A model generated the notes under the pieces. It did not search any database. It worked only from the letters and a program-made list of their open reading frames with translations, and had not been told where the DNA came from. This document shows, one piece after another, positions 1-64,000 of a stretch of DNA of 64,000 nucleotides (within the stretch, counting starts at the first letter, position 1; every line of letters starts with the position of its first letter). The stretch is from Bacillota bacterium. GTDB taxonomy: Bacteria; Bacillota; Clostridia; Oscillospirales; Ruminococcaceae. A program made the position numbers and the translations under genes. The DNA is taken from assembly GCA_023439835.1 (NCBI GenBank), contig JAEXUW010000013.1, positions 22,099 to 86,098 of the forward strand, in the 5' to 3' direction.

Positions 1-577
1 AATACGATACTGCTCAAGGAATTCGTCATAGCTTTCATCCTCAGTATTATCCATGATATAAAGTGTGATTTCAGTGCCGGCGGTATCCTTTTGACTTTCC
101 TCAACGGTATAACCTTCTGCGCCCTGCGACTCCCACAGATAAGCCGTATCGCTTCCGTATGCCTTTGTCAGAACGGTAACCCTTTTTGCCACCATGAAAG
201 CCGAATAAAAGCCGACGCCGAACTGCCCTATAATATTGATATCCTCTTTAGATTCGTTTTCATTTTTAAAAGCAAGTGAGCCGCTTTTTGCGATAGTGCC
301 GAGATTGTTCTCAAGCTCATCCTTTGTCATGCCGATGCCGTTGTCTTTGATTTTCAGCATTCGGGCGTCCTTGTCGATTGAAATATCAATTTTGAAATCC
401 TCTCGGCACATTCCGATGGAGGTGTCGGTGAGGGATTTGAAATACAGCTTGTCAATTGCGTCACTCGCGTTTGAGATAAGCTCTCTTAAAAAAATCTCCT
501 TGTGTGTATAGATTGAGTGAATCATCATATCAAGCAACCGTTTTGACTCAGCCTTGAATTGTTTTTTTGCCAATGCT
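1..577 (-). CDS. htpG: Chaperone HtpG (Hsp90), N-terminal part; gene continues beyond window start
   Basis: Reverse-strand translation gives [43 protein letters not shown]...[15 protein letters not shown] (GHKL ATPase motifs). TTG start at 577 preceded by GAGGAG; TAA in frame just upstream. Confidence 0.88.
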
Positions 578-697
578 TAACACTCCTCAGTATAAAATTT
601 AGCACTCACCATTACAGAGTGCTAAAGATAGTATAGTATAAATGGAAAATGAAATCAAGAGGTTAATAAAAAATACACATAAATTTTAGAAATATGA

Positions 698-728
698 AAC
701 AGACGGCATTTCACCGTCTGTTCTTTTT
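698..728 (-). terminator. Stem-loop (aacagacgg/ccgtctgtt) plus U-rich tract, immediately 3' of the GH5 gene
   Basis: 9-bp perfect stem with short loop, flanking T/A runs. Confidence 0.5.
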
Positions 729-732
729 AAAG

Positions 733-2640
733 TTATGAGAGAGATTTTGCCGCTGTTAATGTAATTCCGTTTACTCCAAGCGGTATTGCGTGGTCAAGAC
801 CGACAAACTTTCCGTTTTGTTGCCACAAGACCTCTTTGACGAATTTGTACTTCTCACTGTCCCACGTGGTGAAGTCGTCAAGCAAAAGCCCGCCCGTGTC
901 GCCTGAATTTGCATTCAAGCACCAGAAGGTATGATGTAGCTTATAGGTGCTGATAAGCTGACGCATATAGGTCATCCACTTTAGGTTTGGCTCACGCATA
1001 AAGCCACCCCATTCGCCGATTAACAATGGCGCTGTGCCCTTGTCATAGATATAAAGCCAGTTGTCATACCAACAGTCGTCATAAAGACTCTGGTATGTGT
1101 ATCCGCCCTGAAACCACGGCTGTTCATATACTGTCGGGCCGTAATCATGCGGCGAATATACAAGCTTGTTCTGATATTTTCCCAGATTAATGGGGAAGTC
1201 CTTGACGCCTCTTAAATTCCCGCCCCACCAGTTGAAATAATAATCCGAATTGTTTGTTGAGGTGAAGTTATTTGAGCTGATGTTTTTTGGATAAGCCTCA
1301 ATTCCCTCAACCATTATTAAGACGTTGGGATTTTTGGCGAGAACTCTAGCCGCGGCGGTTTCGGCGACCTTTTTCCAGTTGTTCGGAAGATTTGAGTCGT
1401 TCCATATTGCGGCGGCTGAGCCTTCGTTTGGCTTTCCGTGCGGCTCATTTTTAAGGTCAAACGCAATAATCGTATCGTTGCTTTTATAGCGGTTTGCCAT
1501 CCATTCAAGCGCCTTGTAGTACTGCTCGGTTGAGAAATCTGAGGTGTACCAAAGGTTTGTCATGTGCCCCATTGAGTCTGTTTTTGCTGAGTGAATGTCT
1601 ATCATGATTTTTATGCCGTTATATTCGCATAAATTTACAACATAATCGAAAATTTCAAGGCTGTTCAGGCTATTCAAATTCGGGTTGTAGGCGTTGTTGT
1701 AGTTTGCTTTAGGATATGTTCCCGATGCCCACTGATTAATAAGCTCAGCAGAGAAAGGAATTCGTATAAGATTAAAGCCGTGGTCAGCAATGCCTTTTAC
1801 TGAGGTTTCAAGATTTGAAGCCCACAGCCCGTCGAAAATGTTTGTTCCTGTGTTATAGCCAAACCAGTTGACACCGGTCAGCCACACAGTTTTCCCCGAC
1901 TTATCGACGATTTTATTGCCCTTGACAAAAAGCCAGTCGTCGCCCTGAACGGCATCGGGGCTTCTTTCAAAAAGCATAGCAGTATCGACAGGCTCGTTGT
2001 TGTTTTGATCATTTTGATTGTTCTGATTATCCTGATTTCCCGCATTATCGTCCTGAGAAAATTCAACTGCTGTTCCGTTGACGGTTACTTTTGACGGAGT
2101 ATATGTCGAGGGCGTGCCTATTATAAAGCCGAAAGTAGCACTAGAGCCGCCTTGAATTTCAGTGTTGTGAAGAGCACCGGATACCTTCAAGGTAGTATCG
2201 GTGATATCAAACGCACCGTTCCAGCCCTGTTCAAGCTTTGCGTTTGTCGGAACGGAAATGTTGACAACCCAATTTGTTAGAGTTTCTGCGGTGTTGTTAT
2301 TAACCGAAAAATCAAGCTGTGTGAAAATAAGACCACCGTTCTCCCATGGATTAGAAGCTTTGTATGTAACAGTTATCGGCCCTGATGGCTGTGGTTCAGG
2401 CCGTGAGGAGCTGTCATCGCTGTTATCAGAGCTGTCTGAAGAAGATGAGCTGTCTGAAGAAGATGTCACGCTGCCGCTCTCACTCTCACTACTTTCGTCG
2501 CTGTCGTCGGGCTGAGAGGTGCTGACTGAGGCTTGAACGCTGTCAACCTTATCGTTATCCTTGTCATATGATTTACAATTCGTGAAAAAGAAAAATAAAA
2601 ACGCACATGCTAATGTAAACGCCAAATATTTCTTGCCCAT
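733..2640 (-). CDS. Secreted multidomain glycoside hydrolase family 5 endoglucanase (cellulase-type) with N-terminal signal peptide, Ser/Asp-rich linker, CBM2-like module, Asn/Gln-rich linker and GH5 catalytic domain
   Basis: 635 aa ORF; N-terminus [22 protein letters not shown] (signal or lipoprotein-like); [16 protein letters not shown] linker; CBM-like block with conserved W/G pattern; GH5 motifs LKNEPHG (acid/base NEP) and IGEWGG (nucleophile); RBS GGGGGAAG. Confidence 0.85.
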
Positions 2641-3082
2641 ATTAACTTCCCCCTTGGTTTAATAATAATGCTTTGCATCAGATTCTCAAATGAATTTATC
2701 AAACGCCTTAATTGGCTGAAGTACAAGAGAAAATCCACATAAAAGCCTATATTTATATTAGCACAAAAGATAAAATATTACAATATTATTGACGATGTTT
2801 ATAAATTATATTTCCTGACAAGGGTATTGACATATAAGGCGAAAGGTGTTAATATATTTGTAGTAAGCGTATGCTTACTTATATTAAGCGATTTATTTTT
2901 CAGTATAACATTTCTTTTTTTGTAAAAGCGCGCAGGCGCCTTAGAACCCCGCTTTCGCGCATTTTACAAAAAGCACTTGTATTTTTTACTATTGCATTTC
3001 GACAAAATACAACACAACCGTCAGTAGTAAAGGTGATTTTTTATTTAAAAGGTAAAATCGCTAGTGAAATCTTGTGAAATGC

Positions 3083-3136
3083 TTGACAAAACAAGTTAGC
3101 GGGAGTAAACTGATAATAGGTTAGACATCACTAACC
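3083..3136 (+). promoter_or_regulatory. Putative feo promoter (TTGACA ... TAAACT) overlapped by inverted repeat GGTTAG-N6-CTAACC, a candidate metal-repressor operator
   Basis: TTGACA at 3083-3088; IR GGTTAG (3118-3123) / CTAACC (3130-3135), preceded by TGATAAT. About 40 nt upstream of the feoA RBS. Confidence 0.4.
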
Positions 3137-3175
3137 CAATGATTTACAATCTTCGATTTATGAGGAGGAGTTATT

Positions 3176-3385
3176 ATGCCACTTACTATGGCTCGTGCAG
3201 GAAGCTGTTCATGTATAAAGAAAATAACAGGGAAGGACGAAGCAAAGCGTTTTCTTGAAAACCTCGGACTTGTTGAGGGCGCCGCTGTTACTGTCGTTTC
3301 TGAAATCGGCGGGAGTGTTATTATCAGCGTCAAGGATTCGCGAGTTGCGCTTGACAGGTCAATGGCAAACCGCATTATGATTTGA
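3176..3385 (+). CDS. feoA: FeoA domain protein (ferrous iron transport protein A)
   Basis: 69 aa SH3-like FeoA sequence; RBS GAGGAGGAG; immediately upstream of a second feoA and feoB. Confidence 0.85.
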   Translation: MPLTMARAGSCSCIKKITGKDEAKRFLENLGLVEGAAVTVVSEIGGSVIISVKDSRVALDRSMANRIMI

Positions 3386-3399
3386 TGGGGAGAATTTAA

Positions 3400-3621
3400 A
3401 TGAGAACACTAAAAGAGGTTAAATGCGGTGAAACCGTCACAGTGACAAGGCTCACAGGTGAAGGCGCAGTTAAAAGACGCATTATGGATATGGGCATTAC
3501 TAAAGGAGCTTCTGTATATGTAAGAAAGGTTGCACCGCTCGGCGACCCTGTTGAGGTGACTGTACGCGGATATGAGCTTTCACTTAGAAAAGCCGATGCT
3601 GAAATGGTTATGGTTGAGTAG
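3400..3621 (+). CDS. feoA: FeoA domain protein (second copy)
   Basis: 73 aa, MRTLKEVKCGETVTVTRLTGEGAVKRRIMDMGITKGASVYV, typical FeoA. Confidence 0.85.
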   Translation: MRTLKEVKCGETVTVTRLTGEGAVKRRIMDMGITKGASVYVRKVAPLGDPVEVTVRGYELSLRKADAEMVMVE

Positions 3622-3684
3622 CTCACATATTTTTTTCTGATAGAGTTAGTCAAAGCTAACAAAATATTACTGGAGGTTTGAAAA

Positions 3685-5829
3685 ATGTCTGTAAAAATTG
3701 CGCTCGCGGGGAACCCGAACTGTGGCAAGACCACGATGTTCAATGATTTGACGGGAAGCTCACAGTATGTCGGAAACTGGCCGGGCGTTACGGTTGAGAA
3801 AAAAGAGGGTAAGCTAAAAGGGCATAAGGACGTTGTTGTAATGGACCTTCCCGGAATATATTCTCTTTCACCATATACACTTGAAGAGGTTGTGTCAAGA
3901 AATTATATCCTAAATGACAAGCCTGACGTTATTTTAAATCTTGTGGACGCTTCAAATATTGAGCGAAATCTTTATCTGACAACTCAGCTGATAGAAATCG
4001 GCATACCTGTTGTCATCGCAATGAATATGATGGATGTCGTTTCCAAAAACGGCGATAAAATAAACACTGAAAAGCTTTCAGAGGCACTGGGATGTGCTAT
4101 TGTTGAAACAAGTGCGGTCAAAGGCGAAGGCTCAAAAGTTGCCGCTGAAAAGGCGCTGGCGCTTGCTTCATCAGGGGGAAAAACACCGGCGCTTCACCGC
4201 TTTTCTGAAGAGGTTGAAAGCTCACTGGCTGAAATATCCGACCTTATCACCGGACTTGTCGAGGAGGATCGGCAAAGATGGCTTTCAATCAAGCTGTTTG
4301 AGCGTGACGAAAAGGTTCTCGAAACCTTCAACGCAGACAATGACACAAAAGCAAAAATCGAAGCGGCAATTGTCAGATGTGAAAGCGCACTTGACGATGA
4401 CGCAGAGAGCATTATTACAAATGAAAGATATGAATACATAAGCGGTATTGTTTCAAAATATGTTCAGAAAAAACACAGAGGGCTGACAACCTCTGACAAA
4501 ATCGACAGGCTTGTCACAAACAGATGGCTGGCACTTCCTATATTTGCGGTGGTGATGTGGCTTGTGTATTTTGTTTCGGTCACAACGGTCGGCTCTTGGG
4601 CGACGGGCTGGGTGAACGACACCCTTTTCGGCGAGATAATTCCGCCGGCGGTTGACGGCTTTCTGACGAAGGTCGGCGCGGCTGACTGGCTGTCAAGCTT
4701 GATTCAGGATGGTATTATCGGTGGTGTCGGTGCTGTTTTGGGCTTTTTGCCTCAGATGGTCGTGCTGTTTTTCTTCCTCTCAATTCTTGAGGACTGCGGC
4801 TATATGGCTCGTATCGCGTTTATTATGGACAGGATTTTCAGAAAATTCGGTCTTTCAGGGAAATCATTTATTCCGATTCTTGTCGGAACAGGCTGTGCCG
4901 TTCCGGGAATTATGGCTTCTAGAACAATAGAAAATGAGAAAGACAGGAAAATGACTGTCATTCTTACATCATTTATTCCTTGCGGAGCAAAGCTGCCGAT
5001 AATAGCGCTTATAGCGGGCGCCTTGTTTACCGAGGCTTCATGGGTTGCGCCATCGGCATATTTTATCGGAATCGCCGCTATAATTTTGTCGGGAATAATT
5101 CTTAAAAAGACTAAATTATTCTCGGGCGACCCCGCTCCCTTTGTAATGGAGCTTCCCCAGTACCACATTCCGTCACCGAAGGGCGTTTTCATTCATATGT
5201 GGGATCGTGCTAAGTCATTCGTTAAAAAGGCAGGAACGGTTATTTTCATTGCGTGTGCTGTCATCTGGTTTTTGTCATCGTTTAATTTCAGTATGCAAAT
5301 GGTTGAGGCGGGCGACTCAATGCTCGCAAAAATCGGAAACACAATCGCACCTTTGTTTGCGCCTTTAGGCTGGGGCAACTGGGAATCTGCTGTTGCCACA
5401 TTCACCGGATTTATCGCAAAAGAAAATATAGTGGCAACCTTCGGCGTTTTGTTTGGTGTCAGTGAAGTTTCTGAAAACGGTGCTGAATACTGGGCTAATC
5501 TGGCGGCGATTATGACACAAGCGGCGGCATTCTCGTTCCTTGTTTTCAATCTTCTCTGTGCGCCTTGCTTTGCGGCAATAGGTGCAATCAAAAGGGAAAT
5601 GGGAAGCGCAAAATGGACATGGATTGCAATAGGCTATCAAACGGTGCTGGCTTATGTTGTTTCAATGATAATCTATCAGCTTGGAACACTAGTTTCAACA
5701 GGAGTATTTGGCTTTGGCACAGCGGTTTCGTTTGTTCTTCTTGTCGGATTTGTCTGGCTGATTGTTCGCCCTTATAAAGAATCCAAAAAGACTTTAGTCA
5801 GTGAACGTGCAGTTAATGCAGTGAGGTAA
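3685..5829 (+). CDS. feoB: Ferrous iron transport protein B (GTPase plus permease)
   Basis: 714 aa; N-terminal G-protein motifs GNPNCGKTT, DLPG; C-terminal polytopic membrane domain with gate motifs. Confidence 0.95.
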   Translation: MSVKIALAGNPNCGKTTMFNDLTGSSQYVGNWPGVTVEKKEGKLKGHKDVVVMDLPGIYSLSPYTLEEVVSRNYILNDKPDVILNLVDASNIERNLYLTTQLIEIGIPVVIAMNMMDVVSKNGDKINTEKLSEALGCAIVETSAVKGEGSKVAAEKALALASSGGKTPALHRFSEEVESSLAEISDLITGLVEEDRQRWLSIKLFERDEKVLETFNADNDTKAKIEAAIVRCESALDDDAESIITNERYEYISGIVSKYVQKKHRGLTTSDKIDRLVTNRWLALPIFAVVMWLVYFVSVTTVGSWATGWVNDTLFGEIIPPAVDGFLTKVGAADWLSSLIQDGIIGGVGAVLGFLPQMVVLFFFLSILEDCGYMARIAFIMDRIFRKFGLSGKSFIPILVGTGCAVPGIMASRTIENEKDRKMTVILTSFIPCGAKLPIIALIAGALFTEASWVAPSAYFIGIAAIILSGIILKKTKLFSGDPAPFVMELPQYHIPSPKGVFIHMWDRAKSFVKKAGTVIFIACAVIWFLSSFNFSMQMVEAGDSMLAKIGNTIAPLFAPLGWGNWESAVATFTGFIAKENIVATFGVLFGVSEVSENGAEYWANLAAIMTQAAAFSFLVFNLLCAPCFAAIGAIKREMGSAKWTWIAIGYQTVLAYVVSMIIYQLGTLVSTGVFGFGTAVSFVLLVGFVWLIVRPYKESKKTLVSERAVNAVR

Positions 5830-5840
5830 AAGGAGGGCTT

Positions 5841-6017
5841 ATGGCTTTCATAATCGAAAATCTCGCAACAATTATTATCAGCGTGATAATATTCTCTTTG
5901 ATGACGCTCGCCGCCGTATATATTTACAAACAGAAGAAAAAGGGGAGGTGCGTCGGCTGTGATGTCGGTGTATGCCCTAAAAACTGCGGCGGCTGCAGTT
6001 ATCATAGCAAGAAATAG
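5841..6017 (+). CDS. FeoB-associated Cys-rich small membrane protein (58 aa; below the 60-aa cutoff of the ORF track)
   Basis: ATG 12 nt after feoB stop, RBS AGGAGGG; MAFIIENLATIIISVIIFSLMTLAAVYIYKQKKKGRCVGCDVGVCPKNCGGCSYHSKK = one TM helix plus CxxC-rich tail; followed by terminator. Confidence 0.7.
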   Translation: MAFIIENLATIIISVIIFSLMTLAAVYIYKQKKKGRCVGCDVGVCPKNCGGCSYHSKK

Positions 6018-6026
6018 TTTGATATA

Positions 6027-6065
6027 AACAGGTCTGAATGTACAGGTTCAGACCTGTATTTTTTT
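6027..6065 (+). terminator. Rho-independent terminator of the feo operon
   Basis: caggtctgaa...ttcagacctg stem followed by T8. Confidence 0.8.
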
Positions 6066-6131
6066 CAAACCCTTTACCTTAACAAATTTATGTGTTAAAA
6101 TTAATGCAGTATAAAAAAAGGAACATTAATT

Positions 6132-7100
6132 ATGAAAAAAACAATTATCTGTATATCAGCATCAGCTCTTATTCTTTTGTCGGGATGCAATAATATTGAG
6201 GATTCGTCACAAGCTCTGTCACAGGCTGAAAAAACAACGACAGCTTCGACTTCATCGGCGATAACCGAAAACACGACAACAACTGAATACACCACTGCCC
6301 AGACGACTGAAAACACATCTTCTGAAACAACCACACAGGCGACCTTGCCACAGACAACAACAGTCAGCAGTGAGAATGATATTGCGGCATTTTCGGCACT
6401 TTCGCATTTTGTGGAGGAGAATGCTGAGTATTATGTCGAGTATCAGGCAAAGCACCCTTTGCTTGAAGCTTCAACTGTTGTCACATACGTTAACATAGGG
6501 CTTAACCGCCCCTTTTACACAGGGATTAAAACTATTCAGGATACTGGCAGTCTTATGGTTTTTTGCAACAAGTATAACGCCCTCCCCGAAAATTATGAGC
6601 CGTCAGATTTAACTATGATTTCGTCTGAAAATTCAATTTCGGGAAGAACGTTGTATCTAAGAAAAGAAGCCGCCGAGGCATTTGAAAAGCTTTGCAAGGC
6701 AGCAAGGGCGGAGGGTTATACAATTATCGGTCAGTCGGCTTACAGAAGCTATTCTTATCAAAAAAGCCTTTATGACAGCTATGTCGCCTCTGACGGTCAG
6801 ACTGCCGCAGATACTTACAGCGCAAGGCCGGGCCATTCGGAGCATCAGACGGGGCTTGCTATTGACGTTAAAAATGCCGAGCTTGCTTATAATCAGTTTG
6901 GAAAGACAGCGGAATATCAATGGGCAAAGGATAACATACACAAATACGGCTTTGTCATACACTATATTCCGAACAGTGAGTGGATAACAGGCTATAAAAC
7001 AGAGGAATGGCATTTTCGTTATGTCGGGATTTCGGCGGCGACAGAGATTTATCAGATGGGAATAACACTTGATGAGTATTTAGCGACTTATTATGTATAA
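6132..7100 (+). CDS. Lipoprotein with Thr/Ser-rich linker and C-terminal VanY/peptidase M15B D-alanyl-D-alanine carboxypeptidase domain
   Basis: Lipobox LLSGC; linker TTTASTSSAITENTTTTEYTT...; M15 motifs SAYRSYSYQ, GHSEHQTGLAIDV, EWHFRY. Confidence 0.8.
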   Translation: MKKTIICISASALILLSGCNNIEDSSQALSQAEKTTTASTSSAITENTTTTEYTTAQTTENTSSETTTQATLPQTTTVSSENDIAAFSALSHFVEENAEYYVEYQAKHPLLEASTVVTYVNIGLNRPFYTGIKTIQDTGSLMVFCNKYNALPENYEPSDLTMISSENSISGRTLYLRKEAAEAFEKLCKAARAEGYTIIGQSAYRSYSYQKSLYDSYVASDGQTAADTYSARPGHSEHQTGLAIDVKNAELAYNQFGKTAEYQWAKDNIHKYGFVIHYIPNSEWITGYKTEEWHFRYVGISAATEIYQMGITLDEYLATYYV

Positions 7101-7101
7101 G

Positions 7102-7137
7102 AAAAAACCACAGTGAGCTTTTTCACTGTGGATTTTT
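7102..7137. terminator. Bidirectional terminator between convergent genes
   Basis: ccacagtgagc ttttt cactgtgg stem flanked by A-run and T-run. Confidence 0.75.
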
Positions 7138-7139
7138 AT

Positions 7140-7652
7140 TCATATTCTCATTGTTAACTTGTTTTTTAGGTCGGGGCGAAGTGAGATTATGTAATTATAA
7201 AGCGTTACAAGCACCTCGTCTTGACTGATGGTGATGTCTGGAGAATTGCTTATATTTCTTATTTTATTAGCAATATTCATTTTGTGATATATTCTGTATA
7301 TCTTCTCATCTGTAATTACTACCAACCTCAAATAGTAAATACGTGCATATCTTGATGATCTAGTAAACGGCTCATAATATACTTCTTTTATGCTTTCAAT
7401 CGGTATGCTTCTTTCAAATTTCATTAGCTTTAAATATAAACGTTTATCGTTTAAGTCAAATATACCGGTTAATCCTAAATCAAAGAATACTGAAAGCACA
7501 AAAAAAATTAATCCAATCCCAAGTAATGAATACCTCATATCATATGACAAGCTATCATCAGAAGCAACCAAAAAACATGTAAATCCAAGAGCAAGAAATG
7601 TATACGATGCAACCCTGTTAAAATATTTGAAGTTACCTTTCAAACATATCAC
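7140..7652 (-). CDS. Hypothetical membrane protein (two N-terminal TM helices plus soluble bPH/DUF304-like domain); true start may be internal
   Basis: 170 aa ORF, hydrophobic N-terminal segments, no recognisable catalytic motifs. Confidence 0.45.
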   Translation of the reverse strand: MICLKGNFKYFNRVASYTFLALGFTCFLVASDDSLSYDMRYSLLGIGLIFFVLSVFFDLGLTGIFDLNDKRLYLKLMKFERSIPIESIKEVYYEPFTRSSRYARIYYLRLVVITDEKIYRIYHKMNIANKIRNISNSPDITISQDEVLVTLYNYIISLRPDLKNKLTMRI

Positions 7653-7706
7653 TCCGTTTCATAATGATAGTTTATCATCAAAGGGATAAAATGTCAACAC
7701 TTAGAA

Positions 7707-9743
7707 CTAGTTCATAACAGTTTCGCCTGTTTTTTCAAACAGAGCACGAACAAGTGCTTTCAGCCACTTGTTTTCTGGTGAGGAAAGCGAGCTGTCAGCC
7801 TCAAGTATTTCTCTAGCGACTGTCTGAGCGTTCATGAGAACCTCCATATCCTGTGACATATCCGCAATTTTAAGCTGGGGAAGTCCATGCTGCTTCATTC
7901 CAAAAAAGTCGCCGGGCCCGCGAAGCTTTAAATCCTCCTCGGAAATTTTAAAGCCGTCGTTTGTCTTTGAAAGAATCTTCAGCCTCTCCTTTGCGTCGTC
8001 GGTTGCGTTTTCGGTGACTAAAATGCAGTAGGATTTGTGAGTTCCCCGTCCCACACGCCCCCTTAATTGGTGAAGCTGTGAAAGCCCGAAGCGTTCGGCA
8101 TCCTCAATAAGCATAACCGCCGCATTAGGCACGTCAACACCGACCTCGACTACTGTTGTCGAAACAAGTAGCTGAAGCTTTCCGTCACGAAAGTCTGACA
8201 TGACGCTGTCCTTTTGTGCGGGGGTGAGCTTTCCGTGAAGAAGCCCTATTGAATAGCCTTTGAAAGAGCCTTTTTCAAGCTTTTTTGCATAGTCGCTTAC
8301 CGCATGAAGCTCGTTTTCATTCTCGTCAATCATGGGGCAGACTATATACCCCTGTCGTCCTTCGGCAATACGCTCCTTTATAAAATTAAAAGCACGTTCA
8401 CGAAGCTTGCCTGTGACGGCATAGGTTTCAACAGGCTGACGCCCTTTTGGAAGCTCATCAAGAACCGATACGTCAAGATCGCCGTAAATCATCAGTGCAA
8501 GCGTTCTCGGAATCGGAGTGGCGGACATGACAAGACGGTGCGGGTTCTCGCCCTTATTGGCTAAAACAGCACGCTGCTCAACGCCGAAGCGATGCTGCTC
8601 ATCGGTAATGACAAGACCTAGATTTTTAAAAACTGTTGTTTTTTGAACAAGCGCATGCGTTCCGACAATAACGGAATAGTCGCCCTGTTCTATCTCGTTT
8701 TTCAGCTTGACTTTTTGATTTTTGGTCAGCGAGCCTGTGAGAAGGCATACTCTCACGCCGGAAGGCTCAAGAAAAGTCTTGAGCGTTAAATAATGCTGTG
8801 ACGCAAGAATTTCTGTCGGCGCCATCAGTGCGGACTGACAGCCATTTTTGAACGCAAAATAACAGCACGCCGCCGCAACCGCTGTTTTTCCCGAGCCGAC
8901 GTCGCCCTGAACAAGCCTGTTCATTGGGTATTCCCTGCACATATCAATAAGACAATCTGAAATAGCACGCTTTTGTGCGCCAGTCAGTTCAAAGGGGAGC
9001 TGTGAATAAAAGCCGCTCAAATCAGCCTTTTTCATTCTGTGCCCTGTGAGAGAGCGGTTTTGTGTACGCAGCATCAGCATACCAAGCTGAAGAATTAAAA
9101 GCTCGTCAAAGACAAGACGATGCTTTGCGATTTCTAGCTCTGTATGACCTTTTGGAAAATGAATATTCTCAAAAGCATATCGAAGCGCACATAGACTATG
9201 CTTTTGCAATATATTTTTTGGGAGAGGCTCGAAAACAGCCTCCTCAAAAATTTTCAAAGCGTTTGCTACTGCCGTTTTGACGGCGTTTTGATTAAGCCCC
9301 TCTGTCAGCGGATAGACAGGCTGTATTTTCGTTTCACTGTCAGCGTGAAGGATTAGGGGCGACGAAATTTCCTTTTTGACAAGATTACCTGTTATTTTCC
9401 CTGAGAGAATGTATTCCTTTCCCTCGCTGAGCTGGTCGAAAAGATATTCACTGTTATAAATAATGATGGTAATGTCACTTTCACCGTCTGTAAAAACAGC
9501 TTTATACACTGTCATGGAGTTTTTGATGAACGAAGGCCGCATTTTTTTTATGACTGTTCCTCGAATAATATTGGTCTGTTCATTTATGGTGTCTTTAATA
9601 GGAATGGGGGAGGAAAAGTCAAGATAGCTTCTCGGAAAATGATTAAGAAGCTCATAGACAGTGTTAATGCCGAGCTTTTTAAGATAGCCTGCACGCTTTT
9701 CCCCGACACCTTTGAGGTAAGTCACAGGGTCGCTGAGCTTCAT
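7707..9743 (-). CDS. recG: ATP-dependent DNA helicase RecG
   Basis: 678 aa; wedge domain plus helicase motifs GDVGSGKT, DEQHRFG, and C-terminal RecG-type motifs. Confidence 0.95.
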   Translation of the reverse strand: MKLSDPVTYLKGVGEKRAGYLKKLGINTVYELLNHFPRSYLDFSSPIPIKDTINEQTNIIRGTVIKKMRPSFIKNSMTVYKAVFTDGESDITIIIYNSEYLFDQLSEGKEYILSGKITGNLVKKEISSPLILHADSETKIQPVYPLTEGLNQNAVKTAVANALKIFEEAVFEPLPKNILQKHSLCALRYAFENIHFPKGHTELEIAKHRLVFDELLILQLGMLMLRTQNRSLTGHRMKKADLSGFYSQLPFELTGAQKRAISDCLIDMCREYPMNRLVQGDVGSGKTAVAAACCYFAFKNGCQSALMAPTEILASQHYLTLKTFLEPSGVRVCLLTGSLTKNQKVKLKNEIEQGDYSVIVGTHALVQKTTVFKNLGLVITDEQHRFGVEQRAVLANKGENPHRLVMSATPIPRTLALMIYGDLDVSVLDELPKGRQPVETYAVTGKLRERAFNFIKERIAEGRQGYIVCPMIDENENELHAVSDYAKKLEKGSFKGYSIGLLHGKLTPAQKDSVMSDFRDGKLQLLVSTTVVEVGVDVPNAAVMLIEDAERFGLSQLHQLRGRVGRGTHKSYCILVTENATDDAKERLKILSKTNDGFKISEEDLKLRGPGDFFGMKQHGLPQLKIADMSQDMEVLMNAQTVAREILEADSSLSSPENKWLKALVRALFEKTGETVMN

Positions 9744-9774
9744 ATTCCAACCCTCCTAAAGAGCAAAGTCAAAA

Positions 9775-9808
9775 CGGACTGCAAAAGGCTCCCCTTTGGC
9801 AGTCCGCA
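9775..9808 (-). terminator. Terminator hairpin downstream of yloV
   Basis: cggactgc...gcagtccg stem, U-run on minus strand. Confidence 0.6.
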
Positions 9809-9823
9809 GATAAAAATCTGATA

Positions 9824-11473
9824 TTATTCAATAGAAATGATATAGTAATAAACAGGCTGTCCGCCGTTTACAAGTGCAACCTCAACATGCGAGCCCAGCT
9901 TAGCCTGCATATGGTCACGCAGCTTCTCAGCGTTCTCGTCAGTGACATCGGCGCCGTAAATCACAGTGACAAATGAAGAATCACCCTTGATAAGCCTTTT
10001 TGTGAGCTTGTAAGCCGCCTTAGAAACGTCCTTGTCGGTGAAGCTGAGCTTTCCGTTTTCAAGCGCAATTATTTCGCCCTTTTTAATGTTGTGTCCTTCA
10101 TAATCCGAATCTCTAGCGGCGAAGGTTATCTGACCGGTCGAAACCTTTTCAAACGCCTTTGTCATGGCAATTCTGTTCTGACTTAAATCGGCGTCAGCGT
10201 CGAATGCGAGCATAGCCGCCATACCCTGGGGAATGGTTCTGGTCTGAAGCACACATACGTTTCTGTCGGTAAGCCTGACCGCCTGCTCTGCTGCCATTAT
10301 TATATTTTTATTGTTGGGAAGTACAAATATCGTTTCAGCGGGAGCGGCGGAAATAGCGGCAAGAATATCCTCGGTTGAGGGGTTCATTGTCTGACCGCCT
10401 CTTACCACAACATCAACGCCGATATCCTTGAACATTTCCTCTATGCCGTTTCCGGCGGCAACTGAAACAAAGCCAAATTTTTTGGTCGGCTCAGCGGGAA
10501 TAAATTTTTGTTTGGCAAAGCTCTTGGCTTCCTTCGCTTTTTCTTCATGCTGCTCACGCATATTTTCAATTTTAAGATTGATGAGAGAGCCGAACAAAAG
10601 CCCCTCCTCAAGTGCTTTTCCGGGATGGTCTGTGTGAACGTGCACCTTGATAATATCATCGTCCTCAACAACAACGACACAGTCGCCGATTGTTTCAAGA
10701 TATGCTCTTAGTGCTAAAGAGTCCTTTGAATCCTCGGATTTTTTCACGATGAATTCTGTGCAGTAGGTGAAGGTTATTTCCTCGTCGAATTCACCGACGG
10801 TCGCAGAAAAGCTGTCAATTGTGACAGGCTTAGATACAGCGGGAGCCGCGGGAGCAACAATACCCTTTCCTTTGAAAACCTCAAGCATTGCATTGAATAT
10901 TACTACAAGACCTTTTCCGCCGGCATCGACAACACCAGCCTTTTTTAATACGGGAAGAAGGTCGGGAGTTGTTTCGAGAACAGCCTCAGCCTCTGCGCAC
11001 ACCTCACTCCACAAAACGACAGGGTCGTTAGTGGATTTGATTACTTCATGTGCTTTAACCGACGCTAAACGTGCAACCGTCAGAATCGTCCCCTCAGTTG
11101 GCTTCATTACAGCCTTATATGCTGCGTCAACACCAAGCTCAAGAGCGTTGGCGATTTCCTCACAGCCAGCCGTTTTCTTTCCGGCAAGACCTTTTGAAAA
11201 CCCTCTGAACAAAAGCGAAAGAATAACACCCGAATTCCCTCTAGCGCCCCTGAGCATCGCCGATGCGGTGATGTCAGCAACCTGAGAAACGGTTACGTTA
11301 TTGTCAAGCCTATCAAGCTCACGCAGTGCGGCGCTGATTGTCATTGACATATTTGTTCCCGTATCGCCGTCCGGCACAGGATATACATTTAATTCATCAA
11401 CCGCTCTTTTGTTGTTAGCAATTGAATTTGCCCCGGATATAAAAGCATCCCGAAGCATACTCCCCTTTATCAC
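9824..11473 (-). CDS. yloV: DAK2 domain fusion protein YloV
   Basis: 549 aa; DAK2/DhaL-like N-terminus (DGDTGTNM) plus DegV-like C-terminal domain; GTG start with GGGGGAG RBS; conserved synteny asp23-yloV-recG. Confidence 0.88.
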   Translation of the reverse strand: MIKGSMLRDAFISGANSIANNKRAVDELNVYPVPDGDTGTNMSMTISAALRELDRLDNNVTVSQVADITASAMLRGARGNSGVILSLLFRGFSKGLAGKKTAGCEEIANALELGVDAAYKAVMKPTEGTILTVARLASVKAHEVIKSTNDPVVLWSEVCAEAEAVLETTPDLLPVLKKAGVVDAGGKGLVVIFNAMLEVFKGKGIVAPAAPAVSKPVTIDSFSATVGEFDEEITFTYCTEFIVKKSEDSKDSLALRAYLETIGDCVVVVEDDDIIKVHVHTDHPGKALEEGLLFGSLINLKIENMREQHEEKAKEAKSFAKQKFIPAEPTKKFGFVSVAAGNGIEEMFKDIGVDVVVRGGQTMNPSTEDILAAISAAPAETIFVLPNNKNIIMAAEQAVRLTDRNVCVLQTRTIPQGMAAMLAFDADADLSQNRIAMTKAFEKVSTGQITFAARDSDYEGHNIKKGEIIALENGKLSFTDKDVSKAAYKLTKRLIKGDSSFVTVIYGADVTDENAEKLRDHMQAKLGSHVEVALVNGGQPVYYYIISIE

Positions 11474-11488
11474 AAAAGCTCCCCCTCG

Positions 11489-11848
11489 TTATGACTTCAT
11501 TCCGTCAACAAAGACGTTTACCTTCAAAACAGCCAAATCGGTCGCTTCTGTTACGGTATAACGAACCTTATTGACTATGCTGTCAACAACCGCAGAAATA
11601 TTGACACCATACAAAACGGTAATATGCAAGTCAATTATAATTTTATCCTTGATTTGGCGTATTATTACCCCTTTGTCAATGGGGTTGCTCTTTTTTAAAA
11701 AAAGACGGATACCCTGCTTCGGCCCGAACGCATTCATCTGAACAACCCCGAAGCACGATGTGACGGTGTGGCCAATTAATGCCGTAAGGTATTCATTTGA
11801 AATATCAATTGCACCTAAATGATTCTCAACCTTTATCAAAGCAAGCAC
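11489..11848 (-). CDS. Asp23/Gls24 family envelope stress (alkaline shock) protein
   Basis: 119 aa; Asp23-family sequence; immediately upstream of yloV. Confidence 0.85.
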   Translation of the reverse strand: MLALIKVENHLGAIDISNEYLTALIGHTVTSCFGVVQMNAFGPKQGIRLFLKKSNPIDKGVIIRQIKDKIIIDLHITVLYGVNISAVVDSIVNKVRYTVTEATDLAVLKVNVFVDGMKS

Positions 11849-11983
11849 TCCCTTTAATACGCTTTTTTATTATTTTATCATATTACTAAATATATTTCAA
11901 TAGTCAGACATGCTTTAAAGTCAATTCAAGGTTGATTTAATCAGGAAAATGTGGTACTATTTTTTTAAGGAGCAGTGATTTAT

Positions 11984-12148
11984 ATGGATGAAAGAAACCA
12001 CACAGAGCCTCAAAACACCAACAAACCGAAAAAGAAAATCAGAAGCTTGAGCCGAAAAGCGTTGATTAGGCTTGTTATTACATGGATAGCGGCAATATTG
12101 TCAGTGGTGGTGCTTGTTCTTTATTATAAAAACATTTATAACACCTGA
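11984..12148 (+). CDS. Small hypothetical membrane protein (54 aa, not in ORF track)
   Basis: ATG preceded by AAGGAG; MDERNHTEPQNTNKPKKKIRSLSRKALIRLVITWIAAILSVVVLVLYYKNIYNT (basic N-terminus plus one TM helix); own terminator at 12226-12260. Confidence 0.4.
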   Translation: MDERNHTEPQNTNKPKKKIRSLSRKALIRLVITWIAAILSVVVLVLYYKNIYNT

Positions 12149-12225
12149 TGATAAATAATACAAGTCAATTTTTAAAGCATCAAGCGGCACTTAATTTATA
12201 ATAAAAGTATTTTAGTGTCTTTTAA

Positions 12226-12260
12226 ATATAACCTCTTCGTAATTTTCGGGGAGGTTTTTT
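12226..12260 (+). terminator. Rho-independent terminator
   Basis: aacctcttcg...cggggaggtt stem followed by T6. Confidence 0.55.
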
Positions 12261-12308
12261 GTATTTTTCTGCCCTGAATGCAAATTATAACATTCGGGGG
12301 ATGATTAT

Positions 12309-12986
12309 ATGCTAATAGTGTTTTTCAGAGCGATAATTTTATACATGATTATTATTTTTGCGATACGACTGATGGGGAAAAGACAGCTTGGTGAGCTTCA
12401 GCCGTCAGAGCTTGTGGTGACCATACTCGTTTCAAATGTCGCTACTCTTCCCATTGAGGATGTAAATATACCGATGCTCATGGGAATTGTCCCGATTTTA
12501 ACAATAGTTTGCCTTGACGTTTTTATGTCAGGGCTTAGTCTAAAATCAATACGGATAAGACGCTTGGTTTCAGGTTCGCCTAAAATCGTGATTAAAAGCG
12601 GGGTGATCGACCAAAAGGTGTTGAGAGAGCTTCGCTTTTCGGTGGACGATCTCATGGAGTCGCTTCGCTCACTTGAAATATTTGATATAAGCGACGTGCA
12701 GTTTGCTGTTGTTGAAACGACCGGAAGCGTCAGCGTTTATCAAAAAGCGGAAAAGCAGCAGGCAACCGCCGAAATGCTTGGTATAAAGAATAAATCACGA
12801 AATCCGCCTTTGATTATTATCGACGACGGAAAGCTGGTCGCTAACGCACTTGATAGTATCGGAATGGGCACAGGCTGGTTAAACGGTGTTTTATCGGACA
12901 GAGGCGTTACGGTAAACGACGTTTTTCTTCTCACCGCCGATGAGACCGGCGCCTTTTATTTAATCAAAAAGGAGCAACAGAAGTGA
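12309..12986 (+). CDS. DUF421 (YetF-family) membrane protein
   Basis: 225 aa; N-terminal TM helices plus YetF C-terminal domain; typical of spore-forming Firmicutes; overlaps the next gene by 4 nt. Confidence 0.8.
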   Translation: MLIVFFRAIILYMIIIFAIRLMGKRQLGELQPSELVVTILVSNVATLPIEDVNIPMLMGIVPILTIVCLDVFMSGLSLKSIRIRRLVSGSPKIVIKSGVIDQKVLRELRFSVDDLMESLRSLEIFDISDVQFAVVETTGSVSVYQKAEKQQATAEMLGIKNKSRNPPLIIIDDGKLVANALDSIGMGTGWLNGVLSDRGVTVNDVFLLTADETGAFYLIKKEQQK

Positions 12987-13360
12987 AGAGAGTTGTAATA
13001 TGCGCAGCTATAATATCGGTTATCATACTGTCATCAATAGGCTCGCTTTTTATACTGAAAACACAGAATGAAAAAATCATCGAATATGTTGACGAGGCTA
13101 TTTTGTTGTGGAAAAAAAACGAAACCGGGGAAGCCCTCGAAAAAATAGATGAGCTCAACCGGTTTTGGCAAAAATATTATATTCGAATTTCTTTCATAGT
13201 TCAAAATGATAAAATGGAGAATATAAACACCTCAGTGGCGAAGCTTAAGCCGCTTGTTATCACGGGAAACGAGGAGTTCTATGCGGAATGTGAAAACATA
13301 AAGCTGCTGCTTGAAATGATATATGATAGTCAGTTTCCGTATCTTCACAGTATAATTTAA
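12983..13360 (+). CDS. DUF4363 family protein (usual partner of DUF421)
   Basis: 125 aa, single N-terminal TM helix; translationally coupled to DUF421 gene. Confidence 0.65.
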   Translation: MKRVVICAAIISVIILSSIGSLFILKTQNEKIIEYVDEAILLWKKNETGEALEKIDELNRFWQKYYIRISFIVQNDKMENINTSVAKLKPLVITGNEEFYAECENIKLLLEMIYDSQFPYLHSII

Positions 13361-13812
13361 TTGTTTTTTTCGCTAAGTTCAGAAATAATACTAATGAAGC
13401 TGTCAACGTCTGAAAAGTCCTTATAAACAGAGGCGAATCTAACATAAGCGACGAGGTCAAGCTTCTTTAACTCGGAAAGAATCTTGTCGCCGATTTCGAC
13501 GGTTGTTGCCTGAGTTTTCATCTCGTTGGCGTAGGTGTTTTCAATATTATCGACAAGCGTATTAACATCATCAAGGCTGATAGGTCGCTTTTTTATTGCT
13601 GATAAAATACCGGCAATAAGCTTCATTCTATCGAAGGGCTCAAAGCTCCCGTCACGTTTAAAAACCATTAGCATTGGCTTTTCAACTATTTCATAGGTGG
13701 TGAATCTTCGCTGGCAATTCGTGCATTCACGGCGCCTGCGCTTTTTCTCCTCGCTTGGGCGTGAATCGATTACTTTTGTATCCTCAAAGCCGCAAAACGG
13801 ACATTTCATGGG
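13357..13812 (-). CDS. nrdR: Transcriptional repressor NrdR
   Basis: MKCPFCGFEDTKVIDSRPSEEKKRRRRECTNCQRRFTTYE zinc ribbon plus ATP-cone; RBS GGGGGAG before the MKCPFCG start (the longer ORF-track start at 13881 is unlikely). Confidence 0.9.
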   Translation of the reverse strand, partial: PMKCPFCGFEDTKVIDSRPSEEKKRRRRECTNCQRRFTTYEIVEKPMLMVFKRDGSFEPFDRMKLIAGILSAIKKRPISLDDVNTLVDNIENTYANEMKTQATTVEIGDKILSELKKLDLVAYVRFASVYKDFSDVDSFISIISELSEKNN

Positions 13813-13883
13813 TGCTCCCCCTTTTAATAAGCTGATATAATCTTTGATAATCAGTTTATCACAAAAAGTGCCTGTTTGCAAGC

Positions 13884-14231
13884 TTACATATGCTTTCCTA
13901 CAATAAAATCTTCTGTTATATCACGCAGACTTATCGGCGTGACCAAATTATCACACAAGAGGTCAAAAAGCTCCTTAGCGTACTCGTACTTTGTTGTAAT
14001 ACCCGTGATTTTCTCGCTTTCACTGTTTCCGAAAAGTGAGCTTTTAATTTCGATACCGTAGCATGGGACGACGCTGTCATCGATTTCACATTCGTTTTGA
14101 ATTAAACGATATGTAATGCGACCGTTTGCCAGAGTTTCAGAAATAATCTCCCTTTCGCCGTTGTTAGAGGAAACCGTGATAGGTTTCTCAAAAATTGCTG
14201 TGATTTTTTCTGCTGCAGACAATTTCAACAC
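13884..14231 (-). CDS. Hypothetical protein
   Basis: 115 aa ORF, acidic, no recognisable motifs; upstream of nrdR in the same orientation. Confidence 0.45.
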   Translation of the reverse strand: MLKLSAAEKITAIFEKPITVSSNNGEREIISETLANGRITYRLIQNECEIDDSVVPCYGIEIKSSLFGNSESEKITGITTKYEYAKELFDLLCDNLVTPISLRDITEDFIVGKHM

Positions 14232-14397
14232 ATCCTTATCAGTATTTGGTAATTAAATTATTACACAAAATTCCTAATAAAGGAATAGTAAATTATCGCA
14301 GTATGTTTTAGCATTCGACAAATTATTAGTAAGATATAATGACACATACAGACATATTTTATACATAATTACCTATTCGAAAAAAATTCGTCAGACC

Positions 14398-15189
14398 TTA
14401 CAAATGTTCATGAATGATATCTCTAAAATAGGCTAAATTACGAGATAAATCGTCATATTCTTTATAGCAATGCGAATACAGCTCCAAAATTATACTTCCT
14501 GTATATGAATAATTATTTAATTCTTTAACGAAATTAACGAAATCTAACTTTCCTTCACCGACTAAAAGACAGTCGCCTTTATCGCCGTAATCGCTTATAT
14601 GTATATGCGAAATATTTTTCCCGACGGCATGAAGAAAATCATAGGGGTCATAACCGCGTCTGACAGCCTGCTTTGTGTCAAAGACAATTTTCGCCTCATC
14701 GCCAAGCTGCTCTATCATTTTTTTAAGAAACTCAAGACTCCCGCCTGTACAGCGAGCAACGTTTTCCTGAGCGACGGTGACACCAAATTCACAGCCAAGC
14801 TGATACAATTTTTGATATCTTTCAAAATAAAGCTCATCAGGGAAGTTATTAACATCCTTGTTACCATGAAAAACGAAGATTTTTGCGCCGAGTTTATTCA
14901 TGATTTCAAAATACTTTTTGTAATAGTCTAAAATGTCAAAAAATCGGCGTGGATATTGTGTAAAAAACATAAGAGGTTCAATGCCACAGGTGTATGGGTG
15001 AATTGACGAAACATTCATTCCGTGGCTGTCGAGGATGATTTTCAGCTCGTCAATAAAGGGATTCTTCAGCTCACAGTCACTGTTCAAAAATATTTCGACA
15101 AGGTCAACGCCTCTGACGGCAAGCTCATACAGAGCCTCCTCAGTATATTTAGGGTAAAGGCTTGCGGTTGAAACGCCGGCGGTAATCAT
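14398..15189 (-). CDS. Sugar phosphate isomerase/epimerase (xylose isomerase-like TIM barrel) family protein
   Basis: 263 aa; AP-endonuclease-2/TIM-barrel pattern (metal-binding E/D/H residues; HISD, ELY motifs). Confidence 0.75.
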   Translation of the reverse strand: MITAGVSTASLYPKYTEEALYELAVRGVDLVEIFLNSDCELKNPFIDELKIILDSHGMNVSSIHPYTCGIEPLMFFTQYPRRFFDILDYYKKYFEIMNKLGAKIFVFHGNKDVNNFPDELYFERYQKLYQLGCEFGVTVAQENVARCTGGSLEFLKKMIEQLGDEAKIVFDTKQAVRRGYDPYDFLHAVGKNISHIHISDYGDKGDCLLVGEGKLDFVNFVKELNNYSYTGSIILELYSHCYKEYDDLSRNLAYFRDIIHEHL

Positions 15190-15293
15190 AAAAGGCTCCT
15201 TTCGTGAGCAGATATTATTAACTAATTATACAGTTGAAAGTGAAGAAAGTCAAATGAAAAAGGCCCCCCGAAAAGAAGCGGAGAGCCGTTTTG

Positions 15294-16238
15294 CTAAATA
15301 TCAAGCTGAGCAATAATTTCCTTTAAAAGCGATGCCGAATTTTCAAGCTTAGCTTGCTCGTCGCAGTCAAGCGGAATGTCAAGCACCTTTTCAACGCCGT
15401 TGCTTCCGACTATTGCGGGGATTCCCATATAAACGTCGCTCAAGCCGTAGTGATTATCGACAAGACAGGAAACAGGCAGGACGGAATGCTGATTTTTCAC
15501 AATGCACTGTGCAATTCTAGTCACCGCCATTGCGATAGCATAATAGGTCGCGCCCTTTCTTTTGATAATTTCATATGCACTGTCACGAACGTTTGAATAT
15601 ATTCCATGAAGGTCACGCTCTGAGCATTTTCCGTCAATAGAACAGCAAAACCCGTCGAGGTCTATTCCGGACACGTTCGCACTGCTCCATACCGGAAGCT
15701 CACTGTCGCCATGCTCGCCGATAATGAAAGCGTGAACACTCCTGCTGTCTACGCCGAGATGCCCGCCCAGAAGGTATTTTAGTCTTGCTGTATCAAGCAC
15801 AGTTCCCGAGCCTAAAACTCTGTTAGACGGAAAGCCCGAAACCTTTTTAGCCACATAGGTCAGAATATCCACAGGGTTTGACACAACTAAAATAATTCCC
15901 TCGTTGTTGTATTTAATAAACTCGCTTACGATTCCTTTTGTAATTTTTGAATTTTGCTTAACAAGGTCAAGCCTTGTCTGGTCGGGCTTTTGCCCCCCGC
16001 CGGCGGCAATGATTGTCAGATAACAGTCATGAAGGTCAGAATAAGTGCCGGCATATATGTTCATGGGTGAGGCGAAAGGAAGCCCGTGGTTTAAATCCAT
16101 TGCCTCTCCTACTGCTTTCTCGTGGTCATAATCGAGAAGAACCATTTCTGAGAAAAGCCCGCTTTGAACAAGTGAAAAGGCACAGGTTGCACCGACATAG
16201 CCGCATCCGATAATTGCACATTTTTGAATATTAATCAT
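15294..16238 (-). CDS. ldh: L-lactate dehydrogenase
   Basis: NAD-binding IIGCGYVGATCAF, catalytic region GEHGDS; RBS GGAAG before MINIQKC (the ORF-track start at 16274 adds 12 aa). Confidence 0.9.
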   Translation of the reverse strand: MINIQKCAIIGCGYVGATCAFSLVQSGLFSEMVLLDYDHEKAVGEAMDLNHGLPFASPMNIYAGTYSDLHDCYLTIIAAGGGQKPDQTRLDLVKQNSKITKGIVSEFIKYNNEGIILVVSNPVDILTYVAKKVSGFPSNRVLGSGTVLDTARLKYLLGGHLGVDSRSVHAFIIGEHGDSELPVWSSANVSGIDLDGFCCSIDGKCSERDLHGIYSNVRDSAYEIIKRKGATYYAIAMAVTRIAQCIVKNQHSVLPVSCLVDNHYGLSDVYMGIPAIVGSNGVEKVLDIPLDCDEQAKLENSASLLKEIIAQLDI

Positions 16239-16346
16239 TTTACGCACTTCCTTTTCTATTAATCTATTTTTCACTCAAAAACAAGAATAATTCTAATTTT
16301 TATTTGGAATTGTATACTAAAATAATATCATATTAATTACCGAAAT

Positions 16347-17093
16347 TCAATCCGCCTGAACATTAAAAGGACAGCTTTTTGTGAAATAATTTATTCCCGC
16401 CTTTAAAGCCTGTGAGTGCTGAAGCTTTCTTTCAATGCGGTAAAGCCTGTTTCCCTTTTTAAAAAGAGCGCCTGTTTGTTTGAAGCGAAAGCTGACGCCG
16501 CTTTTTATACATTGGTTACGCAAAGATAAAATCCATGAATAATCGCACATTCGTGCCTCGTCGCCTGATTCACCCCCAGCAACAACCATTTCAATTTTCG
16601 GTGACAGATAGGGCGAAAGGTCAATGTGAGAAAGAAGAGGCTCACACACAATCATCTTGTGCTTTATCGGCGCTTTAATAAATATTGGAAGCCGAAAATC
16701 CGCCCTGTCCTGATTTTCGACGGTACAGCAAATAGTTACATTTTCATAGCCCTCGCCCCAGTCTTGAGGGACACATTCTAAAAAGCGATGAATTCTTTTA
16801 GTAATAATGAGAAACCTAAGGTCAGAGCGGCGCTTAATCATCTGCCATGCTTCGTCACGCCACTGGTCGCCCTCTTCAACAAAAAAGTCAGAGGTGAAGC
16901 AGGTATATACGTAGTCGTCGGTCATCAGCTTATAAAAACCATACCTGTCCTTTCTGACGGGGAGGTCGAAGCAGGAGTTTTTTGTGACAACAAAGCTAGG
17001 CTTGCCGTGTTTTTTGTCAGTGCGATAAACATAGCAGTTTTCGCAGCCGGCACTGATTTTATGACAGCCATGCCATAGATTCCACATTGCCAT
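16347..17093 (-). CDS. Phage Gp37/Gp68 family (DUF5131) protein, orphan
   Basis: N-terminal WNLWHGCHKISAGCENCY signature (Cys cluster) characteristic of PF07505; no other phage genes nearby; start could be 17132 (longer) or 17093. Confidence 0.65.
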   Translation of the reverse strand: MAMWNLWHGCHKISAGCENCYVYRTDKKHGKPSFVVTKNSCFDLPVRKDRYGFYKLMTDDYVYTCFTSDFFVEEGDQWRDEAWQMIKRRSDLRFLIITKRIHRFLECVPQDWGEGYENVTICCTVENQDRADFRLPIFIKAPIKHKMIVCEPLLSHIDLSPYLSPKIEMVVAGGESGDEARMCDYSWILSLRNQCIKSGVSFRFKQTGALFKKGNRLYRIERKLQHSQALKAGINYFTKSCPFNVQAD

Positions 17094-17304
17094 AATGTTA
17101 CCCCACTTCTTTTTGATAAAATTATACAGCAAAAATCAGAGAATTTCAATATCAAAAAGAATAAATGTTCGGATTTTTAAAACAACAGCAATGCACATCC
17201 GTCAATATACACAAGAAAATCATAAAAGTTTGTAATATTGTATGAATTTACGCTAAGGGTATTGCAATCTCAAAATAATTGATGTAAGATGAAATTGTAA
17301 TAAA

Positions 17305-17328
17305 GAACAGCGTTCTGAAATACAGAAC
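17305..17328 (+). promoter_or_regulatory. Operator copy A (GAACAGCGTTCTGAAATACAGAAC), about 20 nt upstream of the iclR start
   Basis: Composite palindrome GAAC-N3-GTTC overlapping GTTCT-N7-AGAAC; two further copies downstream of iclR. Confidence 0.55.
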
Positions 17329-17346
17329 GCAGAACGAGGCGGCTCG

Positions 17347-18099
17347 ATGGAAGATAAAATAAAAGTTAAGTCTTTAAAAAAAGCGCTTGACATTCTCGAA
17401 TGCTTTTCGATGGAGAAATCCGAGCTTGGAATAACCGAAATCAGCTTGATGCTTGACCTTAATAAAAGCAACGTTCATAATATAATAACAACCTTTGAGG
17501 AATGCGGCTATATCGAACATAATAAAGAAAACGGAAAATATCGGCTTGGGCTAAAAATTCTTCAGCTGTCGCACATAGTTTCAAGGAGCATGAGCTTTCA
17601 GAGTATTATCAGAAAAAGCGTCAGTGCACTTTCAAAAGAGATTGATGAGATTGTTTATTTTGGTATTCCCGACGGTGAAAGCGTAATGTATATGGACGCT
17701 GAGTTCCCCGAAAGAGCATTTAACATCCGCTGGGTTCAGGGAATGACAGCACCTCTCGTCTGCACCTCTATCGGGAAGGCGATGCTCGCATATATGGACA
17801 GTGATTTTGTCAATGAAGTATTAAAAAAGCCGCTTGTCAGATACACCGAGGATACAATAATTGAGCCTGATAAAATGCGGGAAGAGCTTTTGAGGACGAG
17901 GGAAAGAGGCTTCAGCCTTGATCTTATGGAGCATGAGTATGGTGTGAAATGCGTGGGCGTTCCAGTTTTTGACCATAACAACAGGCTTATCGGCGCACTC
18001 AGCACAACAGGGCCTTCACTCAGGTTTTCTGATGATAAGCTTGAATTGTTTGCAAAGCTTTTGAAAAACAAGGCGAAGGAAATTCAACAGACTATATAA
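17347..18099 (+). CDS. IclR family transcriptional regulator
   Basis: 250 aa; N-terminal wHTH (LKKALDILECF...GITEISLMLDLNKSNVHNII) plus C-terminal IclR effector domain. Confidence 0.9.
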   Translation: MEDKIKVKSLKKALDILECFSMEKSELGITEISLMLDLNKSNVHNIITTFEECGYIEHNKENGKYRLGLKILQLSHIVSRSMSFQSIIRKSVSALSKEIDEIVYFGIPDGESVMYMDAEFPERAFNIRWVQGMTAPLVCTSIGKAMLAYMDSDFVNEVLKKPLVRYTEDTIIEPDKMREELLRTRERGFSLDLMEHEYGVKCVGVPVFDHNNRLIGALSTTGPSLRFSDDKLELFAKLLKNKAKEIQQTI

Positions 18100-18141
18100 T
18101 ATGCGGAGGGTTTACCCTCCAAATATATTAACGCTAATTCT

Positions 18142-18165
18142 GAACAGCGTTCTATAATACAGAAC
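18142..18165 (+). promoter_or_regulatory. Operator copy B (GAACAGCGTTCTATAATACAGAAC) with embedded TATAAT -10 element
   Basis: Same 24-bp motif as copy A; located in the iclR-BNR intergenic region. Confidence 0.55.
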
Positions 18166-18197
18166 GAAGCTTCTCAATATTTTTTAATTAATATCAA

Positions 18198-18221
18198 GAA
18201 CGATGTTCTATAATACAGAAC
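18198..18221 (+). promoter_or_regulatory. Operator copy C (GAACGATGTTCTATAATACAGAAC) with embedded TATAAT
   Basis: Third copy, 56 bp after copy B, about 65 nt upstream of the BNR-protein start codon. Confidence 0.55.
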
Positions 18222-18288
18222 AATTATGAAATATATAACAAATATAAATTCGCAAAATAATCAGATAATATTAGACAGGGGGATGAAA

Positions 18289-19287
18289 ATGCATCAGAAA
18301 AATTTTGTGATGAAGAAATGCCCGACTTCAATGTGCCACGCCTCAACGCTTTTGAAAACAAAGGACGGTATACTTTGCGCTTGGTTCGGCGGTTCAAAAG
18401 AGGGGAAACCAGACGTCGGAATCTGGCTGTCGTCAAACAAAGACGGAATTTGGAGCGAACCGGTTTTGTTTTCTCATGAAAATGAGGCACACTGGAACCC
18501 GGTGCTTTTCAGAACAGACACAAGCGAGATATATCTGTTTTATAAAATCGGCGAAAAAATTGACAGCTGGCGCACAATGCTTTCACACTCAAGCGACGAT
18601 GGCAAAACATGGTCAGCCCCGCATGAGCTTGTAAGTGGTGACAGAGGCGGACGAGGTCCTGTAAGAAACAAGCCGATTAGACTTTCTAGCGGAAGAATTC
18701 TGGCGCCGGCTTCATTAGAGGACGGAATATGGAGTGCCTTCGCAGATATCTCAGACGACGGGGGAAAAACATGGCGCAAAAGCGGTGAGGTTGTCATTGA
18801 GAATTTAACGGCAAGCAAAACGGAGAAAACAGTTTCTGAAAGTTCAATCCCTGTCAGCGAGCAGAGCTTTTATGGAAGAGGTGTAATTCAGCCGACATTG
18901 TGGGAAAGCTCACAGGGGAAAGCTCACATGCTTTTGAGAAGCACAGAGGGACGTATTTACAGAAGTGATTCATCAGATAATGGCGAAAGCTGGACATATG
19001 CATATCCGACGAATCTTCCAAACAATAACAGTGGCATTGATCTTGTGAGGCTTAAAAACGGTGATTTATATCTCGTTTCAAACCCTGTCGGTGAAAACTG
19101 GGGGAAAAGAAGCCCCATATCGCTTGATGTTTCAAAAGACAACGGGGCAACGTGGGAGCGTGTTTGTGACCTAGACAGCGGCGACGGCGAGTTTTCATAT
19201 CCCGCGATAATAACAGATGAGGAAAGACTTTATATAAGCTATACTTTTAAACGTGAGAATATTGCGTTTCACGAAATTATTCTTTAA
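18289..19287 (+). CDS. BNR/Asp-box repeat sialidase-like (exo-alpha-sialidase superfamily) protein, no signal peptide
   Basis: Four Asp-box repeats (SDDGKTWS, SDDGGKTWR, SDNGESWT, SKDNGATWE); start taken at MHQKNF (AGGGGG RBS, spacing 6), since the ORF-track start 18226 lies inside the operator/promoter. Confidence 0.75.
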   Translation: MHQKNFVMKKCPTSMCHASTLLKTKDGILCAWFGGSKEGKPDVGIWLSSNKDGIWSEPVLFSHENEAHWNPVLFRTDTSEIYLFYKIGEKIDSWRTMLSHSSDDGKTWSAPHELVSGDRGGRGPVRNKPIRLSSGRILAPASLEDGIWSAFADISDDGGKTWRKSGEVVIENLTASKTEKTVSESSIPVSEQSFYGRGVIQPTLWESSQGKAHMLLRSTEGRIYRSDSSDNGESWTYAYPTNLPNNNSGIDLVRLKNGDLYLVSNPVGENWGKRSPISLDVSKDNGATWERVCDLDSGDGEFSYPAIITDEERLYISYTFKRENIAFHEIIL

Positions 19288-19347
19288 GCTTCGACAAGTA
19301 TTCAGGTAACACGACAAAATATGTTATAATATATAGGAGGACAATAA

Positions 19348-20262
19348 ATGGAAAATAATTTTCCGGGCGGGGTATGGCCGGTTATGCTCACCCCCTTCAC
19401 CGCTGATAACAAGGTGGATTTTGACGGGCTGGGAAAGTTGACTGACTGGTATATTCAAAACGGTGCGTTTGGGTTATTTGCGGTTTGTCAGTCAAGCGAA
19501 ATGTTCTATCTTTCTCTTGAGGAAAGAACCGAAATTGCCGATTTTGTTGTAAAAAGAGCGGCGGGGAGAGTTCCGGTAATAGCGTCAGGGCATATTTCAG
19601 ACAGTATGGAGAATCAGGCTAAAGAACTTTGTGAAATCGCAAAAACCGGTGTTGATGCCGTTATACTTATCACAAACAGGCTTGCTAAAGAGGATGAAAG
19701 CGACGAGATATGGCTTTCAAACCTTGAAAAGCTTCTAAAGCTGATTCCAAAGGATATTAAGCTCGGTTTTTACGAGTGTCCTTATCCTTATAAAAGAGTA
19801 ATGTCAAAGGAAATGACAAAAGCGGCGGCAGAGTCGGGAAGATTTTATTTTCTAAAGGACACCTGCTGTGACATCAATCAGATTAAGGACAAGCTTTCGG
19901 TAATAAAAGGAACAAACCTAAAGCTTTATAATGCAAATACCGCTACACTCCTTGAATCATTAAGAGAAGGTGCGGCGGGGTACAGCGGAGTTATGGCAAG
20001 CTTTCAGTGCAGGCTCTACGCAAAGCTATGTGAAAAATACATGGATAAGGGGATTGAGCCGCTTTCTGATATATTGACAATAAGCGCACTAATTGAACGA
20101 CAGTATTATCCTGTGAACGCAAAGTATTACTTACAGCAAAGGGGGGTTATGAAGGAAATTGTTACACGCGTCAGGGAGGCGGACGGACTGACTGAAACCT
20201 TCAAGGAGGAAGTCAGAATGCTTTCAAGAATCACACAACAGACGGAGAAAAATTATTTATAA
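19348..20262 (+). CDS. DapA/NanA-family class I (Schiff-base) aldolase, pyruvate-releasing lyase type
   Basis: 304 aa; TIM-barrel DapA family pattern with a candidate Schiff-base Lys in FLKDTCCD (by analogy with the DapA/NanA lysine context, not verified); RBS AGGAGG. Confidence 0.8.
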   Translation: MENNFPGGVWPVMLTPFTADNKVDFDGLGKLTDWYIQNGAFGLFAVCQSSEMFYLSLEERTEIADFVVKRAAGRVPVIASGHISDSMENQAKELCEIAKTGVDAVILITNRLAKEDESDEIWLSNLEKLLKLIPKDIKLGFYECPYPYKRVMSKEMTKAAAESGRFYFLKDTCCDINQIKDKLSVIKGTNLKLYNANTATLLESLREGAAGYSGVMASFQCRLYAKLCEKYMDKGIEPLSDILTISALIERQYYPVNAKYYLQQRGVMKEIVTRVREADGLTETFKEEVRMLSRITQQTEKNYL

Positions 20263-20283
20263 TTAAACAGTGGAGGAATTAAT

Positions 20284-21261
20284 ATGAAAAAATCAATCGC
20301 AAAAAGAATACTCACCATTGCTGTTGCGGCAACAATGACATTTGCCCTTGCAGGCTGTGGAGCGAAGGATAAGGATTATCCGACAGCTAAGGATGTAACA
20401 GTAATTATTCCTAAGGCACCAGGCGGCGGAACGGATATTTCAGCAAGAGGACTTCTTCAGTATCTGAAGAATAATATTGAGGGTGCTACCTTTGTTCCCA
20501 CAAACAAGCCTGACGGCGGCGGAGTAACAGGAATGGTTGAAACCGCAAACGCTAAGGCTGACGGCTATACTCTCGGAATGGTAACCGTTGAGCTTGCAAT
20601 GTTCCCGCATCAAGACAAGACAACCTTAACATACGCTGACTTTGAAGCAATTTGTGCACCTATCGCTGCACCGGCGGCACTTGTAGTTCCGGCTGACGCA
20701 CCTTATAATTCAGTTGATGAGTTTGTCGCATACGCAAAGGCAAATCCTGATGCGCTTCAGGTTGGAAACTCAGGTATCGGCGCAATCTGGCACATCGCAG
20801 CGCTCTCATTTGAAGAGGAGTTTGATGTTTCCTTCAAGCACATTCCTTATCCTAACGGCTCAGCTGATATCGCTGCTGCCTTAGCTGGCGGACACATCGA
20901 CGCAACTATTGCTGACCCTTCAAACTTTAAAAGTCAGGTTGACGCAGGAAATCTTAAAATTTTAGCTGTTATGGCAGACGCACGTTCAAACCTTTATCCT
21001 GAAGTACCGACCTTTAAAGAGCTTGGACATGACCTTACAATCCGTGCATGGGCAGCACTTGTAGCACCTAAGGACACTCCCGCTGACGTTTTGAAAGCAC
21101 TTAGAGATGCGGCAAAGAAAACCGTTGAATCACAGGAGTTCAAGGATTATCTTCTTAATCAGGGTATCGACCCAGTTGTTATCATCGGTGAGGACTGTAA
21201 CCAAATGATGAAGGAAGACCACGAAATGTTCAAAGAAATGCTTGCTAAAGCCGGCGAGTAA
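20284..21261 (+). CDS. tctC: Tripartite tricarboxylate transporter substrate-binding lipoprotein TctC
   Basis: Lipobox LAGCGA; TctC (Bug) family periplasmic-binding fold sequence. Confidence 0.85.
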   Translation: MKKSIAKRILTIAVAATMTFALAGCGAKDKDYPTAKDVTVIIPKAPGGGTDISARGLLQYLKNNIEGATFVPTNKPDGGGVTGMVETANAKADGYTLGMVTVELAMFPHQDKTTLTYADFEAICAPIAAPAALVVPADAPYNSVDEFVAYAKANPDALQVGNSGIGAIWHIAALSFEEEFDVSFKHIPYPNGSADIAAALAGGHIDATIADPSNFKSQVDAGNLKILAVMADARSNLYPEVPTFKELGHDLTIRAWAALVAPKDTPADVLKALRDAAKKTVESQEFKDYLLNQGIDPVVIIGEDCNQMMKEDHEMFKEMLAKAGE

Positions 21262-21340
21262 TTCATAAATCAAAAACAGGATTGCGAGGGCACCGGCTCT
21301 CGCAATCTCCATATTAAAATAAAAAGGAAGGAGCAAGCTT

Positions 21341-21811
21341 ATGGGCAACATGAAAAAATGCAACTATATCATTTCGGGAATATCGGCAATTCTCGGTATA
21401 ATAATAATGTTCTTGTCACAAAAACTGTCCATAGATTTTACAAAGCACGGTCCCGGTGCCGGATTCTGGCCCTTTATACTCGGAATAATAATGACTGCAG
21501 TTTCTGTCATTCTGTTTATAGCGACCGTAATAAACAAAAAAAAGCTCGAAGAAATCCCTGTCGTCTTAAATTCACACGGCAACAAAAAGGTCTATATCAT
21601 GATGGGGGTAATAACTGGCTTCTGCGTTTTGTTGCCCGTAATAGGCTTTTATCTTTCAATGCTTCTCTTTCTTCCTCTAAATATGCTTGTTTTGGGAATG
21701 AAAAGCAAGAAGAAAATTGCGATTTTCACAGTGATAATTCTAGTGATGGTATATGTTGTTTTTGAAATGCTTTTAAAAACAGTGATGCCAAAGCCATTTT
21801 TCATGGAATAG
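21341..21811 (+). CDS. tctB: Tripartite tricarboxylate transporter small membrane subunit TctB
   Basis: 156 aa, four TM helices, DUF1468-like; between tctC and tctA. Confidence 0.75.
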   Translation: MGNMKKCNYIISGISAILGIIIMFLSQKLSIDFTKHGPGAGFWPFILGIIMTAVSVILFIATVINKKKLEEIPVVLNSHGNKKVYIMMGVITGFCVLLPVIGFYLSMLLFLPLNMLVLGMKSKKKIAIFTVIILVMVYVVFEMLLKTVMPKPFFME

Positions 21812-21824
21812 GAGGGGGAACTTT

Positions 21825-23339
21825 ATGAATGATGTTATAACGGCGCTTGGTCAAATCTTTCAGCTTTCAAATATAATAGCGCTTGTTTTCGGCACAGCCG
21901 CGGGAATACTTATCGGCGCCCTCCCCGGATTATCGGTTAATATGGGAATAGCACTGCTGTTTCCGCTCACCTTCACACTTGAGGGTATCGGCGGAATAAT
22001 AATGCTGCTCGGAATATACTGCGGCGCCATATACGGCGGCTCAATATCGGCGATTTTGTTAAAAACCCCCGGCACTCCCGCATCGGCGGCGACAACCCTT
22101 GACGGCTACCCTATGGCTGTGAAATACGGTCAGCCGGGGCGTGCGCTCGGGCTTTCGACCTTCGGCAGTATGTTCGGCGGAGTTTTCAGCACAATTTGTC
22201 TTATTCTTCTCGCGCCACAGCTCGCAAAAATAGCACTTCAGTTTTCAAAGCCCGAATACTTTGCGCTGGCTATTTTTGGAATAAGCATTATTACAAGCGT
22301 TTCGTCAGGCTCTGTTTTAAAAGGCTTGATAGGCGGGCTTATCGGTCTTTTCATTTCAACAATCGGAATAGACGCAATGAGCGGAAAAATCCGCTTCACG
22401 TTTGGGACAACCTATCTTTTAGGCGGAATATCATTTATTCCGATTCTAATCGGGCTGTTTGCCTTCTCACAGGTTTTGACAACTCTCGAAGAAAGCTTCT
22501 CAGAGCAGAAAACAGAAAAGAAGAATATAAAAATCGATCGTGTTTTGCCGACATGGTCAGATTTAAAAAGATGTATGGTAACGCTCTTTCGTTCATCCTT
22601 TATAGGGACATTTATCGGGTGCATACCCGGAACAGGCGGAGATATATCGTCCTTTATCGCATACGATCAGGCTAAACGCTGGTCAAAGCATAAAGACAAT
22701 TTCGGAAACGGTGAGCCGGAGGGGATTGTTGCACCCGAAGCGGGGAACAACTCAGTTTCGGGCGGTGCGTTTATCCCAGTGCTGACGCTGGGAATCCCCG
22801 GTGACGGTGCGACAGCGATAATGCTGGGCGCATTGATGGTTAAGGGAATTCAGCCCGGACCGCTTCTTTTCACAAATCAAGCTTCAAGCGTGTATTCAAT
22901 TTTCATCGGGCTTATGCTCGCAAATTTAGTTATGGGGCTTTTCGGCTTTTCTCTAATCAGACTTTTTGTCAAGGTTATAAATGTTCCAAAGCAAATACTT
23001 CTTCCGGTAATATTCACGCTCACCTTTGTGGGTGCGTACTCCTACAACAAATCGCTAAACGACGTTTATGTGATGGTCGCCGCGGGCTTTTTAGGCTATT
23101 TTTTAAGCAAGATGCAGTTTTCAATGTCTGCGGTCATTATCGGTATAATTCTGGGCGGAATGGCGGAGGCTAATTTCACAGGCTCGCTTATCATGAGTGA
23201 CGGAAAGCTCTCGGTATTCTTCTCACGTCCGATAAGCGCAACGTTCCTCACAATAGCAATACTCAGCCTCTTGTCACCGATTTTCAAGCCGCTTTTCAAA
23301 AAAATATTTAAGTCAAGAAGCAAAGCACAGGCTTCTTAG
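21825..23339 (+). CDS. tctA: Tripartite tricarboxylate transporter large permease TctA
   Basis: 504 aa polytopic membrane protein with TctA family repeats. Confidence 0.9.
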   Translation: MNDVITALGQIFQLSNIIALVFGTAAGILIGALPGLSVNMGIALLFPLTFTLEGIGGIIMLLGIYCGAIYGGSISAILLKTPGTPASAATTLDGYPMAVKYGQPGRALGLSTFGSMFGGVFSTICLILLAPQLAKIALQFSKPEYFALAIFGISIITSVSSGSVLKGLIGGLIGLFISTIGIDAMSGKIRFTFGTTYLLGGISFIPILIGLFAFSQVLTTLEESFSEQKTEKKNIKIDRVLPTWSDLKRCMVTLFRSSFIGTFIGCIPGTGGDISSFIAYDQAKRWSKHKDNFGNGEPEGIVAPEAGNNSVSGGAFIPVLTLGIPGDGATAIMLGALMVKGIQPGPLLFTNQASSVYSIFIGLMLANLVMGLFGFSLIRLFVKVINVPKQILLPVIFTLTFVGAYSYNKSLNDVYVMVAAGFLGYFLSKMQFSMSAVIIGIILGGMAEANFTGSLIMSDGKLSVFFSRPISATFLTIAILSLLSPIFKPLFKKIFKSRSKAQAS

Positions 23340-23348
23340 GAGGAGAAA

Positions 23349-25109
23349 ATGAATTATCCTAAAATAGGAATTAGACCCATTATCGATGGCAGACGCTTAG
23401 GAATAAGAGAAAGCCTTGAAGAAAAAACTATGAGCATGGCAAATGCCGCAAAAAAGCTTATTGAAAGCAATGTCTTTTATGCCGACAAAACGCCAGTTCA
23501 ATGCGTTATATCACCCTGCACAATAGGCGGAGGAGCGGAAGCGGCAAAATGCGCCGAATTCTTCTCAACACAAAATGTATGTGCAACACTTTCGGTTACC
23601 CCCTGCTGGTGCTATGGAAGTGAAACGATGGATATTGACCCCTCAACAATTAAAGCTGTGTGGGGTTTTAACGGAACACAGCGTCCGGGCGCTGTTTATC
23701 TTGCGGCGGTTATGTCGGCACATGAGCAGAGGGGACTGCCTGCATTTTCAATCTACGGCAAAGACGTTCAAGACCTTGAGGACAATTCAATTCCAACCGA
23801 CGTTTCAGAAAAAATCCTGCGCTTTGCACGCTGTGCGGCGGCAGTGGGACAGATTAAGAGCAGAGCATATATAAATATAGGAAGCGTTTCAATGGGAATA
23901 GCCGGCTCTGACTGCAACGCTGAATTTATACAGAAATATCTGGGGCTTCGTGCCGAATGGGTTGATATGACTGAGGTTTTGAGAAGAATCAAGCTTGGTA
24001 TTTTCGATGAAGCCGAATTTGAAAAGGCTCTTAACTGGACAAGGGAGAATTGTAAGGAGGGCTTTGACAAAAACTCCTCACCCCACACTCGTGAGGAAAA
24101 GGACGCCGAGTGGGAATTTGTTGTCAAGCTCACGCTAATATGCCGTGATATTATGCTCGGAAACGAAAAGCTCGCTGACAAGGGCTTCGATGAAGAAGCA
24201 CTTGGCAGAAACGGTATATGCGGCGGCTTTCAAGGACAGAGAATGTGGTCGGACTGGCAGCCTAACGGGGATTTCACAGAGGCGATATTAAACTCAACCT
24301 TTGACTGGAACGGAAAAAGACAGCCTGTTGTTTTTGCGACCGAAAACGACGGCTTAAACGGACTTTCAATGCTGTTCGGGCATCTTGTTACAAATGCGGC
24401 AAGCGTTTTTGCAGACGTGAGAACCTATTGGAGTCCCGAAGCTGTCGAAAGGGTTACCGGCGAAAAGCTGACGGGAATCGCCGAAAACGGCTTCATTCAC
24501 CTTATCAATTCCGGCTCGGCGGCACTTGATGCCTGCGGCGAGGTCAAGGACGAAAACGGAAACGCTGTGATGAAACGCTGGTGGGATATGACTGATGATG
24601 ATATTTCAGCCTGTCTTAAAGCAACCGACTGGTGCCCCGCCGACCTTTCATATTTCAGAGGTGGCGGCTTCTCGTCACACTTCAATACAATGGCACAAAT
24701 GCCTGTCACAATGACAAGATTAAATTTAATTTCAGGGCTTGGACCTGTTTTGCAGATTGCGGAAGGGTATACGGTTGTGCTCCCCGAAAAGGTTCACAAG
24801 GCGCTTGAGCAGAGAACAGACCCCACATGGCCGACGACCTGGTTTGTTCCCCGCCTGACAGGAAAGGGAGCTTTCAGGGATGTTTATTCTGTGATGGCAA
24901 ACTGGGGCGCAAATCACGGCAGCTTTAATTTCGGGCATATCGGAAAGGACTTAATCACGCTGGCGTCAATGCTGAGAATTCCCGTATCACTTCACAATGT
25001 TGACGAGGGAGATATATTCCGCCCTCACGCTTGGGCGGCATTCGGCACAGACGGGATTGAGGCGGCGGATTACCGCGCGTGTCAGACCTATGGTGCATTA
25101 TACAGATAA
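23349..25109 (+). CDS. fucI: L-fucose/D-arabinose isomerase (FucI family)
   Basis: 586 aa; near-colinear with E. coli FucI ([58 protein letters not shown]). Confidence 0.9.
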
Positions 25110-25126
25110 TTTTCGGAGGGAAATGA

Positions 25127-26806
25127 ATGAAACGCTATACTATCGGGCTTGATTACGGGACTCTGTCGGTCAGGGCTTTGCTTCTCGACATTGAAACGGG
25201 CGAGGAGGTTTTGACGTCAGTTTATGACTATCCGCACGGTGTAATGGAAAAAAACCTTCACGACGGGACTGCTCTTGGCGAGGCATGGGCTTTACAGCAC
25301 CCGCAGGATTATATTGACGGCTTTTGTGAAACTGTACGTGAGCTTCTTGAAAAAACTGAAATTTCACCCGAAAGTATTATCGGCATCGGTGTTGACTTCA
25401 CCTCCTGCACTATTCTTCCCACAAAAAAAGACGGCACACCGCTTTGTCTTATTGAGGAGTACAAAAGCGTTCCTCATTCATATGTCAAGCTGTGGAAGCA
25501 CCATAGTGCACAGTACTGCGCCGATATTCTAAATGAAACAGCCGAGAAAATGAACGAGCCGTGGCTTGCACTCTACGGCGGAAAGATTTCAAGCGAATGG
25601 CTTGTTCCAAAGGCGATGCAGATTGCAAAGGAAGCGCCCGACATTTATAAAGCCGCCGAGCGTATAATCGAAGCCGGCGACTGGCTTGTCTGGCGGCTGA
25701 CGGGGAACGAGGCAAGAAGTGCGTGCAACGCTGGCTATAAAGCGTTATATCACCATAAAAACGGCTATCCGTCAAAGGAATTTTTCAAAGCGCTTGACCC
25801 TTTGCTTGAAAATATCGTTCTTGAAAAGCTTTCAACTGACATTAAACCTCTCGGCTCTTGTGCGGGCTTTCTAACAAAGGAAATGGCTGAGAAATCAGGG
25901 CTTTGTGAGGGGACGGCGGTTGCTGTCGGAATAATCGACGCTCATGCCTCCGTTCCCGCCTGCAGAATTGACGGACCGGGGAAAATGCTCATGATTATGG
26001 GCACCTCAACCTGTCACATGCTGCTTTCCGAAAAGGAAATGGGTGTGAGCGGAACCTGCGGCATTGTCAAGGACGGGATTCTTCCAGGCTCATTCGGATA
26101 TGAGGCGGGGCAAAGCTGTGTTGGCGACCATTTTTCGTGGTTTGTTGATTATTGCTGTCCGCCAGAATACAAGGACGAGGCAAAGGAAAAGGGAATTTCA
26201 ATTCACAGGCTTTTGGGCGAGAAGGCGGCGCTTAAAAAGCCGGGCGAGAGCGGACTTCTAGCGCTCGACTGGTTCAACGGTGTCAGAAGCGACCTCATGG
26301 ATTTTGACCTCTCGGGGCTTATTATGGGGATGACACTGCTTACCCGTCCGGAGGATATTTACCGTGCGCTGATTGAAGCTACGGCTTTCGGCACAAGGCA
26401 GATTATAGAAGCCTTTGAAAAGGGCGGGGTTTTTGTTGATGAGCTTTATGCTGCCGGCGGTATAGCCGAAAAGGACGCTTTCACTATGCAACTTTACGCT
26501 GATATCTGCAACAAAACCATAAAAATTTCTGGGAGTGCACAGTCGGGTGCTTTGGGAAGTGCTATTTTCGGAATAGGTGCGGCGGGGACAGAAAAAAGCG
26601 GTTATAAAAACGTTAATGAAGCAGCATTAAAGCTTGGGAAAATCAAGGACATTGTCTATACTCCTATTCCTGAAAATGCTAAGGTTTATGAGGAGCTTTT
26701 CGCAGAGTATGTACTCTTGCACGATTATTTCGGAAAAGGTCAAAATGATGTTATGAAACGACTTCGCAAAATTAAGCTGATTCAAAAAGGGGACAGTGCA
26801 AAATGA
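25127..26806 (+). CDS. FGGY-family carbohydrate kinase, ribulokinase (AraB)-like
   Basis: 559 aa; N-terminus [23 protein letters not shown] closely resembles AraB (IGLDFGSDSVRAL); FGGY N and C domains. Confidence 0.85.
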
Positions 26807-27261
26807 TTATTACAAATCTTGAGCTTTGCTCAGAGTATAAAAAGCTGATTCCCGACATAAATAAAGCCGTCAGAACCATTAAAGGGCTGACTGAATTCAA
26901 GGTTGGACGCTATGAAACAAACTTTGGCTTCTATATGCTTCAGGAGGGGGAAACCCGTCCGCTCAAAGAAGCGCTTTTTGAAACCCATAATAAATATATT
27001 GACATTCAGTATATTTATGAGGGGGAAGAGGTTGTCGAATGGGCGGACAGAGCGTGTTGTTTAATTGCTGTTTTGCACGACGATGAAAAGGACATTGCCT
27101 TTTTCACAGCACAGGAAAAGGACACAATTCGCTTCACAGCAAAAAAAGGAATGTGCTATATTGTTTTTCCGAATGATGCACACAAGCCCTGCTGTCACAT
27201 TGACGAGCCCACACAATATAAAAAGGTTGTGTTCAAGCTTGAGCATTCAGAAACAGTATGA
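26803..27261 (+). CDS. YhcH/YjgK/YiaL family protein (DUF386; sugar-acid anomerase/mutarotase-like, NanQ family)
   Basis: 152 aa; conserved blocks [28 protein letters not shown] matching E. coli YhcH. Confidence 0.8.
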
Positions 27262-27265
27262 CTGT

Positions 27266-27300
27266 GACCGCAGGGGGGCTTCCTCCTGCGGTTTTAATAT
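27266..27300 (+). terminator. Rho-independent terminator ending the IclR-regulated cluster
   Basis: ccgcagg ggggcttcct cctgcgg followed by TTTTAAT. Confidence 0.7.
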
Positions 27301-27337
27301 GTATAGTAAGTTTATTAAAGTATTTATAAGTTTTATC

Positions 27338-27366
27338 TTGACAATTAAATAATGAGTAATTATAAT
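27338..27366 (+). promoter_or_regulatory. Consensus sigma-A promoter (TTGACA-17-TATAAT) for the downstream ABC transporter, followed by an approx 115-nt structured leader
   Basis: TTGACA 27338-27343, 17-nt spacer, TATAAT 27361-27366; leader contains 8-bp stem GGUGACAC/GUGUCAUC. Confidence 0.6.
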
Positions 27367-27485
27367 TGTTTTATCCCATTTCCCGAAAAAATAAAGAAAG
27401 GGTGACACGGCGTGATTTATGACTGTGTCTTGCGGGAAAGCGGGGTGTCATCGGCAATTGTTTTTACATAAAAAGAAAGGTAACT

Positions 27486-28532
27486 ATGGACACAATAATT
27501 AAACTAACAAATCTAGAAAAAACATTTAAAGTACTAAATCGCCATGAAGGACTAAAGGGGAGCATCAAAGACCTTTTTTCAAGAGACTATAAATACGTCA
27601 AGGCTGTGGACGGCGTATCAATGAGCATTGAAAAGGGTGAGATTGTCGGATATTTAGGTCCTAACGGTGCCGGAAAGTCAACCACAATAAAAATGATGAC
27701 CGGCGTACTTGAACCTAGCGCCGGCGAAATTACAGTCAACGGGCTTGTCCCACACAAAAACAGAGTTCAGAACGCTCAAAACATCGGCGTAGTTTTCGGA
27801 CAGCGAACACAGCTTTGGTGGGCACTTCCGGTAATTGAATCCTTTAAGATACTCAAAGAGATTTACGGTATTGACACTAAGGCTTATAACGACAACATTG
27901 AGCTTTTTGACAGCATAGTCAACATCAGCTCGCTTTTCATGAAGCCTGTCAGACAAATGTCACTCGGTCAGAGAACGCTTTGTGATATCGCCGCATCCTT
28001 CCTTCACAATCCTGGGGTTGTTTTTCTTGATGAGCCGACTATCGGGCTTGATATTTCAATGAAAAGTAAAATTCGTGATATTATCAGACAGATTAATGCC
28101 GTCAGAGGAACGACAATAATTCTCACAACCCACGATATCGGCGATATTGAGGCACTTTGCAAGAGAGTTGTCATCATCGACAAGGGCAAGATGGTTTATG
28201 ACAATGATTTTGAAAAGCTCAAGGACAAATACGGAAAGTACAGAACTCTGAAAATTACTCTCGCTGACATCGATAAAAAAGATAACCTTGTTTCAGGGAT
28301 AACACAGAAATATTCACAAAGCGGTGCTGTCAGCTTTCTAAAAAAGGAAGAAGGAGAGCAGGAGGCTTCAACCGAATGGATTGAAATGCTGATAAATGAG
28401 GATGTTGAGCCGCTTGCTAACGTGCTCAATGATTGTATGAAGCTTTCGGAGGTAAACGATATCAAAATCGAAGAAATCCGGACGGAGGATATAATCAGAA
28501 AGATTTATGAAGGTGATAAGGATGAAGCTTAG
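27486..28532 (+). CDS. ABC transporter ATP-binding protein with C-terminal extension
   Basis: Walker A GPNGAGKST, signature LSLGQRT, Walker B FLDEPT, H-loop; about 100-aa acidic C-terminal domain. Confidence 0.9.
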   Translation: MDTIIKLTNLEKTFKVLNRHEGLKGSIKDLFSRDYKYVKAVDGVSMSIEKGEIVGYLGPNGAGKSTTIKMMTGVLEPSAGEITVNGLVPHKNRVQNAQNIGVVFGQRTQLWWALPVIESFKILKEIYGIDTKAYNDNIELFDSIVNISSLFMKPVRQMSLGQRTLCDIAASFLHNPGVVFLDEPTIGLDISMKSKIRDIIRQINAVRGTTIILTTHDIGDIEALCKRVVIIDKGKMVYDNDFEKLKDKYGKYRTLKITLADIDKKDNLVSGITQKYSQSGAVSFLKKEEGEQEASTEWIEMLINEDVEPLANVLNDCMKLSEVNDIKIEEIRTEDIIRKIYEGDKDEA

Positions 28533-29325
28533 AGGCGCACTAACGCTGGCTAAGGCTTCGTTTCTTGAGGCCTCGGCTTTCAGGCTATATTTTCTTTTCA
28601 CAATAATCAGCAACTTCTTCTATATGATTTTGATTTATTTTCTTTGGAAGGCAATCTTCTCAAGCGTTGAAACAGTAACTATCAACGGCATGACCTTTCA
28701 GCAGACGTTCATATATCTGGCTCTTGCGGGGTGTATTTCGACGGTGATGATGACCTATGCCGAGTGGACGATATCCAGAGATGTCCGTGACGGAACAATC
28801 GTCATGATGCTCATTAAGCCTATGGATTATCAGGCTATTGTGCTTTCAAAGCATCTCGGTGATATTTTCACAAACTTTCTAATAATATTTCTTCCGAGCT
28901 TTGTGGTCGTATGGGCGCTTGCTGGCGACGGGCTTGTTGTCGGCATCAATTTAGTATTCTTTCTGATAGCATTTGTTTTTGCGGCGGCGATTAACCTGAT
29001 TTTCGACTTTATGATAGGGCTGTTCGCTTTTTATACCGAAAGTGTATGGGGAATAAGCACGATGAAGGACGTTATCGTCACACTTCTTGCCGGTGCGGCA
29101 ATACCTCTTGCATTTTTCCCCGACGGGTTAAGAAGGATTGTTGAGTGGCTTCCCTTTCAGGCGATCTATAATCTTCCGCTTCAGATTCTCGTCAACAATT
29201 CACTGAGAACGACGGACTTTTTGATTATTCTCGCCAAGCAGCTTTTCTGGCTTGTATTTCTTCTTGGCGTCAGCAGGTTATGCTTTAACAAGGCGAAAAC
29301 CGCAGTAACCATAAACGGAGGTTGA
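28522..29325 (+). CDS. ABC-2 family transporter permease
   Basis: six predicted TM helices; start chosen at MKLRGALT (RBS AAGGTGA); overlaps ATPase gene. Confidence 0.65.
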   Translation: MKLRGALTLAKASFLEASAFRLYFLFTIISNFFYMILIYFLWKAIFSSVETVTINGMTFQQTFIYLALAGCISTVMMTYAEWTISRDVRDGTIVMMLIKPMDYQAIVLSKHLGDIFTNFLIIFLPSFVVVWALAGDGLVVGINLVFFLIAFVFAAAINLIFDFMIGLFAFYTESVWGISTMKDVIVTLLAGAAIPLAFFPDGLRRIVEWLPFQAIYNLPLQILVNNSLRTTDFLIILAKQLFWLVFLLGVSRLCFNKAKTAVTINGG

Positions 29326-29328
29326 GCC

Positions 29329-30129
29329 ATGAAGAGAAGCTTTACAAATTACGCGAGAATATATCTCATGATGATTTCTCAGGATTTCAAATCAAAAATG
29401 GCATACCGTGCCGATTTTATTATAAGCACAGCCGCAATGGTGCTCATGAATTTTGGTGGGCTTGCCTCGTTCTGGCTGATTTTCAACTCTATTCCGGCGA
29501 TAAAGGGCTTTTCATATGACGAGCTGATTTTCATGTATGGTTTTTCAATTTTGGCGGCGACTCCGCTTCAGCTTTTCTTTGATAATCTCTGGCAGCTTTG
29601 GATAGTCACCTTAAACGGCGACTTCATCAAATACTGCTTTAAGCCGCTGAATCTTTTCTTCTATTTTGTCGCCGAAACCTTTGACGTAAAGGGACTGGGC
29701 CAGCTTTTGTTCGGAATAATCACTTTTGTTTACGGCTGGAACAGGCTTAACATTCCGGTCAATCTCACCAACATAACAATGCTTGTCTTTTCGCTGATAG
29801 GTGCGTCGCTTGTTCTCATCGGAATAATGGTGTTTGCGTCGGTCGGCTCGTTTATAACGATTCACGGCGCAACCATAATGATTTTCTTTATACGTTTTCG
29901 GGACTATGCGAGATACCCCATGACGATTTTCAACGCTTTCTTCAAGTTTGTTTTTACTTTTATTATTCCTATTGGGTTCTTGTCATTTTATCCGGCAATG
30001 TTCTTTTTAAGACCTGAAAGTCACCTGCTCATGGCATTTTTATCCCCTGTTGTGGGAATACTGATTTTCTATCTCGCATATAAGCTGTGGCTTCATGTCG
30101 CAACAAAATATGCGGGAACTGGAACATAG
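29329..30129 (+). CDS. ABC-2 family transporter permease (second)
   Basis: 266 aa polytopic membrane protein; RBS GGAGG; paralogous to the preceding permease. Confidence 0.65.
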   Translation: MKRSFTNYARIYLMMISQDFKSKMAYRADFIISTAAMVLMNFGGLASFWLIFNSIPAIKGFSYDELIFMYGFSILAATPLQLFFDNLWQLWIVTLNGDFIKYCFKPLNLFFYFVAETFDVKGLGQLLFGIITFVYGWNRLNIPVNLTNITMLVFSLIGASLVLIGIMVFASVGSFITIHGATIMIFFIRFRDYARYPMTIFNAFFKFVFTFIIPIGFLSFYPAMFFLRPESHLLMAFLSPVVGILIFYLAYKLWLHVATKYAGTGT

Positions 30130-30202
30130 GAGTTTTTTATTATAACAAGGGATACTATTAACATGGTATCAGTTCATGGAGATGATAAATTTTTAAACCG
30201 AG

Positions 30203-30508
30203 GTGATAAAAATGATTAGACACATCGTAATGTGGAGGCTTAAGGATTTCGCAGAGGGAAATGAAAAGAAAGCAAACGCTTTAATAATGAAGCAGATGCT
30301 TGAAGCGCTAAACGGAAAGATTGACGGGCTGATTAAAGCCGAGGCGGGCTTGAATTTCACCGATGGCGGATATGATGTATGCCTTTATTCCGAGCTTGAA
30401 TCGAAGGAGGCTTTAGATTATTATCAGGGGCATCCAGAGCATGTTGTGGTCAAGGAGTTTGTCGGGAAGGTCGTTTCCGACAGGGCGGTCTGTGACAGCG
30501 AGATATAA
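30203..30508 (+). CDS. Dabb (stress-responsive dimeric alpha/beta barrel) family protein
   Basis: 101 aa, MIRHIVMWRLKDFAEG...HPEHVVVKEFV. Confidence 0.8.
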   Translation: MIKMIRHIVMWRLKDFAEGNEKKANALIMKQMLEALNGKIDGLIKAEAGLNFTDGGYDVCLYSELESKEALDYYQGHPEHVVVKEFVGKVVSDRAVCDSEI

Positions 30509-30638
30509 AAAATCACGAAATTATTCCGAGGGGATTAAGTTCTTCTCGGAATAATTTATTCCATAAATACAGCACTATTTAATTGACTTAATTGGGAAAA
30601 TCATGTATAATTTATTTAGCTGTAATGGAGGGATAATT

Positions 30639-31286
30639 ATGCTTGAATGGTGGAACGGTCTGGAACAGTTTATGAAAATTGCCTATTGTGTGGCAATACC
30701 CGCAACGCTTCTTCTTATAATTCAAACGGTTTTGACATTAATCGGCTTTGGTGACAGTGGCGAGGGTCTTAATGTCAGCGACACATCGGGAATTGATGTT
30801 GATTTCAGTGTTGATGCCGATGTCGCTTCATCTGGCGGTGATGTATCGGTTGGGCATGACGCTTCACAAGGGGCGGGGGCACCTTTTCAGTTTTTTACTG
30901 TTCAGGGCTTTGTCACGTTTCTTTGTGTTTTCGGCTGGATGACTATCGTGCTAAGGAAGGGTGGTATGTCGCCTTATGCTTCAGCGGGAATAGGTTTTCT
31001 TATCGGTTTAGCGTCAATGTTCGGTGTGGCTAAGCTTTTTCAGGCTTCACTGAAGCTTCAAAGCAACGGCACACTAAATTTGACTAACGCAATCGGCAAA
31101 TCGGCAACAGTCTATATTAAAATCCCCGGGAAAGCGGCGGCAAAGGGAAAGGTTAACCTTGTTGTTCAGGAGAGGCTGATTGAATGTGACGCTATCACTC
31201 TCGGGCGAAGCGATATCCCAACGGGGAGCAGTGTGAAGGTTACCGCAGTCAGGAATGACGTTCTTGTCTGTGAGCTCGAAGTATAA
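30639..31286 (+). CDS. NfeD/YqiJ-like membrane protein (flotillin partner)
   Basis: TM helices plus C-terminal OB-fold-like domain; RBS GGAGGG before MLEWWNG; immediately upstream of flotillin gene. Confidence 0.7.
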   Translation: MLEWWNGLEQFMKIAYCVAIPATLLLIIQTVLTLIGFGDSGEGLNVSDTSGIDVDFSVDADVASSGGDVSVGHDASQGAGAPFQFFTVQGFVTFLCVFGWMTIVLRKGGMSPYASAGIGFLIGLASMFGVAKLFQASLKLQSNGTLNLTNAIGKSATVYIKIPGKAAAKGKVNLVVQERLIECDAITLGRSDIPTGSSVKVTAVRNDVLVCELEV

Positions 31287-31303
31287 ATAAAGGGAGGATT
31301 ATT

Positions 31304-32698
31304 ATGAGTTTTGAAGTTCTTGTGGCGATATCAATCGGCGTCATTGTTGTATTTACGCTGTTAGTTGCTCTGTTGTCACGTTATCGAAAGTGCCCGTCTG
31401 ACAAAATTCTTGTCATTTACGGAAAAGTCGGAAGCGATAAGGAGGGGAACGCGCGCTCAGCAAGATGTATTCACGGAGGAGCCGCATTCATTGTTCCTAT
31501 TGTTCAGTCCTATCAGTATATGGATTTGACGCCTATTTCAATGAACGTTGACTTGAAAAATGCCCTTTCAAAGCAAAATATCCGAGTTGATGTTCCGTCA
31601 AGGTTCACTGTTGGTATATCAACAGAGCCAAGCGTAATGCAAAATGCCGCCGAGCGTCTTTTAGGCCTTAAAATGGTGGAAATTCAGGAGCTTGCAAAGG
31701 ACATTATTTTCGGTCAGCTCCGTCTTGTTATTGCCACAATGGATATTGAGGAAATCAATACAGACCGTGACAAGTTTTTGCTTGCTGTTTCAAACAACGT
31801 TGAAATTGAGCTTAAGAAAATCGGTCTTAGACTTATAAATGTCAATGTAACCGACATCAACGATGAGTCCGGCTACATAAACGCTCTCGGAAAAGAAGCT
31901 GCCGCTAAGGCAATCAACGACGCCAAGAAAACCGTTGCCGAAAAGAACAGAGACGGTGAAATCGGTCAGGCTAATGCGCACAGGGATCAGCGTATTCAGG
32001 TTGCTGCAGCTGACGCTGACGCTATCAAGGGTGAAAACGAAGCTAAGATTGAAATTTCAATGTCTGATGCGCTTAGACGTGAAAAAGAGGCTGAAGCTAA
32101 TAAAATTGCTCAGGCTGCTGAGCAGGTTCAGCAGGCGAAAGCAAAGCAGGAAGCTTATGTTGCACAGCAGGAGGCTGAAAAAATCCGTGCTGAGCTTGTC
32201 AGGGCTTCACAGCAGGCTGACATTGTCGTAAACGAGCAGATTCAGAAGGAGCGTGCTGAGATTCAGGCTGAGGCTGAGGCTGAGGTAACAAGAAGAAAAG
32301 CACGAGGTGAAGCGGATGCTATCTTTGCTAGAATGGAAGCTCAGGCGAAGGGTATGGAAGAAATTCTAAAGAAACAGGCATCAGGTATGCGTGAAATTGT
32401 CAGTGCAGCGGGCGGAAGCGCCGCAGACGCAGTTAAGCTTATTGTTGCCGACAAGCTTGAAGAGCTTATGCGTATTCAGGTCGACGCAATCAAGAACATC
32501 AAGATTGATAAGGTCACCGTTTGGGACAGTATGGGTGGACACGGTGACGGCACACCGGCAACGGCTAATTTCCTATCCGGCATGATGAAGTCAGTCCCGC
32601 CGCTAAACGAGCTTTTCAAACAGGCTGGAATGGAGCTTCCCGGTTATCTCGGAAAGGAAACTCCGGTTATTGAAGAAAAAGCTGAACTCGAAAGCTAA
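31304..32698 (+). CDS. Flotillin (SPFH/Band 7 domain, YqiK/FloA-like) with long Ala/Glu/Gln-rich coiled-coil
   Basis: 464 aa; N-terminal TM helix; SPFH domain; EA-repeat coiled coil (AQAAEQVQQAKAKQEAYVAQQEAEK). Confidence 0.9.
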   Translation: MSFEVLVAISIGVIVVFTLLVALLSRYRKCPSDKILVIYGKVGSDKEGNARSARCIHGGAAFIVPIVQSYQYMDLTPISMNVDLKNALSKQNIRVDVPSRFTVGISTEPSVMQNAAERLLGLKMVEIQELAKDIIFGQLRLVIATMDIEEINTDRDKFLLAVSNNVEIELKKIGLRLINVNVTDINDESGYINALGKEAAAKAINDAKKTVAEKNRDGEIGQANAHRDQRIQVAAADADAIKGENEAKIEISMSDALRREKEAEANKIAQAAEQVQQAKAKQEAYVAQQEAEKIRAELVRASQQADIVVNEQIQKERAEIQAEAEAEVTRRKARGEADAIFARMEAQAKGMEEILKKQASGMREIVSAAGGSAADAVKLIVADKLEELMRIQVDAIKNIKIDKVTVWDSMGGHGDGTPATANFLSGMMKSVPPLNELFKQAGMELPGYLGKETPVIEEKAELES

Positions 32699-32711
32699 TT
32701 TTATTAAATAA

Positions 32712-32748
32712 AAATAAAGCCTCACCTATTGCAAACTGGTGAGGCTTT
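32712..32748. terminator. Bidirectional terminator
   Basis: gcctcacc tattgcaaact ggtgaggc flanked by A/T runs. Confidence 0.7.
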
Positions 32749-32763
32749 TGATTATTCTATTTT

Positions 32764-33648
32764 TTACGTAATATCCGCATAGCCTTCGGCACTGTTAAAT
32801 CCGGGTAGGATAGCGCTTGTGGTCAGATTGTTGCTCAAAAAGAATAGTCTGAACTTTTGATAAAGATGCGCTTTTGTTGCATGAATATAAGGAAACACCC
32901 AAACAATGCCCGCTAAGCCGAGGGTTGCGTAGCTGAGAAGCATCCAGAGAATAAACGACAGGTCAAGAACAAACAAATTCCATTTATGCCCCTCTGTCAT
33001 ATTCCTGCTCAAACTATACAGCTCGTTGTCTGAAATGCCAGGATTTTCGCTTATAATAAAAGGGACCATATAGTATTCATAGTACCTTATTATTCCCGGT
33101 ATTATCAAAAGAAGAGTCCACAAAAAAAGCTTTAGAGAATACAAAAAGGTTCTGACGAGAACTTTCAAATAATTCTTTCCTTGAAACGGAAAAAAAGCAT
33201 TGTTGAGGGAGGCTTCACCGTTTATCGCTTTCATAAAAAATCTGTTTATGCCGACAAGATAGGGCGAGTATAGAAATATTCCAAGCAAAATAGCGACGGC
33301 TGAGCATCTAAAGAAATATGGAAAAAATTCATCCGCAGTCAAACCTGTAATAATATAGAATTTAAGCCAATGTATATTCATAATCACATTATAGGTTTCT
33401 GAGAACAAATTCCTTTGAATTGTCAAGCCAAAGATTGAAATCAATGAAACGATAAAGCAGACAAATATTGCCTTGCCTATGATATATGAAAGTGTGCTTT
33501 TTGCTTCGGTTTTAATTTCTGCTCTTTGCCAATAAACCTTGAAATCGTTAGGCTTCATATCGTTTGGTGTCAGAAAGTCATAGCCACATCGAGGGCAATG
33601 AGAAACATTATCGCTGTAGTTTTGTCTGCATAAAGGGCAGTATTTCAT
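32764..33648 (-). CDS. Zinc-ribbon plus polytopic membrane protein (DUF975-like)
   Basis: N-terminus MKYCPLCRQNYSDNVSHCPRCGY (zinc ribbon) followed by 5-6 TM helices; RBS AGGAGAG before MKYCPL. Confidence 0.6.
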   Translation of the reverse strand: MKYCPLCRQNYSDNVSHCPRCGYDFLTPNDMKPNDFKVYWQRAEIKTEAKSTLSYIIGKAIFVCFIVSLISIFGLTIQRNLFSETYNVIMNIHWLKFYIITGLTADEFFPYFFRCSAVAILLGIFLYSPYLVGINRFFMKAINGEASLNNAFFPFQGKNYLKVLVRTFLYSLKLFLWTLLLIIPGIIRYYEYYMVPFIISENPGISDNELYSLSRNMTEGHKWNLFVLDLSFILWMLLSYATLGLAGIVWVFPYIHATKAHLYQKFRLFFLSNNLTTSAILPGFNSAEGYADIT

Positions 33649-33749
33649 GTTCACTCTCCTAAAAAAGTTATTTAAAGACAACATACTATACTAAAATTAT
33701 ACATAAAAAATATATAATTGTCAATATTAAAAACAATTTTTTCAACAAA

Positions 33750-35291
33750 TTACATGGATATAACTGTTTTTACGAGCTTTATGTCGCTTTTTGTGATACT
33801 GTCGGTCAGGTATAACAGTATCAAATACAGTATGCCGACCGGAATACAAAGCAGGGTTAGCTTTGTTGCTGATGGTGTCATGCTGATATTCATCAGCATA
33901 GCGAAAATTCTGACGCTGAAAAGTGACGCACAAATGCAGAACGCAGGCTTTATCAGCCAGTTTTTTATGTCAAAGGTGAAGCCTGTTACGGTTATTATTC
34001 TGTTGACGCTCAAAAACATATTGAAGAGCTTTGAAACAAACATCACAAGCAAAAGCCCACGTATTCCAAAAAGAGGGAGAAGGAAATACACCATGACAAT
34101 ACCCGCACCCGAGTCGAGAATGTTATAGAACATTGAGCTTACCTGTTCGTTAAGGCCTTTTAGCATTGCGTCGACCATGCTGTCGAGATAGATTATAAGA
34201 ATCAGCGGCGTTAGAATTCGAATATAAAGCCCCGCTTTTTCGCTTTCATATATTACCATACCGAACATATCGTGAAAATACAGGAAAATTCCCACCATGG
34301 CTATTGCGAAGATTAGCGTAGCTTTAAAAACCTTGTTTAAAATATAGTCGATTTTTGAGTAATCGCCGAGGCGGTGACATTCAGTTACCTCAGGAACTAA
34401 AAGACTAGAGAAAGCCGACAGAAAAGCCGACGGGAACATTATTACCGGAATTACCATACCGCTGATAATTCCGTATTCGCCCAGAGCGTCGTCCTTTGTC
34501 ATTCCCGATTTTATAAGCCCGAGAGGTATCATAAGGCTTTTTATAGTGTAAAGTGCCGAGCAAACATATGAGCTGAAAGCGACGGGGAGAGCAATTGAAA
34601 AAAGGCGCCTGAGTATTCCCTTGGTTTGTGATTTCGCTTTTTTATACCTTGAAAAATCCTTGTTGAAAATCAAAAGCAATATGAACAGCGACAGAATTTC
34701 TGTTATTGAGGAAACAGTCATAATAATCAGACAGGCTTCGCCAGCATCCTTTGGAGAATGTGCGTTCAGAGCGAGAACAGTCAGGGCAATCCTGATGACC
34801 TGTTCGATGGTTTGCGCCGCTATGCCTTTAATTATTCTTCTCACAGCAGTGAAATAGCCGTATATCGCCGATGAAACCGATATGAACGGAAGACTGATTG
34901 CAAGCACCTTCAGTGAGCTTATTGAGCGCACGTCCTTTATAAGTACAGTCCCCGCAAAATCAGACAGAAAGAATAATGCGAAAGCCGATACCGTCCCGAA
35001 TGCAAGCCCATAAATAATGCATTTTCGGACAGCCACTCTGATTCCGCCGTCGGATTTTTCTGCTAGCTCCTCCGCCACTAGTCGTGTCGCTGAAAGCCCC
35101 ACCCCCGAAAGTGCAAGAATAATTGCGAAGCCGTAGACGTTATTGATTATTTCAATAAGCCCCATGCCGACAACGCCGATTTTTTTCGCGATATAAACAT
35201 TAAACATTACTCCCGATGTGCGAAGAAGAAGCGAAGCCACAGTCATCACAACGGAGTTGATAAAAAAAAGCCGTATCCTTTTCATTTTCAC
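33750..35291 (-). CDS. Oligosaccharide flippase (MOP/MurJ superfamily), stage V sporulation protein B-like
   Basis: 513 aa, about 14 TM helices, polysaccharide-biosynthesis-protein (Wzx/SpoVB) pattern. Confidence 0.8.
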   Translation of the reverse strand: MKMKRIRLFFINSVVMTVASLLLRTSGVMFNVYIAKKIGVVGMGLIEIINNVYGFAIILALSGVGLSATRLVAEELAEKSDGGIRVAVRKCIIYGLAFGTVSAFALFFLSDFAGTVLIKDVRSISSLKVLAISLPFISVSSAIYGYFTAVRRIIKGIAAQTIEQVIRIALTVLALNAHSPKDAGEACLIIMTVSSITEILSLFILLLIFNKDFSRYKKAKSQTKGILRRLFSIALPVAFSSYVCSALYTIKSLMIPLGLIKSGMTKDDALGEYGIISGMVIPVIMFPSAFLSAFSSLLVPEVTECHRLGDYSKIDYILNKVFKATLIFAIAMVGIFLYFHDMFGMVIYESEKAGLYIRILTPLILIIYLDSMVDAMLKGLNEQVSSMFYNILDSGAGIVMVYFLLPLFGIRGLLLVMFVSKLFNMFLSVNRIITVTGFTFDIKNWLIKPAFCICASLFSVRIFAMLMNISMTPSATKLTLLCIPVGILYLILLYLTDSITKSDIKLVKTVISM

Positions 35292-35353
35292 ACCTCATAC
35301 AAATATATGAGGGGAATATGTCCAAGATACAGGCTTTAAAAATTTTTTAAAAA

Positions 35354-35539
35354 TCATTTAGAATATACAAACTGGTTTTTGTCGGGGTTGTATTCATAGC
35401 CAAGCGGTCGAATCTGGTCGTTTAGAAAACCAGGCGTTGTCTGATAGCTGTCGCAAAAAGCGTCAAGACTGACGAAATTATCGCGAAGCTGAGTGTTCAC
35501 AAAGCTAAGAAGTATAAACGGATTTCTGGGAAGCGGCAC
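35354..35539 (-). CDS. Possible small protein (61 aa) downstream of the carboxypeptidase gene, GTG start
   Basis: AGGAG 8 nt upstream of GTG; PLPRNPFILLSFVNTQLRDNFVSLDAFCDSYQTTPGFLNDQIRPLGYEYNPDKNQFVYSK; no recognisable family. Confidence 0.3.
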   Translation of the reverse strand: MPLPRNPFILLSFVNTQLRDNFVSLDAFCDSYQTTPGFLNDQIRPLGYEYNPDKNQFVYSK

Positions 35540-35558
35540 ATCAATCACTCCTAAAAAA

Positions 35559-36941
35559 TTAGCGGATTCGCTTTGAAGGGGACGGACGCCTGCGCCTTTT
35601 TGCGGTTCTCTTTGTGGCGAAGGCAATAAACAGTGCGGTGTAAAGAAAGATGATTCCAAAGGTGATATAGCCCGCTCTTTTAAACATTGAAGATTTGGGA
35701 AAGCGCTTAGCGACAGTCAGCTTGTACTTAAACTCATCACGTTCGACGGCGGAAACTGTAATAAGAGGAATTGTCGCTATTGTTTCACCGCGGTATCTAA
35801 GCTCAAGCGTACCCATCTCGACGCCTTTTTCGACGGGAGCAATCACACTGTCCTCTTTTGTTATAACACGCTGAATTTCCTCAAATTTAGCGTCTGACGA
35901 CCAAAGACACGAATACTCCAAAGAAGCCTTGAGAAGAACATGACTTTTTTCGTCGCCGTATTCAACGCCAACCTCCGCAATCTCCTCCCCCACTTCTATA
36001 ATAGTCTGATAGGAAAGCTTTGAGAATGCCCATTCGTAGAGGGTTTTATGGTCGATGAAGTTATAGAACTTATTGCTTCCGTTTTCGTCTTTAAGCGGTG
36101 CGTTGAGTGTGACAAGAAGATATCGAAAGCCGTTTTTCTCAGCGGTTGTGATAAGGCATCTTCCAGCCTCGTTGAGCGTTCCGGTCTTAATGCCCTTGAC
36201 ATAGGGGTAATAATAAAGCTCACCTCCGTTTGACGGGCTCATCATATAGTTTGTGTTGACAATCGTTCTCGGGGAGCTGTGTTTGTTTGTTGCCTCAAGT
36301 GAATAGGTTGAGTTTGAGGTTATCTCAAGAAGTATCGGATATTTGTTGATGGCATAATGTGTTATTATCGCCATATCTCTTGCGGAGGTGCGCTGAGCCT
36401 CACTGTAAAGCCCGTGTGCATTGGTGAAATGTGTGTTGGTTGCACCAAGCTCCAAAGCCTTTTCGTTCATTTGCTTGACAAAATCAGCCATGCTGTTGTT
36501 TGCGCCTAGATTATAAGCGATGATGTTCGCAGCTTCACACGCCGACTGAAGCATAAGCCCATAAAGAAGGTCGCTGTAGCTGGCTTCCTCACCGATTCTG
36601 AAATCGGCGGTTGAGGCGTTTTGCTGATAAAGCTCGTCAAACGCCGTTGAGGGTGCTGAAATATATGTACTTTTCAGTGCTGTCTCATCGCCGCCAAAGT
36701 GTTCTAAAACCAAAAGAGCGGTCATAATTTTAGTTAGTGAGGCAGGTGACATTAGCTTGTTTTCGTTTTGTTTGAAAACAACGGCACCGTATCCGTTCTC
36801 GTCAGTTATATCAAGATTGACCATATAAACAGCCTCTGAATAAACGGTGACAGGCGGAACAAAGCTGACGGCGGATGCCATAGCAGATGAGAAATATATG
36901 AAAACAATAATTATTGCCATTGAAAATGAAAACCGACGCAT
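35559..36941 (-). CDS. Serine-type D-Ala-D-Ala carboxypeptidase (peptidase S11, PBP5/DacB/DacF-like) with C-terminal membrane anchor
   Basis: Signal peptide; SxxK motif SLTKIM; SxN and KTG-type motifs; C-terminal hydrophobic helix plus basic tail. Confidence 0.85.
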   Translation of the reverse strand: MRRFSFSMAIIIVFIYFSSAMASAVSFVPPVTVYSEAVYMVNLDITDENGYGAVVFKQNENKLMSPASLTKIMTALLVLEHFGGDETALKSTYISAPSTAFDELYQQNASTADFRIGEEASYSDLLYGLMLQSACEAANIIAYNLGANNSMADFVKQMNEKALELGATNTHFTNAHGLYSEAQRTSARDMAIITHYAINKYPILLEITSNSTYSLEATNKHSSPRTIVNTNYMMSPSNGGELYYYPYVKGIKTGTLNEAGRCLITTAEKNGFRYLLVTLNAPLKDENGSNKFYNFIDHKTLYEWAFSKLSYQTIIEVGEEIAEVGVEYGDEKSHVLLKASLEYSCLWSSDAKFEEIQRVITKEDSVIAPVEKGVEMGTLELRYRGETIATIPLITVSAVERDEFKYKLTVAKRFPKSSMFKRAGYITFGIIFLYTALFIAFATKRTAKRRRRPSPSKRIR

Positions 36942-37081
36942 ATAGACAAAACCTCATTTATGTATTATTATATTAAAGGACAGGTTTCAATGCCGAATAT
37001 AATTATATTATATCAGATGAGAACGATGTTTTAAACCCCGATAAAAATAAATTTTTATCTTGACGTTAAGGAGAGCATAAA

Positions 37082-37753
37082 ATGATTTATATAACCGGTG
37101 ATATTCACGGCGATCTATCTCGCTTTAAGGATAGGCGACTAAAAAAGCTAAAGAAAACCGATTACCTGATTGTATGCGGTGATTTCGGTTTTTTATGGGA
37201 CGGGAGCAAGAAGGAGCAGAAAATTCTAAAAAAACTCGGCAGCAAAAAGTACACTATACTTTTCGTTGAGGGCTGTCATGAGAACTACAATCTCCTGTAT
37301 GCATATCAGCCTCAGCCCTGGAAGGGTGGGGAGGTTAGAGTGCTTTCGGGAAAGCTTCGTCAGCTTATCAGAGGTGGCGTTTTTGAAATAGACGATAAAA
37401 AGGTATTTGCCTTCGGCGGTGGTCAAGGCTCAGACCATGATATAAGAAAACAAGTCAAAACCTGCTGGAAGGAAGAGCTTCCCACTGAGGAGGAGCTTAT
37501 TGAGGGGATAAAGAACCTGAAGGATTCAGACAACACTGTTGATTATATAGTAACTCATGAACCCCCTGCAATGCTTCGTGACTATCTTGATGTCGATCCT
37601 GAGCTTTTGCAGACAAATCAGCTTAATGCATCATTTAATATGATAGCTGACAGCTGTAAGTTCAAAAGATGGTTTTTTGGAAAATGCCACAGAAACAAAG
37701 TGGTTTCACCGCGATTTCAAGCTGTGTTCAGTGACGTTGTGAAAGCCGAATGA
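37082..37753 (+). CDS. Metallophosphoesterase (calcineurin-like phosphatase) family protein
   Basis: GDIHGD, GDFGF, GCHEN metallophosphatase motifs. Confidence 0.75.
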   Translation: MIYITGDIHGDLSRFKDRRLKKLKKTDYLIVCGDFGFLWDGSKKEQKILKKLGSKKYTILFVEGCHENYNLLYAYQPQPWKGGEVRVLSGKLRQLIRGGVFEIDDKKVFAFGGGQGSDHDIRKQVKTCWKEELPTEEELIEGIKNLKDSDNTVDYIVTHEPPAMLRDYLDVDPELLQTNQLNASFNMIADSCKFKRWFFGKCHRNKVVSPRFQAVFSDVVKAE

Positions 37754-37811
37754 AATAACCGAATTATCCCTGATGCATAAAACATCAGGGATTTTTGTTT
37801 TGATTATAAAG

Positions 37812-38423
37812 CTACTGAATAACACAGCCGAGGCACTGAGCGATAACAGATGCCTGAGTGATATCTATCATGCATTTTTTCAAGCTGATACCCCTGAAAT
37901 CAACGCCTTCAATATGCGCGCCTCTAATATCAGCCTCATCAAGACATGAGCCGTCAAGCCGGGCGCCCTTAAGGTCAGAGTACTTTAGTGAGGACTTTTC
38001 AAGATTACAGTTTTTAAAAGAGGTGAACTGCAAGGTCATGTTTGAGAAATCCATCATACGAAGGTTGCAGTCGCCAAAGCAGGAGTAAGACAAATCGCCC
38101 CCGCAGAAAACCAGCCCTAAAAATTTTGCTTCAATAAAGGTTGAACCGTTGATTTTACAGTTGACAAAGGTTGAGCCGACAAGAACGCTTTCTTTAAAGT
38201 GACAGTTTGTAAAGCTGCAGCTATCTGCAAGAACGTTAGTCAGCTTTGTGTTTGTGAAGTTGCAGTTTGTGAAGGCGCAGGATAAAAATTTCGATTCTGA
38301 AAAATCACAGGTTGAGAAATTGCAGTTTAGAAAGCTGTGCCCTGAAAATTCCATTCCGATAAAGCTCTCTGCTGTGAAGGCTTCGAATTCATAGTTCTTT
38401 TTTCCAAGTAAAATCATAGTCAA
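37812..38423 (-). CDS. Pentapeptide repeat protein (Qnr/MfpA-like fold)
   Basis: 203 aa of tandem A(D/N)LxF-type pentapeptide repeats (CNFSTCDFSESKFLSCAFTNCNFTNTKLTN...). Confidence 0.8.
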   Translation of the reverse strand: MTMILLGKKNYEFEAFTAESFIGMEFSGHSFLNCNFSTCDFSESKFLSCAFTNCNFTNTKLTNVLADSCSFTNCHFKESVLVGSTFVNCKINGSTFIEAKFLGLVFCGGDLSYSCFGDCNLRMMDFSNMTLQFTSFKNCNLEKSSLKYSDLKGARLDGSCLDEADIRGAHIEGVDFRGISLKKCMIDITQASVIAQCLGCVIQ

Positions 38424-38542
38424 CCCTCCGTCTGATAAAAATGTTGGTTATTGGGCGGCAAGTTAAGTATATATAAAAATTATATCACATATTGTTGAAT
38501 AATTCAATTAATTAGCGAAATAAATTGGTGAGAAAACAAAAA

Positions 38543-38572
38543 AATCCGCAGGAGCATACCCTGCGGATTTAA
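38543..38572 (-). terminator. Terminator of the small basic protein gene
   Basis: atccgcagg agcataccctgcggat stem; U-run on minus strand. Confidence 0.7.
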
Positions 38573-38573
38573 A

Positions 38574-38693
38574 TTATCTTTCTGTGTTCGGTCCTAATGC
38601 TTCTTTTCTTATGTTGAAGCTTTCATTTTGAGTTTTTTCCTTGACCGACTGCTGAGGGGACTTCTTTTTCTTATCTCTGCTTGCCTTTGACAT
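38574..38693 (-). CDS. Small basic protein, 39 aa (not in ORF track)
   Basis: RBS GGGAGG 7 nt upstream of ATG; MSKASRDKKKKSPQQSVKEKTQNESFNIRKEALGPNTER; dedicated terminator. Confidence 0.45.
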   Translation of the reverse strand: MSKASRDKKKKSPQQSVKEKTQNESFNIRKEALGPNTER

Positions 38694-38760
38694 ATCGTTC
38701 CTCCCGTTTACTAAAAAGGTTGAATGACTGCATTAAGAGTATTAAGCAGAAAAAGAGCGT

Positions 38761-39483
38761 TTATACGAAAGGCTTGATTTTTTCAGGCGTTTTCTGAGAA
38801 GTGCGGTCACTCTCAATGCCCCTGAGAAAGCTCAGCGCAATAAGCCCCTGTGCGATATAGTAAGCAGTCAGATTAAGATAGGGGAGTATAAAATGGGATT
38901 TATTGTAGTAATACACGAACAGCAAAATGAAATCGGACATGAAGAAAAGTACTGCTCCCGCTATTGTCAGCCAAACCGCAAAGGGTGAGCTATGCCTTAA
39001 TTTTCGAAGAGAAATAGCCTTTGAACACATGAAGGCAATCATGAGCGTATAGGCGATGATGAGGGGGAGCATTCCGTCAAAATCAAACCCCTTGAGAGTG
39101 TAGATAATTATAAAGGGCGGAACACAAAAGGGGAGCATGACAGCAAAATCCAATGGTGTAATTTTTGAAAGGGACGAAAAAGCAACTATGTAAATTAGCT
39201 GAGCGATTAGAAAGGAGGCAAAGCCGATTTCAAACATAAACTTGAATTCGGTCATTGAAAGAAAAAAGTCGCCGAATAGTGAAAATACAAGCCCTGACAG
39301 AATTAGCCTGAAATAAGACTTGCTTTTTGGGGAGCTTAAATACCCTGAGATTGCCGTCAGAATAAAAAGCACGCTTGTGAAAACCTTGAAAACCTTTGAA
39401 GGAAGATAAGCGTCGGCGGCTGTCGAAAATACAAGAAAGCCAAGCGAAATAAGCATCGCGGTGAATAACATTTTTGTCATCAT
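38761..39483 (-). CDS. YhhN-family (lysoplasmalogenase-like) membrane protein
   Basis: 240 aa, 8 TM helices, YhhN pattern. Confidence 0.7.
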   Translation of the reverse strand: MMTKMLFTAMLISLGFLVFSTAADAYLPSKVFKVFTSVLFILTAISGYLSSPKSKSYFRLILSGLVFSLFGDFFLSMTEFKFMFEIGFASFLIAQLIYIVAFSSLSKITPLDFAVMLPFCVPPFIIIYTLKGFDFDGMLPLIIAYTLMIAFMCSKAISLRKLRHSSPFAVWLTIAGAVLFFMSDFILLFVYYYNKSHFILPYLNLTAYYIAQGLIALSFLRGIESDRTSQKTPEKIKPFV

Positions 39484-39606
39484 TCCATATCACTCCTAAA
39501 AATTCTAATTAAATTATACCAGATAAAAAATAAAGTTTCAATAATTAATAATCTTTATGGATATTTTTACCATTTTATGCATATACATATAATGGGAGGA
39601 GTATTC

Positions 39607-40719
39607 ATGAAAAAAATAATGCTTATTATAATATGTGTGATGTCGGCTGTTCTGACACAGAGCGACAAGGCAGAGGAGCCTGTTATAGCGGTGGTAAGCC
39701 CACAGGTTATTGCGTCGGTTTCTCCGGCGGGACAAGCCGATTTAGCGGAGGCTCAGGAAACTTCAGAAATGCCGCCTGATGACATTCCAGCGGTTTTAGT
39801 GGAAAAGGAAATTAGTATCACGCTTTCATTTTTAGGCGACTGTATGCTTGCCACTTCAAAGGGAGGAATGTATGAGGGAAGCTTCAATTATATGGCGCAG
39901 AATATGCCCCCCGAATATTTCTTTGAGGGCGTGATTGACATAATCGGTGAGGATGATTTTACAATTGCCGATTGTGAGAATGTATTCACGGACAGACCGC
40001 TTTATGAACTTGAAAAAGGTTACTATCCGGCATATTGGTTTAAAGGCCCGTCAAAAAATGCGGAGATTTTTTCATCAAACAGCATTGAGCTTGTCTCACT
40101 AGCGAACAACCATACATACGATTACGGGATAGAGGGCTATAACGACACAGTTTCGGCGGTGGAGAAAGCCGGTGTAGAGTGGACAGATGAGGCAAAGCCT
40201 GTAATTCTCGAAAAAGACGGCGTGAAAATCGCTGTGCTGTCGCTGATTTTATATCGTTACGGAACTTATGACGCAACCTTTTCTCAAATAGAGGAGTATA
40301 AGGATAAGGTGGATGCAGTGGTTGTTGTTTTTCACGGCGGAACAGAAAAGGTTCATGTTCCCGATGAATTTAAGGTTAAAGCGGCAAGAGCGTTTATTGA
40401 CGCTGGGGCTAATGTAGTAGTCGGTGGGCATCCGCATGTTCTTCAGCCGTTTGAGGAATATAACGGAGGGCATATTGTGTATTCTATCGGGAACTTTTGC
40501 TATGGCGGAAGCGGTGGCCCTGAAAACAGAACAATAATTTATCAGGAAACGCTAACCTTTGACAAGGACGGTAAATTAATAGGCATGAATGAAAACATCA
40601 TACCCTGTTATGTCTATTCCGGTCAGACAAATAATTATCAGCCAGCGGTGATATATGATGAGGAAATAAAAAACAAGGTGCTTGACTTCATGTATCAGCG
40701 AAGCAGCACCCTGTTTTAA
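39607..40719 (+). CDS. CapA/PgsA-family metallophosphatase (poly-gamma-glutamate synthesis-like) with signal peptide
   Basis: RBS GGGAGGAG before MKKIMLII; motifs GDCML, ANNH, FHGG, GGHPHV. Confidence 0.8.
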   Translation: MKKIMLIIICVMSAVLTQSDKAEEPVIAVVSPQVIASVSPAGQADLAEAQETSEMPPDDIPAVLVEKEISITLSFLGDCMLATSKGGMYEGSFNYMAQNMPPEYFFEGVIDIIGEDDFTIADCENVFTDRPLYELEKGYYPAYWFKGPSKNAEIFSSNSIELVSLANNHTYDYGIEGYNDTVSAVEKAGVEWTDEAKPVILEKDGVKIAVLSLILYRYGTYDATFSQIEEYKDKVDAVVVVFHGGTEKVHVPDEFKVKAARAFIDAGANVVVGGHPHVLQPFEEYNGGHIVYSIGNFCYGGSGGPENRTIIYQETLTFDKDGKLIGMNENIIPCYVYSGQTNNYQPAVIYDEEIKNKVLDFMYQRSSTLF

Positions 40720-40720
40720 A

Positions 40721-41005
40721 TCATATGTTTGAACAGCCACAGGTTCCCGGCTCTGGCGGTGCGGGGCAGTATAGGGTTTCACAGTATGCCTCGCAGGAGG
40801 CTGGATTGCTACAGCGTCGTATGCAGGTTTCAGGCTGAAAAACTCCCTCAGGCTGATTGCATATAGCCAAAAGGTCGGTGATTGTCAGCGGTGAAATTCC
40901 CGAAGAGGTTGGACAGACACGGCGGCAGTTTATAATCCGCTGTGCGGTCGGGCTTATATTGTTATTGTTATTATTATTACGTCGCCTGCAGTTACAGTTT
41001 CGCAT
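40721..41005 (-). CDS. Questionable Cys-rich ORF (94 aa, 12 Cys, poly-Asn tract)
   Basis: Open frame with GGGG-type RBS but no clear promoter and located just after the rnpB terminator; repeated CxxxC spacing. Confidence 0.25.
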   Translation of the reverse strand: MRNCNCRRRNNNNNNNISPTAQRIINCRRVCPTSSGISPLTITDLLAICNQPEGVFQPETCIRRCSNPASCEAYCETLYCPAPPEPGTCGCSNI

Positions 41006-41084
41006 TGTTATTACCCCTTTGCATAGAATGAAAATTACTCAGTATATATTATGCCAAGAAAGTATTTTTGCGACTTTTATACAC

Positions 41085-41131
41085 AAAAAAACTTCACTGT
41101 TAAAAGCTTTTTCAAGCAGAAAACGGTGAAG
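41085..41131 (-). terminator. Terminator of rnpB primary transcript
   Basis: cttcaccg...cagtgaag stem followed by U7 on minus strand. Confidence 0.65.
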
Positions 41132-41144
41132 TTAATTTTTAAAA

Positions 41145-41496
41145 AAGCGACTAAGCCGATAAGCCGAGTTTTGTCGTGTGCGATAATCTATCTGGTCTTT
41201 GCGTCGCCGCAAAGCTCTAGCCACCTAAGACAACCAAGCCTGTCGAGCAGACATTGACTTAATTGCTCCATCGGTGTTGCATCGGATAGGGTTTACATGG
41301 CAATACGGTCTCCCGCATTCCGGTGAGCTCTTACCTCGCCTTTCCATCCTTACCCTGACTGGCGTCAAGGCGGTATATTTCTGTTGCACTGGCCCTAAGG
41401 TCGCCCTCGGCAGCCGTTAGCTGCTATCCCGCTCTTTGATGCTCGGACTTTCCTCGTGTACATAACGGACACGCTATCGCATAGCTTACTCGCTGA
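41145..41496 (-). ncRNA. rnpB: RNase P RNA (bacterial type A)
   Basis: Minus strand contains GAGGAAAGUCCGAGC (P4 5' strand), CCAGUGCAACAGAAAUAUACCGCC, CAGGGUAAGGAUGGAAAGGCGAGGUAAGAGCUCACC, ACAAAACUCGGCUUAUCGG (P4 3' strand); P1 pairing AGCGAGUAAGCU/GGCUUAGUCGCU; promoter TTGACA-17-TATACT at 41531-41503. Confidence 0.88.
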
Positions 41497-41641
41497 ATTG
41501 ATAGTATAGCATAACTTTTTTTAATTGTCAAATGGGAAAAAAAGTCGAGTATAATACCCGACTTTAGCCTATGAATATCAGCGCAATCGCAGCGATTGCA
41601 AGAAAAGCGGCAAAAAGCTTTTTCATCATACACCTCCCGAA

Positions 41642-42139
41642 TTAATCATTTAGCGGATAGCATCCGATAATTCTACCAGTTTCAATATAATACTGCTCCT
41701 GCTCCTCACTAGTCATCTGCTCGGTGTGCTCAATAGGCGCCTCGCTATAAAGCGCATACATTACATACTCACCGTTTTCATTAGTTTTAAAAAGCCAATA
41801 GCCCTCAAAATCATCCCCAAGTCCCTCTATTAGATCACAGCCGTCAGTGCCTGTTGTTTTATTCCTATCATCACATTCATATATAGTGTCAAATAAAACA
41901 GGAATACCATCAATATTCATATCGGTCGCCCATGAATTCGCCGCTATATGAAGCGTTTTTGCGTTAGTGTTCGCCATAAGTATTTTTTTCTCAACAAGGG
42001 ATGTAATTTTTCTTGTGCTAGATTTTTCATCTTTATCAGCCGAAGCTCTGTTTGGATCTTCTTTTGAAGAGCAGCCGATAAAGCCGGAGAATAAGAGGAT
42101 ACCGGTAAAAACAATAGTTAAAAATCTTTTCATGCTCAT
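41642..42139 (-). CDS. Hypothetical lipoprotein
   Basis: Lipobox FIGCSS; 165 aa, acidic mature domain. Confidence 0.6.
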   Translation of the reverse strand: MSMKRFLTIVFTGILLFSGFIGCSSKEDPNRASADKDEKSSTRKITSLVEKKILMANTNAKTLHIAANSWATDMNIDGIPVLFDTIYECDDRNKTTGTDGCDLIEGLGDDFEGYWLFKTNENGEYVMYALYSEAPIEHTEQMTSEEQEQYYIETGRIIGCYPLND

Positions 42140-42245
42140 ACCTCTATAATTATATTACCATATAATTCTTATCGTGTAAATATGTATTTTAAATTATAGT
42201 ATTAATAACAAATTATAAACGATGCGTTTGTTGAATATGCAAAGA

Positions 42246-42274
42246 AAAAGTGCATGGGATTTCCCCATGCACAA
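42246..42274. terminator. Terminator hairpin after glmS
   Basis: gtgcatggg atttcc ccatgcac. Confidence 0.6.
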
Positions 42275-42277
42275 AAG

Positions 42278-44098
42278 CTATTCAACAGTAACGGACTTAG
42301 CGAGATTTCTCGGCTTGTCAACATCACAGCCTCTTAATACGGCGGTGTAATAAGCCATAAGCTGAAGCGGGACAACAGACAGCATCGGCATAAGCATATC
42401 GTTAATGCTCGGAAGCTCGATTTTATAATCGGCTACATCACTTTCGATTCTTGCATTTTCGTGACAGATGAGGATAACCTGTGCGCCCCTTGCCTTGACC
42501 TCTTTAATGTTGCTGATTGTTTTCTCAAAAAGCTCAGTCTGGGTTGCTACCGCGATAACAGGCATGCCCTCGGTAATAAGCGATATTGTTCCATGCTTTA
42601 ATTCGCCGGCGGCATAAGCCTCAGAATGTATATATGAAATTTCCTTGAGCTTTAAAGAGCCTTCCATACTCATTGCATAGTCTAGTCCTCTTCCTATATA
42701 AAGAAGGCTGTCGGCATTGACAAGCTTTGAGGAGATAAACTGTATGTTGGTTTTTTCTTCAAGGAGGTTTTCGATAACATTCGCTGAGTTTAAAAGCTCG
42801 GCTGTGAGCTTTTCACATTCCTCAAGTGAAAGCTTTCCCTTTATAAGCCCAAGCCTGAACGCAAGCATATACATTGTCGCAATTTGAACGGAATAAGCCT
42901 TTGTGGAGGCAACAGCAATTTCAAGGCCGGCATATGTATATATGACCATATCGGCGGCACGTGCAATTGACGAGCCGACAACATTAACCACGGCGAGTGT
43001 TTTTGCGCCATGCTGCTTTGCAAGCTTCAAAGCGGCAAGACTGTCGGCGGTTTCGCCTGACTGTGAAATGATTATCACTAAATCCCTGTCTGTGATAATC
43101 GGGTTTCTATATCTGAATTCAGACGCTATATCAACGATAACCGGAATACGCACAAGCTTTTCTATCACATACTTTCCGACGATTCCGGCGTGCATAGCCG
43201 TACCGCAGGCAACAATAAAGATATTATCAAACTTCAAAAGCATATCGTCGTCAAGCCCCGCCTGTGAAAAATCAGGAACACCATTTTTGATTCTGGGCTT
43301 GATTGTGTTCTTGATTGAACAGGGCTGTTCATGAATTTCTTTTAGCATGAAATGCTCATAGCCACATTTCTCAGCGGCTTCAAGGTCCCACGTTGCGGTC
43401 TGAACCTCTTTCTCGATTTCGAGCTTATGCATATCATAGAACTTAATTCCGCCATTGTCCAAAACCGCAATTTCGTCACTTTCAAGAAGATAATAATCAC
43501 GGGTATACTTTAAAATTGCGGGAACGTCAGAGGCGATGAAGCTGTCATCACCGGCTGTTCCGACAATAAGCGGGGATTCTTTTCTGACAGCAAAAACGGT
43601 ATTTTCATAGTCCTTGAAGATAATTCCCAGTGCGAATGAGCCACGAACCTCACCCATCATGCGGATTATAGCATCAAGAGGGTCGCCTTTATAATAATAA
43701 TCAAGCAGAGAAGCAACAGTTTCTGTATCGGTTTGAGTGAGAAATTCATAGCCGTTTTCAGTTAAAAACTGCTTAATCTCCATATAATTTTCGATTATTC
43801 CGTTGTGGACAAGGGTGACATTTGCATTGCCGTGAGGGTGAGCGTTGACGTCAGAGGGTTCACCGTGCGTTGCCCAGCGAGTGTGGCCTATTCCGCAGAT
43901 TCCTTTGGGGGCGCCCTCATTTTTCAGCTTGTCGGCGAGATTTTGAAGCTTCCCTCTTGTTTTAACCGTTTTAATGGTGCTGTCAGAAAAAACAGCTATT
44001 CCGGCGGAGTCATAGCCCCTGTATTCAAGCTTAGACAGCCCGTCAAGTAAAATTTGTGTACAGTCCTTCTTGCCGACATAGCCGACTATTCCGCACAT
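42278..44098 (-). CDS. glmS: Glutamine--fructose-6-phosphate aminotransferase (isomerising)
   Basis: 606 aa; MCGIVGY N-terminal nucleophile; two SIS domains. Confidence 0.95.
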   Translation of the reverse strand: MCGIVGYVGKKDCTQILLDGLSKLEYRGYDSAGIAVFSDSTIKTVKTRGKLQNLADKLKNEGAPKGICGIGHTRWATHGEPSDVNAHPHGNANVTLVHNGIIENYMEIKQFLTENGYEFLTQTDTETVASLLDYYYKGDPLDAIIRMMGEVRGSFALGIIFKDYENTVFAVRKESPLIVGTAGDDSFIASDVPAILKYTRDYYLLESDEIAVLDNGGIKFYDMHKLEIEKEVQTATWDLEAAEKCGYEHFMLKEIHEQPCSIKNTIKPRIKNGVPDFSQAGLDDDMLLKFDNIFIVACGTAMHAGIVGKYVIEKLVRIPVIVDIASEFRYRNPIITDRDLVIIISQSGETADSLAALKLAKQHGAKTLAVVNVVGSSIARAADMVIYTYAGLEIAVASTKAYSVQIATMYMLAFRLGLIKGKLSLEECEKLTAELLNSANVIENLLEEKTNIQFISSKLVNADSLLYIGRGLDYAMSMEGSLKLKEISYIHSEAYAAGELKHGTISLITEGMPVIAVATQTELFEKTISNIKEVKARGAQVILICHENARIESDVADYKIELPSINDMLMPMLSVVPLQLMAYYTAVLRGCDVDKPRNLAKSVTVE

Positions 44099-44150
44099 AA
44101 TGAAGCCCCCTTTTAGTTGTTAGAAAATAGTTGTTAGTAGTTAGTGATGG

Positions 44151-44585
44151 TTATTTCTCAAGCTTTGTGATAAGCCCAACCCTGTCGGCGTGTCTTCCGC
44201 CTTCAAAGGGGGTTTCAAGGAAAACCTTGATAAGCTCAATCGCATATTCGTCGCCCACGACTCTAGCCCCTAAGCAAAGGACATTAGCATCGTTGTGAAG
44301 GCGTGTGTATTTAGCCGAAAAATAATCAGACAGCGACGCCGCTCTTATCCCCTTGATTTTGTTCGCTGATATTGACATTCCTATTCCCGTGCCGCAGATA
44401 AGCACGCCGAGGTCAGCTTGTTTTGAAATTATTTTATCGCACACCTCAGAAGCCTTGTTTGGATAATCACATTTCTCGCTATCACCACAGCCGCAGTCGA
44501 TATATTCAATATTATTTTGCTCAAAGAATTTTACCACATGGTTTTTGAGTGCTATTCCCGCATGGTCGTTGCCGATTGCTATCAT
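44151..44585 (-). CDS. rpiB: Ribose-5-phosphate isomerase B (RpiB/LacAB family)
   Basis: 144 aa; MIAIGNDHAG...GTGIGMSISANK. Confidence 0.9.
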   Translation of the reverse strand: MIAIGNDHAGIALKNHVVKFFEQNNIEYIDCGCGDSEKCDYPNKASEVCDKIISKQADLGVLICGTGIGMSISANKIKGIRAASLSDYFSAKYTRLHNDANVLCLGARVVGDEYAIELIKVFLETPFEGGRHADRVGLITKLEK

Positions 44586-44635
44586 AATTTTACTCCTTCA
44601 TTTTTAAAAATCCTGTCGCAAAACAGGTTAATATT

Positions 44636-45316
44636 TTATTTTAGCAAGTCCTTTTCTGCTTTAGTAATCTGCAAATAATTGACCTCCAGCATATCCGGCT
44701 CACAGAGCGCATTCTTCTTTTCAATAGCCGCAATGCAAAGCGATGAGGCGAGCTGAAGTCTTTGTGAAACAGGCGCAAGCTTTATATTTTCATCATCTGA
44801 AAAGTGATTGTTATAACATTCTGACGCATAATCACCAGTTAATATAATATTATCGTATTCTTTTAAAATGCTTGAAATTTCGTTTATATCAAGAACGCAA
44901 TCGTCAACAAGCTGTGTCAAGCGAGTGCCGTCGCTTTCGTACACTCCAAAATAAGCGATATCCGCTCTTGCCTTCATGAGAGGAACGATTGTACCGACAA
45001 AGGGTAGGCAGTTGTAAGCAAGCGACTCTAGCGTTGAAATACCAATGCATTTTTTTGAAAGGGCAAAGCACATCGCCTTGACGGCGGCAATGCCGATTCT
45101 AAGCCCTGTATATGAGCCAGGTCCGTCAGCGACAGCGATAACATCGATATCTGAAAGCGACATATCAGCATCCGATAAAAGCTTTTCTGTTAAAGGAAGT
45201 ATAACTTGAGAATGTGTCAGTTTTGTGAGAACTGTCGTCTGAGCAATGATTTTTTCTTCGTCACCGATACAGACCGAGGCGGTTTTCCCCGAGGTGTCTA
45301 TTCCGAGAACAGTCAA
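44636..45316 (-). CDS. tsaB: tRNA t6A37 threonylcarbamoyladenosine biosynthesis protein TsaB
   Basis: 226 aa; LGIDTSG...GPGSYTGLRIG. Confidence 0.85.
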   Translation of the reverse strand: MTVLGIDTSGKTASVCIGDEEKIIAQTTVLTKLTHSQVILPLTEKLLSDADMSLSDIDVIAVADGPGSYTGLRIGIAAVKAMCFALSKKCIGISTLESLAYNCLPFVGTIVPLMKARADIAYFGVYESDGTRLTQLVDDCVLDINEISSILKEYDNIILTGDYASECYNNHFSDDENIKLAPVSQRLQLASSLCIAAIEKKNALCEPDMLEVNYLQITKAEKDLLK

Positions 45317-45738
45317 AAGCGGTCACCCCCGTTAATATCAATTTCGCGTGAACATTCGTCAATGGCTTTTAGCGTTATGAAGATTGTATTGTCGGGAAGA
45401 GCTTCTTCAATGTTCTCACTCCATTCAATTACAATAACGCTTTTATTGTTCATATAATCGAAGAAGCCTGTGGTTTCAAGCTCATCAGAATTCATTATAC
45501 GATACATATCAAAGTGATAGAGTGTTGTTTTGCCGGTATATTCGTTGACAAGCGAAAAGGTTGGTGAGGTTACATCATCCTCAAGCCCAAGACCGAGCGC
45601 AAGCCCACGTGTGAAGGTTGTTTTTCCAGCACCAAGACCGCCGATAAAAGCGACGACGTCACCGCCTTTAAGCTTTTCCCCGACGGACTTTGCGAATTCA
45701 ATTGTTTCCTCAGGGGAATGAGTGATTGATTTTAACAT
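45313..45738 (-). CDS. tsaE: tRNA t6A37 threonylcarbamoyladenosine biosynthesis ATPase TsaE
   Basis: 141 aa; P-loop GGLGAGKTTF; overlaps tsaB by 4 nt. Confidence 0.85.
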   Translation of the reverse strand: MLKSITHSPEETIEFAKSVGEKLKGGDVVAFIGGLGAGKTTFTRGLALGLGLEDDVTSPTFSLVNEYTGKTTLYHFDMYRIMNSDELETTGFFDYMNNKSVIVIEWSENIEEALPDNTIFITLKAIDECSREIDINGGDRF

Positions 45739-45741
45739 ATG

Positions 45742-46065
45742 TTACCACCTTGTGAAGGTATAAAAAGCTATAACAAGAAAAATAGGGATTGTGGCAATGG
45801 TCAGCGCCAGATATTTATATTTAGAGCGGATATTTTTTCTCATTAGCTTATACGGAATAAACGTGCTTAAAAACCATATTGACATAAGCCCTAAGAATAT
45901 TGCTGTTCCGATAAGCTTTTGTTTTGTTGTTGACGGGTTGAAAAATCCAAACCATAAAAACAGCACCCCGATGGCAGGATAAACACTGAAAAAGCCGACC
46001 ACCGCATTAATTCCAAAACCAATGATATAAGAAAACCTTTTGTTCTCATTTTTCCATTCTTTCAT
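45742..46065 (-). CDS. Hypothetical small membrane protein (3 TM helices)
   Basis: 107 aa hydrophobic ORF directly upstream of tsaE. Confidence 0.5.
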   Translation of the reverse strand: MKEWKNENKRFSYIIGFGINAVVGFFSVYPAIGVLFLWFGFFNPSTTKQKLIGTAIFLGLMSIWFLSTFIPYKLMRKNIRSKYKYLALTIATIPIFLVIAFYTFTRW

Positions 46066-46112
46066 AAAAACCCCTCCAAAATCAATATGTACAGGGTTTT
46101 ATAGTCAAAGGC

Positions 46113-46298
46113 TTAGTCCTCGTCATAAACGCTTGTGATAACCGGCTTTCCGTCAGCGTCAAGAAGAACCGTCAGCCCACCGGCATAGCCTGATGCGTGC
46201 CAAAGATAATTAACGCCGGTTTTTTTGTCAACCCATATCTCTGTTGAAGTCAGTGCCCCCTGTGAATAGGTTTTGACAAATCTGTCGTTCTTTTTCAT
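46113..46298 (-). CDS. Hypothetical small protein (61 aa)
   Basis: MKKNDRFVKTYSQGALTSTEIWVDKKTGVNYLWHASGYAGGLTVLLDADGKPVITSVYDED; compact beta-rich-looking, no family assigned. Confidence 0.45.
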   Translation of the reverse strand: MKKNDRFVKTYSQGALTSTEIWVDKKTGVNYLWHASGYAGGLTVLLDADGKPVITSVYDED

Positions 46299-46319
46299 TT
46301 TACACCTCTTTTAAAAAAA

Positions 46320-46949
46320 TCATTCATCGTCAGGCTCATATTTTATGCCACATATAATTTCAGCTAAAAGAACACACTGCTCCAAATCCACCCTTGCTCC
46401 GCTGAAATTCACGGTGAGTACATTTGTTTCGCTCAGACAACAGCCTCTGATGTCAGCATTTTTAAAGCTCATTCCGTTTATAGTCGCCCCTGTGAAGTCG
46501 CAATCGGTCACCGTGCATTTTTCAAAGCAGACGTTAGTGAGGTCGGCTCCGAAAAATCTGACGCCATTAATTTTCTGCTTTGAAAAGTCAATGTCCGCCA
46601 GATAGGTGTAAGACCAGTCGCCACCGACAATATCAAGAAAGCTGCACTCCGCATAAATAAAGCTTGAGCCTGTCATTTTACAGCCGTCAAATTTAGTGGA
46701 GAAAAACTTTCCGAACTTGAATTTGCAGTTTAAAAAAGCACAGCTTTTAAGGTCGATACCATTGAAAACCGCCGAAACAAAGCTGCAGTTCTCAAAGGTG
46801 CATTTATAAATTCGTGTTGCCTGTGAAAAATCCGCCGAATCAAAGCTGCATTTAATGAATTTCTTCCCCGAAAGCTCACAAGGCTCAAGCACAATGCCGT
46901 CAAAGCTTTCATTTTCATAGCAGTCGTTTAAAAAATCATAGCTGTTCAT
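46320..46949 (-). CDS. Pentapeptide repeat protein (second paralog)
   Basis: 209 aa of tandem pentapeptide repeats (FENCSFVSAVFNGIDLKSCAFLNCKFKFGKF...). Confidence 0.8.
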   Translation of the reverse strand: MNSYDFLNDCYENESFDGIVLEPCELSGKKFIKCSFDSADFSQATRIYKCTFENCSFVSAVFNGIDLKSCAFLNCKFKFGKFFSTKFDGCKMTGSSFIYAECSFLDIVGGDWSYTYLADIDFSKQKINGVRFFGADLTNVCFEKCTVTDCDFTGATINGMSFKNADIRGCCLSETNVLTVNFSGARVDLEQCVLLAEIICGIKYEPDDE

Positions 46950-46950
46950 A

Positions 46951-48621
46951 TTAGAAAAGCCCTGAAATGTTCCCGAAATTATCGCAGTCGATTTTTTCAG
47001 CGGCAGGCAGCTTTGGAAGCCCCGGCATAGTCATAATATCTCCGGTCATTGCAACGACAAAGCCTGCTCCCGCCGAGAGCCTGACATCACGGACGGTTAT
47101 TTCAAAATTATTCGGCTTTCCGAGCTTTGAAGGGTCGTCAGAAAGCGAATACTGTGTTTTTGCAACACATACAGGGATTTTATCAAAGCCCAGCTCATTT
47201 ATTTCCTTAATTGCTTTCTCAGCCTGAGCGGTGAAAACCACGCCGCTTGCACGATAAATTTCTTTTGCGATAATATTAAGCTTTTCTTTTATGGGAAGCC
47301 TTTCGTCATACAAGGGCTTAAAGCATGATTCGCATTTTTCGATTGCTTCACAAACCTTAAAGGCAAGGTCTTTTCCGCCGTCGCCGCCCTTAGCGAATAT
47401 TTCGGTAAGAGAAACGCTCACTCTCATATTCTCACAAAACTGCTGAATGAATTCTATTTCAGCGTCACTGTCGGTGTGAAAGCGGTTGATTGCAACCACA
47501 ACAGGCACGCCAAATTTCTGCATATTTTCAATGTGCGTTTGAAGATTGACAATGCCTTTCTTGAGAGCGTCAAGATTTTCTGCCGCAAGGTCAGCCTTTA
47601 AAACGCCGCCGTTATATTTCAAAGCACGAATTGTTGCGACAAGCACAACGCAGTCGGGCTTCAGTCCGGCAAAGCGACATTTTATATCAAAAAACTTTTC
47701 TGCTCCAAGGTCCGAGCCAAAGCCGGCTTCGGTAATAGTATAATCCCCCAGCTTTAGCGCAAGCTTAGTCGCTCGAACTGAATTACAGCCGTGTGCAATA
47801 TTGGCAAAGGGTCCGCCGTGCATTATCGCAGGAGTATTTTCAAGCGTCTGAACAAGGTTCGGCTTTAAAGCGTCCTTTAAAAGTGCGGTCATTGCGCCGC
47901 AGCCGCCTAAATCCTTGGCGAATACCGGCTTGTTATCAAAGGTATAAGCCACAAGAATTCGTTCAAGCCTTGCTTTTAGGTCCTCAAGATCAGCGGCAAG
48001 ACAAAGTATCGCCATAACCTCTGAGGCAACGGTGATGTTGAAGCCATCCTCACGGGGAATGCCGTTTAGCTTTCCGCCTAAGCCGACAATAATATTGCGA
48101 AGGGCACGGTCGTTCATATCCATACAGCGCTTGAACATTATTCGACGAGAATCAATATTCAGCAAATTACCCTGCTGAATATGATTGTCAATTAAAGCAC
48201 AAAGCAGATTATTCGCCGAGGTGATAGCATGCATATCTCCCGTGAAGTGAAGATTAATATCCTCCATCGGGACAACCTGAGAATAGCCGCCGCCTGCCGC
48301 ACCGCCCTTGATTCCAAAAACAGGGCCGAGCGACGGCTCACGAAGCGCAAGCACTGCCTTCTTTCCGATTTTAGCCATCGCCTGAGAAAGCCCGACGCTC
48401 ATTGTGGTTTTGCCCTCTCCCGCAGGGGTGGGGTTAATTGCGGTGACTAAAATCAGCTTTCCATCGGGGCGGCATTCAAGCTTTGAAAAAAGACCCTCCG
48501 ACAGCTTAGCTTTATAATGCCCATAAGGCTCCAAATCATCCTCTGAAATATCAAGTCCGGCGGCGATTTCGCTAATTTTTTTCATATTACAGCTTTGTGC
48601 GATTTCGATATCGGTTAACAT
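46951..48621 (-). CDS. fhs: Formate--tetrahydrofolate ligase
   Basis: Conserved [18 protein letters not shown]; start at [10 protein letters not shown] with RBS GGAGGGG. Confidence 0.95.
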
Positions 48622-48812
48622 ACAACCCCTCCAAAAAACAATGTCGTGAATCAAAAATACTAAAATATATTATATCACAGCTTAAATTATTTTTCCATAC
48701 TTATTAGCATAAAATAAGCTTGTCGGTGAATATTTACATAGATAAATATTGCGTTTCGGCAAAAGCTGTTATATAATTATCATATTAAGTCGAAATTTAA
48801 GGAGGGAAAAGC

Positions 48813-49946
48813 ATGAAAAAGCTCGGAAAGCTCTTGTGGAGTTTTGTTAAAAAGCTGGACAAGTATCTGCTTTTTGCGGTTACGCTTTGCTCTGCTCTTG
48901 GGATAGTGCTTATTTACTCCATATATAAAAACGGTGTTTCGTCGAGTGTTTATCCTTCGACCTATAAGACACAGCTTGTCGCAACCGGTTTAGGAATTAT
49001 AGCGGCGATGGTCATTTCGGCGATTGACTATAATAAGCTTGCGAAGCTCTGGTTCCTTTATGCTCCTGTGGCGATTGGGCTTGTCATGCTCACCTTCACT
49101 CCGCTTGGGATTCAGCGAGAGGGCACAGACGACAGAGCGTGGATTGATTTGGGAGTAACCACCTTTCAGCCGTCAGAGGTTTTAAAGCTTGCGTTTATTT
49201 TTTCATTTGCCTATCATCTGACAAAGGTCGGAGATAAAATCAATAATCCTCTAAATGTTATTTTATTATGTGCTCATGGGGGGGCTCCAATTCTTCTTGT
49301 TTCGGCGCAGGGGGATCAGGGCACGGCAATAGTTTTTGGCGTAATTTTCATCATGATGATTTTTGTCGCAGGCATTTCGTGGAAGTATATAACCGCAGCT
49401 GTTGTGGCTTCGCCTATTTTAGCCGTCTTGGCGTGGAACTTTCTTTTGCTTTCTCACCACAAGACGAGAATCAAAATAATTTTCAATCCGGATCTTGACC
49501 CTTTGGGCGCAGGGAATCAGCAAAGACAGGGGAAAATTGCACTAGGATCAGGTCAGCTTTACGGAAAAGGACTTTTCGGCGGTGAATACAGCTATGTCGC
49601 CGAGGTTCAAAACGACTTTATTTTTTCATATTTGGGGCAGACGCTGGGCTTTGTGGGCTGTATGGCGCTGTGCTGTGTTATCGCATTTATTTGCATCAAG
49701 CTAATGAGCAATGCCGCCGGCGCAAAGGATATCACAGGAAAGCTGATTTGTACGGGAGTATTTGCGCTGTTCTTTGCACATGCTGTAATGAACATTGGCA
49801 TGGTTATCGGTGTAATGCCGGTTATCGGTGTTCCTCTTCCCTTTGTCAGTGCCGGCGGAACAGCGGTGCTGAGTATGTATATGGCGATAGGAATGGCGAT
49901 GAGCGTTCATTCTCACAACGAGAAAAGTAACGCATTATTTTATTAA
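48813..49946 (+). CDS. SEDS family peptidoglycan glycosyltransferase (FtsW/RodA/SpoVE)
   Basis: 377 aa, 10 TM helices, SEDS conserved segments. Confidence 0.85.
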   Translation: MKKLGKLLWSFVKKLDKYLLFAVTLCSALGIVLIYSIYKNGVSSSVYPSTYKTQLVATGLGIIAAMVISAIDYNKLAKLWFLYAPVAIGLVMLTFTPLGIQREGTDDRAWIDLGVTTFQPSEVLKLAFIFSFAYHLTKVGDKINNPLNVILLCAHGGAPILLVSAQGDQGTAIVFGVIFIMMIFVAGISWKYITAAVVASPILAVLAWNFLLLSHHKTRIKIIFNPDLDPLGAGNQQRQGKIALGSGQLYGKGLFGGEYSYVAEVQNDFIFSYLGQTLGFVGCMALCCVIAFICIKLMSNAAGAKDITGKLICTGVFALFFAHAVMNIGMVIGVMPVIGVPLPFVSAGGTAVLSMYMAIGMAMSVHSHNEKSNALFY

Positions 49947-49962
49947 TAGTCGGAGAAATTGT

Positions 49963-50679
49963 ATGCTTAATGAATTTTCAAGAACTGAGCTGATTATCGG
50001 CAAAGAAGCGGTTGAAAGACTGCGGGATGCTTCTGTAATTGTGTTCGGTGTCGGCGGAGTGGGCTCGTTCACGGTTGAGGCGCTTGCTAGAAGCTCGGTC
50101 GGGACGATTGCACTTGTTGACGACGACAAGGTGTGCCTCACAAACATTAACCGTCAGCTTATTGCTTTGCGTTCAACAGTGGGGAAAAGCAAGGTCGAGG
50201 TGGCACGTGACAGAATTCTTGACATTAACCCCACCTGTAAGGTTATAACCTATCAGTGCTTTTATTCTGAAGAAACAGCCGACAGCATTGACCTTTCACA
50301 ATTTGACTATATTGTCGATGCGATAGATACCGTTTCAGCTAAGCTGACGCTGATTGAAAGAGCACAGGCACAGAATATTCCGATAATAAGCTGTATGGGC
50401 TGTGGAAACAAGCTTGACCCGACTCAATTTGAGGTGACGGATATTTATAAGACCTCTGTATGTCCGCTTGCAAAGGTTATGCGATATGAGTTAAAAAAGC
50501 GGGGAGTAAAAAAGCTCAAGGTGCTATATTCAAAGGAGCAACCTAGTAAAACAGCAGAAGAAACGGGGGAAATTACAGAAAAACGTCATATCCCCGGGAG
50601 CATTAGTTTTGTTCCTTCTGTCGCCGGGTTAATAATCGGCGGTGAGGTTATAAAGGATATTGCTTTTGAGCGGATATAA
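49963..50679 (+). CDS. tcdA: tRNA threonylcarbamoyladenosine dehydratase (ThiF/MoeB-fold, TcdA/CsdL)
   Basis: GVGGVGS nucleotide-binding motif; 238 aa TcdA-like. Confidence 0.85.
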   Translation: MLNEFSRTELIIGKEAVERLRDASVIVFGVGGVGSFTVEALARSSVGTIALVDDDKVCLTNINRQLIALRSTVGKSKVEVARDRILDINPTCKVITYQCFYSEETADSIDLSQFDYIVDAIDTVSAKLTLIERAQAQNIPIISCMGCGNKLDPTQFEVTDIYKTSVCPLAKVMRYELKKRGVKKLKVLYSKEQPSKTAEETGEITEKRHIPGSISFVPSVAGLIIGGEVIKDIAFERI

Positions 50680-50687
50680 TCAATAAA

Positions 50688-50725
50688 TATTATACTGACC
50701 CCTGCCCTTTTAGGGCGGGGGTTAT
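50688..50725 (+). terminator. Rho-independent terminator
   Basis: cccctgccc tttta gggcggggg ttattttg. Confidence 0.7.
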
Positions 50726-50776
50726 TTTGTCTACACTTTATTTACAAAAAATACATCTAAAACAGAAAAATGCATA

Positions 50777-50826
50777 TTGACAAAAGAGTCAATTGGATAT
50801 ATAGTTAGTTACATAAGTAATTAACT
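50777..50826 (+). promoter_or_regulatory. Promoter (TTGACA-17-TATAGT) with overlapping 10-4-10 inverted repeat AGTTAGTTAC-ATAA-GTAATTAACT, a candidate GntR/YtrA operator
   Basis: TTGACA 50777-50782, TATAGT 50800-50805, IR 50803-50826 (one mismatch). Confidence 0.5.
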
Positions 50827-50847
50827 AGCAAACAAAGGAGGGGTGAT

Positions 50848-51216
50848 ATGCAGATAAATAATGAAGGCGAGCGCCCAATTTATGTGGAAGTAGCCTCATT
50901 GATTGAGGACGCCATACTTTCCGGTGCGTTTTCTGAGGAAACTCAAATCCCGTCGACGACTGAGCTTTCAGTCAGTATGAAAATCAATCCGGCGACTGCG
51001 TTAAAGGGCATTAATATGCTTGTTGACGAAGGGATAATTTATAAGAAAAGGGGACTTGGCATGTTTGTTTCAAAAGGCTCGGCTGAGAAAATACACTTAA
51101 AGAGAAAAAATGAATTTTTCGAAGCTTTTGTCAGCTCACTTGTCGAGGAGGCTCGCAAGCTTAAAATATCTAAAGAAGAAATTGTCGTTATGATTGAAAG
51201 GGGTTTTAATAAATGA
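50848..51216 (+). CDS. GntR family transcriptional regulator, YtrA subfamily (short)
   Basis: 122 aa, wHTH followed by short dimerisation helices. Confidence 0.85.
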   Translation: MQINNEGERPIYVEVASLIEDAILSGAFSEETQIPSTTELSVSMKINPATALKGINMLVDEGIIYKKRGLGMFVSKGSAEKIHLKRKNEFFEAFVSSLVEEARKLKISKEEIVVMIERGFNK

Positions 51217-52064
51217 GTTCAGTGAAGGTTAATAATATCACAAAATGCTATAAGGATGTAACAGCCTTAAAGGATTTCAGCGTGACTTTTGAAGAGGGGA
51301 AGATTTATGGACTTCTCGGAAGAAACGGCGCCGGTAAGTCAACTCTTCTAAATCTTATCACCAACAGAATTTTCCCGACCAGTGGTGAGGCGACTGTTGA
51401 CGGCGAAAATGTTCTTGAGAATGACAGCGCTCTTTCAAAGATTTACGGAATGTCAGAAAAGAATGTTTATCCCGAGGAGTTCAAGGTTAAAGCTGCGTTT
51501 AAGTGGACAAAGGAGTTTTATCCGGACTTTGATATGGACTATGCGAAGGAGCTTTCAAAGAAATTTTCACTTGACATAAACAAAAAGCTAAAGGGGCTTT
51601 CAACAGGCTATACCTCAATCGCAAAGGTAATAATGGCGCTGGCTTCAAATGCGCCGATAATACTTCTTGATGAGCCTGTATTGGGACTTGACGCAAATCA
51701 CCGCGACCTTTTCTATAAGCTTCTCGTTGAGGATTATTCAAAAAATCCGCGCACAATTGTCATCTCAACTCATTTGATTGAAGAGGTTGCAACGGTTATT
51801 GAGCAGGTTGTTATAGTGAAAAACGGCGAGAAAATTCTCGACGAGCCGACAGAGACGGTGCTTTCAAAGGGCTATTCTGTTTCAGGACCGGCGGTTAAGG
51901 TTGACGAGTATTCAAAAGGCAGGCAGATAATCGGTGAGGATTCAATCGGCGGGCTGAAAACCGCACATATTATGGGAACACCGGACAAAGGAATGCTCCC
52001 CGACGGGCTTGAAATGACAAGGCTTGACCTTCAAAAGCTGTTCATTCAGCTCACAAACAGCTAG
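51213..52064 (+). CDS. ABC transporter ATP-binding protein
   Basis: Walker A GRNGAGKST, signature LSTGYTS, Walker B ILLDEP. Confidence 0.9.
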   Translation: MSSVKVNNITKCYKDVTALKDFSVTFEEGKIYGLLGRNGAGKSTLLNLITNRIFPTSGEATVDGENVLENDSALSKIYGMSEKNVYPEEFKVKAAFKWTKEFYPDFDMDYAKELSKKFSLDINKKLKGLSTGYTSIAKVIMALASNAPIILLDEPVLGLDANHRDLFYKLLVEDYSKNPRTIVISTHLIEEVATVIEQVVIVKNGEKILDEPTETVLSKGYSVSGPAVKVDEYSKGRQIIGEDSIGGLKTAHIMGTPDKGMLPDGLEMTRLDLQKLFIQLTNS

Positions 52065-52073
52065 GAGGAGTAT

Positions 52074-52808
52074 ATGAAATCAAAAGCAATTATTAAATTT
52101 CATTTAAATGAAACATCAACCTCAATGATTATGTTTTATACTATCTTCTTCGCTATTGAAGCGATAATGATAATAACATCAATTTCATTAAAATCCCCCG
52201 AAAATCTGACTTTTAACGGCGGTGAGATATCCTCATGGATTTATATTTTTGTAATCGGGCTTATGATGTTTAAAAAGCCGATGAACTTCTTCACAGCACA
52301 TGGAGTATCAAGAAAAACAGCCGTGAAAAGCCTTTTTATGACGGCAGGTCTGTTTTCTTTAGGAATGGCGGTCATTGATGTCTTAAATTTTGCGATAATA
52401 GGTGCAACAGGCATTTTTAAGGGTGAGTTCAATTCTCTTTATGGCACACGCTTTGGCAAAGAGCTTTCAATGAAATATATACCTGAGTTTCTAACAAATC
52501 AGTTCATTTCACTTTTGTTCTATGTTATGCTTGCTTATTTAATTGGGGTTGTGCTATACAGACTCCCCATGAAGGTGAAAATAGGTTTAATTATAGGTGT
52601 GTTTGCAGTTATGTTTCTGGCACCTTTCGGTCTTGTCAGACTGCCTCACGGGATATTGAATATAGTTGAGAAAGCTGCAAAGACATTCTATAAGCATGTG
52701 CTTATCAATCCTGTGGGCAATTCTATTTTCAAAGCCGGCGGTATTGTTGCATTTGGCGCAGTATCTTATCTGACAGCGGTGCGGGCAAGCTTTTCTGAAA
52801 AAACATAA
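52074..52808 (+). CDS. Membrane protein of the GntR-ABC module (putative permease component, paralog 1)
   Basis: 244 aa, about 6 TM helices; shares HGVSRKT motif with the two downstream paralogs. Confidence 0.6.
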   Translation: MKSKAIIKFHLNETSTSMIMFYTIFFAIEAIMIITSISLKSPENLTFNGGEISSWIYIFVIGLMMFKKPMNFFTAHGVSRKTAVKSLFMTAGLFSLGMAVIDVLNFAIIGATGIFKGEFNSLYGTRFGKELSMKYIPEFLTNQFISLLFYVMLAYLIGVVLYRLPMKVKIGLIIGVFAVMFLAPFGLVRLPHGILNIVEKAAKTFYKHVLINPVGNSIFKAGGIVAFGAVSYLTAVRASFSEKT

Positions 52809-52821
52809 GGGGGGAAGATAC

Positions 52822-53589
52822 ATGCTGAAAAAATACAGGTCGGCGCTTTGGTTTCAAAAAAGAGTAATTATCGGCGCTGTTTTACTTTGTTTGATTTTGA
52901 TAGCACAACAAGCGATTTATTATCTTAGAATTAAGTCAGGCGCTATTGTTGACGTTCAGACTTATGAGGGGCTAATGAAATGGTTCTGCGTGGGTATAAT
53001 TGCAGGAACTTTTGGAATGACATTCAGGTTTTTACTGGGGATGGGAGTATCGAGAAGGGTAGCGGTGCTTTCTAACATAACCATAATAATTCTTGTGAGT
53101 TTGATTCTTGCTTTGGGGAATGTGCTGATTCTTAGGTTTTTTATAGGGCAGTATGATTCTATTCTTTATATAGCCACTGAGAACACTTATATCTCCGAAA
53201 AAATCGATGCTATTCAATTTAGTATTTATCGCCATGAAATATCCGAAAATGGTGCGTTTAGGGGTGTCATCGCTGAAATGTTCGCATGGAGCTTTAGCAT
53301 GATGATGATGTTTGCGTCAATTGCTTATGCGGTGAGGGCTATTGTATACCGACTAAGCGCAAGGGGAAGAAAGCTGTTTTTTGCATTAATGGCAGCACTT
53401 GTGTTACTTATACCGAGCAGCCTTTATCTGTTAAGCAGAAAAACCGATGCAATAAGCAAAGCGATCAGCTATCTTTTGCTTGAGGAGCCTCTTCGGTCAT
53501 CGGTTTCATTTACAGTGATAGCGATAATTATGTTCACAACGGCGTATCTTCTCATTCGGCGTGCACCGCTTAAATATAAAGAGGAATAA
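52822..53589 (+). CDS. Membrane protein paralog 2
   Basis: 255 aa; MLKKYRSALWFQ...; C-terminal 58 aa near-identical to paralog 3. Confidence 0.6.
   Translation: MLKKYRSALWFQKRVIIGAVLLCLILIAQQAIYYLRIKSGAIVDVQTYEGLMKWFCVGIIAGTFGMTFRFLLGMGVSRRVAVLSNITIIILVSLILALGNVLILRFFIGQYDSILYIATENTYISEKIDAIQFSIYRHEISENGAFRGVIAEMFAWSFSMMMMFASIAYAVRAIVYRLSARGRKLFFALMAALVLLIPSSLYLLSRKTDAISKAISYLLLEEPLRSSVSFTVIAIIMFTTAYLLIRRAPLKYKEE
53415..53589 (+). repeat. 3' segment about 97% identical to 54290-54463 (gene-end duplication or gene conversion)
   Basis: Direct comparison of the two sequence stretches: 4-5 mismatches over about 175 bp. Confidence 0.8.
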
Positions 53590-53701
53590 AGACAACGCAA
53601 TTAGTTTTTCAAAGCCTTTTAATTATAGAAATAAGAGTTGAAAAACTTCTGACAGCGGTGCGTGCAAGCTTTTTTGAAAAAACTTAAAAGGGGGAAGATA
53701 C

Positions 53702-54463
53702 ATGCTAAAAAAATACAAGACGGCAGTGTGGTATCAATATTGGCATATATTAGCTGTGCTCGCATTATGCATTTATATTGTTTTAGAAAGAGTGATAGAG
53801 TATAACACTATTCATCATGTAGTTAACAGACGCTATGAATTATTTATGTCATTAATGCTGGGGGCTATCATACTTTTTACTTTTGGGAAGACCTTTAGGT
53901 TGATGATGGGGATGGGCGTTTCAAGAAAGACCACGTTTGCTTCTCAGCTGACGGTGATTATACTCGTAGGCTTGCTGTTTTCCGCGTTTAGAACACTAGA
54001 TTTTATTATAGAATTAAGATTAGATTTAATCAAATATAGGGATTTATATAATGCTCATAAATCTTCAACATCTTTTATGACAGAGCTATATATAGGAAGC
54101 AAAAAAGAGTATGTCTATTCATTAGAAACACTGGATGTCATCGCACGAGATATGTTTTTGTGGTGCTTTAGCATGATTATGATGTATGCGGCAATAGCTT
54201 ATGCGGTGAGAATTTTTATTTACGGCTTAAGCTCAAAGGGGAAGAAACGGTTTTTCGCTTCATTGGCGGCGATAGTGATATTTGTCCCTAGCAGCCTTTA
54301 TCTGTTAAGCAGAAAAACTGATGCAATAAGCAAAGCGATCAGCTATCTTTTGCTTGAGGATGCTCTTCGGTCATCGGTTTCATTTACAGTTATAGCGATA
54401 ATTATGTTCACAACGGCATATCTTCTCATTCGGCGTGCACCGCTTAAATATAAAGAGGAATAA
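53702..54463 (+). CDS. Membrane protein paralog 3 (tandem duplicate)
   Basis: 253 aa; MLKKYKTAVWYQ...; the 60 bp upstream of its start duplicates the end of gene 52074-52808 plus RBS. Confidence 0.6.
   Translation: MLKKYKTAVWYQYWHILAVLALCIYIVLERVIEYNTIHHVVNRRYELFMSLMLGAIILFTFGKTFRLMMGMGVSRKTTFASQLTVIILVGLLFSAFRTLDFIIELRLDLIKYRDLYNAHKSSTSFMTELYIGSKKEYVYSLETLDVIARDMFLWCFSMIMMYAAIAYAVRIFIYGLSSKGKKRFFASLAAIVIFVPSSLYLLSRKTDAISKAISYLLLEDALRSSVSFTVIAIIMFTTAYLLIRRAPLKYKEE
54290..54463 (+). repeat. Second copy of the near-identical gene 3' segment
   Basis: See 53415-53589. Confidence 0.8.
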
Positions 54464-54485
54464 AGGACAACAAACGGAAATAAAA

Positions 54486-54523
54486 AAAGATGCAGAGGTT
54501 TTATCCTTTGCATCTTTTATTTT
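54486..54523. terminator. Bidirectional terminator
   Basis: aagatgcagagg ttttatcc tttgcatctt flanked by A7 and T9. Confidence 0.7.
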
Positions 54524-54524
54524 T

Positions 54525-54956
54525 TTACATCTCGTAAATTTCGCTTGATTCAAGAATTTTTATATTGTTTTCTTTTAACGCTGTGACTGCTCTTTCATTA
54601 TTCTCAACACGGAGGATAACATATGCTGTGCTGTCAGTACGGCTGACAAATGCATACATATACTCGACACTGATGTTGTTGGCATAAAGTATTTCCATCG
54701 CCTGTGAAAGTCCGCCCGGCTTATCCTCAATTCCAATAGCTATTACATTTGTGAGCGAAACGGTACAGCCGGCATCCTTGAGAGCCTTTTCAGCCTTGGG
54801 AGGATTGTTGACGATAAGACGCATGATTCCGAAATCCCTTGTGTCGGCGATTGAAAGCGCGCGAATGTCGATATTATTTTCTGTGAGAAGCTTTGTCACC
54901 TCTGAAAGTCTGCCCGGCTTATTTTCCACGAAAATTGAAAGCTGCTGAATGAACAT
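54525..54956 (-). CDS. ACT domain-containing protein (tandem ACT), typical partner of phenylacetate-CoA ligase genes
   Basis: 143 aa; two ACT-like beta-alpha-beta-beta-alpha-beta units. Confidence 0.8.
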   Translation of the reverse strand: MFIQQLSIFVENKPGRLSEVTKLLTENNIDIRALSIADTRDFGIMRLIVNNPPKAEKALKDAGCTVSLTNVIAIGIEDKPGGLSQAMEILYANNISVEYMYAFVSRTDSTAYVILRVENNERAVTALKENNIKILESSEIYEM

Positions 54957-54973
54957 ATATTTTTCCCCCTGTC

Positions 54974-56287
54974 TTATTTTTTTCTTTTGTCGATAACCCT
55001 TACTGCCTTGCCCTCGCTTCTTGTAATGCTTTTCGGCTCAACAAGAGTAATTTTTGCGGCTATTCCGAGCGTTGATTCAATTTGTGATTTTATCTTAGCT
55101 TCCTGAACATTAAGGTTTTTAATCTCATCTGAAAACATCTCGGGAGTAAGCTCAACCTTGATTTCGAGAACGTCGGTGTTGTCAACTCTGTCAACGATAA
55201 GCTGATAATGCGGTGCGGTGCTACCCATTGAAAGAAGTACGCTTTCAACCTGTGACGGGAACACGTTGACACCTCTGATAATAAGCATATCGTCAGAGCG
55301 TCCTCTCGGCTTGAGCATTTTAATTAGCGTTCTTCCGCATTTGCAGGTGCCCTTTTCCAAAACCGCAATGTCCCTTGTTCTATATCTGATAAGCGGAAAA
55401 GCCTCCTTAGAAATACAGGTGAAAACAAGCTCACCCTCAGTTCCGTAGGGGAGAACCTCTAAGGTGTCAGGGTCGATTATTTCGGGAATGAAATGGTCCT
55501 CGTTAATATGCATTCCAGACTGGTCCTCACATTCAAAAGAAACGCCGGGACCGACAATTTCTGAAAGCCCGTAGATGTCAAAGGCTTTAAGACCGAGCTT
55601 AGACTCAATTTCGGCTCTCATTTCCTCTGTCCACGGCTCTGCACCAAAAATACCGGCTTTTAGCTTTATATCATCTTTGCTGATACCCATTTCAGCCATG
55701 GTTTCAGCAAGATACAAAGCATATGACGGCGTACAGCAGATTATTGTTGAGCCGAAGTCTTTGATTATGTTAATCTGTCGAGGGGTGTTTCCGACTGAAA
55801 CCGGAATTGTCGTACAGCCGACCTTTTCAGCACCGTAGTGCATTCCTATTCCGCCTGTGAAAAGCCCATAGCCGTATGAAACGTGAAGAAAGTCCTTGCT
55901 TGAGCCACCCGCAGCCGTTATTGCTCTTGCGGTGCATTCAGCCCACATGTCAATATCGTTTTTTGTATAGCCTACTACAATTTGCTTTCCTGTTGTTCCC
56001 GATGAAGCGTGAAGCCTGACAACCTGATCCATCGGCACCGCAAACAGCCCATAAGGATAGGTGTCCCTTAAATCCTGTTTTGTGGTGAAGGGGAGCTTCG
56101 CTAAGTCGGCAACCGATTTAATTTCGTTAGGGTTTATTCCGGCGGCATCCATTCTTTCACGGTATGCTGGCACATTCTCATAAACGTGTCTGACTGTTTT
56201 TGAAAGGCGAAAGCTCTGAAGAGCCTCCATCTCGTGGGGGAGAGCGCACTCCATGTTTTCGTTCCAGTAGTTTGACAATTCAATCAC
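54974..56287 (-). CDS. paaK: Phenylacetate--CoA ligase family (PaaK-like arylacetate-CoA ligase)
   Basis: 437 aa; adenylate-forming motifs SSGTTGK, YGLTE-like, PaaK N-terminal domain. Confidence 0.88.
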
Positions 56288-56300
56288 TCCTGTAAAAAAT

Positions 56301-57644
56301 TTATGTTGGGGAATAGCCTTCGCAGAATTTCATTTCATTTCCGCCGAAATCCTTATCAATAGTTTCACGGCTTGAAAATATAATTTTCACTTCGTCGGGC
56401 GAGAAAATGCCAAGCTCATCGGTTTTTCCCAGAAAATTCAGATATTCATCCTCAAGCATGGACTTCATGCCTGTTTTCTCGCTTTTATTCAAATCCTTGT
56501 TTTTGTTAAAGAAGATAAAGGTTCGCCCTGAAAAGCTGACAACTTTATATATCGGGATTGAAGAATAAACGGTTCTGATGAATTTCTCAAAATTCTCGGC
56601 GGCGATTTTGCTTATAGTATCTCTCAAATGCCGGTTAAGGTTAAAAAACAAAACCTCAAAGCTTTTAATATTGCTGTCGGGACAAATCTTATATTTTCGG
56701 TTAAGAATAAAAAACTGCTTTGTGGTTTCAAGCTTTACATCTTTAAGCTTTTCTGTTGGCATTTCCTCAAGAAAGCTCTCCTTATTCATAAAGGAAATTT
56801 CAAGAACGGGATGTGCCGAAAGGCTTGAAGGGTTAAGGTCAATGAGCTTGAAGTTTACAGCAAAAATACCGTAGGTATCGTCAAGCCAGCTTCCTAAATC
56901 TTTAAATATAGGGGAAAGAGGCTCTTTTTTTGCGGAAAGCTTGAAGGCAACATCCCGAAATCTGTCATAAGGCTTAGCGGGAGGCTCGGGAGAAGGCGGG
57001 GCTTTTTGAATCGGTTTATTCTTTTGAGGTTTTTGAGAAGTGTTATGCTTATAAGAGGGAAGCTCGAACAAAGGCCCGTTTTTCGTTGAGGACGGCTTTT
57101 CGGGTGGCTTTTCAGGCGGTTTTTGTTCAAGCAGTTTTTCAGGTTGAATATCTGGGGTTTTTTTCTCGGGAAGTTTTTCTTCGGGCGGTTTTTCAGACTT
57201 CACCGAAGTTGGCGTAGCCTTTGCCTTTTCACTTTTGAAAGGAGCTGTGTCAACCGCACCTTGAGCTTTCTCAGTCTTGCTCTTTACTTCCTCACTCACT
57301 GAGGATATGTCATCTAAATGAAACATATTAACGGAAAGGTACAGAACATTAGGGTCGTCGGTAATTCCATACTGCTTATTAATTTCAACAAAGAGAAGCG
57401 AAATGATCTTGCTGATATTTGCTTTTTGACTTTGTGTGATGACACCGTCATATACAACGTAAAGCTGACACGATTTTTTTGCGTAATGTGCGTTTTCAAG
57501 CTTTTTAAAGACAATGTTCAATATGTGGATATTATATCGTCGTGAAAGCTGTGAAACAAGCTCTGCGTATGCGGGAGGCAGAGTGAGATTATTTTCTATA
57601 ATATTAACGGTATCTTTATAAAGCCATTTATATGTATTTCTCAT
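56301..57644 (-). CDS. Hypothetical two-domain protein with central Pro/Glu/Lys-rich linker, embedded in the ior-paaK operon
   Basis: about 447 aa; linker [33 protein letters not shown]; no signal peptide or TM; start at MRNTYKW (AGGAGG RBS). Confidence 0.55.
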
Positions 57645-57670
57645 GCTGCCTCCTTTCATTACGCTAAAAG

Positions 57671-58243
57671 TTAAATATTTCTGCCGGCTTCAAAGGCTTT
57701 TTTGTTAAGCTCTAAAAATTTAGGGGGGACGCACTCGGCAATCGATTCATTCCAAAACTTTATATCAAAATCAAGAAGCTTTGAAACGACGCCCATTATA
57801 ACCACATTAGAGGCTTTGGGATTCCCCAGCGCTTCAGCCTTTTCAAGCGCATTGACGGCAATAATGTCAATACCCAGTGTTTTTATTTTATCAACAATTC
57901 CCTCAGGATATACCGCAGCGCCGGTAATAACGGGCATAGGGTCGGTCTTCTGTGTCGAAACAATGAGCTTTCCGTCATTTTTCAAATACGGTATCCATCT
58001 TGCGGCTTCAAGCTGTTCAAAAGCGATGATTAAATCAGCTTCGCCCTTTTCGATAACAGGCGATGAAACGCTGTCACCGTATTTTACATAGGTCACGACA
58101 GAGCCGCCACGCTGTGACATTCCGTGAACCTCAGAAACCTTAACGTCCACACCCTGTGAAAGAATGACGTGCCCCATCAGCTTTGAGGCGAGAAGTGAGC
58201 CTTGACCGCCGACACCGACAATCATAATTGATTTTGTGTTCAT
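57671..58243 (-). CDS. iorB: Indolepyruvate:ferredoxin oxidoreductase beta subunit
   Basis: 190 aa; IVGVGGQG gamma-domain motif. Confidence 0.9.
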   Translation of the reverse strand: MNTKSIMIVGVGGQGSLLASKLMGHVILSQGVDVKVSEVHGMSQRGGSVVTYVKYGDSVSSPVIEKGEADLIIAFEQLEAARWIPYLKNDGKLIVSTQKTDPMPVITGAAVYPEGIVDKIKTLGIDIIAVNALEKAEALGNPKASNVVIMGVVSKLLDFDIKFWNESIAECVPPKFLELNKKAFEAGRNI

Positions 58244-59979
58244 TAGTTTCCCCCTCCTATCGCATCAAACGGGCAGAGCGAAGCGCAAAGCGAGCAGCCT
58301 GTGCATTGTGTGCTGTCAATTTTTGCTGTTTTACCCTTCATTGAAATTGCGGGACAGCCGACATTTAGACAAGCCTTACAGCCTTTGCATTTATCAGCGT
58401 CAACCACGAGCGGAGTGCTGTGCTTGACATATTTCAAAAGCGCACAAGGACGGCGCGCAATGATAACTGACGGCTCATTTGCTGCGAGCTCTTCTTTTAT
58501 AGCTTTTTCAGTTTCTTTTAAGTCATAAGGGTCAATTACACGGATTCTGTTAATTCCGACGGCTTCGCATAGCTTTTCAAGCGAAACCTTTGCGGCAGGG
58601 TCACCTTTAAGGTTGTAGCCAGTAGTCGGATTGTGCTGATGCCCCGTCATACCGGTGATAGAATTATCAAGGATAAGCACCGTCGAATTCGAGCCGTTAT
58701 AGGCGATATTGACAAGCCCTGTGATTCCTGAATGCATGAAGGTTGAATCACCGATGACGGCGACGGTGTTTTTCTCTGCTTCTGCTCCTCTTGCTTTATT
58801 AAAGCCGTGAAGCCCAGAAATTGACGCACCCATGCAAATGGTGGTGTCCATTGCGTTTAATGGTGCAACAGCGCCGAGTGTATAACAGCCGATGTCACCG
58901 CTGACAGTCAGCTTTAACTTTTTCAGAGTATAAAACACCCCTCTGTGAGGACAGCCCGCACACATTACAGGCGGTCTGACCGGAACGCTTTCACCAAACG
59001 CTGAAAACTCAACCTTTTCACCGAGTATTTTTTCGGCAATAATCGACTGTGAGTATTCGCCGATTAACGAGAAAAGCTCTTTTCCGATTACTTTTATTCC
59101 ATGCTTTTTACAGTGGGTTTCAAAAATATCGTCAAGCTCCTCGAGCACATAAACAGTTTCAAACTTTGAAGCAAAATCCTCAATAAGCTTTACGGGAAGC
59201 GGGTTGACCATGCCGAGCTTTAAATAAGAAGCCTTTTCGCCGAGAGCCTCTTTGGCATACTGATATGACGTGCCGGAGGTGATAACGCCGATTTTTGCGC
59301 CGGAATTCATTTCGGTCTTGTTGATAGGTGCAGTTTCGGCATACTCTGTGAGCTTTAAGGTTCTTTCCTCAACGACAACGTGGCGAAGTCTGGCAAACGC
59401 AGGCATCATAACATACTTTTGCGGATTTTTTGTATAGTCCAAAACGCCGACCTCATTACGCTCAGAAATCTCAACAATACTCTGTGAATGAGAAATTCTT
59501 GTTGAAAGTCTTATAAGAACTGGCGTGTCGAACTTCTCTGAAAGCTCAAAGGCAAGCTTTGTGAATTCAAGACATTCAGAAGAATCAGACGGCTCAAGCA
59601 TCGGGACCTTTGAGGCAATTGCATAGTGCCTTGAGTCCTGTTCGTTCTGTGAGGAGTGCATTCCCGGGTCGTCGGCGACAGCAATGACAAGTCCGCCGTT
59701 TACGCCTGAATAAGCGACAGTGAAAAGCGGGTCAGCGGCAACGTTAAGACCGACATGCTTCATGGCGCAGAATGCCCTTGCACCGCCGATTGAAGCGCCT
59801 ATTGCAACCTCACAGGCAACCTTTTCGTTGGGTGCCCATTCGCTGTACATTTCGTCATATTTTGCGGCAAATTCAGTTATTTCTGTGCTGGGCGTGCCCG
59901 GATAGCTTGAAATCACTGTTACTCCCGCTTCAAAAAGCCCTCTGGCAACTGCTTCGTTGCCGAGCATGAGTTTTTTCAT
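58243..59979 (-). CDS. iorA: Indolepyruvate:ferredoxin oxidoreductase alpha subunit (TPP plus 2x[4Fe-4S])
   Basis: Start at MKKLMLGNEA (RBS GGAGGAA); TPP-binding GDS/GDG motifs, C-terminal CxxCxxCxxxCP ferredoxin motifs; stop overlaps iorB start (TAATG). Confidence 0.9.
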   Translation of the reverse strand: MKKLMLGNEAVARGLFEAGVTVISSYPGTPSTEITEFAAKYDEMYSEWAPNEKVACEVAIGASIGGARAFCAMKHVGLNVAADPLFTVAYSGVNGGLVIAVADDPGMHSSQNEQDSRHYAIASKVPMLEPSDSSECLEFTKLAFELSEKFDTPVLIRLSTRISHSQSIVEISERNEVGVLDYTKNPQKYVMMPAFARLRHVVVEERTLKLTEYAETAPINKTEMNSGAKIGVITSGTSYQYAKEALGEKASYLKLGMVNPLPVKLIEDFASKFETVYVLEELDDIFETHCKKHGIKVIGKELFSLIGEYSQSIIAEKILGEKVEFSAFGESVPVRPPVMCAGCPHRGVFYTLKKLKLTVSGDIGCYTLGAVAPLNAMDTTICMGASISGLHGFNKARGAEAEKNTVAVIGDSTFMHSGITGLVNIAYNGSNSTVLILDNSITGMTGHQHNPTTGYNLKGDPAAKVSLEKLCEAVGINRIRVIDPYDLKETEKAIKEELAANEPSVIIARRPCALLKYVKHSTPLVVDADKCKGCKACLNVGCPAISMKGKTAKIDSTQCTGCSLCASLCPFDAIGGGN

Positions 59980-60013
59980 TACATTTTCCTCCGTAAGTTT
60001 TATATGGTAAAGG

Positions 60014-61315
60014 TCAGTTTCCTCTGAGGTCGAGAATACGCTTTGCCTTCCCCTGAAATCTTTCAAGTGTTTTATGTTCAACAAGGGAAACCTTTGTGTC
60101 AATTCCTAATACTGTTTTAAGATTGTGATGGATTTTGTTTCTCAAGGCCTCAAGCTCACCGTAATTTTCAAGAAGCTTAGCGTCTGAAAGCTCAACCTTG
60201 ACCTCAAGAGCATCTGAGAATTTTTCTCTCGTGACAACAAGCTGATAGTGCGGGGCAATCTGGTCAAACGCCATGAGTACACTTTCAATCTGTGAGGGAA
60301 ATACGTTAACGCCCCTGATTTTGAGCATATCATCGCTTCTGCCCTTGATTTTTGACATTCTCACAAAGGTTCTTCCGCACTGACAAGGCTCATAGTTAAG
60401 CTCGGTAATATCCTTTGTTCTGTATCTGAGCATCGGGATCCCCTCTTTGGTGAGGGTGGTTATGACAAGCTCACCCTGTTCACCTTTAGGAAGAACCTCC
60501 AAAGTCTGTGAGTTGATTATTTCAGCTAAGAAATGGTCCTCATTTATATGCATTCCGCAGCGGTATTTGCATTCGCCGCTAACGCCGGGGCCCATAAGCT
60601 CACTCATTCCGTAGTTGTCGGTTGCAAAGAGATTAAGTGATTTTTCAATCTGACCACGCATTTCCTCGGTGCAACCCTCTGAGCCGAACAGACCAAGCTT
60701 CAGATGAATATTATCAAGCACGCCCATTTCGCTTGCCATTTCACCGATATACTGAGCATATGACGGTGTTGAAACAAGGGCAGAGGTTTTGAAATCCTGC
60801 ATTAGCATAATTTGCTTTTCGGTGTTCCCGCTTGAGGTGGGAACAATGGTAGCACCGATTTTTTCAAGTCCGTAGTGAAGCCCAAGAGCGCCGGTAAAAA
60901 GCCCATAGCCAAAAGCAATCTGAACGATATCTTCGTCGCTTGCTCCAACCGCCATGCAAAGTCTTGCGACGCAGTCGCCCCAGTTGTCAAGGTCACGCTG
61001 AGTATAGCCAACTACTGTGGGCTTGCCGGTTGTTCCAGACGATGCGTGAATACGGACGATTTTTTTCAAAGGCTGACCAAACAGGCCAAAAGGATATGTA
61101 TCCCTTATATCCTCCTTTGTGGTATAGGGGATATACTCAATGTCTGAAAGTGATTTTATTTTTTCTGATGTAACGCCCGCCTCTGTTAATCGTTTATTAT
61201 AAAACGGAATATTGTCAGTGCAGTACTTTACAAGCCATTTAAGTCGTTCAAGCTGAAGCTCTTCAAGCTTTTCGCGCGGCATAGTTTCAATTTCCTTCTG
61301 AAAGAACATAATCAA
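60014..61315 (-). CDS. paaK: Phenylacetate--CoA ligase family (second PaaK paralog)
   Basis: 433 aa; about 45% identical in pattern to 54974-56287; adenylation motifs. Confidence 0.88.
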   Translation of the reverse strand: MIMFFQKEIETMPREKLEELQLERLKWLVKYCTDNIPFYNKRLTEAGVTSEKIKSLSDIEYIPYTTKEDIRDTYPFGLFGQPLKKIVRIHASSGTTGKPTVVGYTQRDLDNWGDCVARLCMAVGASDEDIVQIAFGYGLFTGALGLHYGLEKIGATIVPTSSGNTEKQIMLMQDFKTSALVSTPSYAQYIGEMASEMGVLDNIHLKLGLFGSEGCTEEMRGQIEKSLNLFATDNYGMSELMGPGVSGECKYRCGMHINEDHFLAEIINSQTLEVLPKGEQGELVITTLTKEGIPMLRYRTKDITELNYEPCQCGRTFVRMSKIKGRSDDMLKIRGVNVFPSQIESVLMAFDQIAPHYQLVVTREKFSDALEVKVELSDAKLLENYGELEALRNKIHHNLKTVLGIDTKVSLVEHKTLERFQGKAKRILDLRGN

Positions 61316-61392
61316 ACTCCTTTATACAGATATTATAATTATATACTGCTTTGTTATTAAAAACAACCCCGAATACACAAAAAAACACTAAA

Positions 61393-61421
61393 ATCGCCGC
61401 AAATTTCATTGCGGCGACTTA
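61393..61421 (-). terminator. Terminator of the SSS transporter gene
   Basis: atcgccgcaa atttcatt gcggcgat stem; U-run on minus strand. Confidence 0.7.
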
Positions 61422-61442
61422 AATAGTGAAACAAACACTAAA

Positions 61443-62969
61443 TTATTTGCTATAGCAGGAAAAAACCTCGTCAATATATTTCTCATCTTTGGTTTTTGTG
61501 AGTGCGCTTATTATCGGGACGATTATCAGTCCGACAAGCATCGCAAAGGCGCCCGCGTTAATCGGTGAGAGTATATTCACCTTGAAGCCCAAGCCCTTCA
61601 CCTTATCGACAAGCGAGGGGAAAAGGTTCATGCTAAAGAGCACCATGTGTATTACGGTGATTCCCACACCGGAAATGAAGCTTGCCCAAACCGCCTGTTT
61701 TGTGATTTTCTTTGAGAAAAGCCCATACACAAACGGCGCTAAGAATGCACCGGCGAGAGCGCCCCATGAAATTGACATGAGTGTGGTGATATATGTGTTA
61801 GGGTTTAGAGCAATTATTACTGAAATTATCAAGAAAACAGCAATGAAAAGTCTGATGAAAAATACCTGCTCCTTTTGGTCGGGCTTATTCTTTCTCAGCG
61901 GGTTGATAAGGTCAATGACAACAGTTGAGCTTGATGTGAGAACAAGTGATGACAGCGTTGACATTGATGCTGAAAGCACAAGCACCACGACTATTCCGAT
62001 GAGAATGTCAGGCAGAGCCGTCTGAAGCATTTTCGGAACTATTGTGTCAAACATGAGCTTTCCGCCGCCTTCAGGAGTAATCTCAGCCTGAGTGACAAAC
62101 AGCCTGCCGAATGCGCCCAAGAAATATGAGCCACCCGCAATGATTAATGCGAAAACTGTGGAGATGATGGTTCCTCTTTTAATAGCTGAGGTGTCTTTTA
62201 TCGTGTAGAATTTATGTATCATCTGAGGGAGTCCCCAGGTCCCGAGCGAGGTGAGTATAACGACGCCGATGAGATTAATGGGGTCAGGCCCGAAGAGCGA
62301 GCCGAGTGAGCCGTCACCTGTTTCTTTAAGTGTTTTTATAGCGGTAAACATTCCGCCTTTTTCTGATAGCGCTGAAATAATTACGGCTATTATTCCGCCA
62401 ATCATAATAATACCCTGAATAAAATCGTTGATAGCGGTAGCCATGTATCCGCCGAGGATAACGTAAACTGCGGTCAGAATTGCCATTCCAATGATGCAGT
62501 ATTCAAACTTAATGTTGAATGCCATCTCAAAAAGTCTTGACAGTCCGTTATACACCGATGAAGTGTAGGGAATAAGGAAAATGAAAACAATCATTGCCGC
62601 TGTTATCTTGAGCGGGCGTGAATTGTATCTTTTCTCAAAGAATTCAGGCATTGTCGCCGCACTGAGATGCTTTGACATTGCACGTGTTCTTTCGCCGAGA
62701 ATAAGCCAAGCCAGCATACTGCCGACTATTGCGTTTCCGATGCCTATCCATGTTGCCGAAACGCCGTAGGTCCAGCCAAACTGACCCGCATAGCCGATGA
62801 ATACAACCGCTGAAAAATATGATGTTCCATAAGCAAAGGCGGTGAACCATGCACCAAGATTTCGTCCCCCAAGAACAAACTCAGACACGTTAGCCGCTTT
62901 TTTTCTGCAATAAACGCCTATTCCAATCATTAAAATAAGATAGGCTATTAAAATTACCCAAGTTACCAT
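61443..62969 (-). CDS. Sodium:solute symporter (SSS family; PutP/PanF-like)
   Basis: 508 aa, 13 TM helices, SSS family conserved N-terminal block. Confidence 0.85.
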   Translation of the reverse strand: MVTWVILIAYLILMIGIGVYCRKKAANVSEFVLGGRNLGAWFTAFAYGTSYFSAVVFIGYAGQFGWTYGVSATWIGIGNAIVGSMLAWLILGERTRAMSKHLSAATMPEFFEKRYNSRPLKITAAMIVFIFLIPYTSSVYNGLSRLFEMAFNIKFEYCIIGMAILTAVYVILGGYMATAINDFIQGIIMIGGIIAVIISALSEKGGMFTAIKTLKETGDGSLGSLFGPDPINLIGVVILTSLGTWGLPQMIHKFYTIKDTSAIKRGTIISTVFALIIAGGSYFLGAFGRLFVTQAEITPEGGGKLMFDTIVPKMLQTALPDILIGIVVVLVLSASMSTLSSLVLTSSSTVVIDLINPLRKNKPDQKEQVFFIRLFIAVFLIISVIIALNPNTYITTLMSISWGALAGAFLAPFVYGLFSKKITKQAVWASFISGVGITVIHMVLFSMNLFPSLVDKVKGLGFKVNILSPINAGAFAMLVGLIIVPIISALTKTKDEKYIDEVFSCYSK

Positions 62970-63138
62970 TCAATTACCCCCGTTATTCGCTTGAAAGCTT
63001 TAAATCTTTTTACCGATTATGCTTTAAAGCTTTTATTTAGTAAAGCAATATTTATTATAACATAAGGGGGAGAAATGTCAAGAATGATAATAAACAAAAA
63101 AAGCCGCCGCTTTCTGTGAGAAAAAGCGACGGAGCGTT

Positions 63139-63852
63139 CTATTTTTTCTTAATATATACAATTTTCTTTCGGGATTCAATGTCGAAGCATTTTAAAGAGC
63201 CGATAAGTGGTGTGAGCTTGACAAAACCATAGTTTCTGACGTCAAAATCAGAAAAGCGTTTATAGAGAAAATTCCCGATGTCACTGAGCGGACACCAGCC
63301 GTCTTCATCTGATTTTTCATCGACGATTGAGAGGATTGCGCTTTTTACAGTTTCAAGACTTGTAACAGTTTCGTCCTTTGAGGAAAGTAATGCGTTCTTC
63401 TCTGGGTTTTCTATGCTTGCCGCTAGAATATCAAGGTATTTGAATTTGTTACAGGCGGCAACAAACGGGGGAGGCGTTTTCTTCTCACCCATACCGACAA
63501 CGTACATTCCAGACTCTCTAAGTCGTGAGGCAAGCCTTGTGAAGTCACTGTCGCTTGATACAATGCAAAAGCCCTCAACATTTTTGCTGTAAAGAATGTC
63601 CATAGCGTCGATAATCATGGCTGAGTCTGTTGCGTTCTTCCCCACTGTATAGCTGTACTGCTGAATAGGGGTGATGGAGTTGTTTAAAAGAATATTCTTC
63701 CACGGGCCGAGAGATGGCTTTGTCCAGTCACCGTAAATTCTTTTATAGGTGACAACGCCGTCGTTTGAAAGCTCATCAAAAATGTGCTTTATATATTTGT
63801 CTGAAATATTGTCGGCATCAATTAATACCGCAAACCTTTTCTCGTCGTTCAT
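63139..63852 (-). CDS. NYN (LabA-like PIN) domain protein with C-terminal OST-HTH/LOTUS domain
   Basis: N-terminus FAVLIDADNISDKY...GKNATDSAMIIDAM...SSDSDF (NYN acidic residues); C-terminal OST-HTH-like segment. Confidence 0.8.
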   Translation of the reverse strand: MNDEKRFAVLIDADNISDKYIKHIFDELSNDGVVTYKRIYGDWTKPSLGPWKNILLNNSITPIQQYSYTVGKNATDSAMIIDAMDILYSKNVEGFCIVSSDSDFTRLASRLRESGMYVVGMGEKKTPPPFVAACNKFKYLDILAASIENPEKNALLSSKDETVTSLETVKSAILSIVDEKSDEDGWCPLSDIGNFLYKRFSDFDVRNYGFVKLTPLIGSLKCFDIESRKKIVYIKKK

Positions 63853-63905
63853 TGCATACCTCCAGTTTAAAACGCCTGCGGCACTTTGCAGCAGGCGTCA
63901 ATTTA

Positions 63906-64000
63906 TTATTGCTTGATGTAGCTAACAGGGTTCTTCCACGTGCCGTTATATCTCACTTCAAAGTGAAGATGATTCCCGTACGATTTACCGGTAGAGCCGA
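63906..64000 (-). CDS. C-terminal end of a peptidase M23 family protein (gene continues beyond window end)
   Basis: Reverse translation ...GSTGKSYGNHLHFEVRYNGTWKNPVSYIKQ* matches M23 (LytM) C-terminal HxH motif region. Confidence 0.6.
   Translation of the reverse strand, partial: GSTGKSYGNHLHFEVRYNGTWKNPVSYIKQ

Follow-up and report, generated by a model that had tools for sequence, protein, structure and literature searches.

Which compound would be handled by a gene set that combines a sialidase-fold protein, a DHDPS/NanA-family aldolase and a TctCBA transporter with pentose enzymes? The question is raised by nine co-directional genes, all complete, at positions 17347-27261 on the + strand of the window, that is, the whole stretch of 64,000 nucleotides analysed. 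The iclR gene comes first and is followed by an eight-gene operon (sialidase-fold protein, aldolase, TctCBA, FucI, ribulokinase and YhcH) with gaps of -4 to 79 nt between genes. We propose, with moderate confidence, that this repressor-controlled operon of a fibre-degrading Clostridia bacterium imports Kdo, splits it to pyruvate and D-arabinose and feeds central metabolism. A preliminary description of this DNA had counted ten genes; we count nine, the neighbours being unrelated (DUF5131 and LDH on the - strand at the left, an ABC-2 exporter at the right), and every gene it had named was found on the + strand, complete and in the same order. It had also pointed to the lack of NanK/NanE and FucK/FucA, and indeed neither these nor AraA/AraD, NagA and NagB were present in the cluster, in its +/-10 kb flanks or among the 19 ORFs of at least 250 aa that were scanned farther out.

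The regulator and the signals that surround the operon are the following.

17312..17328, no strand: operator-like palindrome GTTCTGAAATACAGAAC, copy 1, 19 nt upstream of iclR
17347..18099, + strand: IclR-family transcriptional regulator, 250 aa (HTH_IclR 53.6 bits, IclR_C 121.5 bits)
18105..18120, + strand: short hairpin GGAGGGTTTACCCTCC after iclR (dG -12.6 kcal/mol, z -4.1)
18149..18165, no strand: operator-like palindrome GTTCTATAATACAGAAC, copy 2, with a TATAAT hexamer inside at 18153-18158
18205..18221, no strand: operator-like palindrome GTTCTATAATACAGAAC, copy 3, with TATAAT at 18209-18214, immediately ahead of the operon
27266..27297, + strand: intrinsic terminator after YhcH, a 12-bp G+C-rich stem (27266-27293) followed by UUUU

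The 17-bp palindrome GTTCT-N7-AGAAC has three sites in the 64 kb, against 0.06 expected by chance, and these lie before iclR and before the operon. The same palindrome precedes iclR in loci L001, L007, L010, L013, L016, L018 and L019, and in many loci the element is conserved before iclR, before the aldolase gene (or the first gene of the operon) and before fucI. The regulator, which scores below every equivalog cut-off (PcaR/KdgR/BhcR-like), would bind the three palindromes (two of them overlapping TATAAT hexamers) and would presumably be released by the sugar acid; copy 1 is a probable autoregulation site. The cluster had been described as bounded by terminators, and this stands at the 3' side, where the 27266-27293 stem folds with a dG of -22.9 kcal/mol (z -4.49; equal folding in 0 of 200 shuffles). 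At the 5' side it does not: the element at 17310-17330 was rejected as a terminator, as it is one of the three palindrome copies, and is better read as a predicted IclR operator. The hairpin after iclR has no U-tract and would thus serve as no more than a weak terminator or insulator.

The operon itself holds eight genes.

18289..19287 (longest ORF from 18226), + strand: BNR_2 sialidase-fold protein, predicted Kdo-glycoside hydrolase
19348..20262, + strand: class I (Schiff-base) pyruvate aldolase of the DHDPS/NAL family, predicted Kdo aldolase (DHDPS 78.6 bits)
20284..21261, + strand: TctC-type solute-binding lipoprotein with lipobox LAGC (TctC 187.7 bits)
21341..21811, + strand: TctB small membrane subunit (67.4 bits)
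21825..23339, + strand: TctA large membrane subunit (534 bits)
23349..25109, + strand: L-fucose/D-arabinose isomerase FucI (NCBIfam equivalog 1016 bits, cut-off 775)
25127..26806, + strand: FGGY ribulokinase of the AraB type (equivalog 716 bits, cut-off 428)
26803..27261, + strand: YhcH/DUF386 protein (DUF386 116.6 bits)

The aldolase scores far under the DapA, NanA, KdgD and HpaI equivalog cut-offs. In the alignment, its K170 corresponds to K161 of DHDPS, Y142 to Y133 and S49/S50 to T44/T45, with the Schiff-base Lys and the catalytic Tyr retained and Pro at the position of DHDPS R138; the predicted structure is a TIM barrel (pLDDT 94.7) with 16-24% identity to any solved structure. Around it we found a tight subfamily with the motifs FAVCQSSE and YECPYPYK in at least 596 species, whose members are 52-77% identical and come from Clostridia, Paenibacillus, Succinivibrionaceae, Spirochaetes and some Bacteroidales. 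Judged by its sequences, this is a new, uncharacterised subfamily within DHDPS/NAL.

Synteny was compared at 79 loci of subfamily relatives, with pentose genes sought within 10 kb. The BNR gene adjoins the aldolase gene in 31-32 of them, and natural BNR-aldolase fusion proteins occur in both orders, each with both sets of family motifs. A pentose module adjoins the aldolase in 20 of the 79 loci, FucI/AraB in 14 and PfkB + SIS in 6, and no locus of the 79 carries both; FucI adjoins the aldolase family in 12-13 other loci. The alternative module consists of a ribokinase-like PfkB kinase (293 bits on the ribokinase model), a KdsD-like arabinose-5-P isomerase (the KpsF/KdsD/GutQ-like SIS protein, with 132, 115 and 110 bits vs 53 for the next family) and an RbsD-type pyranase. 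D-arabinose is the one aldose that we could identify as being taken to D-ribulose-5-P by both modules; since D-arabinose would be their common substrate, and pyruvate plus D-arabinose amounts to Kdo, the modules support the Kdo reading. Pentose-linked loci are scattered across the whole aldolase tree, and about 75% of the aldolase loci have no pentose gene within 10 kb. In Caproicibacter (L001), the nine-gene set recurs with its order shuffled. The preliminary description had proposed a route from an ulosonic acid to pyruvate and D-arabinose, then D-ribulose and ribulose-5-P, and the comparative loci, fusions, modules and L001 point the same way.

From the gene content, families, folds, catalytic Lys and Tyr, operator repeats, terminator, synteny counts and fusions, which are directly established, we infer all substrates, the sign of the regulation and the origin of Kdo as follows. 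Uptake would be through TctCBA, with the lipoprotein TctC as receptor, and the cargo would be Kdo itself or, with greater likelihood, a small anionic glycoside or derivative of Kdo; the three subunits each exceed the Pfam gathering scores, and the closest solved relative of TctC is 4X9T (6e-52), an uncharacterised TTT binding protein with no assigned ligand. The cytoplasmic sialidase-fold enzyme would liberate Kdo from the imported compound, and the YhcH protein, a predicted ulosonate (Kdo) anomerase, would accelerate the interconversion of anomers or ring forms. YhcH matches solved DUF386 chains, with 9JRR as the best (5e-13) and the Haemophilus HI0227 YhcH structure 1JOP next, and reaches 71 bits on the NanQ anomerase equivalog, below the cut-off of 160. 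The aldolase would then break the C3-C4 bond of Kdo to give pyruvate and D-arabinose, the latter of which FucI is predicted to convert to D-ribulose and the AraB-type kinase to D-ribulose-5-phosphate. As this product enters the pentose-phosphate pathway directly, neither an epimerase nor a second aldolase would be needed. Kdo could come from side chain C of pectin RG-II, possibly as Kdo released by Bacteroides, or from LPS or capsule debris.

The hydrolase step is where the Kdo reading meets some difficulty. The BNR protein is a six-bladed beta-propeller with the GH33-sialidase fold and four Asp boxes; the most likely start of its gene is ATG 18289, preceded by the RBS AGGGGG, and this start yields 332 aa, in agreement with the length of homologues, and no signal peptide. 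Its homologues are cytoplasmic in all phyla examined. A sialidase-like fold and a cytoplasmic location had also been reported earlier. The catalytic centre differs from that of true sialidases: by sequence alignment rather than superposition, His replaces the first Arg of the sialidase triad and Gln the Glu partner of the Tyr nucleophile. With these substitutions the protein is not a canonical sialidase, and it may therefore not be a simple glycosidase. Because the hydrolase is cytoplasmic, the compound brought in by Tct is probably a glycoside or derivative of Kdo, either in place of free Kdo or in addition to it, and this implied glycoside import counts against the Kdo reading. To our knowledge, it is unprecedented for TTT transporters. 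Kdo, an eight-carbon sugar acid, is a monocarboxylate, whereas the familiar ligands of TTT systems carry two or three carboxylates.

Such cargo would suit the other ulosonic acid of RG-II, Dha (3-deoxy-D-lyxo-hept-2-ulosaric acid), on which the cluster might act alone or along with Kdo, although we regard this as unlikely. In this case the di- or tricarboxylate would enter through Tct, the BNR protein would act as a Dha hydrolase, and cleavage by the aldolase would yield pyruvate and a four-carbon uronic aldehyde. Dha and Kdo have an identical C4-C6 configuration. A fusion of BNR_2 with a GH127-like domain hints at Dha, as it mirrors the make-up of BT1020, in which a GH143 Dha hydrolase is joined to a GH142 beta-L-arabinofuranosidase, and one aldolase clade is paired with a 2-hydroxyacid dehydrogenase, which could process the aldehyde-acid, rather than with pentose genes. 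This clade implies that the aldolase family may not be isofunctional; some members may act on Dha, and in one clade the substrate may be another acid, for instance Dha. A second rival takes the aldolase to cleave another 2-keto-3-deoxy acid, or the cluster to be a mosaic of an L-fucose/L-arabinose remnant and a carboxylate transporter with no single pathway. FucI and AraB do pass the L-fucose isomerase and L-ribulokinase equivalog cut-offs, and many aldolase loci have very different neighbours (for example GH38) or no partners, an abundant Lachnospiraceae member being a stand-alone gene; but the single operon, with one terminator and one operator set, the missing FucK, FucA, AraA and AraD, the fusions and the recurrence of the shuffled nine genes in L001 make it very improbable. 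We likewise give very little credence to a sialic-acid-type locus (Neu5Ac, KDN or another nonulosonic acid) beside an unrelated FucI/AraB module, a reading suggested by the sialidase fold, by the database name 'sialidase family protein' for the BNR protein, by the presence of YhcH in the E. coli nan operon and by the weak match of the aldolase N-terminus to NanA models. That match gives 35-41 bits vs cut-offs of 281-382 and is limited to residues 8-109; NanK, NanE, NagA and NagB are absent from the regions scanned, the sialidase Arg and Glu are substituted, and across phyla the aldolase is accompanied by pentose genes in two versions that exclude each other, which is not expected from chance juxtaposition.

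Under the Kdo reading, the operon resembles nan systems in its GH33-fold hydrolase, DUF386 protein, dedicated carboxylate transporter and local repressor, and in a class I DHDPS/NAL aldolase that would split a 3-deoxy-2-ulosonic acid into pyruvate and an aldose. It differs from them in its cytoplasmic hydrolase with a His/Gln-substituted centre, an aldolase and YhcH below the NanA and NanQ cut-offs, pentose enzymes in place of NanK and NanE, a TTT system instead of NanT, TRAP or ABC, and IclR instead of NanR. Its three transporter subunits are those of TctCBA for citrate, TphC for terephthalate and BugD/BugE, but here a sugar acid, or a glycoside of it, is predicted as cargo. For D-arabinose, E. 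coli B employs FucI and then D-ribulokinase, with D-ribulose-5-P as end product as proposed here, and K-12 employs FucI/FucK/FucA; D-ribulose is also phosphorylated by E. coli AraB. Unlike the E. coli route, the kinase here is an AraB-type FGGY protein, the pentose would arise from intracellular aldol cleavage, and some related loci would use kinase-first chemistry, PfkB and then a KdsD-like isomerase.

The reaction that the operon requires, Kdo to pyruvate and D-arabinose, is a described activity (PMC10619137, PMC12199768), and as of 2023 no E. coli gene was annotated for Kdo aldolase (PMC10619137). We found neither a gene assignment for Kdo aldolase, known there as an activity alone, nor a gene-level Kdo catabolic pathway in the searchable literature, which leaves subscription journals mostly outside, and the novelty claimed earlier for the Kdo route agrees with that literature. 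If true, the operon would supply the genes for an enzyme activity that has been known since 1966 and is without an assigned gene in these searchable sources. KdoH1/KdoH2 of Helicobacter pylori and Francisella, a Kdo hydrolase of lipid A remodelling, is likewise sialidase-like and takes off a Kdo residue (PMC3573668); this two-protein enzyme is membrane-associated and remodels the LPS of the cell that produces it, whereas the operon hydrolase is soluble and would be catabolic, together with an aldolase. Bacteroides thetaiotaomicron secretes D-Kdo from RG-II, the consumers being 'not confirmed' (bioRxiv 10.64898/2026.03.13.711244, a 2026 preprint); its RG-II PUL enzymes BT1013 and BT1020 differ from the operon in being periplasmic, with Kdo secreted instead of catabolised. 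Partners of the aldolase at other loci include oligosaccharide ABC importers, a GH4 and a protein of 1043 aa that is weakly and partially similar to GH106 alpha-L-rhamnosidases. Such partners would fit Rha-Kdo-GalA fragments of RG-II, and they echo BT1013, in which a GH78 rhamnosidase and a Kdo hydrolase are fused (PMC13501991).

The cluster on the forward strand at 17347-27261 consists of nine complete co-directional genes, one fewer than the ten counted in the preliminary description, which had rightly called it colinear, and the gene identities are concordant between Pfam and NCBIfam. The same gene set came from a gene call made independently on a public contig that codes for the identical aldolase protein, and its neighbours there are unrelated: on the left LDH and DUF5131, on the opposite strand, and on the right an ABC-2 exporter. 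From the gene of the sialidase-like BNR protein onward the intergenic gaps are -4 to 79 nt, such that these genes are taken to form a single operon. The genes and signals are listed in order.

17312, 19 nt 5' of iclR: palindrome copy 1
iclR: IclR regulator with HTH_IclR and IclR_C domains
18149 and 18205, 5' of the BNR gene: palindrome copies 2 and 3
18289-19287 (+): BNR_2 sialidase-like protein (256 bits)
19348-20262 (+): DHDPS-family aldolase (PF00701, 78.6 bits; far under the curated DapA, NanA, KdgD and HpaI cut-offs)
tctC, tctB and tctA, encoded together: tripartite tricarboxylate transporter, TTT (PF03401, 187.7; PF07331, 67.4; PF01970, 534.3 bits; all above the gathering scores)
fucI: isomerase with three FucI domains (NF008220, 1015.9 against a cut-off of 775; TIGR01089, 963 against 850)
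araB: ribulokinase, FGGY kinase (NF003154, 716 against a cut-off of 428; TIGR01234, 706 against 583)
yhcH: YhcH/DUF386 protein (DUF386, 116.6 bits; NanQ anomerase model NF040884, 71.3 against a cut-off of 160)
27266-27293, 3' of yhcH: intrinsic terminator (dG -22.9 kcal/mol, z -4.5, followed by UUUU)

The BNR reading frame most likely starts at the ATG at 18289, behind the RBS AGGGGG, which gives a product of 332 aa, a length like that of its homologues. A 135-aa ORF at 21358-21765 (+) lies in another frame wholly within tctB; it is arginine-rich and of low complexity, and in all likelihood a shadow ORF due to chance.

Three copies of the 17-bp palindrome GTTCT-N7-AGAAC are present in the 64-kb window, all of them in this region, against 0.06 copies expected by chance. 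The repeats lie in the promoters of both the regulator gene and its target, and the regulator has the two domains of an IclR repressor; we propose them as the predicted IclR operator. The operon-proximal copies read GTTCTATAATACAGAAC, and because they contain TATAAT we infer that the repressor may cover the -10 element. The same palindrome stands just 5' of iclR and of the aldolase gene or the first operon gene in the related loci L001, L007, L010, L013, L016, L018 and L019, and likewise in Paenibacillus L063 and L064 and in Succinatimonas L024. Terminators had been proposed on both sides of the cluster: the one 3' of yhcH is real, whereas the upstream one is the first of the proposed operator palindromes. 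A terminator scan had flagged this palindrome as well and had overlooked the real terminator, because its T-run has only four T's; folding settled the matter.

The cluster resembles a nan-like ulosonic-acid operon. NanK and NanE, FucK and FucA, and AraA and AraD are all absent from the cluster, its 10-kb flanks on either side and the remaining window ORFs of at least 250 aa, these last annotated by Pfam scans; for the Nan and Fuc pairs this agrees with what had been noticed before. The lack of AraA and AraD fits a kinase acting on D-ribulose rather than L-ribulose. By equivalog, the isomerase is an L-fucose isomerase FucI, whose predicted role here is to turn D-arabinose into D-ribulose. As to YhcH, the protein belongs to the DUF386 family but falls short of the NanQ equivalog cut-off, and from these scores it is classed as a NanQ paralogue, not an orthologue.

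The TIM barrel, Schiff-base Lys, catalytic Tyr and Ser pair place the aldolase among the class I pyruvate aldolases of the DHDPS/NAL superfamily. K170, Y142 and S49-S50, all invariant, correspond in the alignment to K161, Y133 and T44-T45 of DHDPS. An AF2 model (pLDDT 94.7) gave a TIM barrel with TM 0.82-0.87 to DHDPS and NAL structures; DHDPS, NAL and YagE are all about equally distant from it, with 16-24% identity. Curated scores and residues rule out both DapA and NanA. The DapA equivalog TIGR00674 scored 68.7 against a cut-off of 206, and in the alignment to P. aeruginosa DHDPS a Pro (in ECPYPY) occupies the position of the substrate-binding Arg138 (the Arg of NVPGRT). The NanA models NF003164 (40.7 against 281) and TIGR00683 (35.1 against 382) matched only residues 8-109, reaching no further than the N-terminal third of the protein. 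Counted from the Schiff-base Lys, the segment at the sialic-acid-binding GxDE region is YNAN, not the GYDE which we take to be that of NanA.

The subfamily is defined by the motifs FAVCQSSE, YECPYPYK and FLKDT(C/S)CD, with a mean column identity of 72%, and is labelled in the databases only as "dihydrodipicolinate synthase family protein". When one genome per species was scanned, the subfamily turned up in at least 596 species, among them Lachnospiraceae, Oscillospiraceae, Ruminiclostridium, Paenibacillus/Cohnella, Succinivibrionaceae and Spirochaetes, together with one Gastranaerophilales MAG and a few Bacteroidales. The closest homologues come from an Oscillospiraceae MAG (aldolase 77% identity, BNR 75%). 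From its genomic context we predict the protein to be a Kdo aldolase.

The BNR protein has the six-bladed beta-propeller with Asp-box repeats of the GH33 fold. Its residues were assigned by sequence alignment to S. pneumoniae NanA sialidase and the P. gingivalis sialidase, not by superposition. The nucleophilic Tyr is conserved (GEFSYPA, aligned with GEFAYNS of NanA), but its Glu partner (NTESTVV in NanA) aligns with an invariant Gln in VIQPT, leaving the GH33 pair of Tyr nucleophile and Glu incomplete. The arginine triad also appears to lack its first member, since the position of the RIP motif reads C-H-A-S and all 34 homologues have this His; the second Arg is retained (LLRS, aligned with the FMRG of NanA), and the third (GKRSP) was assigned by spacing and invariance only. 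In the same alignment the general acid/base Asp of sialidases, in the ADRR segment on the loop behind the first strand, faces a Gly in WFGGS, with an invariant Glu and Asp 4-8 residues later. Thus, of the catalytic residues to be checked, the Tyr and the second Arg stood, and the RIP Arg and the Glu did not; on this alignment the protein is a GH33-like enzyme with an altered centre rather than a sialidase proper.

None of 31 BNR homologues has a signal peptide, the Gram-negative Succinivibrionaceae included, which rules out a secreted sialidase and bears out the cytoplasmic location first proposed. The protein is therefore expected to work in the cytoplasm on the cargo of the adjacent transporter, and that cargo would be a glycoside or derivative of Kdo rather than free Kdo alone. 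This step of cytoplasmic hydrolysis is the weakest part of the model.

We then compared the best 79 loci with an aldolase homologue, clustering and annotating all ORFs in 10-kb flanks. A BNR gene lies beside the aldolase gene in 31-32 of the 79, and natural fusions exist both ways round among public metagenome proteins, BNR-aldolase in P0255 and aldolase-BNR in P0316, each with the motifs of both families. Since the two are adjacent in so many loci and fused in both orders, they are expected to act successively on one molecule, in the manner of sialidase and NanA. The fusion partners of BNR_2 in P0255, P0316, P0259, P0272 and P0350 comprise the DHDPS-type aldolase, a PF12831 FAD-dependent oxidoreductase, and GH127-like and melibiase-like domains. 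The PF12831 enzyme also replaces BNR in L007, L010, L016 and L019 and adjoins it in L033.

A pentose module is adjacent to the aldolase gene in 20 of the 79 loci, in two forms that never occur together: FucI and/or AraB (14 loci), or a ribokinase-like PfkB kinase with a single-domain SIS protein and an RbsD/FucU pyranase (6 loci). The top matches of the SIS protein are arabinose-5-phosphate isomerases (KpsF 132, KdsD 115 and GutQ 110 bits; next family 53). As predicted from these families, the first form would lead from aldose to ketose to ketose-5-phosphate, and the second from aldose to aldose-5-phosphate to ketose-5-phosphate. D-Arabinose is the only aldose identified that fits both the FucI isomerisation and the KdsD-type conversion of the 5-phosphate; both routes then end at D-ribulose-5-phosphate, and pyruvate plus D-arabinose make up Kdo. 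The case for Kdo as the substrate is strongest on this point of non-orthologous displacement, and the same logic explains the presence of AraB without AraA and AraD and of FucI without FucK and FucA. Loci with a pentose module occur throughout the aldolase tree, on its Succinivibrionaceae, Clostridia and Paenibacillus branches, and all nine genes recur, in a changed order, in Caproicibacter L001. About three quarters of the aldolase loci have no pentose gene within 10 kb, and in Lachnospiraceae a very common family member occurs as a stand-alone gene. Xylose genes by L043 and ascorbate PTS genes by L005 were judged to belong to neighbouring operons outside the system.

TctCBA is present in 9 of the 79 loci and invariably adjoins BNR. 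In other loci an oligosaccharide-type ABC importer stands in its place, often with a GH4 or a GH106-like protein of about 1043 aa, and these partners are compatible with fragments of side chain C of pectin RG-II (Rha-Kdo-GalA). The association of the GH106-like protein with BNR and aldolase loci recalls BT1013, a rhamnosidase fused to a Kdo hydrolase (PMC13501991). The 1043-aa protein was found at L025:6721-9972 and in nine further loci by tblastn, and in 17 by ORF clustering, adjoining BNR and/or the aldolase. It has no Pfam domain and matches GH106 alpha-L-rhamnosidases weakly and in part (BT4145 model 1.7e-8, PDB 6Q2F 1.4e-4); it may represent a new glycoside hydrolase family.

The proposal that a Kdo-type acid is converted to pyruvate and D-arabinose and on to ribulose-5-phosphate is thus backed by comparative evidence independent of the first reading, and from the genes as they stand we regard Kdo catabolism as the probable function of the operon. 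A Kdo glycoside would enter through the TTT transporter and be hydrolysed in the cytoplasm by a new GH33-like Kdo hydrolase whose catalytic centre carries the His and Gln changes; Kdo would then undergo aldol cleavage, and D-arabinose would reach ribulose-5-phosphate by either of the two interchangeable routes. We reject a role in sialic-acid metabolism because of the scores, the residues and the lack of NanK and NanE among the window ORFs covered, and a chance mosaic because of the single operon structure, the recurrence of the genes in shuffled order and the fusions. Dha is the other ulosonic acid of RG-II, and there are hints that part of the aldolase family handles it, as one aldolase clade is paired with a 2-hydroxyacid dehydrogenase and one BNR fusion carries a GH127-like domain; however, Dha as the substrate would leave the FucI and AraB of the window unexplained, which Kdo accounts for. 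In the clade concerned (L022, L023, L025, L026, L028, L036, L042 and L051), a D-2-hydroxyacid dehydrogenase always follows the aldolase, pentose genes are lacking, and the 1043-aa protein and a transporter of TRAP or ABC type are often present; this branch may serve another ulosonic acid, Dha for example.

Kdo aldolase (EC 4.1.2.23) splits Kdo into pyruvate and D-arabinose, and papers of 2023 and 2025 state that the endogenous enzyme of E. coli is still un-annotated (PMC10619137, PMC12199768). Within the searchable full-text literature, which takes in few subscription journals, no Kdo catabolic pathway or Kdo aldolase gene is described; an earlier description may exist elsewhere. That the FAVCQSSE/YECPYPYK subfamily supplies the Kdo aldolase gene, and the operon the first genetically defined Kdo catabolic pathway, is in our judgement an evenly balanced proposition. 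If true, it would give a sequence to an orphan EC number, add to the substrates handled by TTT transporters and by sialidase-fold proteins, and provide a rationale for KdsD-like arabinose-5-phosphate isomerases in Gram-positive bacteria that make no LPS; the aldolase might also be used in chemo-enzymatic synthesis of Kdo analogues. Nearly all Gram-negative outer membranes contain Kdo, as do, within RG-II, all plant primary walls. Free D-Kdo is released by B. thetaiotaomicron and Flavobacterium growing on RG-II, and Kdo is listed among the RG-II products secreted by Bacteroides whose consumers are unconfirmed (bioRxiv 10.64898/2026.03.13.711244). Clostridia of gut, rumen and soil, Paenibacillus and Succinivibrionaceae could then feed on Kdo from RG-II via Bacteroides, or from LPS and capsules, which would be a new cross-feeding link in these communities.

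Several related loci depart from this arrangement. In Paenibacillus L037, L046 and L058, one or two BNR_2 + Big_2 proteins (731 aa) are encoded next to the aldolase, a GH38 and an ABC importer. Their Big_2 domain suggests an extracellular location, in which case the species may release ulosonic acid outside the cell too; the GH38 has no explanation in the RG-II model. L024, L027, L031 and L032, from Succinivibrionaceae and a Bacteroidaceae contig, have TRAP DctPQM and a second aldolase, of the class II HpcH/GarL type, behind the first, with TctCBA-BNR-FucI divergent, giving two transporters and two aldolases per locus. L002 and L003 (Lachnoclostridium phytofermentans and a MAG) have a YdjC-like protein, a BadF-type ATPase and a GH4 directly 5' of BNR and aldolase; L. 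phytofermentans is a cultured, genetically studied fermenter of plant biomass.

Elsewhere in the window, a GH5 cellulase carrying the cellulose-binding module CBM2 (733-2640, -) indicates that the host is a plant-fibre degrader. A formate-tetrahydrofolate ligase (46951-48654, -; 915 bits) and a GlmS-type amidotransferase (42278-44098, -) are ordinary housekeeping genes. The ORFs at 52822-53589 and 53702-54463 (+) and at 56301-57659 (-), of 253-452 aa, had no Pfam match at E <=1e-5. The run at 54974-62969 (-) encodes two PaaK-like AMP-binding ligases (PF14535), a 452-aa ORF, a 2-oxoacid/indolepyruvate:ferredoxin oxidoreductase-like protein (Fer4) and a sodium:solute symporter, and by its gene content looks like an aryl-pyruvate/arylacetate fermentation module.
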